DNA from: Ruditapes philippinarum
Taxonomy: Eukaryota
DNA length: 64,000 bases
Direction: 5' to 3'
Assembly (NCBI RefSeq): GCF_026571515.1
Contig: NW_026863180.1
Coordinates: forward strand, 1 to 64,000
In this document: positions 1 to 64,000 of the stretch, piece after piece
How positions within the stretch are numbered: the first letter of the stretch is position 1
Layout of the letters: the number at the start of each line of letters is the position of its first letter
The notes under the pieces: generated by a model
What the model saw: the letters and a program-made list of their open reading frames with translations, nothing else
Database searches by the model: none
Told to the model about the DNA's origin: nothing
Program-made: the position numbers and the translations under genes

Positions 1-225
1 ACATTACTATCTATAAACATAGCCTAAGGACATTATTCTCTATAAACATAGCCTCGTTTCATTTATCTCAAAAAACATAGCCTCACAACATTACTCTCTA
101 TATACATAGCATTAGTATAATAGGCTCTTTAAACATAGACTTATTACATTGCTCTCTATCAAAAAATAGCCCCACTATTTATTCCCTATAAACATAACTA
201 CATAACATTACTCCCTTTAAGCAAA
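1..225. repeat. Degenerate 29-bp minisatellite (reverse complement of the array at 22070-22515)
   Basis: Repeated units such as ACATTACTCTCTATAAACATAGCCTCA. It sits in the same intron position as the array in the paralogous gene. Confidence 0.75.
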
Positions 226-272
226 TCCACAATATCTCTCATCCGAATTGATAATTATTTCGTTTACATTAG

Positions 273-3200
273 GTGATGATTATCAATGGAATATCAAGAC
301 AAAAACGTGTGGTAGCAAAGTGGGTGATGCAGGGTATACCAAAATTGTTGAGTATCCCCGAAGACTACACTGAAAAAATGTGCAGGATTAAAAGTGGGAT
401 AGGTAACAACAAATTACTTAAGTTAATTTTAGTGATGATTGTTGACACGATTCTTTAAATTCTTTTTTACTACATTGGTAAAGGCGGGATCTTGCTCCAT
501 AAGTTAAGATGGGTTTTTGCTACATTGCTTGAAGTGGATTCTTGCTATATATAAGTCATATTGTTAAAGATCATTAATTAATTTTCAGTTGTGTAATGAA
601 GTCTGTTAGAATGTTAGAATACTATTTTACTGGCAACAGGGTACGTTCATAACATTTGTATAAACTTCTTTAACAAAGGTCTATATAGAAAAATAATCCC
701 TACCTTACATATGTTTCACCGATGAATTTATTCATTTTCTTTATTTAGTCAGAGCAGAGTCTTCTCTTTACAACATACTACAATCTAACAGCTTGCCATT
801 ATGGGTACAGTTCCCAGCTGACCGTGTGCTTACAGTTGGTAACAAGAGCATCAATACAAACGATATTCCTCCCTGGAAAATCACAAAACGTTTTTACGAA
901 GTCTATTTACTTGCCAATACTATCATAGACGGTAGGTGTTTAAGTTATTTTCCGTAGAAACATATATTAATATTATGTTTAGGAATCCCCTATAAATTAA
1001 AAAAGGGATGGAATAGGCATTTCACTTTGAAGTTTAAAGTTGCTTAATCATATAACTACCAAATACAGGCAACATCTTCTATATTGATCCTAAATATGTC
1101 GCTTTTACAGAGTAGTTGCGATATATAGGGATCATTTCCCCGTCGTCTATCTACCCGTCTATCTGTCTGTCCGTCCGTCACAAAACTTTTCAGACTCCTC
1201 ATCAAAAACCACTTGTTCAAATTCATTCAAACTTCACAGGAATGATCAGTACCACGTCTTCACAATGTCAATGAAACTCGCCGTATGAACACATCTGCGG
1301 ATGATTCTTAATTCAAAATTGTATTGTTTCATGTTTAAATGTTGAATTCTGCTTAAGCCGGTGCTAGGGGGCATGGACGGTAGCTTTCACTTTCCAGTAC
1401 CGTCCATGAACAGGCTCAATCAAACCTAGTCTGCAACCTTTTCAATTTTGCCGTGTTGGGCCTTCTTTAGGGATTCTGTATTTTTCTATTTTACAGGATT
1501 GATCTTCAACTTAAGTACTTGTGCATATTGTACAGATTTTCCGGGTGAATTATTGTTTTCCGAGTTATGGCCCTTGAATAAAATTGTGATTTTTGTGTGT
1601 TGACAGCTACACAGAAGCTTGTCTGGACTATTTCGCAGGAACATCTGGTGCAATTACATCCAAACTTAACAGGAATAAATAGTACCAAGTCTGGTTGTGC
1701 TGATGGTTCAATACTTTTATCGTTTATCGGAGTTATGGCCCATTTATTATTTTGGTGTTTTAAGTTTGTCTGATGCAATTTCAATGAAACTTTACAGGAT
1801 TGATTGGTAGGTCAATCACTTGCCCTTACTTCCCAGGTCTTTGCTTGAATGATTTTTGGCGAGTTATGGCCCTAGAATGTAAAGGGTGTTAATAAAGTTT
1901 ATCCGGGATTCTACTCTTATACCAATGTTAAAATTTCAATGAAATTTTACAGGATTGGTTGATAGCCCAAGTTTCTGTGCATGATACACACATTTTGCCT
2001 CTTGAATAAAAGGTGTTGTTTTGTTTTGCCAGCTATGCTGAAGCTTTCTGGACTACTCCTTCTCAGACACTAGTGGTGCACTTTCATTAAAAATGTAAGG
2101 GAATGATCAATATTATGTCTAGTTGTGCATCTCATTGACATATTTCGGTTCATTGATATTTTCGTTAGAGTTATGGCCCTTTCATGATTTTATTTTTTTT
2201 AATTCTTCCGGACTACTCCTCTTATACAATGTACCACTAGTGCAATTTCAATGAAATCTTACTGAATTGATCGGTTTCGATTTATAAGTTGAATAATGAT
2301 TGGCCGAGTTATGGATATCATGAGGCGACACATGTGATTACTGATAGCTTTTGTTTGTTCATATGTACCATAAGGAAGTCCAATGATTCAGTGAGTCGTT
2401 ATATATATGTGTGTATATATGTATATATTTCATGTATTTATATAATGAAACGAAAATATATGTGCATATTTTCACGTTTTATATATACATGTATGTTTGC
2501 AGGTTACCTATGCACAGATGTGACACATGTACCTTTATACCTATCCGAGCTAAGTCTATCGGTTGTAACAGGGCTCAAAGGACAATCTGTCGATAGATGG
2601 AAGGTATTTTTCGACCAAATGGTTTACAAATGCTCGGCTTTTGAATATGATGAGCACTTTGGAAATCCTAGTGCGTATTGAAGTTATTTATGAGTTTCTT
2701 CGGAAATGCTTTTGATCATTTAATTGTACTTTACCTTATTTTTCCAACCTCTAATTGTTAAAAGCTGCCGTCTAAGATAGGATGTGGTTAGAAAACCAGC
2801 CTGGTTGTTAGAAAGTTAATTTATAATAAATGCATTAAAAACATCTCAAACTTAATTTATTATTTTCCAATATATAACGGAGTCGGATTTTTCTTCAATA
2901 GAATCGATTCATTATAAATATTAAAGGAGATAAGCTTATTTGTAGAATGTAATGTTTTGATTAATTTTCTTGTGTGACATAACCTAAAACAAAATCAATT
3001 CACCTCTTGTAAAATGATGTAGGCTTAATACGAAAAGTATTCAAATTCATAGCATGCAAATTTTGATATATTCAGTATTTTCATATCTGATACATATTGG
3101 AAATGAGTTCATGATATATGTTTTTGCAGATATTGCAGAATATGACCAGTCGTCTATACATTCCCTCACAGAGATGACATACTGTGAACCTAAATTGTAT

Positions 3201-3848
3201 TCTGATATAGTAGGCTTAGTCGAAGGCCCGCCTTTCAAAGTTACACCACATCCTTATGTCCCGCTGAGAAGCAATGGGAAGCCAGAAACAAACACTAAAC
3301 TTGCCATTCAAGCAAGGCCTTTACCACCTCTCCCGGAAGATATTCCAAAAAACAAACAGCATAAATCGAACCAATCGGATGCATTAGAATTGTCCGCAAA
3401 AATGAGCAATATGTACATCACACCAGATTATTCTGATAAAAATAAAAGTTTTAACGCAAAGCATCCGTCTTGCCAGAAAACAGAAACTAACCCACAATAC
3501 AACAACGATATTCCGAGAGCATCGATACAACCAAAAATCCCAAATCGTGTACGACATTCGAAGGAATCCTCACAAATAGCGACACCAGATCGAGCTGTCA
3601 GACCTTTCGAGTACAGGCACACTAAGGATGCAGTTATGAATGTTGAAAGTCTTTCTATGAATGAAGTGACTGAATACCTAAAAGTTCTGAACCTCGGTCA
3701 ATATGCTGAGACGTTTAAAAACAATATGATTGATGGTATGATGCTGATAGGTCTCTCGGAGAAGATGTTACGAAAAGACTTTGGCATGAATAGAGTAGAG
3801 GTCTTTAGACTGTTAAAGTTTGCAAAAGAAGGATATATACCCACTTAA
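273..3848 (+). CDS. CABIT-like domain + Pro/Tyr-rich linker + C-terminal SAM adaptor protein (GAREM/THEMIS-like architecture), paralog A, 5'-incomplete
   Basis: GT-AG exons 273-402, 749-931, 2503-2670 and 3130-3848 join in frame (phases 0/1/1/1). CABIT-like motifs LSIPEDY, LPLWVQF, YLLAN, VPLY. SAM-like C-terminus (LSMNEVTEYLKVLNLGQYAETFKNNMIDGMMLIGLSEKMLRKDFGM). Exon sizes 130/183/168 equal those of the - strand paralog. The first coding exon lies upstream of the window. Confidence 0.8.
1135..2320 (+). mobile_element. Degenerate Helentron/HINE-like element with ~150-170-bp internal tandem units (intronic)
   Basis: (GTCY)n microsatellite at ~1140-1180, then recurring units containing TTCAATGAAA and GAGTTATGGCCC (1562, 1731, 1861, 2168, ~2306). 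Absent from the matching intron of the paralog. Confidence 0.55.
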
Positions 3849-4559
3849 GTAATGTTAAACGAAAACATTTACAATCAAAATAAAAAGTGCCTTTCAGACT
3901 CAAATAGGCAAATTGTATCACACCTGATAATGCAAATAATATTCGAAATGCCTAATTTGGAAAATCGTGTGAATGAAATTGACAAAATGAGTTTGAATGC
4001 TTATAATGTTGATGTTAGATTAAACAATATTTTATTACAATTGATGCAGCTGCTTCAAGTTCATTTTTAACATGTTCGAGTAGCATCGGCGTACTCAAGG
4101 ATAGGGCGGAAAATAGACATATACATTCTTTCCAAACTAGAACGATTGAGGAGAAATTTCAGTGATTTTATAATGCCTACTCTCTGCCAAGTATTTTGCA
4201 GAATTATAGATATATGAGTATCCCATTATTAATTTGAATTTGGGGATGGTTTACTTGTTTTATTTTTCTTGAAAATATCATGGATTCGGTTTTGGACGGA
4301 TAAAAAGTAACCAACCAAACCTTTGACCATTCATGAATTTTTTTAAAGTCGTCATATAAACGCTTGGCTGCTCTACAATGATATTAAGGCTCGCAGAGGT
4401 CCGAGGATCGAGCCCTGCCGCGGACTTGGGCTTAAGCTGATTATGAGTCTAGTATAGCGCACTAGCTAGCAGACGGAAGAAATTGAGGTAATTATATGTA
4501 GTTGACAACGGGTGTATTGTTATCGCGATCAGGAGAGATAGGGAGGTGAAGCCAGGTTA

Positions 4560-6290
4560 CGAAGGGTAAAGGCGCCTTTCAATTTCAAATTGAGCTGAAA
4601 GACTTGATGGCAGAAAGACATCGCTGAAATAACGCAGCGATTTCGAATGCTTAGAATATCGCAAAACACAGCATCTTATACGGAGGTACGACAACCTCTG
4701 TGCAAGAGCTTTCAATATCGTGTAGTATGTATGGGTAAGCATAAAGATTGATTGTGGGCCAACTTTGAATGAAACACTGGATGTGGAATAAGACGTGAGG
4801 AGGGCACTAATATAAAATAATATAATATATATAATAAAGTTGTGCAAGTGTTTGTGGATACACCTCTCCATTAGTTTTTTATACAACGTAAAGGAGAAAT
4901 GGGTTGGTAGTTCGAAGGCTTAGATGGATCATTCTTTTTAAATATAGGAATGACATTGGCTATTTTCCAGGAGGAAGGAAAGGTACATTTTGAAAGTAAC
5001 ATGCTGAAAAAAGCCAGCCAAAGGTTTAGACAGAATAGAGGATCCTTCTTTCAGTAATGGTGGTCATCAAGCTTTCGATGGGTCTATTAACAATATACAT
5101 GTAGTATCTTTTACATTTGTAATTTGGGGAAGAGGTCAGTTTATATGCAAGTTCAGATTTGGGAGTTGTGTGTTTTGAACGTCAATATATGATTGTGTTC
5201 AACAAAAATTATTTAGTAGTTCTATGTTTTCTTTGTCAGTGTTTGCAGAAATTCCGTTATCAAGGAGGACTCGGATTGCTGGTTTTGATCGTTTTTGTGT
5301 GATAGATTTTGTCAGTTTAAACCAATTTTTCGTTGAGGTCTTTGATGAGTATATTTGTTCAGTTAATCTATTTTGATATTCATTTTTACATTTTCGTATT
5401 TGTTTTGATACCTCATTTCTGATTGCTCTATATTGTTGTCAAGATATCTCTGCATTCATCAGTTTTGATATATTGTAGGGCCTTTTTGCATTATTAGTTT
5501 GCGTTATTAGTTTGTTGGTCATACATGGAATATCATGAGGTCTTATTGTTACTATTTTTGTTAGGAAAATTGTTGTCTGTGGCGTTATACATGATAATAG
5601 TTTTACGTTTGACTGTTTCATCTATATCAAAGTCAGTGTTTATTATGGATTGCCAGTCGTCTGCTGAGTTAAAACAAACAAATTATTTATCATTTAGTGA
5701 TTAACCTGTTCGTGCTCTGTCTTGTGCCCCGTCCTGTTTTTGTTTTGGGTCCGCCTGGGCTCCCTGCCGCTGGTTCTTGTTGATAGGTCATATGGGGGTT
5801 GCGTTCATTGAACGCCGCCTTTCCTTGTTGATCTTAATTATCATATTTCAATTACATTTCTGTAGCCACAGCAATCACCCCTATCAAAAAGCCATATTTT
5901 GCGTTTGTATGTGGTACCTTGTTGTTTCGATAATTTCATTACTGATACAACAGGTTAAGATATAATTTGAGTTCTTTACAATCATTACATCGAGTAGTGA
6001 GTTAGAGCCTTGTGTAAAGTGGGTTGGTGTAGTAATAATCTGTTCTGCATTGTCAGACGCTTTGAGATAAGACGTACAGTTTGTTTGAATTAGAGTTTAG
6101 ATTTATGTTAAAATCGCCAGCACGCAGGATATTGTCAGATCTCTCGGAAAATGTTCATCAATACACTGTTCAAGAAATAGCCAATGCTGATTGTAAGAGT
6201 CTGGGAGTCTATAAATACCGCCTAGAAGAAGTATACGACTTTTTATATCAAGCTCCACTCATACACATTCGATACCACGTATAAATTCCT
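4560..6290 (-). mobile_element. Decayed CR1/L2-clade LINE ORF2 remnant (APE endonuclease to N-terminal RT region)
   Basis: Minus-strand translation gives LGGIYRLP (~6215), ILRAGDFNIN (~6110), PSSWKIANVIPIFKKNDPSKPSNYQPIS (~4940) and LMERCIHKHL (~4860). Many stops and frameshifts. Confidence 0.75.
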
Positions 6291-6495
6291 TCTATCTATA
6301 TAAAAAACTGGAAAAAAAATCAGATATATTGTATTATGCAGAAAACGTTCTTTTTCCTCCATGTATAGTATTCACTAAAACTATTAACAGATAATGTGGA
6401 AACAAATATTTGTGTTATATATGTATATATTTTACAAAAATATAAGCCCAGGTACACTGTAAGCAAACTTACTCATTTAGTGTGTATATACATAT

Positions 6496-7909
6496 TGTTG
6501 CGCGCCGGTGATGTCAATCTATGGGTAGCGTATAAGAAGCACCGACCTCGCAACACTGTGTTTCTATTGTTTTGCACAATGTCGTAAAGTTGGAGTCTCT
6601 AAACCAGTGTAACTAAGCGCCACAGGTTATACAAGCTGATCTTTTCTGATGAGGTGATATTGAAGAGTTTGGTCTCCACAGGGAATTATGGGAAAGTCAT
6701 ATATAAGTAAAGGGGGTTATTTATAATCCAAAGGAAAAAGACTCATATATGGCAGTACTTTCTCTTTATTCAATGTTATAAGGGGAAATATATCAATTGT
6801 AATGAATGCAAAATACAAGTCAAGAAATGTAAATATAAAAATTAATACCTCTTGTATACTATATTGCACGAAAGAAAATCCCGAAAAAGCTACGCAAAAA
6901 TTCACTAAGATCTGTCGACTAAATGGGAGTAGGGATATTATATCTCAAATGATAATTCAACAAAAATCTTGTATCTTGCTAGACTTATGAAAATCAAGAA
7001 TATAACAGATAGTTTACTTAAAAATGCCTCAAGGATATATTTAATTTATTTATACTGTAATATGAAAGAATGCTATTCACTCAAAAATTGTATTATTATG
7101 TTAACCTTACAATTATCAAAGATTGTTCAAATTGTTGCTTGAGAATGGAATCTGACAAAGATTTACCCTAGATGTTTCTAAGTTGTGGAGACCCCGAATG
7201 ACGGGAACAATCAGTTTATATACCCAAGGACTGTGCACAAAAATAGTTTGTGTGTGCACAAAAAATAAGTGCTTGTACACAAAATGTGCACAGCACGCAA
7301 AATATTAAGTGTACAATACATGAACGCCATTGGATGACAAGTGCACGAAAAAACTTTATGCACTGGCAACCAGAAATCGATGTCAAATTCCATATTTATA
7401 CCATAAATATAACCAAAAAGTAATAAAACTTAATCTATATGACAAAAATATATCAAAGACAAATGGAATCTTACATTATAACTCCTCTTCAGACTCATAT
7501 TGCCAGAAAATCGTCAAAAACACTGATATTTTAACGTTCTACAGTTGCTGGGGAGAAAGTTACCCTAACACCGCTTAACAAAACCCGGAAGTAAATTAAA
7601 TTAGCGAAAATAACATTAATTACCGGATATATAAGCCTGATAGACAATCATTTCCATTTTGAAATAATTTAAACCTGATAGCACAAATGATATCTTTAAT
7701 CATTAGATAACAATCTGTTTATAAGGCCCAAAAAGCCTAAAAAAACAGTAAGTGTACAACATTCGGATACAGCAGTTTTGTCTTACAAAATAGCGAAGTG
7801 TGAACAATAGACGGAATAAAGATGAATCTTTCAAGTACATGTTTGCCAATTTAACGTAACATATAATCAACAATAACATCAGACTAAGCATTAATGCTGG
7901 GGCATCTCA
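6496..7909 (-). repeat. 3' LTR (1414 bp)
   Basis: Near-identical to 16372-17787; bounded by TGTTG...TCTCA on the + strand; adjacent to the PPT. Confidence 0.95.
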
Positions 7910-7925
7910 TCACCCCCTTCTTTCT
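7910..7925 (-). promoter_or_regulatory. Polypurine tract (PPT)
   Basis: The minus strand reads AGAAAGAAGGGGGTGA immediately before the 3' LTR. Confidence 0.85.
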
Positions 7926-8750
7926 ATGTCAAAGCTCCGACTGACAATAAATAATAAATATGACTAGACTTAACAGTTAAATAACAAGATATGCACAAGT
8001 AATTTACTATACTATGAATAATAAATAACTGCTATCACACATTCAATATTTTGCCTTACACATTACTTTAAATATTTGACTGTTCATCTTTAACTTAAAA
8101 CTTGACTGTTCACCTTTAAGAAAAGTGACTTACATCTTAGCAGTTCATCTTTAAAGCAAAAAGTTAAAAAATGTAAAATCATTGATGATCAAAGGAAAAT
8201 CAAGTTAATAACAGCTTAACAATTGAACAATTTTGTCATGTAACAATTCGAACTTACAACATGTGAATTAAACATTTAAAGTTAAAAAATGCTAGCATTA
8301 AACAATGCATTTAACCTTTACAAACAATTCTCGTCAAATCCTACAAAGTACATCTTGTAGCACCATGAGTAATGAAAATACTCCTAAATTGCAAAAATTC
8401 TTTCGAGTCTATTGCACATTATGCAGAAACTTAATGCTCAATTGCATTAATTTAATCTTTAAAACTAATGTTCATCTTTAATTAAACACTTAGTAAAGCA
8501 CTAATACATAACTCTTACTCAAAAAGAGTTTAAGACAAAGTTTCTTTGAGTTAAAATTAAAAAAAATAGTAAATACAATCATGTATACTCTTTAAGAAAA
8601 ATTATTCCTATTTTTAATACACACAATAATTCAATAGTAATCTATCTTAACCTATTAAATAAAGCATCATTTCTTTTAAAGAACCCTGTTTAGCACATTT
8701 TACTTAAATCTGTAATACTTTTAACTGTCATTTCTCCAACTTCTATTTTT

Positions 8751-10160
8751 TTACACTTTATTCACGATAGATTTTAATGTTCTATTTTCCTTTCCCTCTT
8801 TCTTCGAATAATCCTCTCTCCTACTCGTCTCCTCACTCTTTCTTGATTTCTCCTTCCTGTTTTCATCTGCACGCTTCACTGATAACTCATTTTGACCCTC
8901 TTCCCTACGCCTCTCATGCTCTCGTCTCTGCTCTTCGCCCATCCTTTCCAGTGTTCGATTCATTTTTGACATAACTTCCATCAACTGACCTAAAGTTTTG
9001 TCAACACCTCTCACAGCTCTGCTGTTTTTCTCAAATGCGTCAGTTAATTGCTTCACCCCACTTTCAATTACACTTTCAATGACTTTTGCTAGTTTAAAGT
9101 CCTGCTTTTCTTCATTGGTTACTGTATCATCAATTCTAGGTCGTTTTGTTGCCGGTTCGACGTTTGACGTCAGCTCAACTTGGGTGGCAACCTCTACTCT
9201 TGATGTTCCAACAAGAGGATCTTCAACATTACCAGAATCACTATTTAAATTACCATTTTCAGTTTGAGCACCTGCTTCAATTTCAAGCCAGTTATGATTA
9301 AACCCAAATTCGTATTCTGACTCAGTGTTGTCGTTGATCCCGAGTAGACCTGGCAGTATGTCTTCAGTAGTAGACTGATTTATTTCAGGTGTGTTCAGTA
9401 AGGAACCCACATGTTGACTTCTATTTTTAGTTGAAGAGACATTATCTGTTGAAGGCACATTGTATAAAACATTTTGTTGATTTCCCTTAGTTTTATTGTC
9501 CTTTACAATTGGTGTAGGAATATACACTTGTGTTGATGTTGTACTTGGGCTATACATTGCCCCTGTTGTCATATTGATGGTAGAATTATCCATAGTATTT
9601 TTCTGATGGGAATTATTAACTGGTGTTTGTTGACACTGAAGAAATTTTTCAAGCATTTCTGGAGTTAACTGAATATTGATGAGACCACTTCCAGATTGTT
9701 GGTTAACAGGTGCTTGGCTAGTTGTAGGAGGTGACATTAAAGGTGCTTGGCTGACGATTGATGGTGACCTTAAAGGAACTTGGTCATCTTCCCATCCTAA
9801 AGAGCTACCTGTGTTTTCTTTGCTGTTGTGTAGAGAAGCCTCTAGGGATGATAATTCTCTTAGATCCTTACCTAGTTCAACTAGTGCTGGGCGTGGATTT
9901 TCCACAAGATACCTCCTGTCATCCGTGCGATGCTCAGCAGCTGCCAAACGATGCCTGCTATACTTAGATACGTGGTTGATTAAGGCAGACTTAGTAGAGC
10001 ACCTCAATAAACACAAAGTACAGTAAAATGGTGCTTTGTCAAGTGCGAAATGGTGCTTGTAGATGTGAGCAGTCACTCTGTAGCGAGCTTCTACGTATTT
10101 CTTTCCAGCCGCTTCACAATGAACACATGAATACATCTTGCCTCGTCGTGGTTCAGCCAT
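8751..10160 (-). CDS. Retrotransposon ORF3: two N-terminal C2H2-like zinc fingers, low-complexity linker, C-terminal coiled-coil/charged tail (469 aa)
   Basis: CVHC-x16-H-x3-HH and CTLC-x12-H-x6-H motifs. No signal peptide or transmembrane segment is visible. It lies between pol and the 3' LTR, in the sense orientation. A polypyrimidine tract and AG (TCTGTTTTTGTATCTTCTCAG) lie 6 nt before the ATG. Confidence 0.85.
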   Translation of the reverse strand: MAEPRRGKMYSCVHCEAAGKKYVEARYRVTAHIYKHHFALDKAPFYCTLCLLRCSTKSALINHVSKYSRHRLAAAEHRTDDRRYLVENPRPALVELGKDLRELSSLEASLHNSKENTGSSLGWEDDQVPLRSPSIVSQAPLMSPPTTSQAPVNQQSGSGLINIQLTPEMLEKFLQCQQTPVNNSHQKNTMDNSTINMTTGAMYSPSTTSTQVYIPTPIVKDNKTKGNQQNVLYNVPSTDNVSSTKNRSQHVGSLLNTPEINQSTTEDILPGLLGINDNTESEYEFGFNHNWLEIEAGAQTENGNLNSDSGNVEDPLVGTSRVEVATQVELTSNVEPATKRPRIDDTVTNEEKQDFKLAKVIESVIESGVKQLTDAFEKNSRAVRGVDKTLGQLMEVMSKMNRTLERMGEEQRREHERRREEGQNELSVKRADENRKEKSRKSEETSRREDYSKKEGKENRTLKSIVNKV

Positions 10161-10552
10161 TGCGTTCTGAGAAGATACAAAAACAGATTTTTAATAAACT
10201 GATAAAAATCATGATGACATTATTCTTCATATTTTGCGAAATAGATTAAGCTTCTATCATGAGAGAAGGGTGGTGGGGTGGGAATCGACAGATCTTAACA
10301 CCGCGCTAGATAATTCATTACCTCTGGACAGCGATGTGACGTTGATACTTGACGGCGAAAATATGTTGACGCTCGACGGCAAAATGACGTTGCAAATATT
10401 CGAAAAAAATAGACAGAAGAGCGAAACAATATGGCTGATACAGCTGATGCTCATTTTATTATTAATATATATTTTTACACAAAAAAACAAAAATATGTAA
10501 CACAACAAAAAGCTTATGTTGTTATGTTGATAAAATGTTGACAACTACTGCT

Positions 10553-13500
10553 TTAGATAAGTAGCTTCTTCTTTAACTTCTTAATCCATCTAGGAACATT
10601 GCATCCAACATATGGCTTTAGTTTATTGTGATGCACCACACGCTCTGATCCCTGGTCCTTTATCTGAATAACAAAGGTTAAAGGAGACAACTTCTTCAGC
10701 ACCAAGCAAGGACCTTCATAGGCTGGTTGCAACTTCGGAGCCTCACCAATTTTTCTGCATTCCGCTAAACACCACACTACATCGCCCTTCTCGTAAACAT
10801 TCATTATCATTCGTCTGTCATATATGTCTTGGCTTCGCGCAGCTGCTTTTCTTAAGTGATTCCTGGCCACATCATGTGCATGGTTAATGTTTGCTCTGAT
10901 CTTCTCTACATAGTCCCCATATTTTGATACCTGAACGTCGGACTCCTTGGTGGTACAGCCAAAAACAAGCTCTGCTGGGAGTCGTACTTCTCTTCCCATT
11001 GTCATCATATTTGGCGTCAGTTTTGTTGCTTCATTTGGGGTTGCACGGTACGCTCCTGCCAGACATCCCAGGTTCAAATCCCAATCTTCTTGTGCACCCT
11101 TAAGGTATGCTCGGATCATGCGTGCCAACGTGTGGTTAAATTTTTCTATTTGTCCATTGCATCTTGGGTTTCGAACACTTGTCCTCACCTTCTTAATGCC
11201 TAGCAACTTGCACATCTCTTGAAAGACTCTGCTTTCGTATGTTCTGCCCTGGTCGCTAAGAATAGATATAGGACATCCCCATCTAGAGACAAACTCATTT
11301 ACAATTAAATAAGCACAGGTTTCGGCTGTCTGATCAGGGGCAGGAATAACTTCAACATATTTAGAAAAAAGATCAGTGAGTACTAGGATATATCGGTTGC
11401 CACGTGGAGTAATGGGGAAGGGACCTAAATAATCGGTTGCTAAGATATCCCATGGGGCACCTGTTCTTACACTTCCCATTGGGGCTTTTGGGGGCTTTGG
11501 GGGTTTCTTATCTCTGGCGCAAATATCACATTGTCTGATAAATAGCTTAATATCTTCTCTTAAATTAAACCAGTAGAACCTTTGTAATATAACAGCTTTG
11601 GTTTTCTTTGTACCCATATGCCCTGCTAAAGGTCCCGCATGCAATTGTTGCAGTATACCTTTCTTCTCACATTGGGGTATTATTATTTGAGCATAACTTC
11701 CTGACCCGTCTTTTTTAGTGAACTCTTTTGTTAGCACCCCATCAACCACTTTCAGCTGATCCCATAATAACAGATAATGTCGTGAGGTTGAGCTCATAGT
11801 TTCTGTTTCCTCCTTAGCTGGTTTTCTGCCAGATATTTTAGCCTCTAAAACTGGTTTTATATCATTATCTTCAAGTTGTTTAGCTTGTATTTGATCAATT
11901 GTATTTCCTATCCCATATGCCCTCCAATTTGTGGTATCATCACTTGTACTTGCTGCAGGTATTTCTATATTAACCTCTCTTATCTGCCCTTGTCTTCCCT
12001 GTTCTTCAAAACTTTCAGATTTACCTGTATTTTCATTTTCACTTTGTTGATCAGGTGTTATTTGCTGTGATAATTGGTTTGCTTTCCATTCTAAAACCAT
12101 AATTTCTGCACGACGTCTACATTTATTACATGGCCCACATTTAAGAGGTTCGCTCATGTCTACTATGTTACAGTCACAGTCTCGCGGGTTGTCACATCTA
12201 GATAAGGCGTCACAGTGAGGTTGTAATTTACCAGGACGATACTGAATGGAAAAATTAAAGGCTGCAAGTATTTCAATCCACCTGGCTATTTTACCATTGG
12301 GCTCTTTGAGACTGAAAAGCCAAACCAAAGCTTGATGGTCACTTCTTACAGTAAACTTCCGGCCAAGTAGGTACTGTCTAAAGTATTGGACAAAATAGAC
12401 TATTGCAAGGAGCTCACGCTCTGTCACACAGTAATTACGTTCTGCTTTGTTAAGGGATCGGCTCGCATATGCTATAACTCTCTCACGGTTGTCTTGAAGT
12501 TGTGATAAAACACTTCCTATCCCAGTACCTGACGCGTCTACATCTAGGAAAAATTCCCCACCCTCATTAAGGGGATAACCCATTACTTCTGTATCGGTCA
12601 GTTTAACTTTCAAGTCTTGAAACGCTTTCTCACATTCAATGGTCCAAACGAAGCTTACATCCTTCTTGGTGAGATCTATCAGAGGCCTTGCTAATTTTGC
12701 GAAATCCTTTATAAAGCGTCTGTAATAAGATCCCGTGGCAACAAATTGTTTAGCTTCTTTAGAGGACATTGGTCTTGGCCACTCAGCTATCTTTGAAATA
12801 TTGGTAGGATCTGGTCTAACCCCATCCTTAGACACTATATGCCCAAGAAACACTACCTCTGTTTGGAGCATATGGCACTTATCAGGCTTTAACTTGAGAC
12901 CGGCATGTTTTATTCGGCTAAGTACCTCATCTACTCTTTGAATATGTTCTTCTAAATTTGCACCAAAGACTACTATATCATCAATATAAACTAAGCATGT
13001 CTGCCACTGCAAACCCTGTAGTGCTAATTCCATCATTCTTTGGAAGGTGCTGCTGCTGTTGCTAAGACCGAAGGGCATTCTAAGCATCTCAAATTGACCA
13101 TACTTACAAGTGAATGCACTTTTTGGCATGTCTTCTTTTTTTAGAGGAATTTGGAAGTATCCACTTGTCAAATCAAAAGAGCTAAACATACTCATTCCTG
13201 CAACTGAATCAAGGCAATCCTGGACCCTCGGAAGTGGGAAACCATCTGGCTTCACTAGTGCATTGATCTTCCTATAGTCAACACATGGTCTTATGGCCCC
13301 AGATTTCTTCCTAACGAAAACAATAGGACTGGCCCATGGCGACGTACTTTTTTGGATAACGCCCTTCTTTAACAGATCATCAATGGCTGCTTTTTCCTCA
13401 GCTGCATATGCAAGTGGGACTCGTCTTGGTCTTTGCTTAATAGGAGCTGCATCTCCAGTGTCAATTGAGTGTTCTGCAAGATCTGTCAAGCCGATGTCCC

Positions 13501-14533
13501 ATTCATCTTTTGAGAAGGTTTCACTGTATTTGTTTAGAAGTCCTGCTACAGCATTTTTCTCTGATTCACTTTTATTAGCTGTGGATTTCTCAAATAAGTT
13601 TTTCAAATGATCCGGTACTTCATAAGTACTAAAGTTCAATACATCAGAACTACTTTTACTAACTTTCTTTATGATGTTTAACCGTCTAACCATATGGAAA
13701 TTTTCACATTCTCCTTCATCCTCCTTCTCAGCCAAGACACTTACTATACCCTCTATTTGCTGTGCTTCTCCAATGTGTGCATTCTGATACAGTGTCACAT
13801 TTGCTGGCATAGGATTTAATACCCTAACTTTACATGTGGAACTTCTCTTAATATTTACTAATGATGAAGCCATCACTAACTGATATTTTTGCATAAAAGT
13901 TTCACTTGGTTCAACTATATACTCTGGATGAAGATCATAATCATGAGGCTCCTCTCTTTCTACAAATACATCTACCAACATCTCAGATCTCCCTGGTACA
14001 CAAACATCATCCGCAACTGTAACTCTTCTTGATCTTTTCCCTTTTCCTACCTGGAAACAAGGAATATCTACACCATTCAATTCTATAACTCCTTTGCTCA
14101 ACAGCAAATCAGCTGGCCCATGTACATCTCCCTTCAATATATCATACCCTATCAAGGCATCATCTTCGATATCAGCAACTACCATTTCTTTTGTCATTTC
14201 ATATGACCCCATGGTAATGCTGAATTCACCTTGACCTAACTCCCTTATAGGTGCACCATTAGCGCCACAAAGATTGCTGCATTCTGTTAACTTAGGTCTC
14301 TTACTCGAATCTAAGTTACTATAAACCCTGTCCGACAGTATAGACTTAGATGCTCCTGTATCAGCAGTGAATATTACGTCTACTCCTTGTACGCTTCCCT
14401 TAACATAAACCCCATCACTGAGCCCCTTACTTTCTTTTGGCTCTATCTTTTCACTCTGCTGATTTTTTCTGTGGCCCTTACTCTCTAGTTGGACCCCCTC
14501 CTGGCCACTGGGGCAGGTCCCTGGAAGTTTAAA
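10553..14533 (-). CDS. pol: Gypsy Pol polyprotein (aspartic protease, RT, RNase H, integrase), expressed by -1 frameshift from gag
   Basis: The frame is open from 14533, upstream of the track's Met at 14212, and includes the protease motif FTADTGAS. RT: LPR..., YIDD. RNase H: DAS...ELLAI...SDH. Integrase: HHCC (H..GH...CDIC), D-D-E core and GPY/F-like YEGP. Confidence 0.95.
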   Translation of the reverse strand, partial: FKLPGTCPSGQEGVQLESKGHRKNQQSEKIEPKESKGLSDGVYVKGSVQGVDVIFTADTGASKSILSDRVYSNLDSSKRPKLTECSNLCGANGAPIRELGQGEFSITMGSYEMTKEMVVADIEDDALIGYDILKGDVHGPADLLLSKGVIELNGVDIPCFQVGKGKRSRRVTVADDVCVPGRSEMLVDVFVEREEPHDYDLHPEYIVEPSETFMQKYQLVMASSLVNIKRSSTCKVRVLNPMPANVTLYQNAHIGEAQQIEGIVSVLAEKEDEGECENFHMVRRLNIIKKVSKSSSDVLNFSTYEVPDHLKNLFEKSTANKSESEKNAVAGLLNKYSETFSKDEWDIGLTDLAEHSIDTGDAAPIKQRPRRVPLAYAAEEKAAIDDLLKKGVIQKSTSPWASPIVFVRKKSGAIRPCVDYRKINALVKPDGFPLPRVQDCLDSVAGMSMFSSFDLTSGYFQIPLKKEDMPKSAFTCKYGQFEMLRMPFGLSNSSSTFQRMMELALQGLQWQTCLVYIDDIVVFGANLEEHIQRVDEVLSRIKHAGLKLKPDKCHMLQTEVVFLGHIVSKDGVRPDPTNISKIAEWPRPMSSKEAKQFVATGSYYRRFIKDFAKLARPLIDLTKKDVSFVWTIECEKAFQDLKVKLTDTEVMGYPLNEGGEFFLDVDASGTGIGSVLSQLQDNRERVIAYASRSLNKAERNYCVTERELLAIVYFVQYFRQYLLGRKFTVRSDHQALVWLFSLKEPNGKIARWIEILAAFNFSIQYRPGKLQPHCDALSRCDNPRDCDCNIVDMSEPLKCGPCNKCRRRAEIMVLEWKANQLSQQITPDQQSENENTGKSESFEEQGRQGQIREVNIEIPAASTSDDTTNWRAYGIGNTIDQIQAKQLEDNDIKPVLEAKISGRKPAKEETETMSSTSRHYLLLWDQLKVVDGVLTKEFTKKDGSGSYAQIIIPQCEKKGILQQLHAGPLAGHMGTKKTKAVILQRFYWFNLREDIKLFIRQCDICARDKKPPKPPKAPMGSVRTGAPWDILATDYLGPFPITPRGNRYILVLTDLFSKYVEVIPAPDQTAETCAYLIVNEFVSRWGCPISILSDQGRTYESRVFQEMCKLLGIKKVRTSVRNPRCNGQIEKFNHTLARMIRAYLKGAQEDWDLNLGCLAGAYRATPNEATKLTPNMMTMGREVRLPAELVFGCTTKESDVQVSKYGDYVEKIRANINHAHDVARNHLRKAAARSQDIYDRRMIMNVYEKGDVVWCLAECRKIGEAPKLQPAYEGPCLVLKKLSPLTFVIQIKDQGSERVVHHNKLKPYVGCNVPRWIKKLKKKLLI
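14471..14533 (-). promoter_or_regulatory. -1 programmed ribosomal frameshift signal (U UUA AAC slippery site + H-type pseudoknot)
   Basis: Heptamer TTTAAAC at 14533-14527 is in the gag frame, and the pol frame has a TAA immediately before it. After a 6-nt spacer, stem 1 GGACCU/GGGUCC forms; loop GUGGCC (14508-14503) pairs with downstream GGCCAC (14476-14471). Confidence 0.85.
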
Positions 14534-15975
14534 TTACTGTTCACCCTTGTTTCCCTATCATTCTTTCTGTCCCTCCAGTTTCTCCTAGATATATCCTTAT
14601 CTGGACAATCTCTAGCATAGTGACCTGTGTTGTGACAAGTAAAGCATTCTACATGTCTCTTGTTTTGATTTGGAAGATTTTTGGCTTGATCCTTCTTACT
14701 TACTTCCTCAAGTTTCTCAAGCCTCTCAAGAATTTTACCTAACACCTCATCTTGTTTTGTTACCCTATTTGAATCATTACTCAATGTTGAGTCTGTACGT
14801 TTATCTGTCTCGGTTGTCTCCTGTGACTGAAAAGCTCTTCTTGTGGCCTTATACCTCTTATCTATTGTACCGCTGTTTCGTGTCTGTATGAAATTAACTA
14901 CATGGTAGACTGCCTCATCAATTGTTTCAGGTTCTTTATGGAATTCTATTTCAAATCTTATTTCATCATCCCTTAAACCATCTAAAAACTTCCTGACCAA
15001 ATCTTCTTCTCTTGTTTGTCTATCACGAAAGCCGTGTGCTTTGTCATATAACATCTTTAAGTCTGCAGCATAATCTTCTGCTGTTTCCCCAGGCTTTTGA
15101 TTGCGACGACTAAATTTTGCAGCATATGCGCGGCTTGTCTCAACAACGCGAAATCGATAATGCATTTCCTTAACTACTTCGCGATAATTCTTTAAGACTG
15201 CTTTTGGCAATTGTCCAAAAAGAAACTGTGCGGCTTGACCCTCAATGCGAGGCAGGAGTTGATCTAGCCTGTCCTCATCATTCCAGTGGTACCTATCGGC
15301 AATGGTCTCAAACCTAGCAATCCAAACCTGCCAGTCTTCTCTACCAGTGAATATCGGAATTTTGATGTTATCAGATCCCTTGTATCGGGTACCATAACCA
15401 CCACTATTATTCACTCGGTGATATCTATGATCAAACTGATTATCATTTTCCCTGTAGTTTATGCGGTTGTTTATTCTATCATCATAAGTGTCATTTGTAT
15501 ATGCATTTTCATTTAACTGCGCCACATCTGAATAACGGTTGTACCCTACCCTTGGTGTCATGTCATCATCTTGATAAGACTGAAAATTTCTATTTATGTA
15601 TTGAGCATGTTCACCAAAATTATTGAAGTTCTGGTTTTCAGAAGGCCTATTTGATGAAAAATGATTTGCCTGATTATAACCTTGTGGAATTGTCTGTTTT
15701 AAGACTCTAAGTTCTTGGACTACTTCTTTCAAAATGCCGGATATATCGCTTAAGTCTCTTGAGCAGACCCTATTGTCATTACTTTGATCATTAGATGTGT
15801 TGACTGCTCTATTTACTTGCTGTTGTTGTATATAATCTTGACTGACATCAACATCAGATGGTATATTGCTTGCAGGCAAGCTTTGAATACTGCTGGTCCT
15901 AGATATTGACCCCTGACTCTCAGAGCGCCTAAAGAATACTTCAGCATCACTGCCGGCAGGTGTATGACAATCCAT
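14485..15975 (-). CDS. gag: Gypsy Gag (496 aa) with CCHC zinc knuckle
   Basis: Capsid-like region (FTGREDWQVWIARFE...QKPGETAEDYAADLKML...FLDGL) and CFTCHNTGHYARDC. The likely start is the ATG at 15975; the 22 extra codons in the ORF track come mostly from the antisense SINE. Confidence 0.92.
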   Translation of the reverse strand: MDCHTPAGSDAEVFFRRSESQGSISRTSSIQSLPASNIPSDVDVSQDYIQQQQVNRAVNTSNDQSNDNRVCSRDLSDISGILKEVVQELRVLKQTIPQGYNQANHFSSNRPSENQNFNNFGEHAQYINRNFQSYQDDDMTPRVGYNRYSDVAQLNENAYTNDTYDDRINNRINYRENDNQFDHRYHRVNNSGGYGTRYKGSDNIKIPIFTGREDWQVWIARFETIADRYHWNDEDRLDQLLPRIEGQAAQFLFGQLPKAVLKNYREVVKEMHYRFRVVETSRAYAAKFSRRNQKPGETAEDYAADLKMLYDKAHGFRDRQTREEDLVRKFLDGLRDDEIRFEIEFHKEPETIDEAVYHVVNFIQTRNSGTIDKRYKATRRAFQSQETTETDKRTDSTLSNDSNRVTKQDEVLGKILERLEKLEEVSKKDQAKNLPNQNKRHVECFTCHNTGHYARDCPDKDISRRNWRDRKNDRETRVNSNLNFQGPAPVARRGSN

Positions 15976-15985
15976 ATCTCTATCT

Positions 15986-16267
15986 GGGGCGTCCGTGGCC
16001 GAGTGGTTAAGGTCGTTCACGTCAAACCACTTGCCCCTCACCGCTGTGGGTTCGAATCCCGACAGGGACTTTGGATTCTTTCATGTGAGGAAGCTATCCA
16101 GCTAGCTTACGGAACGTCGGTGGTTCTACTCAGGTGCCCTATCGTGTCTGAAAAAATGCACGGAAGGGCACCTGGGGTCTTCCTCCACCAGTAAAGCTGG
16201 AACGTCGCGATATGACCTATACTGTGTCGATGTGACGTAAAACCCAAAACAAAACAAAACAAACAAA
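15986..16267 (+). mobile_element. Full-length tRNA-derived SINE inserted in the Gypsy 5' leader
   Basis: A box TGGCCGAGTGG, B box GGTTCGAATCC, (CAAAA)n tail, 12-bp TSD ATATCTCTATCT (15974-15985, 16268-16279). Older copies lie at ~49940 and ~61455. Confidence 0.92.
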
Positions 16268-16346
16268 ATATCTCTATCTATTTATGTACTTGATAATAGC
16301 TTGAAGCTTGAGTTCGAATCTCTGGATCCTGTACACAGTCAAAAGG

Positions 16347-16364
16347 ATCCCACCGCTGCCACCA
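16347..16364 (-). promoter_or_regulatory. Primer-binding site complementary to the tRNA-Leu 3' end
   Basis: Minus strand TGGTGGCAGCGGTGGGAT, 7 nt inside the 5' LTR. It matches the 3' 18 nt (AUCCCACCGCUGCCACCA) of metazoan tRNA-Leu(AAG/UAG). Confidence 0.88.
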
Positions 16365-16371
16365 AAAATTA

Positions 16372-17787
16372 TGTTGCGCGCCGGTGATGTCAATCTATGG
16401 GTAGCGTATAAGAAGCACCGACCTCGCAACACTGTGTTTCTATTGTTTTGCACAATGTCGTAAAGTTGGAGTCTCTTAACCAGTGTAACTAAGCGCCACA
16501 GGTTACACAAGCTGATCTTTTCTGATGAGGTGATATTGAAGAGTTTGGTCTCCACAGGGAATTATTGGATATCATATATAAGTAAAGGGGGTTATTTATA
16601 ATTCAAAGGAAAAAGACTCATATATGGCAGTACTTTCTCTTTATTCAATGTTATAAGGGAAAATATATCAATTGTAATGAATGCAAAATACAAGTCAAGA
16701 AATGTAAATATAAAAATTAATACCTCTTGTATACTATATTGCACGAAAGAAAATCCCGAAAAAGCTACGCAAAAATTCACTAAGATCTGTCGACTAAATG
16801 GGAATATTATATCTCATATGATAATTCAACAAAAATCTTGTATCTTGCTAGACTTATGAAAATCAAGAATATAACAGATAGTTTACTTAAAAATGCCTCA
16901 AAGATATATTTAATTTATTTATACTGTAATATGAAAGAATGCTATTCACTCAAAAATTGTATTATTATGTTAACCTTATAATTATCAAAGATTGTTCAAA
17001 TTGTTGCTTGAGAATGGAATCTGACAAAGATTTACCTTAGATGTTTCTAAGTTGTGGAGACCCCGAATGACGGGAACAATCAGTTTATATACCCAAGGAC
17101 TGTGCACAAAAATAGTTTGTGTGTGCACAAAAAATAAGTGCTTGTACACAAAATGTGCACAGCACGCAAAATATTACGTGTACAATACATGAACGCCATT
17201 GGATGACAAGTGCACGAAAAAACTTTGTGCACTGGCAACCAGAAATCGATGTCAAATTCCATATTTATGCCATAAATATTACCAAAAAGTAATAAAACTT
17301 AATCTATATGACAAAAATATATCAAAGACAAAGAGGTTCTTACATTATAACTCCTCTTCAGACTCATATTGCCAGAAAATCGTCAAAAACACTGATATTT
17401 TAACGTTCTACAGTTGCTAGGGAGAAAGTTACCCTAACACCGCTTAACAAAACCCGGAAGTAAATTAAATTAGCGAAAATAACATTAATTACCGAATAAA
17501 TAAGCCTAATAGACAATCATTTCCATTTTGAAATAATTTAAACATGTTAGCAGAAGTGATATCTTAAATCATTAGATAACAATCTGTTTATAAGGCCCAA
17601 AAAGCCTAAAAAAGCAATCTTCTCACTAAGTGTACAACATTCGGATACAGCAGTTTTGTCTTACAAAATAGCGAAGTGTGAACAATAGACGGAATAAAGA
17701 TGAATCTTTCAAGTACATGTTTGCCAATTTAACATAACATATAATCAACAATAACATCAGGCTAAACATTAATGCTGGGGCATCTCA
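16372..17787 (-). repeat. 5' LTR (1416 bp)
   Basis: Direct repeat of 6496-7909, followed on the - strand by the PBS. Confidence 0.95.
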
Positions 17788-19279
17788 ATATATATCACAT
17801 ATAAGCAGCCTTCACTGATGTATGCTTGATTTTGAAAATAATAAATCCATATGTATAATTATATATTAAAGCGGTTCCCTCGAATAATAATAACATTACA
17901 TATATTATATGCAAAATAATTAAAATCAGAGCACAGAAGGCGCTGAATTTGTTTGGGTCTCAGAATGTCAGAAAGGTGAAGGTTGTGAGATTATAAACCA
18001 ATTTGTTTTTGTATAGTGCCACAAATGTTGTTTCCAGTGTTATAACTGTTGTAAATTTGCCATAAGGCCAATTGAAACACTGATATTCAATTCAATGTTT
18101 ATTTGGAATTTAAAATTAAAAATAATAAAAAGACAAAAAAACATGAGTTGCCTTAACTGGAATTTGAACTCCAGACCTCTCGCATCCTAAACGAGCGTGT
18201 AAACCCTCGAACACGGGGAGTTAAAAGACAACAGCCTGAAGAAAATCATATTATTCTTGATTTGGGTTTGTAATCCTTATTAATTTCGAGATATTTTGTT
18301 CACGGTAATACTGTTGTTTAACACTAATGTAAATAATCATGGAGCTTAATATCAGCATGTATACTTGTAAAGAATTACACAACATCAGAAATCTTTGACC
18401 AATCGGGAACTATTTTTTCTTCTCCGAGAAGGCTTAAAATTAATGCCTGTTCTCCTGGTTAGTGTAGATAAAGGGGAGTAGCCGCCTCGAGTAGTACGGA
18501 CTACTTGTGGATTTTGCAAATAAGCATAGCAGGGTCTGAAATTTCGCTACCATTATTTGTTTTGTCTGACGACCCAAACAAATCAAAACTATTAAGAAAT
18601 AAAAACACAACATAATTTAAGTATTCAGAATTTATTGTACGTAATTCGTCGCAATTAAAGTGGAAATGGCGTTCCATAGTTTAATGAACTGTCGAAAACA
18701 ACTTTTTATGAATACACTTTTATAAGCCGTTTTCGAATGTTTTATTGAGACAGGGGATAATCAGATGTGTAATTTAGATAAGTCAAAAACTGTTTTTTGT
18801 TAATAATACATGTATTATAATACAGACTTCCATTTTCCTTTGTGATATTTCTAAAATGTTGCATACTTAAATTGTGTCATATAAAATCACATTGTATAGA
18901 AATATCAATAAACAAAATCATATTAATTATAAATGAAAAATACGCTTCTCCACGCTTTTAAAGAATTAAATCACAAATGTTTCTACTAGAAGTCATGAAA
19001 GAGAATTGATAACAATTCTGTACATCATTTTTACGTATATTGAGGTACATGTACTTAGTATTTCCTTTACACCTGATTGCAATGCAGTAAACTTCGGCAT
19101 AAAACTTTGCAAAAAGAAATTACTTTTGTAAATTGTACCCACGTAGTTGTTAAATTATGCATGAGCAAATATTATTTATGTACGTAACATGAGCATAATC
19201 TGCCCATTCGGGTCCTTGGAAATTGCTAGGCACCTTTCAATTTGATTGCAAATTTGTAAAAGTATTTGCTTTACATAAC

Positions 19280-22200
19280 TTAATTGGGTATATATCCTTC
19301 TTTTGCAAACTTTAAAAGTCTAAAGGCTTCTACTCCATTCATGCCAAAGTCTTCTCGTAACATTTTCTCCGAGAGACCAATCAGTATCATACCATCAATC
19401 ATATTGTTTCTAAACGTCTCCGCATACTGACCAAGGTTCAGAACTTTTAGGTATTCAGTCACTTCATGAATAGAAAGACTTTCAACATTCATAACTGTAT
19501 CCTTAGTGTGTCTGTACTCAAAAGGTCTGTTAGGTCGATCTGGTCTCGCTATTTTTGGTGCTTCCTTCGGATATTGTACATGACTTCGGGGTTTTGGTTT
19601 TAACGTTGCTCTAGGAATATCGTTGTCGTATTGTGGGTTACTGTCTGTTTTTCGGAAAGACGAATGTTTTGCGTTTAAACTGTCATTTTCATTAGAATAA
19701 TCTGTTGTTTGCTTCAGTGTATATGGAGCGGATTTAGGATAAATATATCTTGGTGCAGGAGCAGGCGGTTTGGAATTAGCTGACTTACATTCTACACTTT
19801 CTTCTCTCTGGTCATAATCCGGTTCAGGTGATGATGATCTTTTAGGTATATCAAAATAAGAAGATTTGTTTACATCACCTTCTGTTTGGTGTTCAGGCGT
19901 GATGTACATATTGCTAACTTTTTCAGATAATTCTGTTGTATCCGATTGGTTCGATTTATGCTGTTTGTTTTTTGGAATATCGTCCGGAAGAGGTGGTAAA
20001 GGCCTTGCTTGAATGGAAACTTTAGTATTTGTGTCTTTCTTCCCATCGCTTCTCAGCGGGACACAAGGATGTGGTGTAACTTTAAAAGGCGGGCCTTCAA
20101 CTAAGCGTACTATATCAGAATATAATTTAGGTTCACAGTATGGCATCTTTGTGGTGGAATGTATAGATGACTGGTCATATTCAGCAATATCTGCAAAAAA
20201 ATATGATGATATCATTTTACATTTGCATCAGATAAGAAAATACTGAAGAAACCGACTTTTGCATAACATTTGGTATTGAGCCTATATAATTTGACTAGAG
20301 GTTATATGATTGTATTTTAGATAATGTCACGAAAGAAAATAAATCAAAACACTCTATTGCCGATATTTCCAAATAAGATCTTTTCCTTTAATATTAAAAA
20401 AAAATCGATTCTATTCAGCCTTGATTATATAAAAATTAATAAATTCATGAATTTCAAATAGTTTGAGATGAATTGAATACATTTATCAAATAAACTTTGT
20501 TACAAACAGGTAGTTTTTTCTTACCACATATCTTTTATTGGATGGCAACTATTTAATAATTATAGGTTAGAAAATTGAGGTAAAATACAACTTAATAAGC
20601 GTTTTCTAAAGAAACTCATAAGTAACTAGAATACGCACTAGGATTTCCAAATTGCTGATCATATTCAATAGCCAAGCATTTGCAAACCAAATGGTCGAAG
20701 TATACCCTCCATCTATCAATACACTGTCCTTTGAGTCCTGTGACAACCGATAGGCTAAGCTTGGACAGGTATAAAGGCACAGGAATCACTTCTGTCCATA
20801 GTTGACCTTCAAATATATTTATATATATTAACGTGAAAAAATGCTCATAGGTTTTTGTTTTGTAATGTATGCCTATATATAAAGACACACACACACACAC
20901 ACAAACACACGCACGCACGCATGCGCTCGTGCATGCACGCACGCACCAACGCACACACTCACACAAACAAACGAACGCACGCTCTGAGTAATGCCCGTTA
21001 GATTATTAATAATTTATTACGACTTATTCATATTCATTTGCATAGGACTTCCTAGTGGTACATATGAACAAAAACGTGTGAATTTACTAGATGCAGCACC
21101 GGCTTTTATTACGAGTAAGATCGAAGAGTGTGTCTTCAAAGTGAAAGAAAATATTTAATATGGGTTGCCGTATCTGTTGGAAATTACATATGATTCCTTG
21201 TCAAAATATTGATATATACTATTTAAACATTTCTAAATAATTATATTACTTAAAACTCCTACCGTCTACAATAGTATTTGCAAGGAAATAGACTTCGTCA
21301 AAACGTTTCGTGAGCTGCCAAGGAGGAATGTCGTTTGTATTGATGCTCTTGTTACAAACTGTAAGCACACGGTCAGCTGGGAACTGTACCCATAATGGCA
21401 AGCTGTTAGATTGTAGTATGTTGTAAAGAGATAACTCTGCTCCAACTAAATTAAGAAAATGAATTAATTCATATATGAAACAAATACATAAATAAGATAG
21501 GGGATGTGTTTCTCTATAGACTCGTGTTAAAGCAGTTCATACAAATGTAAAGAAGTAACCTTGTTGCGAGTTAAATGATGCTCTAATTTTCCGAAAGGCT
21601 TTATGAAATGACTGAAAATTAATAAACAAGACTGATATGTTGCAAGAATTCGCCTTAACCACAAACTATCGCTCTCTACCGGCAAAGTATATAACCCATG
21701 TGCTATAAAAAAGGGATTTAAAAGATAGCTTCGTGATGATATATTTAAAAGGATCGATAAATACTAAAACAAAGTCTTATATTGACTGCAGGGATTACCA
21801 ATTTTCAATAAAAAAGTATGTGGTCACAATCATCACTTAAATAAAGAATTTGTTTTTAATGCAGTGTTTTACCTATCCCACTTTTAATAATGCATAACTT
21901 TTCAGTGTAGTCTTCGGGGATACTCAACAATTTTGGTATACCATGCATTACACATTTTGCCAACACACGCTCCTGTCTTGATATTGCATTGATAATCATC
22001 ACCTATTGTAAACGAAAAAAATATAAATTCGGATGAGAGGTATATAATGTGGCTTTATTTATAGGAAGTAATGTAATGTGGCTATGTTTATAGATTCTTA
22101 TATTATGAGGCTTAGGTTTATAGATAGTAATGTAATGAGGCCATGTATATAGAGAACAATGTAATGTGGCTATGTTTATAGATAGTAAAATAATTAGGCT

Positions 22201-24024
22201 GTGTTTATAGAGAGTTATGTAATGAGGCTATGGTTTATTGAGAATAATGTAATTCGGTTATTTTTAAAGAGAGTAATGTACTTCGGTTATGTTTATAGAG
22301 AGTAATGTAATTCGGTTATGTTTATAGAGAGTAATGTACTTCGGTTATGTTTATAGAGAGTAATGTACTTCGGTTACGTTTATAGAGAGTAATGTACTTC
22401 GGTTATGTTTATAGAGAGTAATGTACTTCGGTTATGTTTATAGAGAGTAATGTACTTCGGTTATGTTTATAAAGATTAATGTACTTCGGTTAGGTTTATA
22501 AAGAGTAATGTAATGTACAAGTAAAACGTCATTATCAGCATCAGTATTGTAAACTTTCTTTGTTTTACTTCTCAAACAAAAAGTATATGTATATATATGT
22601 GTGTGCATATGCTATGTAAAAAGTTATGTAAAGATTCCATTTAATTCTATCAATAACCAAATTTAATAAATGGATTGTGAAAGGAAATTTTAATTAAAAA
22701 CGTTACTGACCTTAATTGAATTATTAATTTACTTTTATAATAATTTTATCACATGAGTGTAAACAAAGAAATATGTTGACTTCCTTACAAAGTACTAAAT
22801 CAATATAACTTAACTAATTGCTAAAAAACAACAGAATCTAAAAAGGTACAGGTTATTGGCCAATGGGTAACCTTTTAGTAAACCATAACAAGACACTCAG
22901 AATAAAAAGCCTTTGTGAATTAAAAACAAGAAAGCATTTCTGTTGCAAAATGGGGTTTTAAAGACATAAACTCTAGCTTAAGCTGTTCTATTTTAGACAC
23001 TAAGATACTGGGGGTCAATAATCCCGAAGACACTTCGATATTAAGATATTATAGCAACACTGAAGTGCTGGATAACCTGTTTCAACATTTATTATCAGTT
23101 GTTTTTAGTATGGAAAATCTAGAATGGAAAATGTTCCTAATTTTTAACAGGAAATAAAAAAGAACGGGAAGGTAAAAATCACCATATTGCTGAGGAGGTG
23201 CTTTTTAGTGTTAAGGCATCAGAATTACAGCCACCGTTTATCTTTGCGTGACCGTAAGAGCCGATTAAATGGATTCGAAACACATGAGTTTGTATATCTC
23301 GTACATCTCTTAGATTCAGCATTCGAGATGAGGTGGTATTAACCCAATGTGGCTTTATGTTTGTTACACCCGAGGGTTAGTCCAAATAATCTTTCCTGTT
23401 CCGGCGCCATATGATCTAAATTGTGTTGGTTCGCCCTAAAACCAAACAATACAAACAACGGAAGGAGAAAAGCATGACCCGATTTTTATTTAGGTTTTTT
23501 ATTCAAGAGGGACAAAGAAAAGTGCAACATAGTTATGATTTTAGCAAGTTTTAGCGGTATTTAAAGATAAAAAAACGGAATTCCGTAGGAACGTCCAAAA
23601 CGACAAAATTGAAAAGTTGCAGGCTCGCTTTGATTGAGCCTGTTCATGCACGGTACTGGAAAGGGTAAGTTACCCCACGCTCCCTAGCACCGACTTAATC
23701 AAAATTCAACATTTAAACATTGTAATGATTAAAATTTTAATTTAGAAACACCAGCAGATGTGTTCATTTGAACATCCAATGTCACACGTTAGTAACCCTT
23801 TGTCCTCCATTCTTATCCTGTTTTAAAATAATATAGAAGGAATAAATTAAAGTTAATGATTAAAAAGAAATAAATTGACAAGATACCTGTTCTCGATCGA
23901 ATGTGTCCTCGATAATGTTGCCACAGAAACCTTGTGTTACCATTACAACCACGGGGAGTCTGTTTTGGTACAAGTCAAAGAATCTTCCAATGCTATAACT
24001 TACATCTTCGATTTGATACTGCAT
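19280..24024 (-). CDS. CABIT-like domain + Pro/Tyr-rich linker + SAM adaptor protein, paralog B (509 aa, complete)
   Basis: Exons 24024-23887 (MQYQIEDVSYSIGRFFDLYQNRLPVVVMVTQGFCGNIIEDTFDREQ), 22002-21873, 21445-21263, 20806-20639 and 20190-19280. All are GT-AG and total 1530 nt in frame. Strong similarity to paralog A. Confidence 0.85.
22070..22515. repeat. 29-bp intronic minisatellite
   Basis: Unit GTTTATAGAGAGTAATGTACTTCGGTTAT starts at 22291, 22320, 22349, 22378, 22407, 22436 and 22465; more diverged units lie upstream. Confidence 0.92.
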
Positions 24025-24907
24025 TTTGGCGTGTGATATTTACATATATTCCATTTATACTATTTCAATAACTCAAATTAACATGTTAATATATCGGTAT
24101 CAATACTTTCTTAATTCAAATTCAATCTGACATTATTTCAATATAAATGTATAAGATATAATCATGTATTTCTGTCAGTTATCATTTGTGTGTGATTAGA
24201 CACTCGGCACATATTTGCAAGTTTTATCTATGTCAAAAATAGTCTGATAAAAAGGCGTTTACGAAACTTATTTCATGAAAATAGATCTAATATCTATTTG
24301 TTGCTGATTTAAACTATAACTTATCGGTAAGTGGTATTTTAAACAAAAAAGTTTGTGTTTAATTGAATCTGGCTTTTAAAACTTCTTATCAAAAATCTAT
24401 TAAACCGACATTCATTTATACTTTAAAGATGTCCACATTGTCAAAGTATCTTTACAGAAATCTATAAATGTTTGAATGAGCATTTAATTTTATAGTTTAC
24501 ACTATATATAATAGAAGTTGATTATGAAATAAGGTGACTTAAACTCTATATTTCTTACAGATAATAGAATTTAAATCAATGTTAATAAATGGAGAATATA
24601 TTATCAACTTCCTTGATCAGATATAGATATAAAGATAACTTAAACTGGGACATTAATATGGATCTACTCTTTCATTACTTGATAAGCTCTTAAAATGTTT
24701 GAAAAGGTTTGAAGTGCTGACATCGTAAAAACAATGTAATCTATTGTGAATCCTAGAAACACAAAAATGTAACTGATATCACATTGCATGATAATATTTT
24801 TTTCAATAAAGAAAAAAAAGAAAAGATACATGATTAGAATATGGTGATGTAGGTTGTTATACAATGCAAAAGAGTTACAAAGAAAAAACACCACATAAAA
24901 CATATAT

Positions 24908-25141
24908 GAGCCGCGTCACGACAAAACCAACATAATGGGTTTGCGACCAGCATGGATCCAAATCAGCCTGCGCGTCCGCGCAGTCTGATTAGGATCCATG
25001 TTGTTCGCTGTCAGTTTCTTTACTTGTTATAGGGTTCGTAAGCGAACAGCATAGATCCTGATCAGACTGTGCAGATGCGCAGACTCGTCTGGATCAATGC
25101 TGGTCGTAAACGCATTACGTTGGTTTGTCGTGACGCGGCTC
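24908..25141. mobile_element. Fold-back MITE with GAG...CTC termini (Sola-type)
   Basis: ~100-bp TIRs (GAGCCGCGTCACGACAAAACCAAC...) and 4-bp TSD ATAT. Same family at 43036-43270 (TSD ATTT), 61946-62019, 62361-62578 and a fragment at ~48827. Confidence 0.85.
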
Positions 25142-26007
25142 ATATATGTAGACATCAACTGAGTTTTGTCACATGGCGGGCTGGAAGTTAAGTTCCATTT
25201 GATATAATTCTAAACTTACTTGTGTGGTGGCTAAATTTCAGATCATTTGCTCATTCCAATTTTAGAACAATGATATTGATTGTGCAAAATTCACAAAATT
25301 CACTCAAAAAGGGCTAAAACTCGCATTATTTATTGGCTATCAATTGTAGTGTAAATATATATCTTTTAATTAGCTTATGACACTCTTTAAATTGAATTTT
25401 ACCCGTTACATTTAATTTCATGTGCGCAAATATACCCTCGTTATTGCAATAAGCTAAATGAAACTTCCATAAAGAAAGATAAACTTTCCATTTATTTAAA
25501 CCATATTTTCATGAATTTGACGATACGTCTTATTAAAATGTACACATTTTTGTAAATATATCTAAGTCGAAAGATAGGTCTATCGATTTTATCCTAGTGG
25601 CCGTTAAATAGTTAAATAAGCCTTGATGTAAGTTGGTTAAAATAGCTTTTGTTGGACCGTATTTGGTACAAAAACGAATATGGTACAAATGTACCATATT
25701 CGGTCGAATATGGTACAAATGTACCATATTCGGACCGAATATGGTACATTTTCGACCGAATATGGTACAAACATTGTACCATATTCGGTTGGAATAAGTT
25801 TTTCTATGCTCGCCAAAACGTATTTGGTACATACCAAAAAAACTCATAAAATGAAAATGGCCTACGTATATGGTACATAAATTATGTATTTCTTAATAAA
25901 TGAAATAGTCTGCCGATGTGTAAACTTTTTTTCAAACTCAAATACATTGTATTAACCTAATATGGGAAGCGACAAAAGTATCATCATCATCATCATCATC
26001 ATCATCA

Positions 26008-26038
<31 letters not shown>

Positions 26039-26108
26039 AACTAGCAGTAACAGAAACAGCTAACCTAACCACACTTTACATGGATTTTGCTGGTTGTGTA
26101 ACTGTTTC

Positions 26109-26296
26109 GCCGGGTAGCTCAGTCGGTTGCGCGTCAGATTGGCACGCAGGCGGCCTGGGTTCGATTCCCGGGCGGGCCAGATACTTTCGTGGAGATTGGT
26201 CACGAAATGATTTCTACGGCCATTCTTCCCCTACCGCTGTTTCAAGTAGGGCAGTTGTCAATTACTGGCGAATGTATCTGCTTAGTACTGGTTACT
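26109..26296 (+). mobile_element. tRNA-derived SINE, 3'-truncated
   Basis: TAGCTCAGTCGG A box and GGTTCGATTCC B box; body nearly identical to 29448-29530. Confidence 0.8.
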
Positions 26297-26607
26297 AAGT
26301 ACTAGTACTCTAAGACTAGAGACGTGCTTGCTCCAGGTAACTCTGTAAAAGTTTGAGGATTATCGCATTTTGGTTATGTTCATAGAGTGTGAACTTGTAA
26401 GGGTAAAGGTAGGCGAGCAAATCCATGAAGCGCGCCAGCGCTTCTTGGAAAATTTGATCGTTTAATACCCCTCGGTATTAATGCTTATATTTTAATACAT
26501 TTTAATAATAATTGGTAGGTTTTGTCCAGATATGATTGCCCCAAGCAAACGTCGTTGCAGGAATGTCGACGTCGCATTCGATTGGTCGAATGACGTCGCG
26601 TCAGCCA

Positions 26608-26916
26608 TATTAATGATTTCGTGCATTGTTTGGGTCAATCTAAAACTTCTGACAAGAAGATATTGCATGAGAAAATCCGAAAAATAAACAAGAAATTGGG
26701 CCGAAAAAATAACTAACGAAATTCATATTTCATGCATTTGCAGTTGTTTTACGATAGAATTTCTTCGATATAATTCAATATCCTTTGGTCAGTAGTTTTA
26801 GATTGACCCAAACAATTCACAAGATCATTAATAGCAATTTTCAAATTTTTAAAAAAAATTTTTTCGAAAGTGTATTTTCACCAAAATCCGATTTAAGAGA
26901 TTTTGAGCTCTTTTAA
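26608..26916. mobile_element. Partial MITE with long TIRs (same family as 31416-31862, opposite orientation)
   Basis: ATTAATGATTTCGTGCATTGTTTGGGTCAATCTAAAACT pairs with AGTTTTAGATTGACCCAAACAATTCACAAGATCATTAAT. Confidence 0.7.
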
Positions 26917-26991
26917 ATGAATATATCTCTCCAAAAATAAGGATGTTTGACTGGCTGCTTTAGACAGGTGTGACTGCATTCCTAAACATTA

Positions 26992-27998
26992 GGCGAAAAG
27001 AAAAAAATTGTCTGGTTCCGGTGACCCGACCCTACCTATTTTTTTCGCCCGACCCTTAACTTTTTTTTATTTGAATACGAAAAAATTGGTCCGATATTTT
27101 ACTCAATATTCAAGAGAATTGTAAAGAACGTTTTTAAAGCGTTCATGTAAACATTCTAAAAATAAAACAAAACTTAATAATTTTAGTTTAAGTTTTGAAT
27201 CTATAATATGTTGTCTTCATTAAGGGAAAGTAAATTTTGAAAATAGAAATACATTGTATGTGTCAATTATTTGAATTCGAAACATTGGATATTCAATCTT
27301 TTTTGGTTGGTAAGCAGATGTGTGCGTTAGTGTTGGTTATTTTCTGGAACAGGAGTTGTTAGCTTTAATATAATGAACTATCAAACCCAAAACCATTTGA
27401 TTTAAAGACTGAAATAGCAGAGTATGAGTTTTAGATGAAACAGTCTTTTATTTACTGGGTTTATTACCAGTCCCCTCTAGATCTTGTGGCAAGGTTCGAA
27501 TCAAAACCTCATATTTTTAAATAAATGTACGAATTTGCACAGCACTAAAGCATTCAACGTAAAGCATTCCCTGCGACTTCTTTTTACGCTGATATTCAGT
27601 CAATTTAAAATGTTCTACAACCCATGATTTTGCCATATAATTGCATAAATACTGTACTAGTCATAGCAAGCACCGAAAATGGTCTCGTTTATAGCGAATT
27701 ATATTTTCAAAATATAACACGTACAGAAAGAAACAATTATTAAACCTATAGGGTTAAATGTGCATAAAACTCCTCCAGCTTGCACACTATGCATGTTTAC
27801 AGTACATAAAAAGCTTAGTGTTGCACGCACAGAAGACTTTAATCACACAAAATATACATTAAAATAACGTTATTATATCACCTTTCACTCAGCATCAGTA
27901 AAAATAAATAAATAAATAAAATAAAAAGAAATGCCGACCTACCCTACCTACTTTTTGGGGGCATGTCACCGGAACCAGACATAATGTTTTATTTGGCC
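26992..27998. mobile_element. PIF/Harbinger-type non-autonomous element
   Basis: GGC...GCC termini, imperfect TIR containing TGTCTGGTTCCGGTGAC, TTA TSD (26989-26991, 27999-28001). Confidence 0.75.
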
Positions 27999-29447
27999 TT
28001 ACTTTGTAAAGTTGATTTGTCGTTCCGACGTCATATTGCTGAGAAGCCGACAAAGCTTTGAAGTTTCCGATTTTTTCTTTGATAACGTGCCGCTTTAAAA
28101 AGGCGGGAATTTTGCACACGAGTCTTACTCAGAAGTCAGTAACCATATTTGACTTGGCGGTCGGCAAGAAAAGTTGTGATTTTCGACTAGAAAGAATTGA
28201 AATCCAAACTTTCTTCAAACTTCAAAAGAATTCTTGACAGTAAGTACTGTACATAATTTTAATTTTCAGTTGTCTTAATATGCATTGATGTTTTAACATG
28301 CATTGATTTTTTATGTTTTATGCCCCCCCCCCCCCCCTCAGAGTGCATTTGCAGTTGTCCGTCCGTCTATCCAATTGTCCGTGGCATTCCTTCCGGGTGC
28401 GTAACTCCTAAACTGCTAAAATATTTAAGCTACAGTCATGAAACTTCATGAAAAATGTTGTCCATCATCAGCTCTCAAGATACATTTCAGCTCACCTGAG
28501 CACAAAGTGATCAAGGTGAGCTATTGTGATGGCAAGTTGTCCATCGTCCGTGCGTGCGTGCGTCCGTACGTGCGTCCGTCAACAATTTCTTCAAACGATT
28601 TCTCCTCCTAACACGCTAAGCCAAATTCAATGAAACTTGGCAGGAATAGTCCTTGCATCAAGCTCTACCAAAGTTGTTCAAAGAATTCCATTTCATGAAG
28701 AACTCTGGTTGTCATGGCAACGAAAAGGCAAATCATAGTGAAATCTTTAAAAATATTCTTGTCCGAAACTGCAAGGCCTTGAGGTTTGATATTTGGTATG
28801 TGACATAATTTTGGTATGTGACATAATTTTGGGGTCCTATACTAAGATTGTTCAAATTATGCCCCTGGGGTAAAAATTGGCACCGTCCCGTGCCTGTGTT
28901 GGGACCCTGTCTCCAACCCGCTGGGGGGGGCCGGAGGTCCAGCACAAATATGGCGGTTTCATATAACACGCCATATGAAGTGGGCCTCATCGAGGGCCCC
29001 CCTCCCAGCAGACCGGAGACAGAGCCCCAAGGCTGATAAGTGACGATGGGATGATGACGATGATGATGATGATGGCACAGAGTGCATCACTAAAACCGTT
29101 CAATCACTGGGGGCTGGAAATGTAACCTTAATGCTTCAACGTTGAGATCCAGCTCCCTTGATGCATAATTCAGTGGAACATAAAATGATGAAATTTACCC
29201 CTGTGTGACGTTAAATCTTATTTTTAAAATTTGAACAACTGCGGTGCTATATACATATTTATAACAAACGGCACCTTCCCAGGACCATGTTAAAAAGAAT
29301 GAGTAACTAATAACATATATACTATATTTACACTATAAAACAAGGGTGATTTTGCCACACAGGGGTAGTGATAAGATCATTGAAGATGAAGACATGGCCA
29401 GCTCTTGTTTCTCATGTTAAATTTAAAACTGACTTGGTCGTTGTTCC

Positions 29448-29640
29448 TTTCTACGGCCATTCTTCCCCTACCGCTGTTTCAAGTAGGGCAGTTGTCAGTT
29501 ACTGGCGAATGTATCTGCTTAGTACTGGTTACCCGCTTACACCAGAGTGTAAGCATGCCCAGGAACGGTGCGTAGGTTAACTGACCGCTGTGATATGACT
29601 GAAATATACTGTTGAAAACGGCGTAAAACCCAAAAAACAA
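29448..29640 (+). mobile_element. 5'-truncated SINE
   Basis: 13-bp TSD TGGTCGTTGTTCC (29435-29447, 29641-29653) and an A-rich tail; same family as 26109-26296. Confidence 0.88.
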
Positions 29641-31415
29641 TGGTCGTTGTTCCCTAGGTAACAGCATGACTTGACCAGAGGTTTGCGGTAGGGTATGTTC
29701 CACTCAGGTCAGTTCTGCATGCCCACCTGCATGTTAATTGTACATGGTGAGCCTGTTCCTTTAAAGTTTGGGGTTCAGGATGCTGTATGGTGGGTTTTTG
29801 GGGGAGGCCGATGCGAGGTTGCCGAGGCACGGAATACCATTCAGTTTTTCATTTTTTTATTTGTTTTATTCCTAGTTTTCCTATTTGGGTTTGTTCGAAA
29901 TTTACGAAATTGGCGTAGGAGTCTGTGTGCTTCCTAAAGTGCCAGACACATATTCCTGGGGGGGGGGGGGCATTTTATAAATGGGGGACACCTCGGCACA
30001 TATATTTAACAGGCCTGTGAGGTGCCTTATAATTAAGGGAGGGACAAGCATGGGGCCACCTGAGCGACAGGTCAGGTGTTCTTACTCCCATTTATAATGT
30101 TTAATATGTCAGAGGACAGAATGCTCTCAAAGAACTTGAATGGGGCCTTTAATGTTAGTGAGTGACTGGCACTGAAGTACATATTAGGAAGCACACAAGG
30201 CTCCTTGAGTAGACACTATGTCTAATAGACATTATTTAAATCTTACGGTATTATCATACCGGTAACCCATGACCAGCGGAGTCGCACAACCGGGACCTGG
30301 ACAGTCCAAGCACACGCAGGGCGGCCCCACTGGCCATAGAATTATGTATTATTTCTATTTAAAACTATTTATTCATGACGTTCTAGTATAACATTATATC
30401 CGCATCCGTTAAAAATCGAAACAGTTCAGAGTTCGAGACCTATTCCATGTATCCGTAGTCCGCAGTACGCATCCGTATACGCATCCGCATCCGCAAGTCG
30501 AATCGCTCAGCGAGCGATTCGTTTGCGGATATGCGGATGCGGACCCTTTTTGCGGACAATTCTAATTACACCTAGTTAATTATTTTCAATTGAAATACAT
30601 CAAAATTGGTATTTTTGTCCCTATTTATTGAATATTTACATAATATACATCTGCATACTTCTACTGTTTCATTTTTGTTAACTTTTCTTCTTGAAAACAA
30701 AATGCACGAACTCCCAAGCCAAACATTGGGCAAGATTTGCCCATGAAAAACAGACATTTATTTTAAAGATTCATAAATAAATTATATACCGACTGGTAAA
30801 GCTTGTCAGACGTTAGCATTTCAAATTGCAATGCTTTTTTAGTTCATTTACGTTCAAATGACTGTGTGGATTTCCATATAACCCAGAAAATAAACGCTAA
30901 TCACTGTAAAATGAAAATTAAAGTAAAAAGCAGCATAAAATAAATGAAAACATACTTGAAATACTTATACTGTAATTAAAGGGTTAAGACAGAGGGCAGC
31001 TTAGACATTTTACTTACAAAAATGATTACGTATGCGGGTACATGGAATATGGCATAACTCTGCGGATACAGTTACTGATACGGGTGGCTACGGATGCGGG
31101 TGCGTATGCGTGTACAAGAAATAGACGGCATTCTCTAGAGGTCTTCTACCAAGGTTGTTCGAATATTGCCCCTGGGTTTAAAATTGGCCCTGCTCTGTCG
31201 ACAGTATTTGGTACAAAAACGCTTAGTTTAACTATATAATTATTATATAGAGAAATTTTAAAAATATATATCTTTTTCTCTAAAACCACTTTGCTCAGAG
31301 CTTTGATATTTGTTATGTGACATTTTCGATTGAACTTTCGACTTTTGATGAATTAAACCTTGACCAAGTGACTTAATTTTGAAGCTTTTGCCTTTATTTT
31401 CCTTACAGTTATTAC

Positions 31416-31862
31416 AGCTCAATCTGATTTTGGTGAAAAATACACTTTCGAAAAAAAATTGTTTCAAAAGTCGCTATTAAAGTATTAATGATTTTGTGAA
31501 TTGTTTTCGGTTAATCTAAAACTACTGACCAAAGGATATTGAATTATATCGAAGAAATTGTATCGTAAAACAACTGAAAATGCATGGAAAATGGATTTCG
31601 CGTTAGATCTACTAACGCGATATTTTCGGCCTATTCCATTCCTATTCAATAAATAGGACAAAAATACCAAATTTTGGTGTATTTTAATTGAAAAATAAAA
31701 AATCTTGTTATTTTTTCGGATTGTATTTGATGTCATGCAATGTCCTCTGGTCAGTATTTTTAGATTAACCCAAACAATTCACAAAATCATTAATAGCGAC
31801 TTTTGGAAACAATTTTTTTCGAAAGTGTATTTTCCACCAAAAATCAGATCGAGCTCCTTTAA
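31416..31862. mobile_element. Long-TIR MITE, Kolobok-like end
   Basis: ~120-bp imperfect TIRs (AGCTCAATCTGATTTTGGTGAAAAATACACTTTCGAAAAAAA...); the right end reads GAGCTCCT-TTAA. Confidence 0.7.
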
Positions 31863-32282
31863 TCTGTAGATTTGAACATTTTAAATTTTATGGAGTTTAT
31901 AGGTCTTTGACCTTCGAACTCTGCCTAGTCGTGACTTCTGGTGAGCGACCTAGGCCCCCAGGGCCCCTTCTTTATATCCCTTCCATCCACGTAGCATTGG
32001 TTTCTACAGACCGTTTGTCCGTTGACCGCCATAAGTTTGCCCGCTATTTTTCCCCTGAATTTGAATTCGGTTGGATTTCAATGAAACTTTACATGAAGTA
32101 CTTGCTACTTTCATTGCGCATATTGCCCGGAAGTTCGGATTGTAAATTTTAGCGGAGCTATCAGACGAGTGATTTTAGCTCAGCTCATGTCGTGAGACAT
32201 TCGTTTTCGACACGCGGTGTTCAATACAAGCTCTATTAACTAATGAAGTATAAATGTATAATAACTTATTATATTATTTCAG

Positions 32283-34881
32283 ATGAAGGAAGCAATTAGG
32301 AGAAAAAGGAAGCAATTAGGGTGCTTGCCCAGGTCGAAGTACGACATTATTGTCAGATGTTTAAACGGATCGTTCGATGTCCCTGTGAAGAAACGGACAC
32401 CTGAAGAGAATAATTGTTTGGCCATGATTAGAAAACGTAAGGACTTCGAGCTTGGTGACCGGGGTTATTTATTGTGTGGAGGAAAGCAAGTCCTTGTGAA
32501 AGAAGATCTTCCTAGATTTGTTGAGAAGATGTTCATGGAAAACAAAGGATGACGAGCAAGGGTTATTTACAACAAACTGAAAGTAAATTACACGGGGTTC
32601 TCGGAACAAGCTATCCTTGAAATACTGTACAATAGCAAGTATTACCATGAGAAGTATCCGAGATTTACAAACAAGCCAACGCCAAAGACAATTACAGAAG
32701 AGGAACCAGGCAAAAGATGGCAGATTGACATAATTAACATGAAAAATCAAAGTGTTAGCTACAAGGGGTCCACATACAGTTATATTCTACAAGTCGTGGA
32801 CGTTTATTCTAGGTACGTTATGCCAAAACCCCTGAAAACGAAGAGTTCGCGTGAAGTTGCAAAGGCATAAGAGGACGTGTTGATGGTTAACCTTGCCCCT
32901 GACATCATCCAATGTGACAACGGACTGGAATTTAAAGGCCCTAGTATGAAACTTTTGTTGAACTAGTACAACATCAAAATGATCAATAGTAGGCCGTATC
33001 ATCCTCAATCACAGGGCAAGTGTGAAAGGTCAAACAGTGTTATAAAGGCCAAGATTCTATTTGCAACAAAAAGTAAACGTGGATTTAACTGGGTCGAAGG
33101 GCTTCAAGATTTAGCCTATGCCATAAACACAAGTTTCAAACGAGTTCTTGGGGGTCTCACGCCCTTTGAAGCCTACTACGGAAGAAGTTATGTTTTTACC
33201 AAAGAACGTCATAGTTCTCGTGAAATAAAGAAAACCATACGGCGAGCAAATAAAAAAGCTTACAGGTCGCTGTTGAAAAACGCAACTTCCCCAAGCAAGT
33301 ACAAAGTAGGAGAGACAGTATTAATTCGCTATCCCTTTCGAAAATCCAGGGTGCCAACCAAAAGATATGTTATCGAAGGCAAGGTAGAAAAAGTAAAACG
33401 AAATGGTGTTTATATCGTGTCATTTCAAGTACCGAACAAACCGAACTTGGATTCGTAAGCAAATCGGTTGGGGTCGAAAACATGACTAGCCTAACTGTTG
33501 CGTTAGAGAAACAACGAAAAATTAAAAAACATTTATTAAAACAGAACCGCTCAGAGAAACAAAATCACAGAACTAAGTACTATCATGTTTTAACACACCA
33601 TGAAAATCTGCAGTTGTTGGATGGGGTGAATATTGCCATGGACCCAAATCCGGATGGAAATTGTCAATTTGCTGCTATATCGCATCAACTTGGTAAAATT
33701 GGTATATACAAAGACGTAGATGCTTTACGTAAGGAAGCAGTCCATCACATTGTAGAAAACAGATATTTCTATGAAACTTTTGTCTATGATGAAACATTTG
33801 ATGAATACGTTAAGAATATGTCTAAGAATGGGACATACGGCGACAACCTCACGCTCATTGCACTTATGAGAGAATATAATTTGCAGTGCCTGGTAGTTTC
33901 TACCCGAGGACTAGAACACTCATCAATTGTGTCAGCAGATGGAAAGTTCGATGGTGATGTTGGAACAATTGCATTGGGGTATTTCCCAGAAGGATTTGGC
34001 ATGCATTACGTTAGTATCCGTATCAATCAACGCGTGTACAAGGACATAATATCACGCTTAGAACAGGCGTATGAGAACGGTGACTCTGGCGACAGCGCTG
34101 CGTCTGGCGACAACGCTGCGTCTGGCGACAACGGTGACTCTGGCGACAACGGTGACTCCGGCGACACCGCTGCGTCTGGCGACAACACTGCATCTGGCGA
34201 CAACGATGACTCTGGCGACAACGATGACTCTGGCGACAACGCTGCGTCTGGCGACAACGGTGACTCTGGCGACAACGGTGACTCCGGCGACAACGGTGAC
34301 TCTGGCGACAACGGTGACTCCGGCGACAACGGTGACTCCGGCGACAACGGTGACTCCGGCGACAACGGTGACTCCGGCGACAACGGTGACTCCGGCGACA
34401 ACGGTGACTCCGGCGACAACGGTGACTCTGGCGACAACGGTGACGTCTCTGTGTGTTCAGCCCTGAAAGAGCTTCAAGATATGATAAACAATAGGAGGGC
34501 ACAGAGGCGAACGACTTTTCCATTTCTGATGTTACCACTTCACATTCAAGTTGAAATTTTAAAGTTCTGCATACAATCAAACCCGTCAATCCAGTTTGTG
34601 TTGGCGAAGGTCGGCAAACCCTTTAGAGATTTAATAAGGTCAATGAGTTTGCAAACACCTAGAATTTACATTCGGCTGGATATTGGACTAGATACTAGTA
34701 ACAGAAATCCTGTTAGCGTTCGTTTCCTATTAACAAGAGCGGGCAGAAACAGCGGTCTTATTTCGGCAATAAAAGAAATCATCAAGGGGCCAAAATGGGC
34801 AAACGCATGGCTGCGTTTGCGCGTGTTAGTGGAATCGGTTGGTATGATATCATAGATGTCATGTACAGACATTACAGGTGA
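32283..34881 (+). pseudogene. Disrupted transposase: DDE integrase (KRBA2/SCAND3/Ginger-like) + SH3-like region + OTU cysteine protease + (GDNGDS)n + F-box-like motif + Trp-rich C-terminus
   Basis: One frame from 32283 to 33458 with three premature stops (32550, ~32868, ~32964) encodes WQIDIINM, QCDNGLEF and SRPYHPQSQGKCERSN. A frameshift at ~33455-33470 leads into the 33482 ORF with OTU motifs PDGNCQFAAI and HYVS, then FLMLPLHIQVEILKFC...LAKVGKPFRDLI. A probable terminal frameshift gives GWYDIIDVMYRHYR* (34881). A splice acceptor directly precedes 32283. Confidence 0.88.
34076..34445 (+). repeat. 18-bp coding minisatellite (~20 units) encoding GDNGDS
   Basis: Unit AACGGTGACTCYGGCGAC, in frame within the OTU ORF. 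Confidence 0.95.
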
Positions 34882-35214
34882 AATATACATGTATATCGGT
34901 GTTTGGAAACCTGTTATGTTATTTTTGTGATTGATGATTATGTTCTTCTACCGGAAATTTGTTGTCATTTGCTCATTTAATGGTAACTTTTTACGAAGCA
35001 CATTTGGGATATTTTGGCTGCTACTAAAATGAATGTATATATGTATATTATGTCTGGTCAAAATGCTACAGTTGGATTAAAATTTAAATGCTGTTCTATG
35101 TTCTTCAATATTACTTTGAAAAATCCTGTCAGTATACCAATAAATGAAAAAAGTACAAGTTTGTTGAATCTCTTGAATGAAACAAATTATAAAATACAAA
35201 ATGTAAAATGAATA

Positions 35215-36518
35215 TGTGATGATGATGATGATGACAAAACGTTTTCGATGATGATGATGTTAAAAAAATTGTGATGATGGTGGTGGTGATGATGATGACA
35301 GTGGTTATGATGATTGGGGTTTGATGATTGTGAGGATGATGATGATAATGATGATGATGATGATGATAAAAACGTTTTGGGATGATGATGACAGCGATGT
35401 TTATCGGACGATGATGATGGTTATAATGATGATGATAAGATTTTAGATGATGATGACGGCGATGTTTATCGGCCGACGATGATGATAATGATGATGATGA
35501 TAACAAAATATTTGTGATGATGATGATGGCGATGTTTATTGGCCGATGATGATGATGATATTCTCATCGTCGTCATCATCATCACAACATCCTCATTATC
35601 GACCGAAAACATCGCTGTCATTATCATCACAAAAAAAACTTTTGTGATCACCATTACGATCATGATAATGGATATGATGATGTTGGTTTTGATGGTGATG
35701 ATGATGGTGGTGTTGGGGAAGATAACAACGATGATGATCATTGGGGTGTTGATAATTGATGTGATGATGATGATGATGATGATAACAAACGTATTTGGAT
35801 GATTATGACAGCGATGTTTATCAGTCGATGATGATTATTATAATGATGATGATTATGATGACAAATGTGTTTTGATGATGCTGACGGCGATTTTTATCGG
35901 TAGATTATGATGATGATGATGTGCTGACCGTCGTTATCATCATTACAAAACTTTTGTCATCATCATCACCATCGACCGAAAAACATCGCAGTTATCATCA
36001 TCACATTTTTNNNNNNNNNNNNNNNNNNNNNNNNNNNNNNNNNNNNNNNNNNNNNNNNNNNNNNNNNNNNNNNNNNNNNNNNNNNNNNNNNNNNNNNNNN
36101 NNNNNNNNNNNNNNNNNNNNNNNNNNNNNNNNNNNNNNNGATGACGGTAATTTGATCGTCGTCATCATCATCAAAACTTTTGTCATCATCATGACGATGA
36201 TGATGATAATGGCGTTAATGGTGACGATGATGATGATGGTGTTAATGGTGACGATGATGATGTAATTGATGATGATGACAATGGTGATGATGATTGGGGT
36301 TTGATGATTGTGATGATGATAACTGCGATGTTTATCGGCCGATGTAATGATTATAATGATGATGATGAAAAAAGTTTTTTATTATGTTGACGCCAATGAT
36401 TACCGGCCGCCGATGATGATGATTATGATGATGATGATGATGATGCTGATGATGATGATGATGATGACGATGATGATTATTTTCATGATGGTATTGATGA
36501 CGTTGATGCAAATTGTAG

Positions 36519-36551
<33 letters not shown>

Positions 36552-36673
36552 CGATGACGAAGATGATGGTGATGATGATGATGATGATGATGAGAGGACG
36601 ATGATGATTATTTTCATGATGGTATTGATGACGTTGATGCAAATTGTAGTTATGATGATGATTATGATGATGG

Positions 36674-36719
<46 letters not shown>

Positions 36720-36770
36720 AATGATGATGATGGTGATGATGATGAGATAACGATGATGATGACGATGATG
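35215..36770. repeat. (ATG/CAT)n low-complexity tract with internal inversions; includes the assembly gap 36011-36139
   Basis: GATGATGAT runs with recurring GCGATGTTTATCGGYCGA motifs; inverted CATCAT blocks at ~35560-35660 and ~35930-36190. Confidence 0.9.
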
Positions 36771-37859
36771 AGTGTGTACCAATTTCGGAACGAATGTGGT
36801 ACATTTTTCATCCGAATATGGTACAAGTTTGTACCATATTTGGTCAGGCATTTTATCCCAAAACTGCAGATACGTATATGGTACAATTAGACAGTTGTAC
36901 CATATTCGGCCGAATATGGTACAAATTTGTACCATATTCGTTTTTGTACCAAATACGGTCCGACATAGCTTTACACCTCTTGTAAATTAATTATAACAAA
37001 AGCAATGTGGCGCATATTTGCGTGATTTTGTAATTTCTAATATTCAAGGTCGTTCATCATCTAGACAATTGAAAAATGTTTCAGCCACCACAGAATAATG
37101 GTTGTTTAGTCTTGTGTATTCTTCAAGCTGTACAATCTTATTATAAAAAGGAAATAAAAGTAAAAATTCTTATATGTCTATTCTTATCCAGCTCATGGGT
37201 CACAAACGTGTCTGTTTAAACGTTCATTTTATCAACAATTTATTCATAACTTTTATTTGATATTACAGACAATTTTTTGCTACATATTTGTAAAAAAAAA
37301 ACAGAACAGTTCGTCCTCAAAATCATTCGGACATTATGCAATTCGCACCAATATTTAAATGGACGTGTTCTCGGCGCAACGGAGATGTTTTTCTTTACGT
37401 CTGTCTTTCTCTTGAATTTTGTTGCGACAAAGATTGAAAAGTCTGATCGAAGCAAAATTTATTGGATAACAAGTGAAATGAAATGGTCGGTATACTTAAA
37501 GACAAACATTTTAGAATTTCAGACATGGCATAACTTTGTACATTTATGCATTAGGTTCTACTTTTTCACAAAAATATGCAACTAAATTATTAAACAACGA
37601 GCACATACCATGAGCATGAAGAAAAGTAATCAATGCTTTGGATATCCAACCTTAATAGAAAACATGTATTTTGTACATCACCTGTGACTGTTCACATCAT
37701 TTGGCGGCGTCTTTGATGTGCAGCATCGACATTTCACTTGTTTCAAATAAGATATTGGAAAATGTATTGCACACAATTGATTTCATTGCGGTATAATCAG
37801 TATAACTCTGATAATGGCGTATCTTTTCTAACACTAGTAAACGAGTTTGTGGTGGTGGT

Positions 37860-38155
37860 GGTGTTGGTACTTTTCATTTCGGATCACGGCAGTAAGCCAC
37901 ATTAAATTTACAAGAGCACAGTTTAGCCATTGCATCGTTCCTGGGCAGGCTGTCAATCAGTTTACCAGTACAAGTTGCCTACACTTAAGCAAGGAACTGA
38001 TTATTTCTGTACATGCAAGAGCAGAGGTACAGTGCGAATGGCCGTAGAAATGATTCCATGATCAATCACGACGAAAGTGACCTGCGCCGTCCGGAATCGA
38101 AACTGGGTCGCCCGATTCACACTTCAACGCCCTACCTTTTGAGCTGATTGGACGC
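37860..38155 (-). mobile_element. Old SINE related to the 26109/29448 family
   Basis: The reverse complement contains CTTTCGTCGTGATTGATCATGGAATCATTTCTACGGCC and a B-box-like GTTTCGATTCC. Confidence 0.6.
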
Positions 38156-38604
38156 TTATAATAAACGTTTTAAGACTGGCAGAAATAAATGCTGCGCGAG
38201 CTTGATCCATTTTGTGACTTCGTTACTTCTGCAAGCACAATCGTATAGAAAATATTTCAAACTATTGCATAAGATTATATTATTACTAAGAATATATACT
38301 TTATGAAAAATGCAGCAAAGGCTAGAAACTATGCCATTGGGGCATTCTGCAACCGTTAAAGACACGGCCATGTGTTTTATATTGCTTCCTCAGCCAATCA
38401 TAATTTTGTATTTTTACAAATTCGCCACACACGTAAGGGATACCTCCAAGCAAAACATGTGCCAGACGTTCACAGGGTTAGTGATAGCGGGGCTGTGTAT
38501 TAAGTGTTGTCTGAATATAACATATTTTTATAGTTTCAAGACTGGAAACAATAGCGCGTCCATAAGTTGTAAATAGTCAATGATCCTTTAAATGCTAAAA
38601 AAAG

Positions 38605-39190
38605 TGAGTAGTGATGGCCTAACTTTTAAAGCGTTTGCTCTCTACCCAGTGATCATGAGTTTGAGTCCTAATCGGGTCACGACTATGCTTCATCATATGA
38701 CACCAGTTGGTTGGTTCCAGTGAGTGGCCTCGAAAGTGATTAATATAATTATGCTGTCAGAACTTGTTTCGCAATCGAGCTTAAATAAACATGATTCACG
38801 TTTGTGACCACTATAGCGCCGGGCTAGCCTTCATTACGTCAGTTACATCTTACCAGACAGCAGCTGTATTTTGATATCAAAATCACTTGAATGAACTATT
38901 TGAAATTGAATCCTTAGAAAATTCATTTTACAAATTAAGCAGCTTATGGGTTTGCAGTGAAAATGTGGCTATTTATCATAATGTACGTGTTAGTTAAAAC
39001 ATATTGTTTAAGCTCGATTGCGAAAAAAGTTCTTGCAACTTATATTGATCACTTTGGAGTCCGCTTCCTGAACCCAACCAGTACTGGTGTCATAGGAAAA
39101 TGCATGGTCTTTCCCCGATCGGGGCTCGAACCCGCGGTCCCTTGGTTGGTTGAAAGACAGACATATGAGTCACTAGGCCACCGCTCACCC
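38605..39190. mobile_element. Two copies of a third tRNA-derived SINE family, tail-to-tail (38605-38790 +, 38995-39190 -)
   Basis: Shared body ...ATGACACCAGT...TCGCAATCGAGCTTAAA; B box GGTTCGAGCCC in the - strand copy. Confidence 0.65.
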
Positions 39191-40335
39191 TATAATTTGA
39201 CATTACATTTTGATTATTGAACTGTTGCAGAGTCCTGCATTAAGCTTTAAGTGTGAGTGCTTTTCTACAGAATATTAAGGGAAAGAAAAATTATGTTAAC
39301 AACATTTTAAGACTTTTCGGTAGTTTTCATACAGACACATAGGCAAACTTAAAACTGTTCAATAGAATTTTATTAAACATTGTCATGTTGTTATAATAAA
39401 AGAAACAATTTAAACGGGAAAAATTATACAGATGGCAGTTCCTGCCTTAATTGATGACACAGGTTAATCAATAACAGTTCAACAGGTTAACTAACGGTTC
39501 AAAAGATCAAAGGTTAATAAGACAAAGAAAATACGGACTGCGATCATTTGGGCATTAATGTACATGTGAACGTCGCTATTTCGGCAATGGCCTCACTTAC
39601 ACACCATACATACTTGATTGAACACACACACGCGCGAAACACTTGTAACGATTATGACATCATTTTGTAAAACAATATTTTAACACCACCTTAATAATCG
39701 CCCTGCATATTCATATTCAATAAATTGTTATCGATTCGAGCACTAGAAATCTAGTGCATTTGTTTATTACATAGTTTATGGCCGAAGTTCCTGTTCTTGG
39801 CCAAAATTCTTATATTCTTCTATGAATAACAATCAGCATAATCGCTTGAGTATCTGCGCTTGGGTATCTGAATAGTGTTGACTCGATACTGAATAAAATA
39901 GGTTCAATTATTTTACATATCAAACAGACTCTTTAATTAATTCCAGTGGCTTTTCTTGAACACCATACATCGTTTCCATTAGTGACCGAGATTTACGAAA
40001 TTCTCGTGCTGAAATTGTATACACAAATGAGTAAGGCAAAGGCTATTTTTCTTTGTTTTTGGTCAGAAGAATGGACAGTTAAGTTTTCGCCTGTGCATAA
40101 TATACATTGTATCTGGTAATACATATATATATATACTGCCATATTAACAGGCAGCGCGACATATACAAATGTACAGAAATAATTAAAAATAATGTATTTT
40201 ATTTGGCCTTAATACTAAAAATAGATTGTAAAATCGTGTCCAGAAACAAATGAACTACATTACCGGGCCTGAATTTTGATTTTCACTTATTTAGTGAGTG
40301 GTGTGTATCAGCGTTCGTGCAGTTGATACGAAAAG

Positions 40336-43300
40336 ATGACTTACTTAAAATCTTGTATGATTTTTATTTTGTTGTCGAAGTTTGTTGAAACAAAGATATC
40401 TCCAGATGTAAGATGTGCTGTGAATGGGGACGTGTATCTCCGAAAGAGCTCGCAAGGATCGAACTTGACGTCCAGGAGCTTGGAATATATATTTGCCAGC
40501 TCAGAGAAAACGGTCTGTGACCATCAAGTAGCAGGAGATGTTTTAAAGATACATGGATGTGTGCAGGTATATTTTTCCAAATTGCTTTACAAATATATTT
40601 TTTGGATTTTCAAAAGATTTAAGGTCTCAAATATGAGTTGAATCATTCGTGCTAGTTTTAATATCAGCTGTTCATTTATTCTGCTGAATGTCGTGTTACT
40701 TTTCATATCAGTTGTTCATTTATTCTGTAACGAATGTCGTGCTTAATGTCGTGCATGTTTTTATATCAACTGTTTATTTATTCTGTAACGAATGCGGTGC
40801 TGAATGTCGTGCCAGTTTCTATATTCACTGTCCAGTTATCCTGTTACGAATATCGTGCTGAAAGTCGTGCTAGCTCACGTATCAACTGGTCAATTATACT
40901 GTTACGGGTGTCGTGCTGTCGTGTGATGTCGTGAACGCCACTAGGCTCTACACGTCAGTTCAACCGTCAATAACCTTACTGTTGTGCCAGCAAAACAATC
41001 TCTATGTCGGCATTGAGAAAAAGAATGTCATGTTCAACTCTTACGTAATTCACGGAATTGTATTAAAAAGCTATGCGAAGCAAAATCATTAAATTTATTA
41101 TTAAGTAACTGTTTTAGTCAGAAAACGGTCCATAACTCAGGAACATAAAAAGTTGCAGTTATAAATGTACTCCATCATGTATCAGACATTACAAAAAAAA
41201 TACATATAACATTTTTATTGTCCACGAAAATGTCGCATATACTAATATAACTATATACTTTTTACTTTACATTAGTAAAGGTGAATTCCATTCGAAATCG
41301 TGTTGATCACTGAAGTGCAAGATCTGTTTGCCATGCTTCATGTTTTCTTTACTTTTTTTTTATATATTTGTGCAAATTTATAAGTTTTGAAACTAAACTT
41401 TATGATGGAAATTAACTCAAAACAGAAACCTGACTTTCTAAAGGAGAAAACTGATATGAATATGACATTCTGATGCCAGAGTTGTCTCCCTTCTAATAAA
41501 CTGCATTAATGAATACAGGATTTCGCGTAATGTGTATTATATTAACCAACTAAATACTTGTTGCGTACTTGCTTAGTTTATATATGGAATTGATGGAGGT
41601 AAATCTGCGAGCCAATGAGAAAATTTTATTCTCAAGAGCAATGTATGAAATTTTAATAGAAATCTCATGTGTGCTAAGTTTTCTGTACAGCATTAGCTAT
41701 CGGTAAATTGTTTTATTGTCTATTTCTTGGTAAATTTTTATTCCGCCTTGATCATGCATAGCTTCATATTTCCCCCATTTCTTTCTTTCTTTCTTTCTTT
41801 CATTCTTTTTGTCTTTGACTTTTATCTGTAGACGTAAATACAATTTTTTTAATAAAATTACCAATACCTAATAACTGTAGAAAGTTTGAAAAGTATATAA
41901 AAATGCTATTATTAACTATGTATAAAATACCGACAGTCATTTTTTGCAAATATTTAAGTCAAAAAGTAAAAATTAAAATCGTTTCTTGTACAAGTTTTAA
42001 TGATTATTTTTTTCAGCCAGGTGTTTCTTCACACGTGGACGTTTTCCTGCATGGCGGCTCAGATTCTAGCTTACATATTTACAGAATAAATTGCTTACCT
42101 CTAGTGAGTACTCGTCACCATGAAACTTACCAAGCTGCTGATCTAAGCGGGAAAGATAGCGAATATCTTACTTACCAAGAACCTATTGTTGGCCAACGTC
42201 GTCGTAAAGATGTCTCGGGTGATGTTAACGCGGGGAATGACGACGACGACGATATAAAGAACCTCCAGACGTCGGTCTCGTTTGAAGTGAAGCTCAACTT
42301 CAGCAGTAACGGTATGGGCAATCTTTAACCTTTCTAAATCTGTGACATGTTCAGCTTGAATTTGGACTATTTTATTGATAGTAATTTCATGGTTGTCTTT
42401 TTAAGGAATTTTTATATTAACATGTACAATTAAAGCTTTGAGGATTTGAGTGTTGTAATATAAGCTTATAACTTCCACACAATCGAACCAAAATAAAAAA
42501 TTATAAACTAACTACTTAAATAAAAGCTCAATTTGAGTAGACTGTTAATACAAGGAAACCCCCCTAAATTTTTCTTGGTATGTTCCTTATTTAAAGCTGG
42601 ACGAATCCATTACATGAATGTAGTATGTATCGCTAGATTATTGAACTATTGAGCAAGTCGTTCCATTCAGAAAATAAGATACATGTTTTTTACAACTGCC
42701 GTATGATTATTGTCAACCTTGAAACGTCAAGCGACTAAGTCCAGCCCCTCTTCTCGAACAAGGCTGTGAACTGGACAAAAAATTCAATGTGCATTACAAG
42801 TGGATTAACTGATGTTTGAAAAGGTTAGTTTTCTATGTGACCAGGTAAAAGAGAGAAATAGTAAAATATTGGGTTAGACAGAGTACTGAGAAATCCCATG
42901 CCTTGTTCCCGACCTGGGTGATAATTATGTTAGACATATGTAACTCAACCTGGTCACACTGCATAGATATTATGATGACAAAGTATTATCACTTAAAGGA
43001 TAAGCATCGAGGACCAGACAATAATATAATCATTTGAGCCATGTCACGACAAAACCTACATAATGGGTTTGCGACCAGCTTGGATCGAAACCAGCCTGCG
43101 CATCCGCGCAGTCTGATCAGGACCCATGCTGTTCGCTATCATTTTCTTTACTTGTAATAGGGTTTGTAAGCGAACAGCATGGATCTTGATCAGACGGCGC
43201 GGATGCGCAGGCTGGTCTGGATCCAAGCTGGTCGCAAACCCATTATGTTGGTTTTGTCTTGACACGGCTCATTTTAAGTTGATAATCGATTGATTTTATA

Positions 43301-46300
43301 TCTACATGTATATGATTTTTGGCGGGTAAAAATATTCAATGATTTCTTTTCTTTCTTTTCAGATGAAATTTCCATCGCCTGCAATCCAGACAACCTTGGT
43401 ATTTTGTACGTCAGTAACCCTGACCCAGATCAACTGATTTACGTTGTATCATTTTCCGAATTGACAAAACAAAAATGCAATTCTGAGTTCCTGGAAGGTA
43501 GACGTTTTGTTGCCGTCGGCGGATGTAGTTTGGTAAGCTGTTTAACCCATTACCCTGCTGAATTATTAAAATAGACTCATCCAGCGTCCATTCTGGAACA
43601 GTCCATATCAATTGCGGGGATATCAAGAGATGAGTTCGATTTCAATTCTATTCGTTTATTCATTGAAATCACATTTTCATATGAATATAAACAGCTAACA
43701 AAACAACAATATCTTCACCAAACATAGGTCATAAGATATTACGTGAACAATTACAAGATTGATACAATTTCAATACTTAATGAGTTACGCTATATGCCAT
43801 TGTTGTTATACTGCTGTAAAGTAGAAAATAACGAAATGAGAGAATGATGTCAAAATGTGACGTTTGTCTGGAAAATGTATAGAGTGCCTAAAATAATGCA
43901 AGAGAAGTGCGGGTGGATTAGGGTCACCTTATTTCTTTCACCTCCAGTTAAGCTGAAAACTCCTTATGACATTGTGTCTGTGAGATTCGATTTATTGTGC
44001 AAGTGTATGTTGAACAACACTTTGCAGATCCGAATTTTAATGCTTCCCGGACAAAATATAATTTAATTGTCCGTCCGTATGAGGTTAACCTTAACCGACA
44101 TGTTGGATATATCCTAAGTTCTAAAAATACCATTTGCTTTATAATACATGATTTTGGCAAAATACATAAATATGGCTTTCACCTCCCTTCCCTCCCCCCA
44201 CCCCGCGCCCCAAATTATTTCCCTTTATCACATTCTGGTATGACAAACCTATTAAGGTTAGTCGGATCTGTCTTAAGTTTCTCCTATTGACCGATATCTT
44301 CCATATTTTTTATGAAAATCAATAGATCACTGAGGTCAAGGTCACTGGTGCTAAAATATATATTTTACTCTATTTCCTTTACAGACTTTTTATTCACTTA
44401 CACGTCCTGTAGGGACATATAGCTTTGGGTGAAGTTTATGGTCACCGAGTTCAAGGTCACCGATGCTTGTAATATTTTTTTACAATATTGCTTCTTTAGC
44501 ATTTATTTATTGACTTGTGTCTCTTATATACTCGGTTCCAAAAGAAAGTGTTCACTTTTAAATATTAAATATTTAGAAAATTAGCAGACGTTTCTTTTGC
44601 AAATTTGGCATTGTTAGTCCTAAGTACACAATACATCAATCCAATGTAAAACCTATCCCGTGCTGGCACGGAATTTTCGCTTTATATGGCAATGCATAAT
44701 ATAGCATAATTTGCACGTGCAGTCCGAGGCGAAGGTACATGTCATAGGAACTGTGTATAGAAATAATCCTTATACCCACTACATAGGGAAAAAACACATT
44801 TGATTTCACAGCGCTTGCCACTGAACATGCCTAGACTGAATCAAAATCAGGGAATTCAAGCATTAACGATGCTTGCTCGTGGCGACAACGTCTCCAACGT
44901 CAGTAGAGCGTTCGGTTGTCACAGAAACACAATTTTTCGGTTGCGCCAGCGTTTCCAGCAAACAGACGGGATAGCAGATCGCCCTAGACCCGGTAGACCG
45001 AGGGTTACAAACCCTTGAACGGACAGGTTCATTACGTTGACGCACCCTCGACGTCGTTTTCAAACGGCGACAAGTTCTGCAAGGCAGTGTGGTATCAGGA
45101 AACAGACAGTGTTGCGCCGCCTCAGGCAAGCCCGGCAACCAATTCGGCCGAGGAGGCCCTGTGTGGGACAAGTGCTTACAGCACGTCATCGAGCTGCCCG
45201 TTTGCAGTGGGCACAACCAGGGGCGTACCTAGAGGTATTTGAAGAATACGCCTATAAAAGTTGGGGGCCAGGGGGCCGCTAGGGCCCCCGGTGGGTCGAG
45301 GGCAAAGCCCTGGCCAGGGGTTCAGGGGGCCGGAGGCCCCCGAAAAAATTTGATTAAGTATCATTTTAAAAGGCTGAAATGCCATAAAATAGCTTCTCAA
45401 ATGTCTTTCCCTGACTAAAACTTAACCAATATAAAAAACTCAAAAGTAATAAACGTATGACAACAAACGATTAGATTTTATTCCTTCTTCATTACTATTT
45501 ACTATATATTAATTCATTCATTCTTTTTTATTATAATTTTTATGTTTTTATTTATTTATTTATTCATTTACATCTCTATTATAATCTACACTTTAAATAT
45601 CAAAGCCAGTCTTCTTTCTTTTTTAGCCGCAAAAATATCGACAATACGTTCAGCATCAAGCTTCTTTTCCTGGTAAATGTTCAGAAGTCCCAAGCCGGAC
45701 AGCCTCTCAGTTGTCATGGTTGACCTGAGGTATGATTTAACTCTACGCATTGTAGAGAACAATCTCTCTGCAGTAGCGGTAGAGACCGGGACTACCATAA
45801 GAAGTGCCAAGCATTTCCTGATACTTGGATACAATGCTTCACTTGTAACTTTTAATGAATCCGTTTTCTGGAGTCGTTTCTCGTTGGGCAGTTAGTGTTG
45901 GATCAGTCCACCACGTCCTCCACAAGACACATTCACGGAGGAATGTATCTTCGTCAACAATTTTACATCCAAGCATGTCTGTAGACCCCTGTATAGTTCT
46001 CAGCACTGTAATACAGGAAGACCAGACTTTGAAACCTATAAAATAATCGATAATTTCAATATTACAATTTAAGCAAAGAATCAATTCTTTAAATGAAATA
46101 ATGTTAAAAGAAGAATTCATCGTTATATATGTAGTAGTAATGGATTCAATGAGCATTTTCAAATATGCAGTACATGTCTTAGTTATCAAGAATAAAGTTG
46201 ATTTAAACATGTTTACAAATTATCATGAAAGCTTCTATATAATGTGATAAAGTATTTGTCAAAATATATGTCGACATACAATTTCTCTCAGCATCACTCA

Positions 46301-49300
46301 GTACTGTTTACGGAAGCGTATCAGGGCCTTCACTTATCTAAAAGTTTCACGTCATGTCAACTCGTTACTTCTCGTTTTGACCAAAAACATTCCATGAAGA
46401 CGTTATGATTAATACGTAATACATAAAACATTCCACGAAAACGTTATGATTAATACGTAATACGTAGAAGTTTTTAATCATTGCAAAAAAAACTTTGCTG
46501 AATTACGTGTTCTATTTGTCAATGCGAGTAACGTCTTTGCGTCTTACTAAATATTTCAGCAAAGTCGTGAAATCAAGAAGTTTCGACAGGATTTTTGTCG
46601 AAGAGACAAACGTTACAAGCATATCGAGAAAATTCAGTTGCAATGTCTAAAAGCTTCTCATCTTTGTCAGTAAATTTTATTGAGAAATGCAAAAACATCT
46701 TAGCAATGCGAATAAAAATAAGTCGACTTAGCGCAAAACATTTCACCAACTGTAGGCCCTGATACGCTTCCGTAACTGTTAACACAACGAAACATATAAA
46801 ATGCCCAATTTCATACAATATTTTTTATTAAAATGCTAACTGGAGAGATACTGGGTTTTATTGGTGAATTAAAATCCACATCACCAACAGTATAATTATC
46901 ATTCACACTGTGACCGAACTTGTTTTGGTGTACGCTTCAATTTTCATGATTTCAAAAAATTTGTAAATTAACTTGTTAATGGTACGGAAGCTTATCAGGG
47001 CCTACAGTTGATAAGATGTTTTACGCTAAGTTACCTTATTTTTATTCGCATTGATAAGATGTTTTTGAATTTCTCAATAAAATTTACTGACAAAGATGAG
47101 AAGATTTAAGGCATTGCAACTGAACTTTTCTCGATATGCTCTCCGACAAAAATCCTGTCGAAGCTTCGTGATTTCACGACCTTGCTGAAATATTTAGTAA
47201 GACGCAATGACGTTTACTCGCATTGACAAATAGCTCAGGTAATTCAACAAAAGTTTTTTGGGAATGATTAAAAACTTCTACGTATTACGTATTTATCATA
47301 TAACGTCTTCATGGAATGTTTTTGGTCAAAACAAGAAGAAACAAGTTGACGTGACGTAAAACTTTTACATACGTGGGGGCCCTGATAAGCTTCGGTAATC
47401 GATTCAAATGTCATTATTTCTCTAAAAAAGTTAAACGTTTCACCACAATGTTAACTATAAGCTTTATTTCGTTTGTTTGAATAGCGTTTTTCGCACATTG
47501 AATGTCTGACGAGCGTCGTTCAAATCAGTAATTGAAAATTGAGTTTTTTCTACATTTTAAGGCATCTTGAAAAGAAAATGTGTTAGTTTCTAATGAATAT
47601 GCTATTTATCACACATAAAAGTGAAAAAATATTCCCATTTTCACACGTGCTATATTGCAATTTTCTGATTTCTGAAAATAGAAAACACGGGACACAAAAG
47701 ACCCCATCCAGCTTCACAGAATAACTCAGCCAGATATAAGACGTAAACCAATTAAGCCGGTTGTTGCGTCCTAAATCTTCCACTAGCATACCTGAATGTT
47801 AAAAAATTATTGAGAGTAAAATTTTTTTACCGAATTATAAAACTAAAAAAAGACAAGAATGTCATTGAAAATTAAAATTATCATATTAAGATCTAAATTC
47901 TACTTATGCAAAATAAATTTGTATTTAAAAAAAATATAATAAAGAAAAAAAATCACGCAGAAAGGTTTTGAACTGACAGCTGAATTCTTTGTTAACCACT
48001 GAGCTATATAGCCATTAATATAATTCGGTTGATATTAAGTATATAATATTATATAGTCGTCAGATGACATTAAAATATTCGGCCGTATATTAATGTAATT
48101 GTTCTCCATACATGTTAGGCCACGCTAATCATTTAAATCTCAAATGAATATTTTTACGCGATAATTTGGATAAAGCTACTTTTTGATTATTTATATAATT
48201 CTAGGTAGAATGAAAAGCTAGAATCTACCTTGATGGGAATATAAAGGCCTGCACATCATTCCATGGTTGAGTCAAAAGAACGAGCTTCTTGTTAACTTCT
48301 TTGAATCTTTCTCCATCTCCAAAAGGATGAGGATAGGGCGGAATAAAATCTCCATCTTTAAAAGACATTTTAAAATTCCCGCCTTGAAAACTTGTAGCGC
48401 TAAACATTCATTCGGATCCCGAATAGAAACAACGATAAAAATCATCCTCGCTAGAGTTGCTTCCCGTTGACAAAGTAGAACTGCCGAGTACCGTATTTAC
48501 GGTATAAACCGTATTTACGGTATAAGGCTACTTGAAATCTATACGTTTATTTCTTACTTCACAGGATCGATCTAGTCAGTTTTGATCGATTCGAGTAAGC
48601 TAAAATTTCAAAGGACCTACACTATGCCCCTTGATTTTTATTCCATTTTTGGAATTTTTAACTTTATAAATTTTTTGAATTTTGCTTGAATTTATACGCC
48701 CGGGCGTATTGGCGTATCGGTAGGTACGCCCCTGACAACGTCATTTCCGTTGGGGGTGACCTAGTACATTCTCGAGACAAAATTGTATCCTAATGACACT
48801 GGAATTTAAAGTTTATGTTATACTATGTTGGTTTTGTCATGACACGGCTCATTTCATGAATGTCTTGGAGGTCTGAAACTGTTCAAGGCTAACATCTCTT
48901 TTTGTTTAATCCTACATCATCCAGACTCTTGTGTAATGTTAAGCGGTGTGTTGTTCTACTGACAGTCCTTGTTAATGAATGTATGCTTATACAAATCAAA
49001 AACTTATAAACTTTACAAGTCGTCAACAAATTGAATCAATTTTTATTCACAAAGTAAGGATTATCGTGTTTTCCTTTGGTGTAAGTTACAATTTTTTTTT
49101 CTTTTTCAGAATTTTCCAATCACCATTTCATTCAATAGCAATGATCTTTCATCGGTCATTGGAGGCGCTTATTTCAAGGTTTATAACGTCACGTGCTCGG
49201 ATAAGGCTTCCGTAGCACGTGGTAATGTCTTCCCAGACAGATATAACACACCGGGAAGCCACGGTACTGATCAATGTAGATATTCATTCTTTGTTACCAT

Positions 49301-49340
49301 GGTGATGTTGGCAATAACGTTGATGAACCAACTTATTTAA
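40336..49340 (+). CDS. Secreted, possibly GPI-anchored protein with two 4-Cys ZP-N-like modules (308 aa)
   Basis: GT-AG exons 40336-40566, 42017-42311, 43363-43532 and 49110-49340 join in frame (927 nt). Signal-peptide-like N-terminus MTYLKSCMIFILLSKFVET, two modules of 4 Cys each, and a hydrophobic C-terminus YSFFVTMVMLAITLMNQLI*. Confidence 0.72.
43036..43270. mobile_element. Fold-back MITE (Sola-type; family of 24908-25141)
   Basis: GAG...CTC termini, long TIRs, TSD ATTT. Confidence 0.85.
45218..48734 (-). mobile_element. Internally deleted hAT5-type transposon (P52rIPK/ZMYM1-like transposase remnants)
   Basis: 14-bp TIR CAGGGGCGTACCTA and 5-bp TSD ACAAC (45213-45217, 48735-48739). TTF-type Zn-finger exon (WLSYSVKLDGVFCVPCFLF, ~47690-47790) and hAT dimerisation domain (PVSTATAERLFSTMRRVKSYLRSTM, 45586-45834). 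Confidence 0.9.
46309..47397. mobile_element. Two inverted copies of a ~0.45-kb MITE (46309-46774 and 46983-47397), IS3EU-like ends
   Basis: TIR TACGGAAGCKTATCAGGGCC. The first copy is flanked by the 6-bp TSD ACTGTT (46303-46308, 46775-46780). The two bodies are reverse complements of each other. Confidence 0.75.
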
Positions 49341-49939
49341 ACAGGAAACAGACGAACCGGAAATTCTCTCACACGGCGCATATGTAAAAAAATCATCTTT
49401 TGAATTAATAGCTCATATGCAATATTTTGAATAAAGACAAATGTATAAGACATTCGTTGTAATTTGAACAGTTTGATTTATAAATGTGCGTTTTTTGTAC
49501 ACTTATACCTATACAAAATTTTGGGGAGTTACAATTGAACTTGATAGTGCTTTATTCATGTTATCAATACTTGATGACACTAGTTAGATATGCTTTCTAT
49601 CTAAATACACGTATTAAAATATCGCGAGCAATATACATGTATGTCTTTTCATTCATTCCTTAAAGGTTTTTCTAAAAGATCAAAAGATGTACTATTTACT
49701 CAGTGTTTTGTTTACAAATAAAGAAATTTGTAAGAATATTATGAATGTACTTGTATTTAATTGGGGTAGATTTTTCTCGGCAAGTTAGGTAAGATCCAGA
49801 AAGGCGACAAGTGTGATGTGTTCATCGTGTTTTGGATCAAGACAATGGCCATATATAAATTTTATTGTATATCTTCAACGTAACGAAAGGTTGTGTAATT
49901 TAGTCAGCAACGTCATTCTGTCTATACAACACATGTATT

Positions 49940-50140
49940 CCTTCCGCTGTGGGTTCGAATCCCTAGTAGGTCTTTGGATTTATCCATTTGAGGAAGCTAT
50001 CCAGCTAGCTTTTGAAACGTAGGTGGTTCTATTCAGAGGCCTGAAATAATACACGGAATGACACCCAAGGTCTTCTTTCATCAATAAAACTTTGGAGTCG
50101 CCATATGGCCTATACTGTGTTGGCACGACGTAAAACACAA
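49940..50140 (+). mobile_element. Diverged SINE (family of 15986-16267)
   Basis: CGCTGTGGGTTCGAATCCC...GAGGAAGCTATCCAGCTAGCTT...GGTGGTTCTA. Confidence 0.8.
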
Positions 50141-51945
50141 TTGAAAACATAGCAAACTATGTAAGGTTATATAACAATAAAACAAGTTTATGATGTACTT
50201 GACTTTCGAATTCATTTACTTATAGCCTTCTATCCCCAAAAATATTTGAGACATGAACTCAACTGTTTCAACTTCCGCTTGTGAGCAATTTGTCGTAGAT
50301 GTTTTTGGAATACACGTTCAACAATTAAATTGTCCTACATAATCGCATTTATGGCATTAATAAAGTAAATGAATAATAAAGAACTGGTCCGTTACTATTA
50401 CTATAAGGGTAGGCTGTAAATATTGGGTAAAATATTTAAGGTAATCATCAGTACATGAAGTGTACACGTACAAAAAAACAACAAAGAAAAAAACAAAAAC
50501 ACTCGAGCATTCATTTAGAGATTGAAAAAAATAGTTTCCGTGCTCGTGGCTGACTTGCCCTGTAATTATAATGAAGAGCGTACATGATTATCATTGGTAT
50601 ATCAATAAAAAAAAAAGCTTCAGTACACAATTTTAGAAGAAGTGAATAGTTATAGTCTTAAGTTAATTTCGCTTGAGACTGCCTTTATATGAGAAAAATG
50701 CTTTAAAAATGGCTTATTAAACAAAAGTTGGTCAGTGATCTATATAATGACAGTGATTTATTTGTATGAATTGTATGAATTCTAGCTTTATCAAAGTTTT
50801 TAAATGTCGTTCCTGAAAACTTTACATTTAGAAAATTAACACTTTTTGTAAATCAAAACGAGGTGGGTGCTGAAAAAATACAACTTTTGCCAAGTCTGAA
50901 TATTCCAAAATATATACAAATTAATTGAGGTCGCTAATCCATACTAAATATAAAGTAGTCGTTATACAGCCTACAATTATAGATATATAGAAAAAAAAGT
51001 AGAAAAGAACGTTTATTATCGCATCCTGTGATTTTACAGCAAAACTTGATACATTATCAATTAGACATTTAGAATTCCTTTTCTAAATACACTTCATTTT
51101 TTGTGCAATTTAGCATCAAAATTTATATGTTTTACCATTTAAACCAGCAATTCAAACAATTCCTGTTACAGTATACCTTCATTGATGTGTATCTTCACAA
51201 TCCGCTGTTAATTGTTAATGTTTTACCGCATAAACTTGGAAAACTACACCTAATATGTACATTGAAAAAGGGTAAAAGCAGCATTGTACCCATACAGTGA
51301 ACAAAATCTTTGTTTTGCTCACTAGCGGAAGTACAATAACGTATGTAGTAGATACAGTCGGATGCAAAAAAATCCACGAGGAACCGTATGGGAATGGATT
51401 TAAAATCATGCAACGACCGCATCTATCGCAACATGGACCAGTGGTTGAACAGGTATAAATCAGTATTTTTAATCCGATAAATAAATGCAATTAAATAGTA
51501 CGTGTGCATCTTGGTGAACTATATTTTATCTAGGGGCCTAGATTTTAACTGAACTACCTCGGTTAAAATACAGGCCTTTAAATAAGAGTTTAAGAATGAT
51601 ATTTGTTTATTTTAGAAGGCGAATAGTTTTATAAACAATGTGTAATAGTCCTTTATTTTCAGTGTCATTTCCTTTCTGATTTTTTTCTGTCATTAGAAAA
51701 TGTATTTTTCTAAAAAAAAAATAAATGCAAATTTATTCACAAACGAATCTGTTATTATTAAACCCACAATATATATTTGCATCAATAAATACATTGATCC
51801 TGATTTTCAAAATAAGATTTAAAATAAATTGTCTGGCCTAAATGGGACTATATGACCATTATTTATAGGGAAGTGAATTAGTTAATGTGTATCAGTCGTT
51901 GGGTGTTATTATACTGTAACAGTAGTCGGATAGAAATTTGTCAAG

Positions 51946-54900
51946 ATGGCGGTAAATCCGGATCTACAAAAGGAAAGAGCAGCCGCAACCTTTGACACAG
52001 AGAAGCTTACTGCAGTTCTTTATGGCGGGAAGAAAATGGTGCAACGTCGAAGATATTTACGTGAGTTTTATCATGAACTTATTATTTATATAAATGGACG
52101 CTTTGTTTCTCTCGTGCAATATTACAGCCAATCAGAATCACGCTACTGCTAATAAAAGTGTTATTTGCTTTGATATAATTTATATTATTTCACACTTTAT
52201 GAAATTTGATAAATGCATTTTTAGCATTTGCATCACGTGGTGTTCAATTGGATCCATTTTGATCACTTTAGTCTCGTTTTTAGAATCCAAAAAGTCGATA
52301 TCAAATCCATATCGCACTCTATATAGCCACGTTTTGATTTTTTAGAGTCCAACATATCTATTAAATTCATATCATAGTCCATCCAAGAATTTTTAATCTC
52401 AAATATTTCTCGAGGGCAATAATAGTATAAGGAATATATCATTTTGTTAACATTGTTGATATAAAATAAAATAAATATGTGATTCTGAAAGCAATAAATT
52501 CGGAGTGGCTACACATTCTGAATCAACTTTAAATCATGACAAAAAACAACATAAGTGTGTTAGAGTAAGGAGACATGAGCTAAATTCAATATAAATTGAT
52601 AAAAAAAAAAACGAAATGATAACACATATTTGAAGTAGAAATTAATGATCTTCCACCGGAAATTGCGTCATACACAACGTGGTATGCTACCACATAAAAA
52701 TTATGACGGCAATCAAACTGCAAATGTCACCAAAGTTAGATGGAAATGTAATCTTATTTTTTACTTATTTTTAATTCACTTTTTAATCTATTTTCCTCAA
52801 GGCAATAGTTTCCGTCTTATCAGTATTAGATAAAGCACTGATAGGCCACCATAGCACAGTAAAAACTCTCTAAACCGGAAATGCGGATTCTCATTTGGCA
52901 ATTAAATTTACTATACGTACAATTTGTATAGCATGGCACTGCAGTAAAACCAAATCTTTTTGGATCACAGATTTACATTTATGCGCGAGAGTCCATAATG
53001 TGGTCTGTGATGCTTAGGAGCGGACGACAACCCGTTCAGTAGCTAGCCATAATTAATTCATTATTTTATGTATTGTATATAAAAAGTTGTATATTTCAGT
53101 ACAAACAATGGCATTTAACATTTTTCATATCTGATTGCAGACAATATTATTTTCGAGGACAAATACATGAACTCGTTCAAGCCATGGTGGAATCGATCCC
53201 GTATTGAACAATACGAAACTGCTATCAAGAAAGGGGCGTACATGAACAAACTGATCAAGGACCTGAACATAACTGATTTCTTGGAGCAAAGTTACCTCAA
53301 AGAGTGGGTGTATTATTGATATATTTATTATCTCAAAAATTAAGCGTATTATTGCTTTTTAATTACCTCATTTTTAATTATCTTAATGTGTAAGTGTATT
53401 ACTGTTCATTATTACCTCATAGAATAAGTGTATTTTATTACTTTAAAAGTGTCCATAAAATGAGACTTAGGTGTTAGATTATTTCTTAATTCATTTCCTA
53501 TTTATTAACAAACATTGTGTCATATCAGGGCTGGTTCCAATCACGAGGGGCAACCAATGGGTGTACACCAGTCTATGTTTATCCCTACAATCGAGAAGCT
53601 GGGTACTAACGAACAAAAAGCTAAATATTTGGAACCAGCCAAACAATTCAAGATCATAGGAACCTATGCTCAGACTGAGATCGGCCATGGTGAGTGTCAA
53701 CAGCTGGTACAAAATAATACAAGTTTCAACAAAATAAACATATTCTTTTTTATAATAACGGTGTTCCGTTAGGGCCATCACGTTTTCTTTGAAAACGGAA
53801 AGTCCGAAACATGACAGTTCGATGATAACAGTACAACAGTTCGATGGTGACAGTACTATGATGACAATACGGCAGTACGTACTGGCACCATCTTCCTGTC
53901 TTTCGCAATCATACTGTCGTATTAACACCATCATACTGTCGCACTGTCACTATCGTACTTTCAGGTTTAGCGCTTTTCGTTCTCAGAGAAAACGCGGAGC
54001 ACCGTATATAATTAATGAACAAATTTTTTTTCATTCATTCATCGTTCATAGATCGAGTTATATAATGAGAACTCTTGAAGGTTAAGTATATATCTTTATC
54101 AGCTAGGTTTTATTCATAACGTTTAGCTGAGACTTTTTGCCCTTAAAGCATCTATAAATAGATGAAACACGTATCTGTTCTTTTGCAACCTACCTTTAGG
54201 AACTTGTTTTCGTAATGTTTTGTAGGGTTTTTTTTATTATGTAATCAATTTGATTTTAGTTTGTTTGTTATAGTTTTTTGTTGTTGCTTTATTGGCTATC
54301 ATTTTCTTATTTAAATTTGACATGTACTTTTACACACAGGTTGTTTTTGCTCTTGCATACTGTAACAATGAGAGAATTTTCACTTTTATAAATATATATA
54401 AATGTTTTATTTTCAGGAACATATATTCGTGGTTTGGAAACAACGGCTACATATGACCCGCAGACAGAAGAGTTTGTTATTAACAGCCCAACAGTGTCAT
54501 CTATAAAATACTGGCCGGCTGCATGTATGTGACTTATGCTTTTCATTCATTGGTGTTGATTGGTTTTTGTTTTTTCTTGTTCTTGTCGGTGGTAGTATTG
54601 GTGTTTTCTTTTTGTTTATTTTCTTTGTCTCCTCCACCACCTCCTCCTCTTCCTCTCTTCCTCTCCTCTTCCTCCTATCTTCTTCTCCTCCTCTTCCTCG
54701 TCCTCCTTCTCGTCCTCCTCTCCTCCTACTCTTTCTCTCCTCCTCCTCCTCGTCCTCCTCTCCTCCTACNNNNNNNNNNNNNNNNNNNNNNNNNNNNNNN
54801 NNNNNNNNNNNNNNNNNNNNNNNNNNNNNNNNNNNNNNNNNNNNNNNNNNNNNNNNNNNNNNNNNNNNNNNNNNNNNNNNNNNNNNNNNNNNNNNNNNNN

Positions 54901-56328
54901 NTCCTCCTTCTTCTACTTCTTCATTATCTTCTTCTTCTTCCAATGGTCAAGAAAAATCTCCATATTCTTCTGACATACTTTTGCAACTTTGGGACAAGCT
55001 TTTCGTAAGAATATTCCTTCAATATTTCATTTTAAATTGACATTGTCATCTATGAATCCCGTTTAAATAGGCATGTGTTATCACATTATTGTTCAGTCTG
55101 TAATTGACTGTATTTTTATTTTAAAAGATCGGAATATTATTTTCAAAGCTTACTCATAACAAAAGTGGATACATTACCTTTTTTGCAAGGTGATAACAGC
55201 TGCTAGAAATGAAAGTTGTAAGACTGAGTTTGAAATCGCGAAAATTGATGACTTATTTTAAAATTGTTGTCACATTTACAGTGGGAAGCACGTGTAATCA
55301 CGTGGTATTGATGGCTCAGCTGTACAGCCGGGGTGTGTGTCACGGTATGCACGCTTTCATCTTGCAGATACGAAGTATGAAAGACCACAGAACGTTGCCA
55401 GGTTTGTCTTATTATCATATTTAAATCTAGAATCCAAACTATATTTGGGTGGTATGTAATTTGTAAATCAATTGTCATTATCGTGATGAAAATCGTACCA
55501 ACAATGAAAGAGTAATGCTTAATTAAGTTCTCTAAAGCGGAAGGATTTCATGCAAAATTGCTTCTAAACGTAACCCTAAAACTGTTGAATGTTGCGTTTT
55601 CCGCTTTCTGATGTAATCCACATTCTGCTGAAATCTTATCTGGATATGACTATCAGAATACAATGTGAATGAACAGTTTCCCTTTTGTTAATCAACATTT
55701 AACACCTAAATACATAACACTTATCCAGTGTCTAGTACTGTGAAATTATTTTTAAAAAAACCTCAGTAATAGGAAACGAGTATTTTTACAAAAACTAAGA
55801 AAAAAATTATTATGTTTTGCACTGATGAAGGCATATAGCCGAAACGTTTGCAATAAAAAATAATTACTGAATGTTCGTGTTTGTGTGGCTCGTCTGTTTA
55901 CTTTACAAAAACTAAGAGCAACGTTCATGCTGCGCTTTACAACGTTAAAGCCGTTTTTCCGACGTTTTAGCCGTTTTTTTCCGATGTTTTAGCCGCGCTT
56001 TGCAACGTTTTGCAATGTTTAAGTCGCGCTTTACAAGATACGCTTTTAAAGTAACTCTAAACATGTTTTTCTCTATATATAAACTTGAAGAAATCTTGAA
56101 GACGTCTAGTGCATATATAAAATATTTTCTGAACAATCGTTTCTATCTTTTAGGAATTTCTGCTGGAGATATAGGTAACAAAATTGGATTCAATGCAGTA
56201 GACAATGGCTTTTTGAAATTTGACAACGTCAGGGTTCCCAGAAATAGTTTGTTATCAAGATATGCTAAGGTATGAAGGTGAAGTTATAAACACCGTATTA
56301 ATTTCACTCTTGAACAGCACACTATTTC

Positions 56329-56361
<33 letters not shown>

Positions 56362-59300
56362 ATCTTTNNNNNNNNNNNNNNNNNNNNNNNNNNNNNNNNN
56401 NNNNNNNNNNNNNNNNNNNNNNNNNNNNNNNNNNNNNNNNNNNNNNNNNNNNNNNNNNNNNNNNNNNNNNNNNNNNNNNNNNNNNNNNNNNNNNNNNNNN
56501 NNNTAGAACGAGACGGTACATATATACCACCAGAAAATCCAAGAATCGCATATGGCACTATGGTGTTTATACGTTCACTCATTGTAGGCGCGTGTGCCAA
56601 GTCTCTGTCACAAGCCCTAGTTATAGCAACCAGATACAGTGCTGTGAGAAGACAGACAGAAATAAGACCGGGGTATGTTGAAAAAAAAAACATGATTTCC
56701 TTTAAAAAGAAAAGAAGATAAGCATTCAGTCTTGTAACTGTAAATAGTGACTTAAAATACATTTTTTGTCAAAACGTTTCAAATGGACCTGAATAAACAT
56801 TTTGATTGCCATTAAACGTTTTGTAACTAACTTTGGTAAGGAACCAATTTGAGCTATAACACAGAATTTGTAATTATTTAGGTACCATTACTTTTAGATT
56901 TTAAAATAAGCCAATCCGAGTTATTCAGACCCGCCGAATAACTGAAATTTGCTAAATAAACATGCCCGTTGTTAAATTTTATTTCTGTTGTTGCCTCCTT
57001 CGTTTTGTCGTTGTTTTTGTTGTGGCCGTTGCTTGTCTCAAACAATTATACGTGATAAAAGTAATTACAAAATAATTGTTTCCTTTCATTAAGTGGCGAG
57101 GAACCGCAAGTTATAGACTACCAAACACAGCAGGAGAAGTTGTTTCCCTTGTTGTCGTCTGCTTACGCCTTCCTTTTTAGCGGGACTGTGATGCTGAAAG
57201 AATATTTTAGAATAAATGCCGACATTGACAAAGGAATCCTAGACGAAATGGCCGCGGTAACAATTCAACTTAAGTTTACATTTTAGTTTATATTCATTTT
57301 ATATACCTTGTTGTTGTTGTGGTGGTGCTGACGGTGATTGTTTTGTGATTATTATAATAATTATTATTATTTCATGAAATATTTATTTTCATACCACTCG
57401 ATGAAAATAAATCATGTTTTCATAGAAAGACCTATTTTTCTGGCCCTTGCCAGAACTATTAAGTGTTGAGAGATTAGTACCGATCAAGCCAGTGCGAGGG
57501 GGCTTGAGAGATGTTGCACTTTTCCATTATCCCTCATGTACAGACTCAATCAAACCGAGTATATTTTTTAAATATAAGTATATTTTTCTTAAATTTGAGG
57601 TTTTTTTTGGTGTTTTTTTTTTTAAGAACTGGATATGTAGAATTAGAAATGAATGCAAGTAATGAAGTAATAAAAGCATTGACTTTAAATGTTATTTGTT
57701 ACAATAGCTACATGGGTTGGCCGCGGGGTTAAAAGCGTTTTCTGCAGAGGTCGCTAGCAACGGTGTAGATAAGTTACGTATGGCGTGTGGCGGCCACGGA
57801 TACACTCACGCCAGCGGAATCCCTAAAATCTGGACATATATGACACCAACATGTACTTATGAAGGCGAAAATACGGTCATGTATCTACAGTGTGCAAGGT
57901 GTGTATTTAAACTAGATTTTAAAGAAAATTACAACTTCATAGGTATTAGCTATAGTTATTTTAGAAACACGAAAAAAACAAAACACTTTTACAACTTCTT
58001 TATCCCTGGATGTAGTCTATGCTTTATGAGGGTCCATCCGCCTGGTAGGGCACAAAATGCAGCTTTCGCTGTCGAGTACAGACCCCGGACATGTCAACAG
58101 CCATGCCCTTTAAGAGTTAATTTAGAAGCACAAAGGGGTGATAATTTACCTCCATGCAATTTCGACGGAGTATTAGCAAAAGATCTGGATTTTGAGCCAA
58201 AAGTAGGTCACTGTATGGCGGTCAATGATAAACTAAATGTACAGTAACCTGAGACAATAATGAAAGGGTAGCCCTTAAAATTACTGTTGGTGTCAGCAAA
58301 AAGCCTACCGGTCATGCTGTCTATTTGTGCTAGGGGCTCACGCACCATAGCACACCATTCTTGTCGTCTTAGCTTACTTTCTAGGGTCATTCCCTGTACA
58401 AATTTCATTTTTCATTACATTTAAACAGTAACTCACATGCGCATAAGAATGTAAAATTATGTGTTATATTAAAAGACTAAATAGTGTCAGAGAAACAATG
58501 TGCAATACAACTAGAACGCTGAACATTATCTGCTTCTAATGTCGTAAATGTACTGCAATACGTACAGTGTACATATGCACAACATATAAAACTAAACTAC
58601 TGTTTTCCGGTGATTCTATATTGGTGAAATACCAATCTTACACAGAGCTCAGATCGACTTAAGTTATTTCTTGCCTTATGCGTAGCATTAATTAGGAGCT
58701 GATTTTAAACAGATTTGTGAAATACTAATTTGTAACATCTTTCTAGCAATCGAAACAAAACGTATTTATATCCTTATTTTTATCATTATATACATTAAAG
58801 AAAATGTGCGTTAAAATGCTAAAAAATATTTATCAAATACATGTATATATCATAGCTTCTAATCTTAGGTATTTAGTAAAACAGTATGCCCAGGCGGCCA
58901 GTGGACAGACACTTGTAGGATTTATGTCCTACCTCAACAATCCAGTCAAACAGAGAAGTTCCCTCAATGATTCCCTCAGTATGGTTGATTTGATTGAGGC
59001 ATATGAACATACGGCAGTCAGGTAAACGATAAATCTCCTACGTTTGCTTTGTATAAATCATATATCCATAGAAGAACAGAACAGAACAGAACATAATTCT
59101 ATTTTGGATTTGTACATAGTACATCCTCACTACAATATGAATACACACAATGTAAAAATGTGTTTTAGACGAGAAGGCAGCTACCTTAGTGTATTTATAC
59201 TGCTGAGAGGAGAAGGAATGTTGACCTTGATCATTTCGTTCGTCGTTGGTCAAAGTTCAATACCCAAAGAGGTCTTATAGCGTTACAAACGTGCAGTATT

Positions 59301-62300
59301 ATAAAGTTTTTTTTATAATACTGCACGTTTGTAACGTCGCTTTTCAATGAATAATCGTGGTGTTTATATAGTTATATATACACGACTACTGTCGAATAAT
59401 GAAGAAATCTTACATTTTCTCTAAAAAAAATATGCGTGCTGTATTATAAATTCGTTATAAAGATTGTTGACAGGATATATGGCCGTATATAAACGGCTGT
59501 TTGCAATATAACCCTCGCCTAGCGGCTCGGGTTATATTTACAAATAGCCATTTATATAGGGCCATATAACCTGTCAACGGTCTTTATAACTAATATATAC
59601 AGGGCTGCTGTCAATTTATGATGAAATCTCACTTTTTGTCAGAATGTTTGGTTCGAATTATATGCCTGTCACTTCCAACCAAGAAGTCCCTTTATCCTTT
59701 CATTTGAGGTCAGCCCAACAACCTTAATTTTTGTGTAGGTAAACAAGGGAGGTAAATAGTACAAGTACTATCGATACTATTTTGCACAGTTGTTTCCCCT
59801 GCAAATTAATAATTGATCTTTGATGTATTTGAACAAAGGTTAATTAAAGTGGCAGCATCTAAGATTCAGTCACTGGTAAAAGGTGGACTTCCTATTGAAG
59901 AGGCAAGAAATCGATGTGGAGTATCTTTGGTGGTGGCTGCAAAGGTAAGGCCTTTCATCGATTGTAAGATACAGAAGAAGACGGAAAATACCGATCTTTC
60001 TCTAACTTATGAATGAATGCATAACTAAAGATGTCGTTTTTTAATGATTTTGTTCTAAAAAGCTTAATAATTTGTTTTAATAAGTTTGACGCCATTTTTT
60101 GTTAGTTCATTGTTATAGTCCAGGAGAATCATTAGGTTTATTAACTATGATATGCTTTCATATTTGTCAGACTCAATTTTATTTTCAAAGTTTTAACAAG
60201 TATAAACAAATGATATCATTTATTTAATAAATGAAAGGAATATTCATTGAAATAAATTACAAATACAGGCTCACTGCCACGCGTTTGTGGTGAAACTTTT
60301 TGCGAGTGTCGTAAAACAACCGGAAATTGATCCTGCCGTGGCTCGAGTCCTGGTCACACTGTGCAAACTGTATGCGGTTTATGGAATCAACCAAAGACTA
60401 GGTGAATTTATGCAGGTATTTACGGTTGTATTCATGTATAATATATCTACTAAAACACGTAGAACATTGAAAAAAATCTGAAAATTTTTCTCCGGCCATA
60501 CTTTTGGCAGGGCACTTTTTTTTAGTTTTTTTTTCTATTGACTTCACCAAAAACTACTGTTTAGGTAAGATTATCCAATTTTGTAACGTTAAACTATTGC
60601 TGTTAGACTCTTCAGATAGGGTTTGCGAGTTCTATTTCCCACTTCTGCAATTGCAACCTATAAAGAGAACCGTTGTCAAATAATAAATTCTGAAAAAGGG
60701 GGAGATCCCTAGATATCAATGAAATCAATTTAGATTAAAAGGTGACAATTGTTGTAGATCTGTTCTATGCTAGTATGATGTTTTCAACATATTCATGCCT
60801 CTTAGCAATACTTTAAATTATATTCCATCGGTGTAAAAGATGCTTTAGTCAGTTTGACTATCCGTATGCCCACATTAATTTTTTGTTTATATTGATATGT
60901 GGAGAAGTTGACAACTTTTTGTGGAGAACAGGCTAACAAGTCTTATACTGGTTAGAAAATTTATGGAGACTGATGACATGAACTATTATATGAACATTTA
61001 ACTAGATATTTTTTTTTCTAATTCTTATAACTGTATGAATCTATCGGATATTATTTTGTCTTTTAGGACGGTTTCTTGGACGGTCGGCAAGCGGATATTA
61101 TCCTGAACAAAACCCTGACACTGTTTGCCGAGATCAGACCAAACGCTGTAGCTCTGGTTGACGCGTTTGATTATCCCGATCAAATCTTACAAAGTTGTCT
61201 TGGACGTTATGATGGAAACGTTTACGAGGCACTGTATGAATACGCCAAGACATCACCACTAAATGAAAAAGAGGTAAATAATATTATAAGAAATGATATA
61301 AAAAATAACAGACAAATTTGAAATTATTATTATTTGAAGGTATGATTAAGCACACAGTTGTGCAGTTACAGTTGTTAATGCATCCGGCTCAGCAGGACAA
61401 GTGCTAGGCGTGACTTCATGAGCTCGAGTGATGAGTAAGATACATTGGATTTGTTGTCCGCGTGGCCGAATGATTAAGATCGTTGACTTCAAACTACTTG
61501 CCCCTCACTGCTGTGTGTTAGAATTCCGACATGGAGTTCTCATTCTTTCATGTGAGAAAGTAATTCAGCTAGCTTTACAGAACGTCGGTGGTTCTATTCA
61601 GGTACTCGTTCGTGAAATAATGCACGGAAGCGTACATGAGGTCTTTCAAAAAGAAGTTTCAATAACATTCTTAACAAAAGTAGTTACTAGTATATTATAC
61701 ATTTATAAATGCGGCTTATATACCAAATTTAGTGACGTCATACATTAATGCGACACACATACCAAATTTTGTGACAGTATACATTTAAGCGGCACATATA
61801 CCAAATGAAGTGACGTCATACATTTATGCGGTACATTTACCAAATGTAGTGACGTCATAAATATACTTAATGCATTTATGTGGCACATATACGAAATGTA
61901 CACGTATGTGAGTGACGTCATACATGGATGTAACAAAATATATATGAGCCGCGTCATGACAAAACCAACATAATGGGTTTATGACCAGCATGGATCCAGA
62001 CCAGCCTGCGCATCCGCTCATATATGTAATACCAAATGTAATGAAAGCATACATTTACAAAGACCCGCTCTGTAAAGGTTGCGCTTAACATATAACTGTC
62101 CCTACGTTATGTAAATGTTTTAAAGTATTTTCAACATTACATGTGCTCTTTAAATATTAAGATATTTCAAATTGAGTTAAATGTGATTTAAGTGACACAG
62201 GTCAAGTTAACTAGCTAAGATGGTGGGATGAGAGGGCAAGGATCGTGGGTTCGAACCCTACTTGGATAACGATCAATGCTTCCAGATGTGACATACGTGT

Positions 62301-62702
62301 ATATCCTAGGAAACTAGTGCTGGGGTAGTTCAATCAAGCCGACTAGAGAGTAGTTCAAATAACCAACATAATGGGTTTACGACCAGCATGGATCCAGACC
62401 AGCCTGCGCATCCGCGCAGTCTGATCAGGATCCATGCTGTTCGCTTACAAACTCTATAACAAGTAGAGAAACTGATAGCGAACAGCATGGATCCTGATCA
62501 GACTGCGCGGGTGCGCAGGCTGGTCTGGATCCATGCTGGTCGCAAACCCATTATGTTGGTTTTGTCGTGACGCGGCTCAAATATGTTTCAACTTGTCGAG
62601 CAATACTTTCTGTTTCAGGTTCAAGACTCATATTATACCACACTAAAACCGCTGATGGAGGGAACGCTCAAGTTTGACGCTGCACCGCCTTCGAAGCTGT
62701 AG
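51946..62702 (+). CDS. ACOX1: Peroxisomal acyl-CoA oxidase 1-like, 14 coding exons
   Basis: Exons 51946-52060, 53141-53303, 53529-53689, 54417-54524, 55282-55401, 56154-56269, <56504-56672 (start in N gap), 57094-57256, 57708-57898, 58869-59021, 59839-59944, 60269-60415, 61067-61273, 62619-62702. Motifs [19 protein letters not shown], catalytic [15 protein letters not shown] and C-terminal PTS1 SKL*. Confidence 0.95.
54630..54945. repeat. (CCT/CTT)n simple repeat spanning the assembly gap 54770-54901
   Basis: Polypyrimidine trinucleotide runs on both sides of the Ns. Confidence 0.85.
55801..55901 (+). ncRNA. Minimal type-I hammerhead ribozyme motif in a short Penelope-like retroelement fragment
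   Basis: TTGCA-CTGATGA-A-GGC(ATATA)GCC-GAAA-CG-TT-TGCAA at 55817-55853, followed by AATAAA. The insert is flanked by the 16-bp direct repeat TTTACAAAAACTAAGA (55785-55800, 55902-55917). Confidence 0.8.
59281..59590. repeat. Two fold-back palindromes (MITE-like) in an ACOX intron
   Basis: Perfect 25-bp arms at 59281-59305 and 59312-59336. Imperfect ~60-bp arms across 59454-59590 around CTCGCCTAGCGGCTCG. Confidence 0.75.
61455..61650 (+). mobile_element. Diverged SINE (family of 15986-16267)
   Basis: CGTGGCCGAATGATTAAGATCGTTGACTTCAAACTACTTGCCCCTCAC...ATTCTTTCATGTGAG. Confidence 0.8.
61715..62060. repeat. ~39-bp degenerate tandem repeat carrying TGACGTCA palindromes, with a mini-MITE insertion (61946-62019)
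   Basis: Units of the form ATACCAAATNTAGTGACGTCATACATT; TGACGTCA at 61733, 61811, 61850 and 61913. Confidence 0.75.
62361..62578. mobile_element. Fold-back MITE (Sola-type), left end clipped
   Basis: Near-perfect inverted arms of the 24908 family; ends CGGCTC. Confidence 0.85.
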
Positions 62703-64000
62703 AATTAATTTCATTTATTTTTGTGTTATCATTGTTTAACAAAACGTTCTGTTTACATATTTGGTGCTGTTTTACTATTTAATAAAATATCGTGTTTTTA
62801 AAGTAACAAAGTTCATGAGACATTTGCACACACTTTATCAGATAACGATGCCTTTCATGAATCGCTGTTTGAAAAATGTTTATTTACTGTATGGGGGTGT
62901 AACAAGTTGCCACCAAAAAAAAATTAGGTTTTTCATGAATGATAGTCAGTACATTTGCAAACATACAACAAGTAATTGTGCATCATACATGTATAAAAAA
63001 AAATGACTTTCAGTTTATGATCATACTAAAAGTGATTGATAGTGGAATAGTTAAACGTGACGTTTTATTATACGTATATCATCCTCATGAATTTGTTTTA
63101 ATAAGACTCAACAACATGAAAACAAAAACAAGTTAAAGAGTATTACAATCGAACTTCAAATTAACCTCAAAGGAGAATTTAATGTAATCAATAAAACGAT
63201 CCAAGTTCGACATTACTTATATACTCAAATGTGGAAAAGAGAATTTCGGAGTTTTGTAAAACAGAATAAACACATATTGACAGTGACAATTCTAACCTGT
63301 GTATAAGATTACCCACAGATCAAAGGCCATTGTGAAGGGCCTGATATTTAGAAAAGTGCGCGGTTTAGATTTCTATGGATGGTGTAAATCCAGTTAAAAA
63401 CAAAAGTATTTGAAATATTGTTTATAAACAAAAAGGTTATAATCATATAATGTTTTGATAAGGCCGCGTGCATATGTCATGTACGTAAAATGACTTCAAT
63501 GATTGTTACTTATATTTATTGTTATACTTTATGAAAATTGATTGAAAGGTTTATAGGAAAATGCATGTTTTTCTATTACTATTATTTAAATTAAAGAGAA
63601 GAATTATGATGATTTTTGGCGAGCTAACACAGTCATTGGGACTTTTTTAAGATTATAAGTATGTAGCTCAAATATTCAAAGAATAGAGAGAGAGCTCATG
63701 CAAGCGTCGGTTTTGATCAGCTTTCATGTGCAGGTTGGTATCACTGTCCAAGGACCATAACTCTAGCATGGACTTTGACACAATTATGGCTCTTTTTGAA
63801 CGATATAATTATACTTTATCCAGGTTTCGAAAATTAAAAAAAAATCTTTGTAAAGTCAGTTTTTTTTAAAAATCTGCATCAAGCCAATATGTAAATGGTC
63901 CGTTATCACTTAAGCAGACGACAGTAACACAAAAGAAAATACATTCAGTATTAGACATGCATGCAAGCCAAATCCCCTCCCTTTTAAGTGTATAAAATGC

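What the first reader, a model, noticed from the sequence alone, without database searches (positions are those of the whole stretch)
8751..10160. Gypsy retrotransposon with an intact zinc-finger ORF3 in the env position
Seen: a 469-aa sense ORF between pol and the 3' LTR, with two C2H2-like fingers, an S/T/N/Q-rich and acidic linker, a basic PATKRPR NLS-like motif and a coiled-coil/charged tail. No signal peptide or TM helix is visible, so it is not Env. Inference: an element-encoded nuclear regulator, such as an LTR transactivator, anti-silencing factor or integration-targeting factor, comparable to the accessory genes of complex retroviruses.
Basis: partly seen in the sequence, partly recalled or inferred. 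Interest (0 to 1): 0.82.

Follow-up and report, generated by a model that had tools for sequence, protein, structure and literature searches.

The report
Gypsy retrotransposon's own zinc-finger regulator gene
A group of jumping genes in clams and mussels carries, where a retrovirus has its envelope gene, a conserved gene for a nuclear zinc-finger protein that probably switches on the element's own promoter, a control scheme otherwise typical of complex retroviruses.

Summary
Confirmed and extended. The 469-codon ORF3 lies on the minus strand, in sense with gag-pol, in a young Gypsy element (LTRs 97.8% identical). It is not Env and not a one-off capture. Its two-finger domain has 96 relatives at E<=1e-10 among 50%-identity clusters and no Pfam family. 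Six of six integrase-selected loci with DNA beyond pol carry a related ORF directly after pol. Two sister families carry it on the same contigs as their pol. It looks spliced: an acceptor precedes the ATG in 6 of 7 loci (7th at 9 nt), and RefSeq models from two clams add a leader, here encoded in the 5' LTR. In 4 of 4 LTRs a splice donor lies 228-315 nt upstream of the TATA box, and a family-specific word array sits just before that TATA. Best model (0.45): an upstream LTR promoter makes spliced ORF3 mRNA, and the protein binds the array to activate genomic RNA, like foamy-virus Tas. Rivals: Rev/CERV-like RNA export (0.2), anti-silencing or repression (0.2). Binding and activation are inferred, not shown. 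Ten literature searches found no description; Repbase was not checked.

The parts
16372..17787 (-). 5' LTR (1416 nt), TG...CA; 4-bp target duplication ATAT at 17788-17791 and 6492-6495
17344..17367 (-). Coding part of putative ORF3 exon 1 inside the LTR (8 codons), followed by a GTAAG splice donor at 17343 (LTR +445)
   Evidence: Translates to the first 8 of the 10 extra residues of RefSeq model XP_060561660.1; donor at LTR +393 to +445 in 4 of 4 LTRs
17102..17232 (-). Array of five GTGCAC palindromes (plus one GTGTAC) just upstream of the TATA box; candidate ORF3 response elements
   Evidence: TGCACA x7 counting both strands in 180 nt, 0 of 1000 shuffles reach it, 1 in the rest of the LTR; function inferred
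17065..17091 (-). TATA box (17091) and initiator-like TCATTC (17070): putative start of genomic RNA; a second donor-like site lies at 17035
   Evidence: motif labels recalled, start site not mapped
16347..16364 (-). Primer-binding site after a 7-nt TAAT-led spacer; tRNA-Leu-like (assignment recalled)
   Evidence: same spacer-plus-TGG layout in L001 and L003
15986..16267 (+). SINE-like insertion in the leader, antisense to the element, with a 12-nt duplication that overlaps the gag start codon; specific to this copy as far as seen
   Evidence: two further copies near 49944 and 61461; SINE label recalled
14485..15975 (-). gag, 496 aa, capsid-like region and CCHC knuckle
14527..14533 (-). In-frame TTTAAAC heptamer, putative -1 frameshift into pol
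   Evidence: Pol frame opens exactly here; in-frame in 4 of 4 other loci that hold the junction; no stable downstream fold, z=+0.9
10553..14533 (-). pol frame, 1326 codons: protease motif, RT, RNase H, integrase with p58_C/SH3 end
10167..10186 (-). Pyrimidine tract and CAG splice acceptor 6 nt upstream of the ORF3 ATG
   Evidence: matches the junction of the RefSeq model
8751..10160 (-). ORF3, 469 aa
9807..10160 (-). Two-finger zinc domain (aa 1-118): ligands C12 C15 H32 H37 and C47 C50 H63 H70, plus a conserved beta/helix extension
   Evidence: Ligands 95-99% conserved in 153 aligned sequences; model pLDDT 92
9126..9800 (-). Disordered S/T/N/Q-rich then acidic linker (aa 121-345) with an LxxLL motif (269-273) and basic KRPR (339-342)
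8754..9116 (-). Long helix (aa 349-455) with a heptad pattern, then KEN (457) and terminal KSIV (463) motifs
   Evidence: 14 of 18 a/d positions hydrophobic in 350-415; motif enrichment
7913..7925 (-). Polypurine tract
6496..7909 (-). 3' LTR (1414 nt)

Best explanation
ORF3 is a clade-wide accessory gene that encodes the element's own DNA-binding transcription regulator. Step 1 (shown by homology and gene order): it is a conserved part of a Gypsy lineage. Step 2 (supported by gene models and conserved signals): it is expressed from a spliced mRNA that removes PBS-gag-pol as one ~7.2-kb intron. Step 3 (inferred): that mRNA starts at an upstream, TATA-less promoter in U3, because the donor lies 5' of the TATA box. 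Genomic RNA starts at the TATA promoter and so lacks this donor. Step 4 (inferred): the protein enters the nucleus, oligomerises through its long helix, binds the family-specific word array before the TATA box, and recruits host cofactors through its disordered linker. The result is an early (ORF3) to late (genomic RNA) switch, as with foamy-virus Tas.
For: Family: 365 clusters at E<=1e-3 and 96 at E<=1e-10. Linkage: 6 of 6 loci picked by integrase patterns and extending past pol have a same-sense related ORF right after pol (7 loci found, L006 ends in integrase). 3 of 150 hits begin with integrase fragments. Selection: finger-domain identity to the sister families is 68-72%, equal to integrase at 69-71%; third codon positions are 0.21-0.39 identical against 0.39-0.59 for the first two. 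Splicing: acceptor 1-8 nt before the ATG in 6 of 7, background 4.5-8% of ATGs. RefSeq models of Ruditapes and Mercenaria both carry a similar 10-residue leader, and the Ruditapes one maps to the LTR. Promoter anatomy: GTAAG donor 228-315 nt upstream of a TATATA box in 4 of 4 LTRs. Word arrays before the TATA in 4 of 4, at 0, 0, 1 and 3 of 1000 shuffles for 5-mers; the word differs between families and is shared by the sister pair L003/L007. Protein: best sequence and Foldseek matches are DNA-binding C2H2 proteins (Ikaros E=6.5e-4, Kaiso E=0.38). Finger-1 positions 26, 28 and 35 are 90-99% K/R, while finger-2 helix positions vary. LxxLL in 22 of 45 (shuffled mean 5.9), basic cluster in 26 of 45 (12.5). 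Precedent: Tas is made from a second promoter with basal activity and binds elements upstream of the start sites (PMC8670036, passages).
Against: No binding, localisation or transcription-start data. The RefSeq leaders are gene models whose RNA support I could not see. A donor in that LTR window arises in 10-15% of shuffles per LTR, and L003 and L007 are related, so there are about two independent tests. The window's LTR has a second, better-matching donor downstream of the TATA (17035), which would allow ordinary env-style splicing from one promoter. Arrays of host-factor sites are common in LTRs (recalled), and one window repeat matches a metal-response-element core (recalled). The L007 array is not significant for 6-mers (222 of 1000). 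Structural matches are weak (no Foldseek E<1e-3, best Z 4.2), and finger 2 also overlays RNA-binding fingers. Finger-2 helix positions are often acidic. Co-divergence of finger and integrase holds only for the close trio (Mantel p=0.07 overall, r=0.06 among distant loci). L002 shows finger 1 only, E=1.8e-4. Caution from a precedent: the snakehead retrovirus 3'ORF, proposed as a Tat, was not one (PMC12193657, abstract).
Confidence: 0.45

Rival explanations
1. ORF3 is an RNA-binding, Rev/CERV-like factor. It binds unspliced genomic RNA, blocks its splicing or nuclear retention, and promotes export.
For: Cer1 CERV is a nuclear protein from a spliced mRNA, with a putative zinc finger, coiled helices and an NLS, and is needed for genomic RNA export (PMC10309623, abstract and passages). 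Finger 2 has a long His-His spacing and overlays fingers in spliceosome, TUT1, JAZ and U11 snRNP structures at rmsd 2.1-4.1 over 37-42 residues, Z 2.4-3.3. zf-met and zf-C2H2_jaz are the weak Pfam hits of the window protein. The L002 ORF is RS-rich. A donor at 17035 would lie inside genomic RNA.
Against: If the conserved donor lies upstream of the genomic start, genomic RNA need not escape that splice. In L003, L004 and L007 the only GTAAG in the LTR is upstream of the main TATA. All Z-scores are under 5. The model does not explain the word arrays.
Confidence: 0.2
2. ORF3 binds the LTR or chromatin but acts as an anti-silencing factor (VANC-like, recalled) or as a repressor that limits copy number, rather than as a direct activator.
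For: Same anatomy evidence as the best model. Conserved short motifs in otherwise unalignable regions suggest host-factor docking and regulated turnover: KEN in 24 of 45 (shuffled 2.7), terminal [KR]S[VIM][VIL] in 20 of 45 (0.5). The top Foldseek rows are the methyl-CpG-binding repressor Kaiso, though not significant. A captured MBD in an arthropod Copia family is a precedent for chromatin readers in retrotransposons (PMC6673714, passages).
Against: No chromatin-enzyme or reader domain was found. An array abutting the TATA box is the usual layout for activators (recalled). The Kaiso match has E>=0.38.
Confidence: 0.2
3. ORF3 is a particle or pre-integration-complex cofactor for nuclear import or target-site choice.
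For: Basic motifs and a long helix. Plant additional ORFs have been proposed for such roles (PMC7264820).
Against: Known targeting domains (chromodomain, MBD) are part of pol (PMC12440569 and PMC6673714, passages; MBD position partly recalled). ORF3 is a separate ORF in 6 of 6 loci. This model does not explain a separate upstream donor or the arrays.
Confidence: 0.08
4. ORF3 is a divergent Env, or a neutral captured host fragment.
For: It sits in the env position with an env-style acceptor. Two of 75 scanned homologues are fused to host-type domains (P0091, P0113).
Against: 0 of 52 homologues of 380 aa or more have a TM-like segment. No hydrophobic leader. Strong constraint and wide linkage to pol. 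GC3 0.33, like gag and pol.
Confidence: 0.03

Closest known systems
Foamy-virus Tas (Bel-1) with its two-promoter switch
   Same: Element-encoded nuclear factor, made from a second promoter, acting on response elements upstream of the LTR start (PMC8670036, passages). This is the working analogy.
   Different: The second promoter here would be in U3 upstream of the TATA box, not inside env. The host element is an env-less Gypsy. No homology shown; activation untested.
CERV of C. elegans Cer1 (Gypsy)
   Same: Non-Env accessory protein of a Gypsy element, from a spliced mRNA, with zinc-binding, helical and NLS-like parts (PMC10309623).
   Different: CERV is nematode-restricted, shares sequence with GAG and has a C4-type loop and a globular G domain. 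ORF3 has two C2H2 fingers, lies 3' of pol and occurs in bivalves. No direct sequence comparison was run.
Bdelloid ORF3s (DEDDy, GDSL, CC, TM) and plant additional ORFs (Grande gene23, Retand)
   Same: Non-Env ORF between pol and the 3' LTR, family-wide; GENE23 is nuclear with its own promoter (PMC5408684, PMC7264820).
   Different: The word zinc does not occur in the rotifer paper, and no zinc-finger ORF appears in the two of three parts read of the plant review. The plant nuclear ORFs are antisense; this one is sense, with an LTR exon.
Errantivirus and other env-carrying Gypsy elements
   Same: Third ORF in the same position, expressed by splicing.
   Different: No signal peptide, TM anchor or fusion-protein fold. 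The metazoan env survey has no occurrence of 'zinc' (PMC13524379).
Classical C2H2 transcription factors (Ikaros, Kaiso, ZNF451-type pairs)
   Same: Finger 2 aligns to the classical pattern; weak sequence and fold matches.
   Different: Finger 1 has a 16-residue spacer, finger 2 an Hx6H end, and a conserved extension runs to residue ~118. No solved or viral structure matches the whole domain significantly.

Membership tests
Ty3/Gypsy (Metaviridae) LTR retrotransposon | Paired LTRs with TG..CA ends and a 4-6 bp target duplication | tested here: met
Ty3/Gypsy (Metaviridae) LTR retrotransposon | gag, then pol in the order PR-RT-RH-IN | tested here: met
   for RT, RH, IN; protease DTG motif read from the sequence
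Ty3/Gypsy (Metaviridae) LTR retrotransposon | PBS and PPT | tested here: met
   tRNA identity recalled
Named Gypsy clade (Mag, CsRN1, Gmr1, Osvaldo, MolGy1-16) | RT phylogeny against reference elements | not testable with these tools
   No reference set was available. Gmr1 is excluded by domain order (IN after RH; Gmr1 order in PMC2774666). Troyka is excluded by termini, target duplication and LTR size.
Env glycoprotein / errantivirus | Signal peptide and C-terminal TM anchor | tested here: not met
   Hydropathy maximum 1.02; 0 of 52 homologues
C2H2 zinc-finger protein | Conserved Cys2-His2 ligands in a beta-beta-alpha fold | tested here: met
   95-99% conservation; model; zinc binding itself not measured
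C2H2 zinc-finger protein | Member of a curated Pfam finger family at the gathering cut-off | tested here: not met
   Window protein below cut-off. In 75 scanned hits, C2H2 families above cut-off were seen only in generic finger arrays (P0099, P0120, P0138, P0153).
Tas-like DNA-binding transactivator (works like) | Expression from a second promoter independent of genomic RNA | tested here: inconclusive
   Donor upstream of TATA in 4 of 4 LTRs and RefSeq leader; no start-site data
Tas-like DNA-binding transactivator (works like) | Response elements upstream of the LTR start | tested here: inconclusive
   Family-specific arrays in 4 of 4; the binder is unknown
Tas-like DNA-binding transactivator (works like) | Binds these sites and activates transcription | not testable with these tools
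   Needs EMSA, ChIP and reporter assays
Rev/CERV-like export factor (works like) | RNA-binding fold | tested here: inconclusive
   Low-Z overlays with RNA-binding fingers
Rev/CERV-like export factor (works like) | Required for export of unspliced RNA; nuclear export signal | not tested
   No export-signal scan was run; the function needs cells

The most novel reading that the evidence does not exclude
A large, env-less Gypsy lineage of marine invertebrates is a 'complex' retrotransposon. It encodes its own sequence-specific transcription factor, expresses it from a second promoter and exon inside U3, and uses it to fire the genomic promoter in an early/late switch, arrived at independently of foamy viruses. 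Finger specificity and LTR word arrays would have diverged together, so each family has its own private regulon that could also act on solo LTRs and nearby host genes.
Probability: 0.35. Interest if true: 0.88.

Novelty: new variant of a known kind. Interest (0 to 1): 0.75.

Why it matters
LTR retrotransposons are usually taken to rely on host factors for transcription, and self-encoded transactivators are a hallmark of complex retroviruses (established knowledge, recalled). A widespread Gypsy lineage with its own zinc-finger regulator would blur that line. It also gives a directly testable system: many natural finger-domain and LTR-array pairs that can be cross-tested for specificity. Even if the role is RNA export or anti-silencing, this is an unnamed family of at least about a hundred divergent clusters. 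Its members are currently filed as uncharacterised bivalve genes or as hypothetical proteins in bacterial bins, so naming it fixes annotations.

Tried and rejected
Homodimer prediction for residues 345-425 gave no verdict; it is not used as evidence. A genome-contig scan with finger patterns found nothing among 41 pattern matches. Foldseek against PDB and BFVD gave no E<=1e-3, and VIA best Z was 4.2, so neither a cellular nor a viral donor was identified; this does not show a new fold. The Atlas gave unnamed clusters at 0.95-0.96 and generic C2H2 clusters. Rfam found nothing in 6000-18500. No stable structure follows the slippery site. Stop-codon readthrough for gag-pol was considered and dropped because pol is in the -1 frame. 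A recalled link to zebrafish nanor found no support. S/T-P sites are not enriched in the linker (27 of 45 against 21.2). A YY1-like word sits at LTR +265-267 in 3 of 3 other LTRs but not at that place in the window. Deep co-phylogeny of finger and integrase was not supported. A formal dN/dS was not computed, because DNA of close copies was not available. Rows dropped before counts: P0099, P0120, P0138, P0153 (generic finger arrays) and P0113; these plus P0091 and P0065. Only the best 150 of 365 hits were visible, and the weaker ones may be generic fingers. The acceptor, donor and 180-nt windows were chosen after seeing the data. Motif shuffles do not correct for relatedness. Viral contigs, metagenome contigs, Repbase and GyDB stayed unchecked, and no paper supplements were read; supplements of the mollusc, annelid and env surveys could hold these elements.

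Full report
Observation. The ORF is real: 10160-8751, minus strand, 469 aa, in sense with gag and pol. Shuffles of the region never exceed 174 stop-free codons, against 479 observed. It lies in a young Gypsy element with 1.4-kb LTRs (1376 of 1407 bases identical), an ATAT target duplication, PBS and PPT. Gag and pol are uninterrupted and joined by a putative -1 frameshift at TTTAAAC. A SINE-like insertion sits just before the gag start. ORF3 has no hydrophobic segment. It is 100% identical over 469 aa to RefSeq XP_060561660.1 of Ruditapes philippinarum, which suggests the host; I cannot tell whether that record is this same copy.

A family, not a one-off. The first 120 residues find 365 clusters at E<=1e-3 and 96 at E<=1e-10; the best 150 were listed. 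The eight zinc ligands are 95-99% conserved in 153 aligned sequences. Of 75 longer proteins scanned, finger families above the Pfam cut-off were seen only in four generic finger arrays, which I set aside. Named members come from Ruditapes, Mercenaria and Mytilus, and from a bin labelled Ca. Thiodiazotropha; range beyond bivalves is unknown. The architecture is kept: N-terminal fingers (finger 2 within the first 100 aa in 112 of 114 hits with the motif), a low-complexity linker and a charged tail. None of 52 long homologues has a TM-like segment.

It travels with Gypsy pol. A scan of genome contigs with integrase patterns, independent of ORF3, gave 7 loci from 17 pattern matches, with pol 47-55% identical. 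They are labelled bacterial but look like animal DNA caught in bins (inference). Six extend past pol, and all six have a same-sense ORF right after it that matches the finger profile: E 8e-48, 7e-42, 1.5e-37, 1.3e-8 (L007, broken), 1.1e-7 and 1.8e-4 (L002, finger 1 only). The profile may include close kin of some of these. Separately, all 6 members of the best ORF3 cluster share a contig length with the best pol cluster. For the second pair, 6 of 8 do, with only 15 of 20 pol members listed. This is contig-level evidence, not adjacency. Three of 150 hits start with integrase fragments.

Selection. The finger domain is as conserved as integrase between the window and the two sister families (68-72% against 69-71%). 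In six distant pairs, third codon positions are far less conserved than first and second. Copies within families differ by 0-1% in both ORF3 and pol. Deep co-divergence was not detectable (Mantel p=0.07; r=0.06 without the close pair).

Expression. A pyrimidine tract and YAG lie 1-8 nt before the ORF3 ATG in 6 of 7 loci, and 9 nt before it in the seventh; the background is 4.5-8% of ATGs. The RefSeq model has ten extra residues. Eight of them are encoded in the 5' LTR at 17367-17344, directly before a GTAAG donor, and two by the bases after the acceptor. A Mercenaria model with 73% identity in the finger domain has a similar leader. That donor is 251 nt upstream of the LTR's TATA box. The three other LTRs available each have a single GTAAG at +393 to +409, 228-315 nt upstream of their TATATA box. 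Chance is 0.10-0.15 per LTR and two of the three are sisters, so this is suggestive, not proven. The window also has a donor-like site downstream of the TATA. The inference is two promoters: an upstream one for spliced ORF3 mRNA and the TATA one for genomic RNA.

Candidate target. In all four LTRs the 180 nt before the TATA hold a repeated word: TGCACA x7 in the window, CCAGC x10 and x6 in the sisters L003 and L007, AATCCC x6 in L004. For 5-mers, 0, 0, 1 and 3 of 1000 shuffles reach these counts; for 6-mers L007 is not significant. The words are nearly absent from the rest of each LTR and from the other families' arrays. This is what a family-specific activator would need, but host-factor arrays would look alike.

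Protein. AlphaFold gives a confident two-finger region (pLDDT 92), a disordered linker and one helix of about 107 residues with a heptad pattern. Finger 1 has invariant basic residues; finger-2 helix positions vary. Matches to solved structures are weak: DNA-binding C2H2 proteins lead by sequence and Foldseek, while finger 2 also overlays RNA-binding fingers at Z under 3.5. No significant viral match. LxxLL, a basic cluster, KEN and a terminal [KR]S[VIM][VIL] motif are enriched in 45 long homologues; their reading as cofactor, import and degradation signals is recalled and untested.

Mechanism. Shown: a conserved, constrained, non-Env accessory gene linked to pol. Supported: splicing. Inferred: second promoter, DNA binding, activation. 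I put a Tas-like activator at 0.45, Rev/CERV-like export at 0.2, anti-silencing or repression at 0.2, an integration cofactor at 0.08, and Env or neutral passenger at 0.03.

Literature. Ten searches listed no paper whose title or abstract start describes a zinc-finger ORF3 in animal Gypsy elements. The library lacks most subscription papers and Repbase Reports, where these elements may be annotated. Seen: PMC10309623 abstract and passages; PMC7264820 two of three parts; PMC12193657 abstract; passages only of PMC13524379, PMC6238403, PMC5408684, PMC6673714, PMC10294476, PMC8670036, PMC12440569, PMC8556966 and PMC2774666. The word zinc is absent from the main text of the mollusc, annelid, bivalve, rotifer and env surveys. 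No supplements were read. MMTV upstream promoters and VANC are recalled only.

Verdict. Non-Env third ORFs and nuclear accessory proteins are known in LTR retrotransposons, so this is a new variant of a known kind. The protein family appears unnamed, and the LTR exon, upstream donor and family-specific arrays make a specific, testable case for a self-encoded transcription factor. Interest 0.75.

Noticed in passing
window 15986-16267 (+); copies near 49944-50157 and 61461-61645: SINE-like repeat with a tRNA-like head and a simple-repeat tail. One copy landed in the element's leader with a duplication that overlaps the gag start codon.
   Followed up: partly
window 3054-3848 (+) and 19280-20227 (-): Inverted pair of paralogous exons, 78-87% identical, on either side of the element; the first has a SAM domain. 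The second is co-oriented with the element and ends 1.5 kb upstream of the 5' LTR, so read-through could feed the LTR donor.
   Followed up: partly
window 32967-34855 (+): Integrase-core fragment followed by a 533-codon frame with an OTU-like protease domain (E=5e-12) and an 18-nt tandem repeat; possibly a Ginger-type DNA transposon relic (label recalled).
   Followed up: partly
L003 1-3102 and 10247-13348: Terminal repeat 99.9% identical with period 10246: the contig reads as a tandem or one-LTR circular form of a whole element.
   Followed up: partly
L005 3388-4815: A further 476-codon same-sense ORF with internal repeats and no Pfam match downstream of ORF3, with no clear LTR or TATA between; a fourth ORF or a neighbour.
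   Followed up: partly
P0091 and P0113 (proteins): The finger domain is fused to BTB-BACK-PHR in one and follows WNK-CCTL2 and ALS2CR8 domains in the other; gene-model artefacts or exonisation into host genes.
   Followed up: no
pol aa ~676-700, window ~12187-12115 (-): A Cys-rich motif right after RNase H is conserved in close pol homologues; possible extra metal site in the RH-IN bridge.
   Followed up: no
window 8757-8762 (-): An AATAAA overlaps the last codons of ORF3, and L005 has one 29 nt after its stop; possible early polyadenylation of the spliced mRNA.
   Followed up: no
window 56314-58247 (+): Exon-like frames resembling a peroxisomal acyl-CoA oxidase (recalled resemblance).
   Followed up: no
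window 22058-22541 and 35200-36800: A 29-nt minisatellite and a long (GAT)n-rich region with an assembly gap.
   Followed up: no

Follow-up and report, generated by a model that had tools for sequence, protein, structure and literature searches.

Among the groups of transposons closest to the element described here, classic Ginger2/TDD elements have TGT termini, short terminal inverted repeats (TIRs) defined as about 45–300 bp long and beginning TGTNR, and an integrase-type DDE transposase with neither YPYY nor GPY/F but with a zinc finger of H2C2 type ahead of the DDE core; they are 2.7–6.7 kb in size, insert at the AT-rich target RTATAY and generate target-site duplications (TSDs) of 4 bp, or 5 bp in TDD-4/5 (PMC2836005). 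PMC10045372 likewise states 4 or 5 bp for Ginger2. PMC6839031 states 6 bp, citing Bao 2010; this figure is treated here as a misreading, since Bao 2010 (PMC2836005) reports a TSD of 4 bp inside a target of 6 bp. Ginger1 combines TGT termini, a C-terminal OTU domain and a GC-containing target with a 4-bp CCGG or CCGT TSD, YPYY, H2C2 and GPY/F (PMC2836005). IS3EU/GingerRoot elements, according to PMC6839031 and PMC10045372, are large, carry passenger DNA, inhabit aquatic animals, lack HHCC and have GC-rich TSDs of 6 bp, occasionally 7 bp (a minority of 5/77 in GingerRoot; PMC6839031), while their ends usually read TA…TA and sometimes TG…CA. Polinton/Maverick elements have 6-bp TSDs and integrases without HHCC (PMC10045372 section 3.3), AG termini (PMC6839031), and DNA polymerase B, ATPase and capsid genes. 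The stagger of retroviral integrases is given as 4–6 bp in PMC10045372, so that 6 bp falls inside this range.

The window, a stretch of 64,000 nucleotides from Ruditapes philippinarum, contains a defective copy of a related family, which runs from 25650 (TGTT) to 36965 (GACA) and is 11,316 bp long. Its features are as follows.

25643–25649, no strand: left TSD, TAGCTTT, which is the family's 6-bp register TAGCTT plus one T
25650–25690, plus strand: left TIR, 41 bp, starting TGTT, with short subterminal repeats beyond it as far as about 25790
25790–31190, no strand: 5′ region with internal repeats and no ORF above 119 aa; about 98% identity in the second copy, C7707
31196–31221, plus strand: internal 26-bp remnant of a left TIR, with a target-like hexamer, CTGCTC, just ahead of it; C7707 and C12476 have it too
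32283–33500, plus strand: integrase part of the transposase, with an N-terminal helical region, DD35E core and SH3-like C-terminal region
33647–34010, plus strand: OTU-like cysteine protease domain (PF02338, E 5e-12); its Cys motif lies at 33650, its His motif at 33998
34073–34444, plus strand: 18-bp tandem repeat coding for a low-complexity Gly/Asp/Ser linker
34517–34855, plus strand: F-box-like motif (a weak call) and a C-terminal domain that is conserved but belongs to no known family
35200–36770, no strand: (GAT)n-rich low-complexity tract, common to non-autonomous copies, with N at 36011–36139
36925–36965, minus strand: right TIR, 41 bp, ending GACA; subterminal repeats begin at about 36774
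36966–36972, no strand: right TSD, TAGCTTT, an exact match to the left copy

A sequence-only reading of this DNA had placed TIRs with TGT and ACA ends 11.3 kb apart, with TAGCTTT abutting both, and the coordinates and the 41-bp TIR pair, which has a single mismatch at position 4, confirm this arrangement. Extension of the TIRs into TAGCTTT is excluded, as the flanks are direct rather than inverted and vary between copies; the 7-mer is not part of the element end. From flank composition, the chance of a 7-bp match is approximately 1.3e-4. Both ends are those of a single element: the second copy, G000:C7707, is colinear with it over 25707–36973, shorter copies share the left end and mostly also a bin near the right one, and an empty allele joins the flanks. 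C7707 is 98% identical in two long segments up to 36010 and 85% identical in the GAT-rich end, and it includes the 5′ region, which is therefore part of the element rather than a later insertion at the locus; C7707 is without a left terminus and gives no TSD. The left end is common to 40/40 shorter copies tested, and the 36400–36650 bin to 38/40. That the TIRs derive from two independent insertions whose flanks match by chance can be set aside almost completely: the internal TIR remnant does indicate that more than two ends were in play in the history of the element, but the empty allele, which joins both flanks in four samples, already refutes this reading, a colinear copy exists, and the TGTT/TGTC left–right pairing is that of most other copies.

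The empty site, a single TAGCTTT followed by the right flank, is present in contigs of X1, X3, X6 and X10 (4/5 contig runs, four samples other than that of the window), and the element is polymorphic today. The haplotype of the empty alleles is another one, set apart by several SNPs and a 13-bp indel, and is not the direct progenitor of the filled allele. A short-read contig of X2 across the left junction is the same as the window over 25450–25677, with 0 differences and 0 gaps at a depth of 9.7; it extends just 28 nt into the TIR, where the bridging rule is 31 nt, and reads the junction at the left end only. Flank depth in raw-read runs X21, X22 and X24 was at most 2 per strand, too little to read the junction. 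Together, the empty allele and the X2 contig bear out the proposed 7-bp duplication at this locus.

The element has just one long ORF system. The residues D149 (32727), D212 (32916) and E248 (33024) form the DD35E triad, the N-terminal helical region is without the HHCC residues, and the C-terminal region is predicted to be beta-strand and SH3-like. Structure comparison matches the fold to PFV and other retroviral integrases, and the view that this is a genuine DNA transposon with TIRs and an integrase of retroviral-like type is upheld. In this copy the transposase is broken: it has stop codons at 32550, at 32868 and at 32964, and its frame shifts just ahead of 33456. No in-frame candidate for an upstream signal-peptide exon was found in 31190–32270 under the donor patterns tried. 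The F-box-like motif reaches a Pfam E of 0.009 in one relative, below the cut-off, and 0.90 in Atlas, while a Foldseek search of the PDB at E 0.001 with the predicted C-terminal domain structure (pLDDT 79.5) gave no match. The protein architecture of the clade is predicted to be integrase–SH3-like–OTU–F-box-like, and the OTU and F-box-like domains would act on the host ubiquitin system.

Compared by eye with the supplement of PMC10045372 (DataS3), the 114-residue catalytic core of the intact sister copy C7707 is identical to that of Ginger2-2_CySi (114/114), a likeness judged on transposase core residues; the family is therefore already catalogued in Repbase. The core of a sister family in G000 is identical, also by eye, to Ginger2-1_CySi, and P0010 matches Ginger2-2_CGi. 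Ginger2-1_CySi, Ginger2-1/2/3_CGi and Ginger2-2_TeGr belong to the same clade, the motifs of which occur in 6/24 Ginger2 entries of DataS3.

Copies of the family allow the duplication at this locus to be set against those made elsewhere. Among 52 paired copies the TSD is exactly 6 bp in 41, 5 bp in five and 7 bp in two, with none of 4 bp. The sister family, whose protein is 49% identical over 603 residues, has 33 six and one seven in 38 insertions, and a third family (35% identity) has 11 six and three five in 16. For the three families together, all tallied in one genome, the 106 insertions comprise 85 of six, eight of five and three of seven. A scan for TIRs and TSDs around the relatives C2815, C2612, C10304, C2370 and C6798 and 20 metagenome loci gave no complete clade element. 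The target is palindromic and GC-centred, A-T-A-[N A G C T N]-T-A-T, with G then C at the centre of 61/82 symmetrised sites in this family and 58/60 in the sister family. The 7-mer at the locus is this 6-bp target plus one base; all three 7-mers are NAGCTN plus one base, and all can be read as homopolymer extensions.

The sequence-only reading had taken 7 bp as pointing to a distinct lineage with a different intasome geometry. Although the exact 7-mer is backed by the empty allele and the short-read contig, a transposase that normally makes 7-bp duplications has next to no probability: 7 bp is seen in 2/52 insertions of the family and 3/106 across the three, exactly 6 bp in 85/106, and the 7-mer itself fits the 6-bp GC-centred register. 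The family mode is 6 bp (41/52), neither 7 bp nor mainly 4–5 bp. The claim about the intasome falls, and the 7-bp TSD stands as a real but rare exception. The 106 natural insertions nevertheless provide, for a transposase of integrase type, both a stagger spectrum and a target that is palindromic, and intact copies exist for biochemistry.

We regard it as highly probable that the element is a defective TGT…ACA transposon of the Ginger2-2_CySi family, which makes mostly 6-bp TSDs, and that the 7 bp here likely reflect the joining of one end one base outside the register. By analogy with what is known of the wider family, the DD35E transposase would bind the TIRs and subterminal repeats and free the CA-3′ ends, which would then attack the GC-centred palindromic target at two phosphodiesters 6 bp apart, with gap repair yielding the duplication. 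A shift of one end by one base would give 5 bp (8/106) or 7 bp (3/106). The copy at the locus was probably mobilised by an intact sister such as C7707, or decayed afterwards. A 7-bp stagger and a 6-bp stagger with a one-base slip leave identical sequence at this locus.

It is improbable that the TSD was an ordinary 6 bp (TAGCTT) to which a left-junction T was later added by replication slippage or assembly error, the right T being present by chance. The junction lies in a run of Ts, the base after the hexamer is more often T than any other (38/82), and copies show approximately 0.0023 indels per bp, all of which would suit such an addition. Against assembly error, the X2 contig reproduces the junction without a gap, albeit for just 28 nt of TIR. 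Random 1-bp duplication is expected to give a perfect 7-mer in 12–14% of cases and an imperfect one in 61–68%, or 4–6 imperfect for each perfect, but the one-base insertions observed are three perfect and none imperfect (P about 0.003–0.006). Likewise, perfect 5-mers outnumber imperfect deletions by 5 to 1 in this family. The support for a one-base shift of one end is statistical and comes from three events only.

The suggestion that this is neither a canonical Ginger1 nor a canonical Ginger2 element is upheld. It shares with classic Ginger2/TDD the termini, the short TIRs, the type of transposase and the lack of YPYY and GPY/F, and this is its nearest group in the best tree. The TIR of 41 bp is just under the defined range, while its right (TGTCG) and left (TGTTG) starts both fit TGTNR. 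Unlike classic Ginger2/TDD, the elements here have 6-bp duplications, a GC-centred target, no H2C2 residues, a size of 11–16 kb, and the OTU and F-box-like tail. Among proteins that cover the N-terminus, the HHCC pattern occurs in 1/157, and that one (P0029) is outside the clade; YPYY occurs in 0/157, and GPY/F in 1/252, a 3490-aa protein. The family thus lies outside the 2010 Ginger2 definition because of its 6-bp duplication, GC-centred target and lack of the HHCC finger. As 6/24 Ginger2 entries in the 2023 reference set break that definition in the length of the TSD, in target and in zinc finger, the superfamily has to be split or defined anew. The resemblance to Ginger1 extends to TGT termini, a C-terminal OTU domain and GC in the target, but the 4-bp CCGG/CCGT TSD, YPYY, H2C2 and GPY/F are all absent here, and in the tree a Ginger1-like element of G000 falls with Gypsy, apart from the clade. 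The IS3EU/GingerRoot elements are alike in TSD, lack of HHCC, aquatic hosts, size and passenger DNA, but all three families here start TGT and the IS3EU transposase (PF24764) is far from the clade; the intact integrase has no match to PF24764 at E 0.5. Elements of G000 with TATGG…CCATA ends and 6-bp TSDs, the IS3EU rows, form their own long branch (100/100).

The best tree (LG+G4) has 75 chosen rows; a quick tree was made from 197 cores, reduced to 109 by an 80% identity filter with 15 bacterial rows dropped. The references are elements anchored by their own ends, published Ginger, Polinton and Repbase sequences not being among the rows: L218 (TGT, TATA duplication), L221 (5 bp), the Ginger1-like C8464 (CCGG at the left flank, no match to it at the right), C3378 (adjoining a Pox_A32 ATPase), and L427/L436 (TATGG ends, 6 bp; 2/20 loci gave ends). 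The clade is well supported, at 100/99 in the 75-row tree and SH-aLRT 98 in the quick tree, and would comprise elements of aquatic animals that have lost the HHCC zinc ligands and carry OTU and F-box-like domains. In the best tree it is sister to, and not nested in, 14 Ginger2-like rows, a weak, unstarred link at 82/95 with bootstrap not converged; the quick tree does not recover this grouping, and the AU test does not reject grouping with Polinton integrases (p-AU 0.18).

A derivation of the clade, as a simple transposon, from a Polinton/Maverick-type integrase rather than as sister to Ginger2 would fit this AU result, and the 6-bp duplication and HHCC absence common to Polintons. The second core strand is also similar (D-V-F/Y-S-R in the clade and D-V-F-S-K in Polintons, where most classic Ginger2 have D-H-x-T/S-K), and Ginger2 tends to group with Polintons (Bao 2010, PMC2836005). 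We nevertheless consider such an origin unlikely: the ends are TGT…ACA and not AG, polymerase, ATPase and capsid ORFs are absent, Polinton integrases form a separate branch in both trees and the best tree places the clade with Ginger2-like elements (82/95), an x-SQG motif before the catalytic E is common to the clade and Ginger2 but missing in Polinton references, and Repbase files the family under Ginger2.

No published description of a 6-bp, OTU-bearing Ginger2 clade was found in the literature searched, Repbase entry texts being outside the search. We put at slightly below an even chance the broader proposal that the 6-bp, GC-targeting, HHCC-less, OTU and F-box-bearing 'Ginger2' elements are their own superfamily-level lineage, large, carrying passenger DNA, active now and passing horizontally between orders of bivalves, and that their ubiquitin-editing tail shields the transposase or changes silencing by the host. 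If this lineage is its own, it and classic Ginger2 would form a natural pair, 6 bp and 4 bp, for studying how integrase-type enzymes set the stagger.

Horizontal transfer of DNA elements in bivalves is called poorly explored in PMC10294476. With transposases that are nearly the same in Dreissena of fresh water, Mya of the sea and the CySi host, a DNA transposon would join the bivalve transfers already known. A comparison of the element's proteins only, in which those of Dreissena and Mya are 98–99.8% identical to the transposase, suggests that the family likely moved horizontally among bivalves: Dreissena KAH3783153 is identical to the family transposase at 426/427 residues, and Mya XP_052775996 at 300/307.

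The sequence-only reading had described an element with TGT/ACA terminal inverted repeats (TIRs) and TAGCTTT at both ends, and this is confirmed: the TIRs measure 41 bp with one mismatch, and the 7-mers flank them. In the window, its limits are:

25643-25649: left target-site duplication (TSD), TAGCTTT
directly after 25649: start of the left element end, reading TGTTGGACC…
36965: last base of the right element end, reading …GGTCCGACA
36966-36972: right TSD, TAGCTTT

The empty site that the sequence-only reading proposed to look for is present in contigs of four samples (X1, X3, X6 and X10), where a single TAGCTTT joins both flanks. The element is real, has these limits and is polymorphic. All four empty alleles also lack a 13-bp stretch at 36984-36996, 11 bp to the right of the TSD, which is probably a haplotype indel. 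At the left junction, a contig of a further run, X2, matches the window without gaps and covers 28 nt of the TIR, below the 31-nt bridging rule; this run may come from the source individual of the window. Junction evidence comes from contig runs, the three raw-read runs being too shallow to inform. A second long copy, on contig C7707, aligns in the same order along 25707-36973, and its two long segments are 98% identical to the window.

In the sequence-only reading a 7-bp duplication would point to a distinct lineage, an interpretation that the tabulation of genomic copies overturns. A 27-nt TIR pattern gave 127 exact matches in G000, the genome in which copies were collected, and 52 paired insertions were examined, including that of the window. 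Exact duplications of 6 bp flank 41 of these, five have exact 5-bp and two exact 7-bp TSDs (the window copy and L073), and the remaining four are a mismatched 6-bp TSD, a TSD with a 1-bp deletion and two sites lacking any duplication; copies L066 and L070 are one site assembled twice. The insertion sites share a palindromic consensus, A-T-A-[N A G C T N]-T-A-T, and G and C occupy the centre of 61 of 82 symmetrised sites. One copy, L042 (G000:C7193:216417-219156), is nested in the right subterminal region of a copy of its own family, with a 6-bp duplication.

Two related families behave similarly. The sister family (TIR TGTWAGGCC…, 172 matches) has 33 six-bp TSDs, one of seven, one of six with a mismatch and three sites with none (n = 38). 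The third family, with 35% protein identity, TIR TGTTACGGC… (52 matches) and an integrase shown to lie between the TIRs, has a CG-centred target and 11 six-bp TSDs, two of six with a mismatch and three of five (n = 16, two entries possibly being a single site). Pooled over the three families, exact TSDs are of 6 bp in 85/106 insertions, 5 bp in 8/106 and 7 bp in only 3/106. The element works as a cut-and-paste transposon of the integrase type, its stagger being 6 bp. The sister family looks recently active; at least five G000 copies are 14-16 kb long (C5617, C11527, C15507, C5455 and C7860), three examined in detail contain nested internal inverted repeats spaced by approximately 10 kb and 9 kb, and a complete open frame survives in one long copy.

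Each of the three 7-mers consists of NAGCTN and one further base, and could be a homopolymer extension, as slippage after integration would produce; background indels between copies occur at 0.0023 per bp. However, when a random one-base duplication was placed in 68 six-bp contexts, perfect 7-mers made up 12-14% of the simulated outcomes and imperfect sites 61-68%, whereas the observed one-base insertions were three perfect and none imperfect (P about 0.003-0.006). A one-base shift during integration is therefore a likelier source of the 7-mers than later slippage. GingerRoot has the same sort of 7-bp minority (5/77, in the available part of PMC6839031).

The transposase frame of the window copy begins at 32283 and is disrupted by stops at 32550, 32868 and 32964 and by a frameshift before 33456; the frame on C7707 is open (712 codons) and that of the sister family is complete (829 codons). 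From N- to C-terminus, the protein comprises:

rve domain: D149, D212 and E248, a DD35E triad
region after rve: predicted beta-strand
OTU domain: E 5e-12
linker: low-complexity, between OTU and the F-box-like motif
F-box-like motif and conserved 100-residue tail: C-terminal to the linker

Assignment of the F-box-like motif is weak (of 11 proteins scanned, one gave Pfam E 0.009, below cut-off; Atlas 0.90), and a structure search found no PDB match to the conserved tail. The best match to the integrase model (pLDDT 76.7) is PFV integrase (E 1.5e-17). Relatives are abundant, the best 150 clusters at 50% identity all exceeding 200 bits; those with a named source come from Dreissena, Mya, Ruditapes, Saccostrea, Sinanodonta, Oculina and Montipora. 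The G000 host is probably a bivalve. A 1120-codon relative (G000:C2815; L092, L093), 44% identical over the searched part, is flanked by inverted arrays of an approximately 277-bp tandem repeat extending several kb, and no TGT…ACA ends were found around it. Among 117 (redundant) clade proteins whose start was called, 42 carry a hydrophobic, signal-peptide-like N-terminal extension (P0019, P0022, P0025, P0026, P0034, P0040 and others), and a few of these extensions resemble translated splice-acceptor tracts; the window family shows no such extension, but an acceptor-like TTTTCAG precedes its ATG. Five IS3EU transposases of the same genome (L427, L431, L432, L436 and L437), only distantly related to the clade, also have such starts.

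The integrase phylogeny proposed in the sequence-only reading recovers the clade as monophyletic (22 rows at 100/99 in one tree, 37 rows at SH-aLRT 98 in the other), with the classic Ginger2-like elements as its weakly supported sister group (82/95) and at a distance from IS3EU and Gypsy/Ginger1; its union with Polinton integrases gives p-AU 0.18, which does not reject that grouping. In the available part of Bao et al. (2010, PMC2836005), Ginger2 is defined by 4-bp duplications (5-bp in TDD), an RTATAY target and H2C2, and Ginger1 by 4-bp CCGG duplications, YPYY, H2C2, GPY/F and OTU/Ulp1; the portion of PMC10045372 available again gives 4-5 bp for Ginger2. The clade holding the window family does not fit the published Ginger2 definition, since the window family has 6-bp TSDs and a GC-centred target and no clade protein contains HHCC. 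OTU is common to the clade and Ginger1; the Ginger1 motifs YPYY and GPY/F are absent from clade proteins. The element is an already catalogued family: by eye, in the available alignment of PMC10045372, the 114-residue core of Ginger2-2_CySi is identical to the intact window-family copy and that of Ginger2-1_CySi to the sister family, and 6 of 24 Ginger2 entries there have clade motifs. No description of a 6-bp Ginger2 clade was found in the available parts of PMC3575427, PMC10871703, PMC3845634, PMC10294476 and PMC8905726, or in the literature searched, a body outside which lie the Repbase entry texts and Bao alignments that may affect novelty. A Ginger1-like element in G000 (C8464; L363, L364) has perfect TGTAACG TIRs 10.5 kb apart, a GPF motif and OTU, and its left flank, CCGG, is not repeated on the right.

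The intact protein is identical to Dreissena polymorpha KAH3783153 at 426/427 residues, to Mya arenaria XP_052775996 at 300/307 and to the CySi core throughout. CySi, from Repbase naming, we take to be Cyclina sinensis, and the three hosts presumably represent different bivalve families. Since no more than one of these hosts can be that of G000, the window family appears nearly unchanged across at least three bivalve families. Such near-identity, seen in protein comparisons, is difficult to reconcile with vertical descent and suggests horizontal transfer. For insect Ginger2, the available part of PMC3845634 reports TATA targets and likely horizontal transfer.

Within the element, a 26-bp left-TIR remnant (31196-31221) is preceded by the target-like hexamer CTGCTC and is also present in C7707 and C12476. 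Because of this remnant and its hexamer, we speculate that a 5.8-kb ancestor may have switched to an outer end and in this way taken in 5.5 kb of upstream DNA, giving the 11.3-kb form. Two copies of an 85-bp repeat (26100-26300, with a tRNA-like head before it, and 29448-29532) are probably SINE fragments carried within the element.
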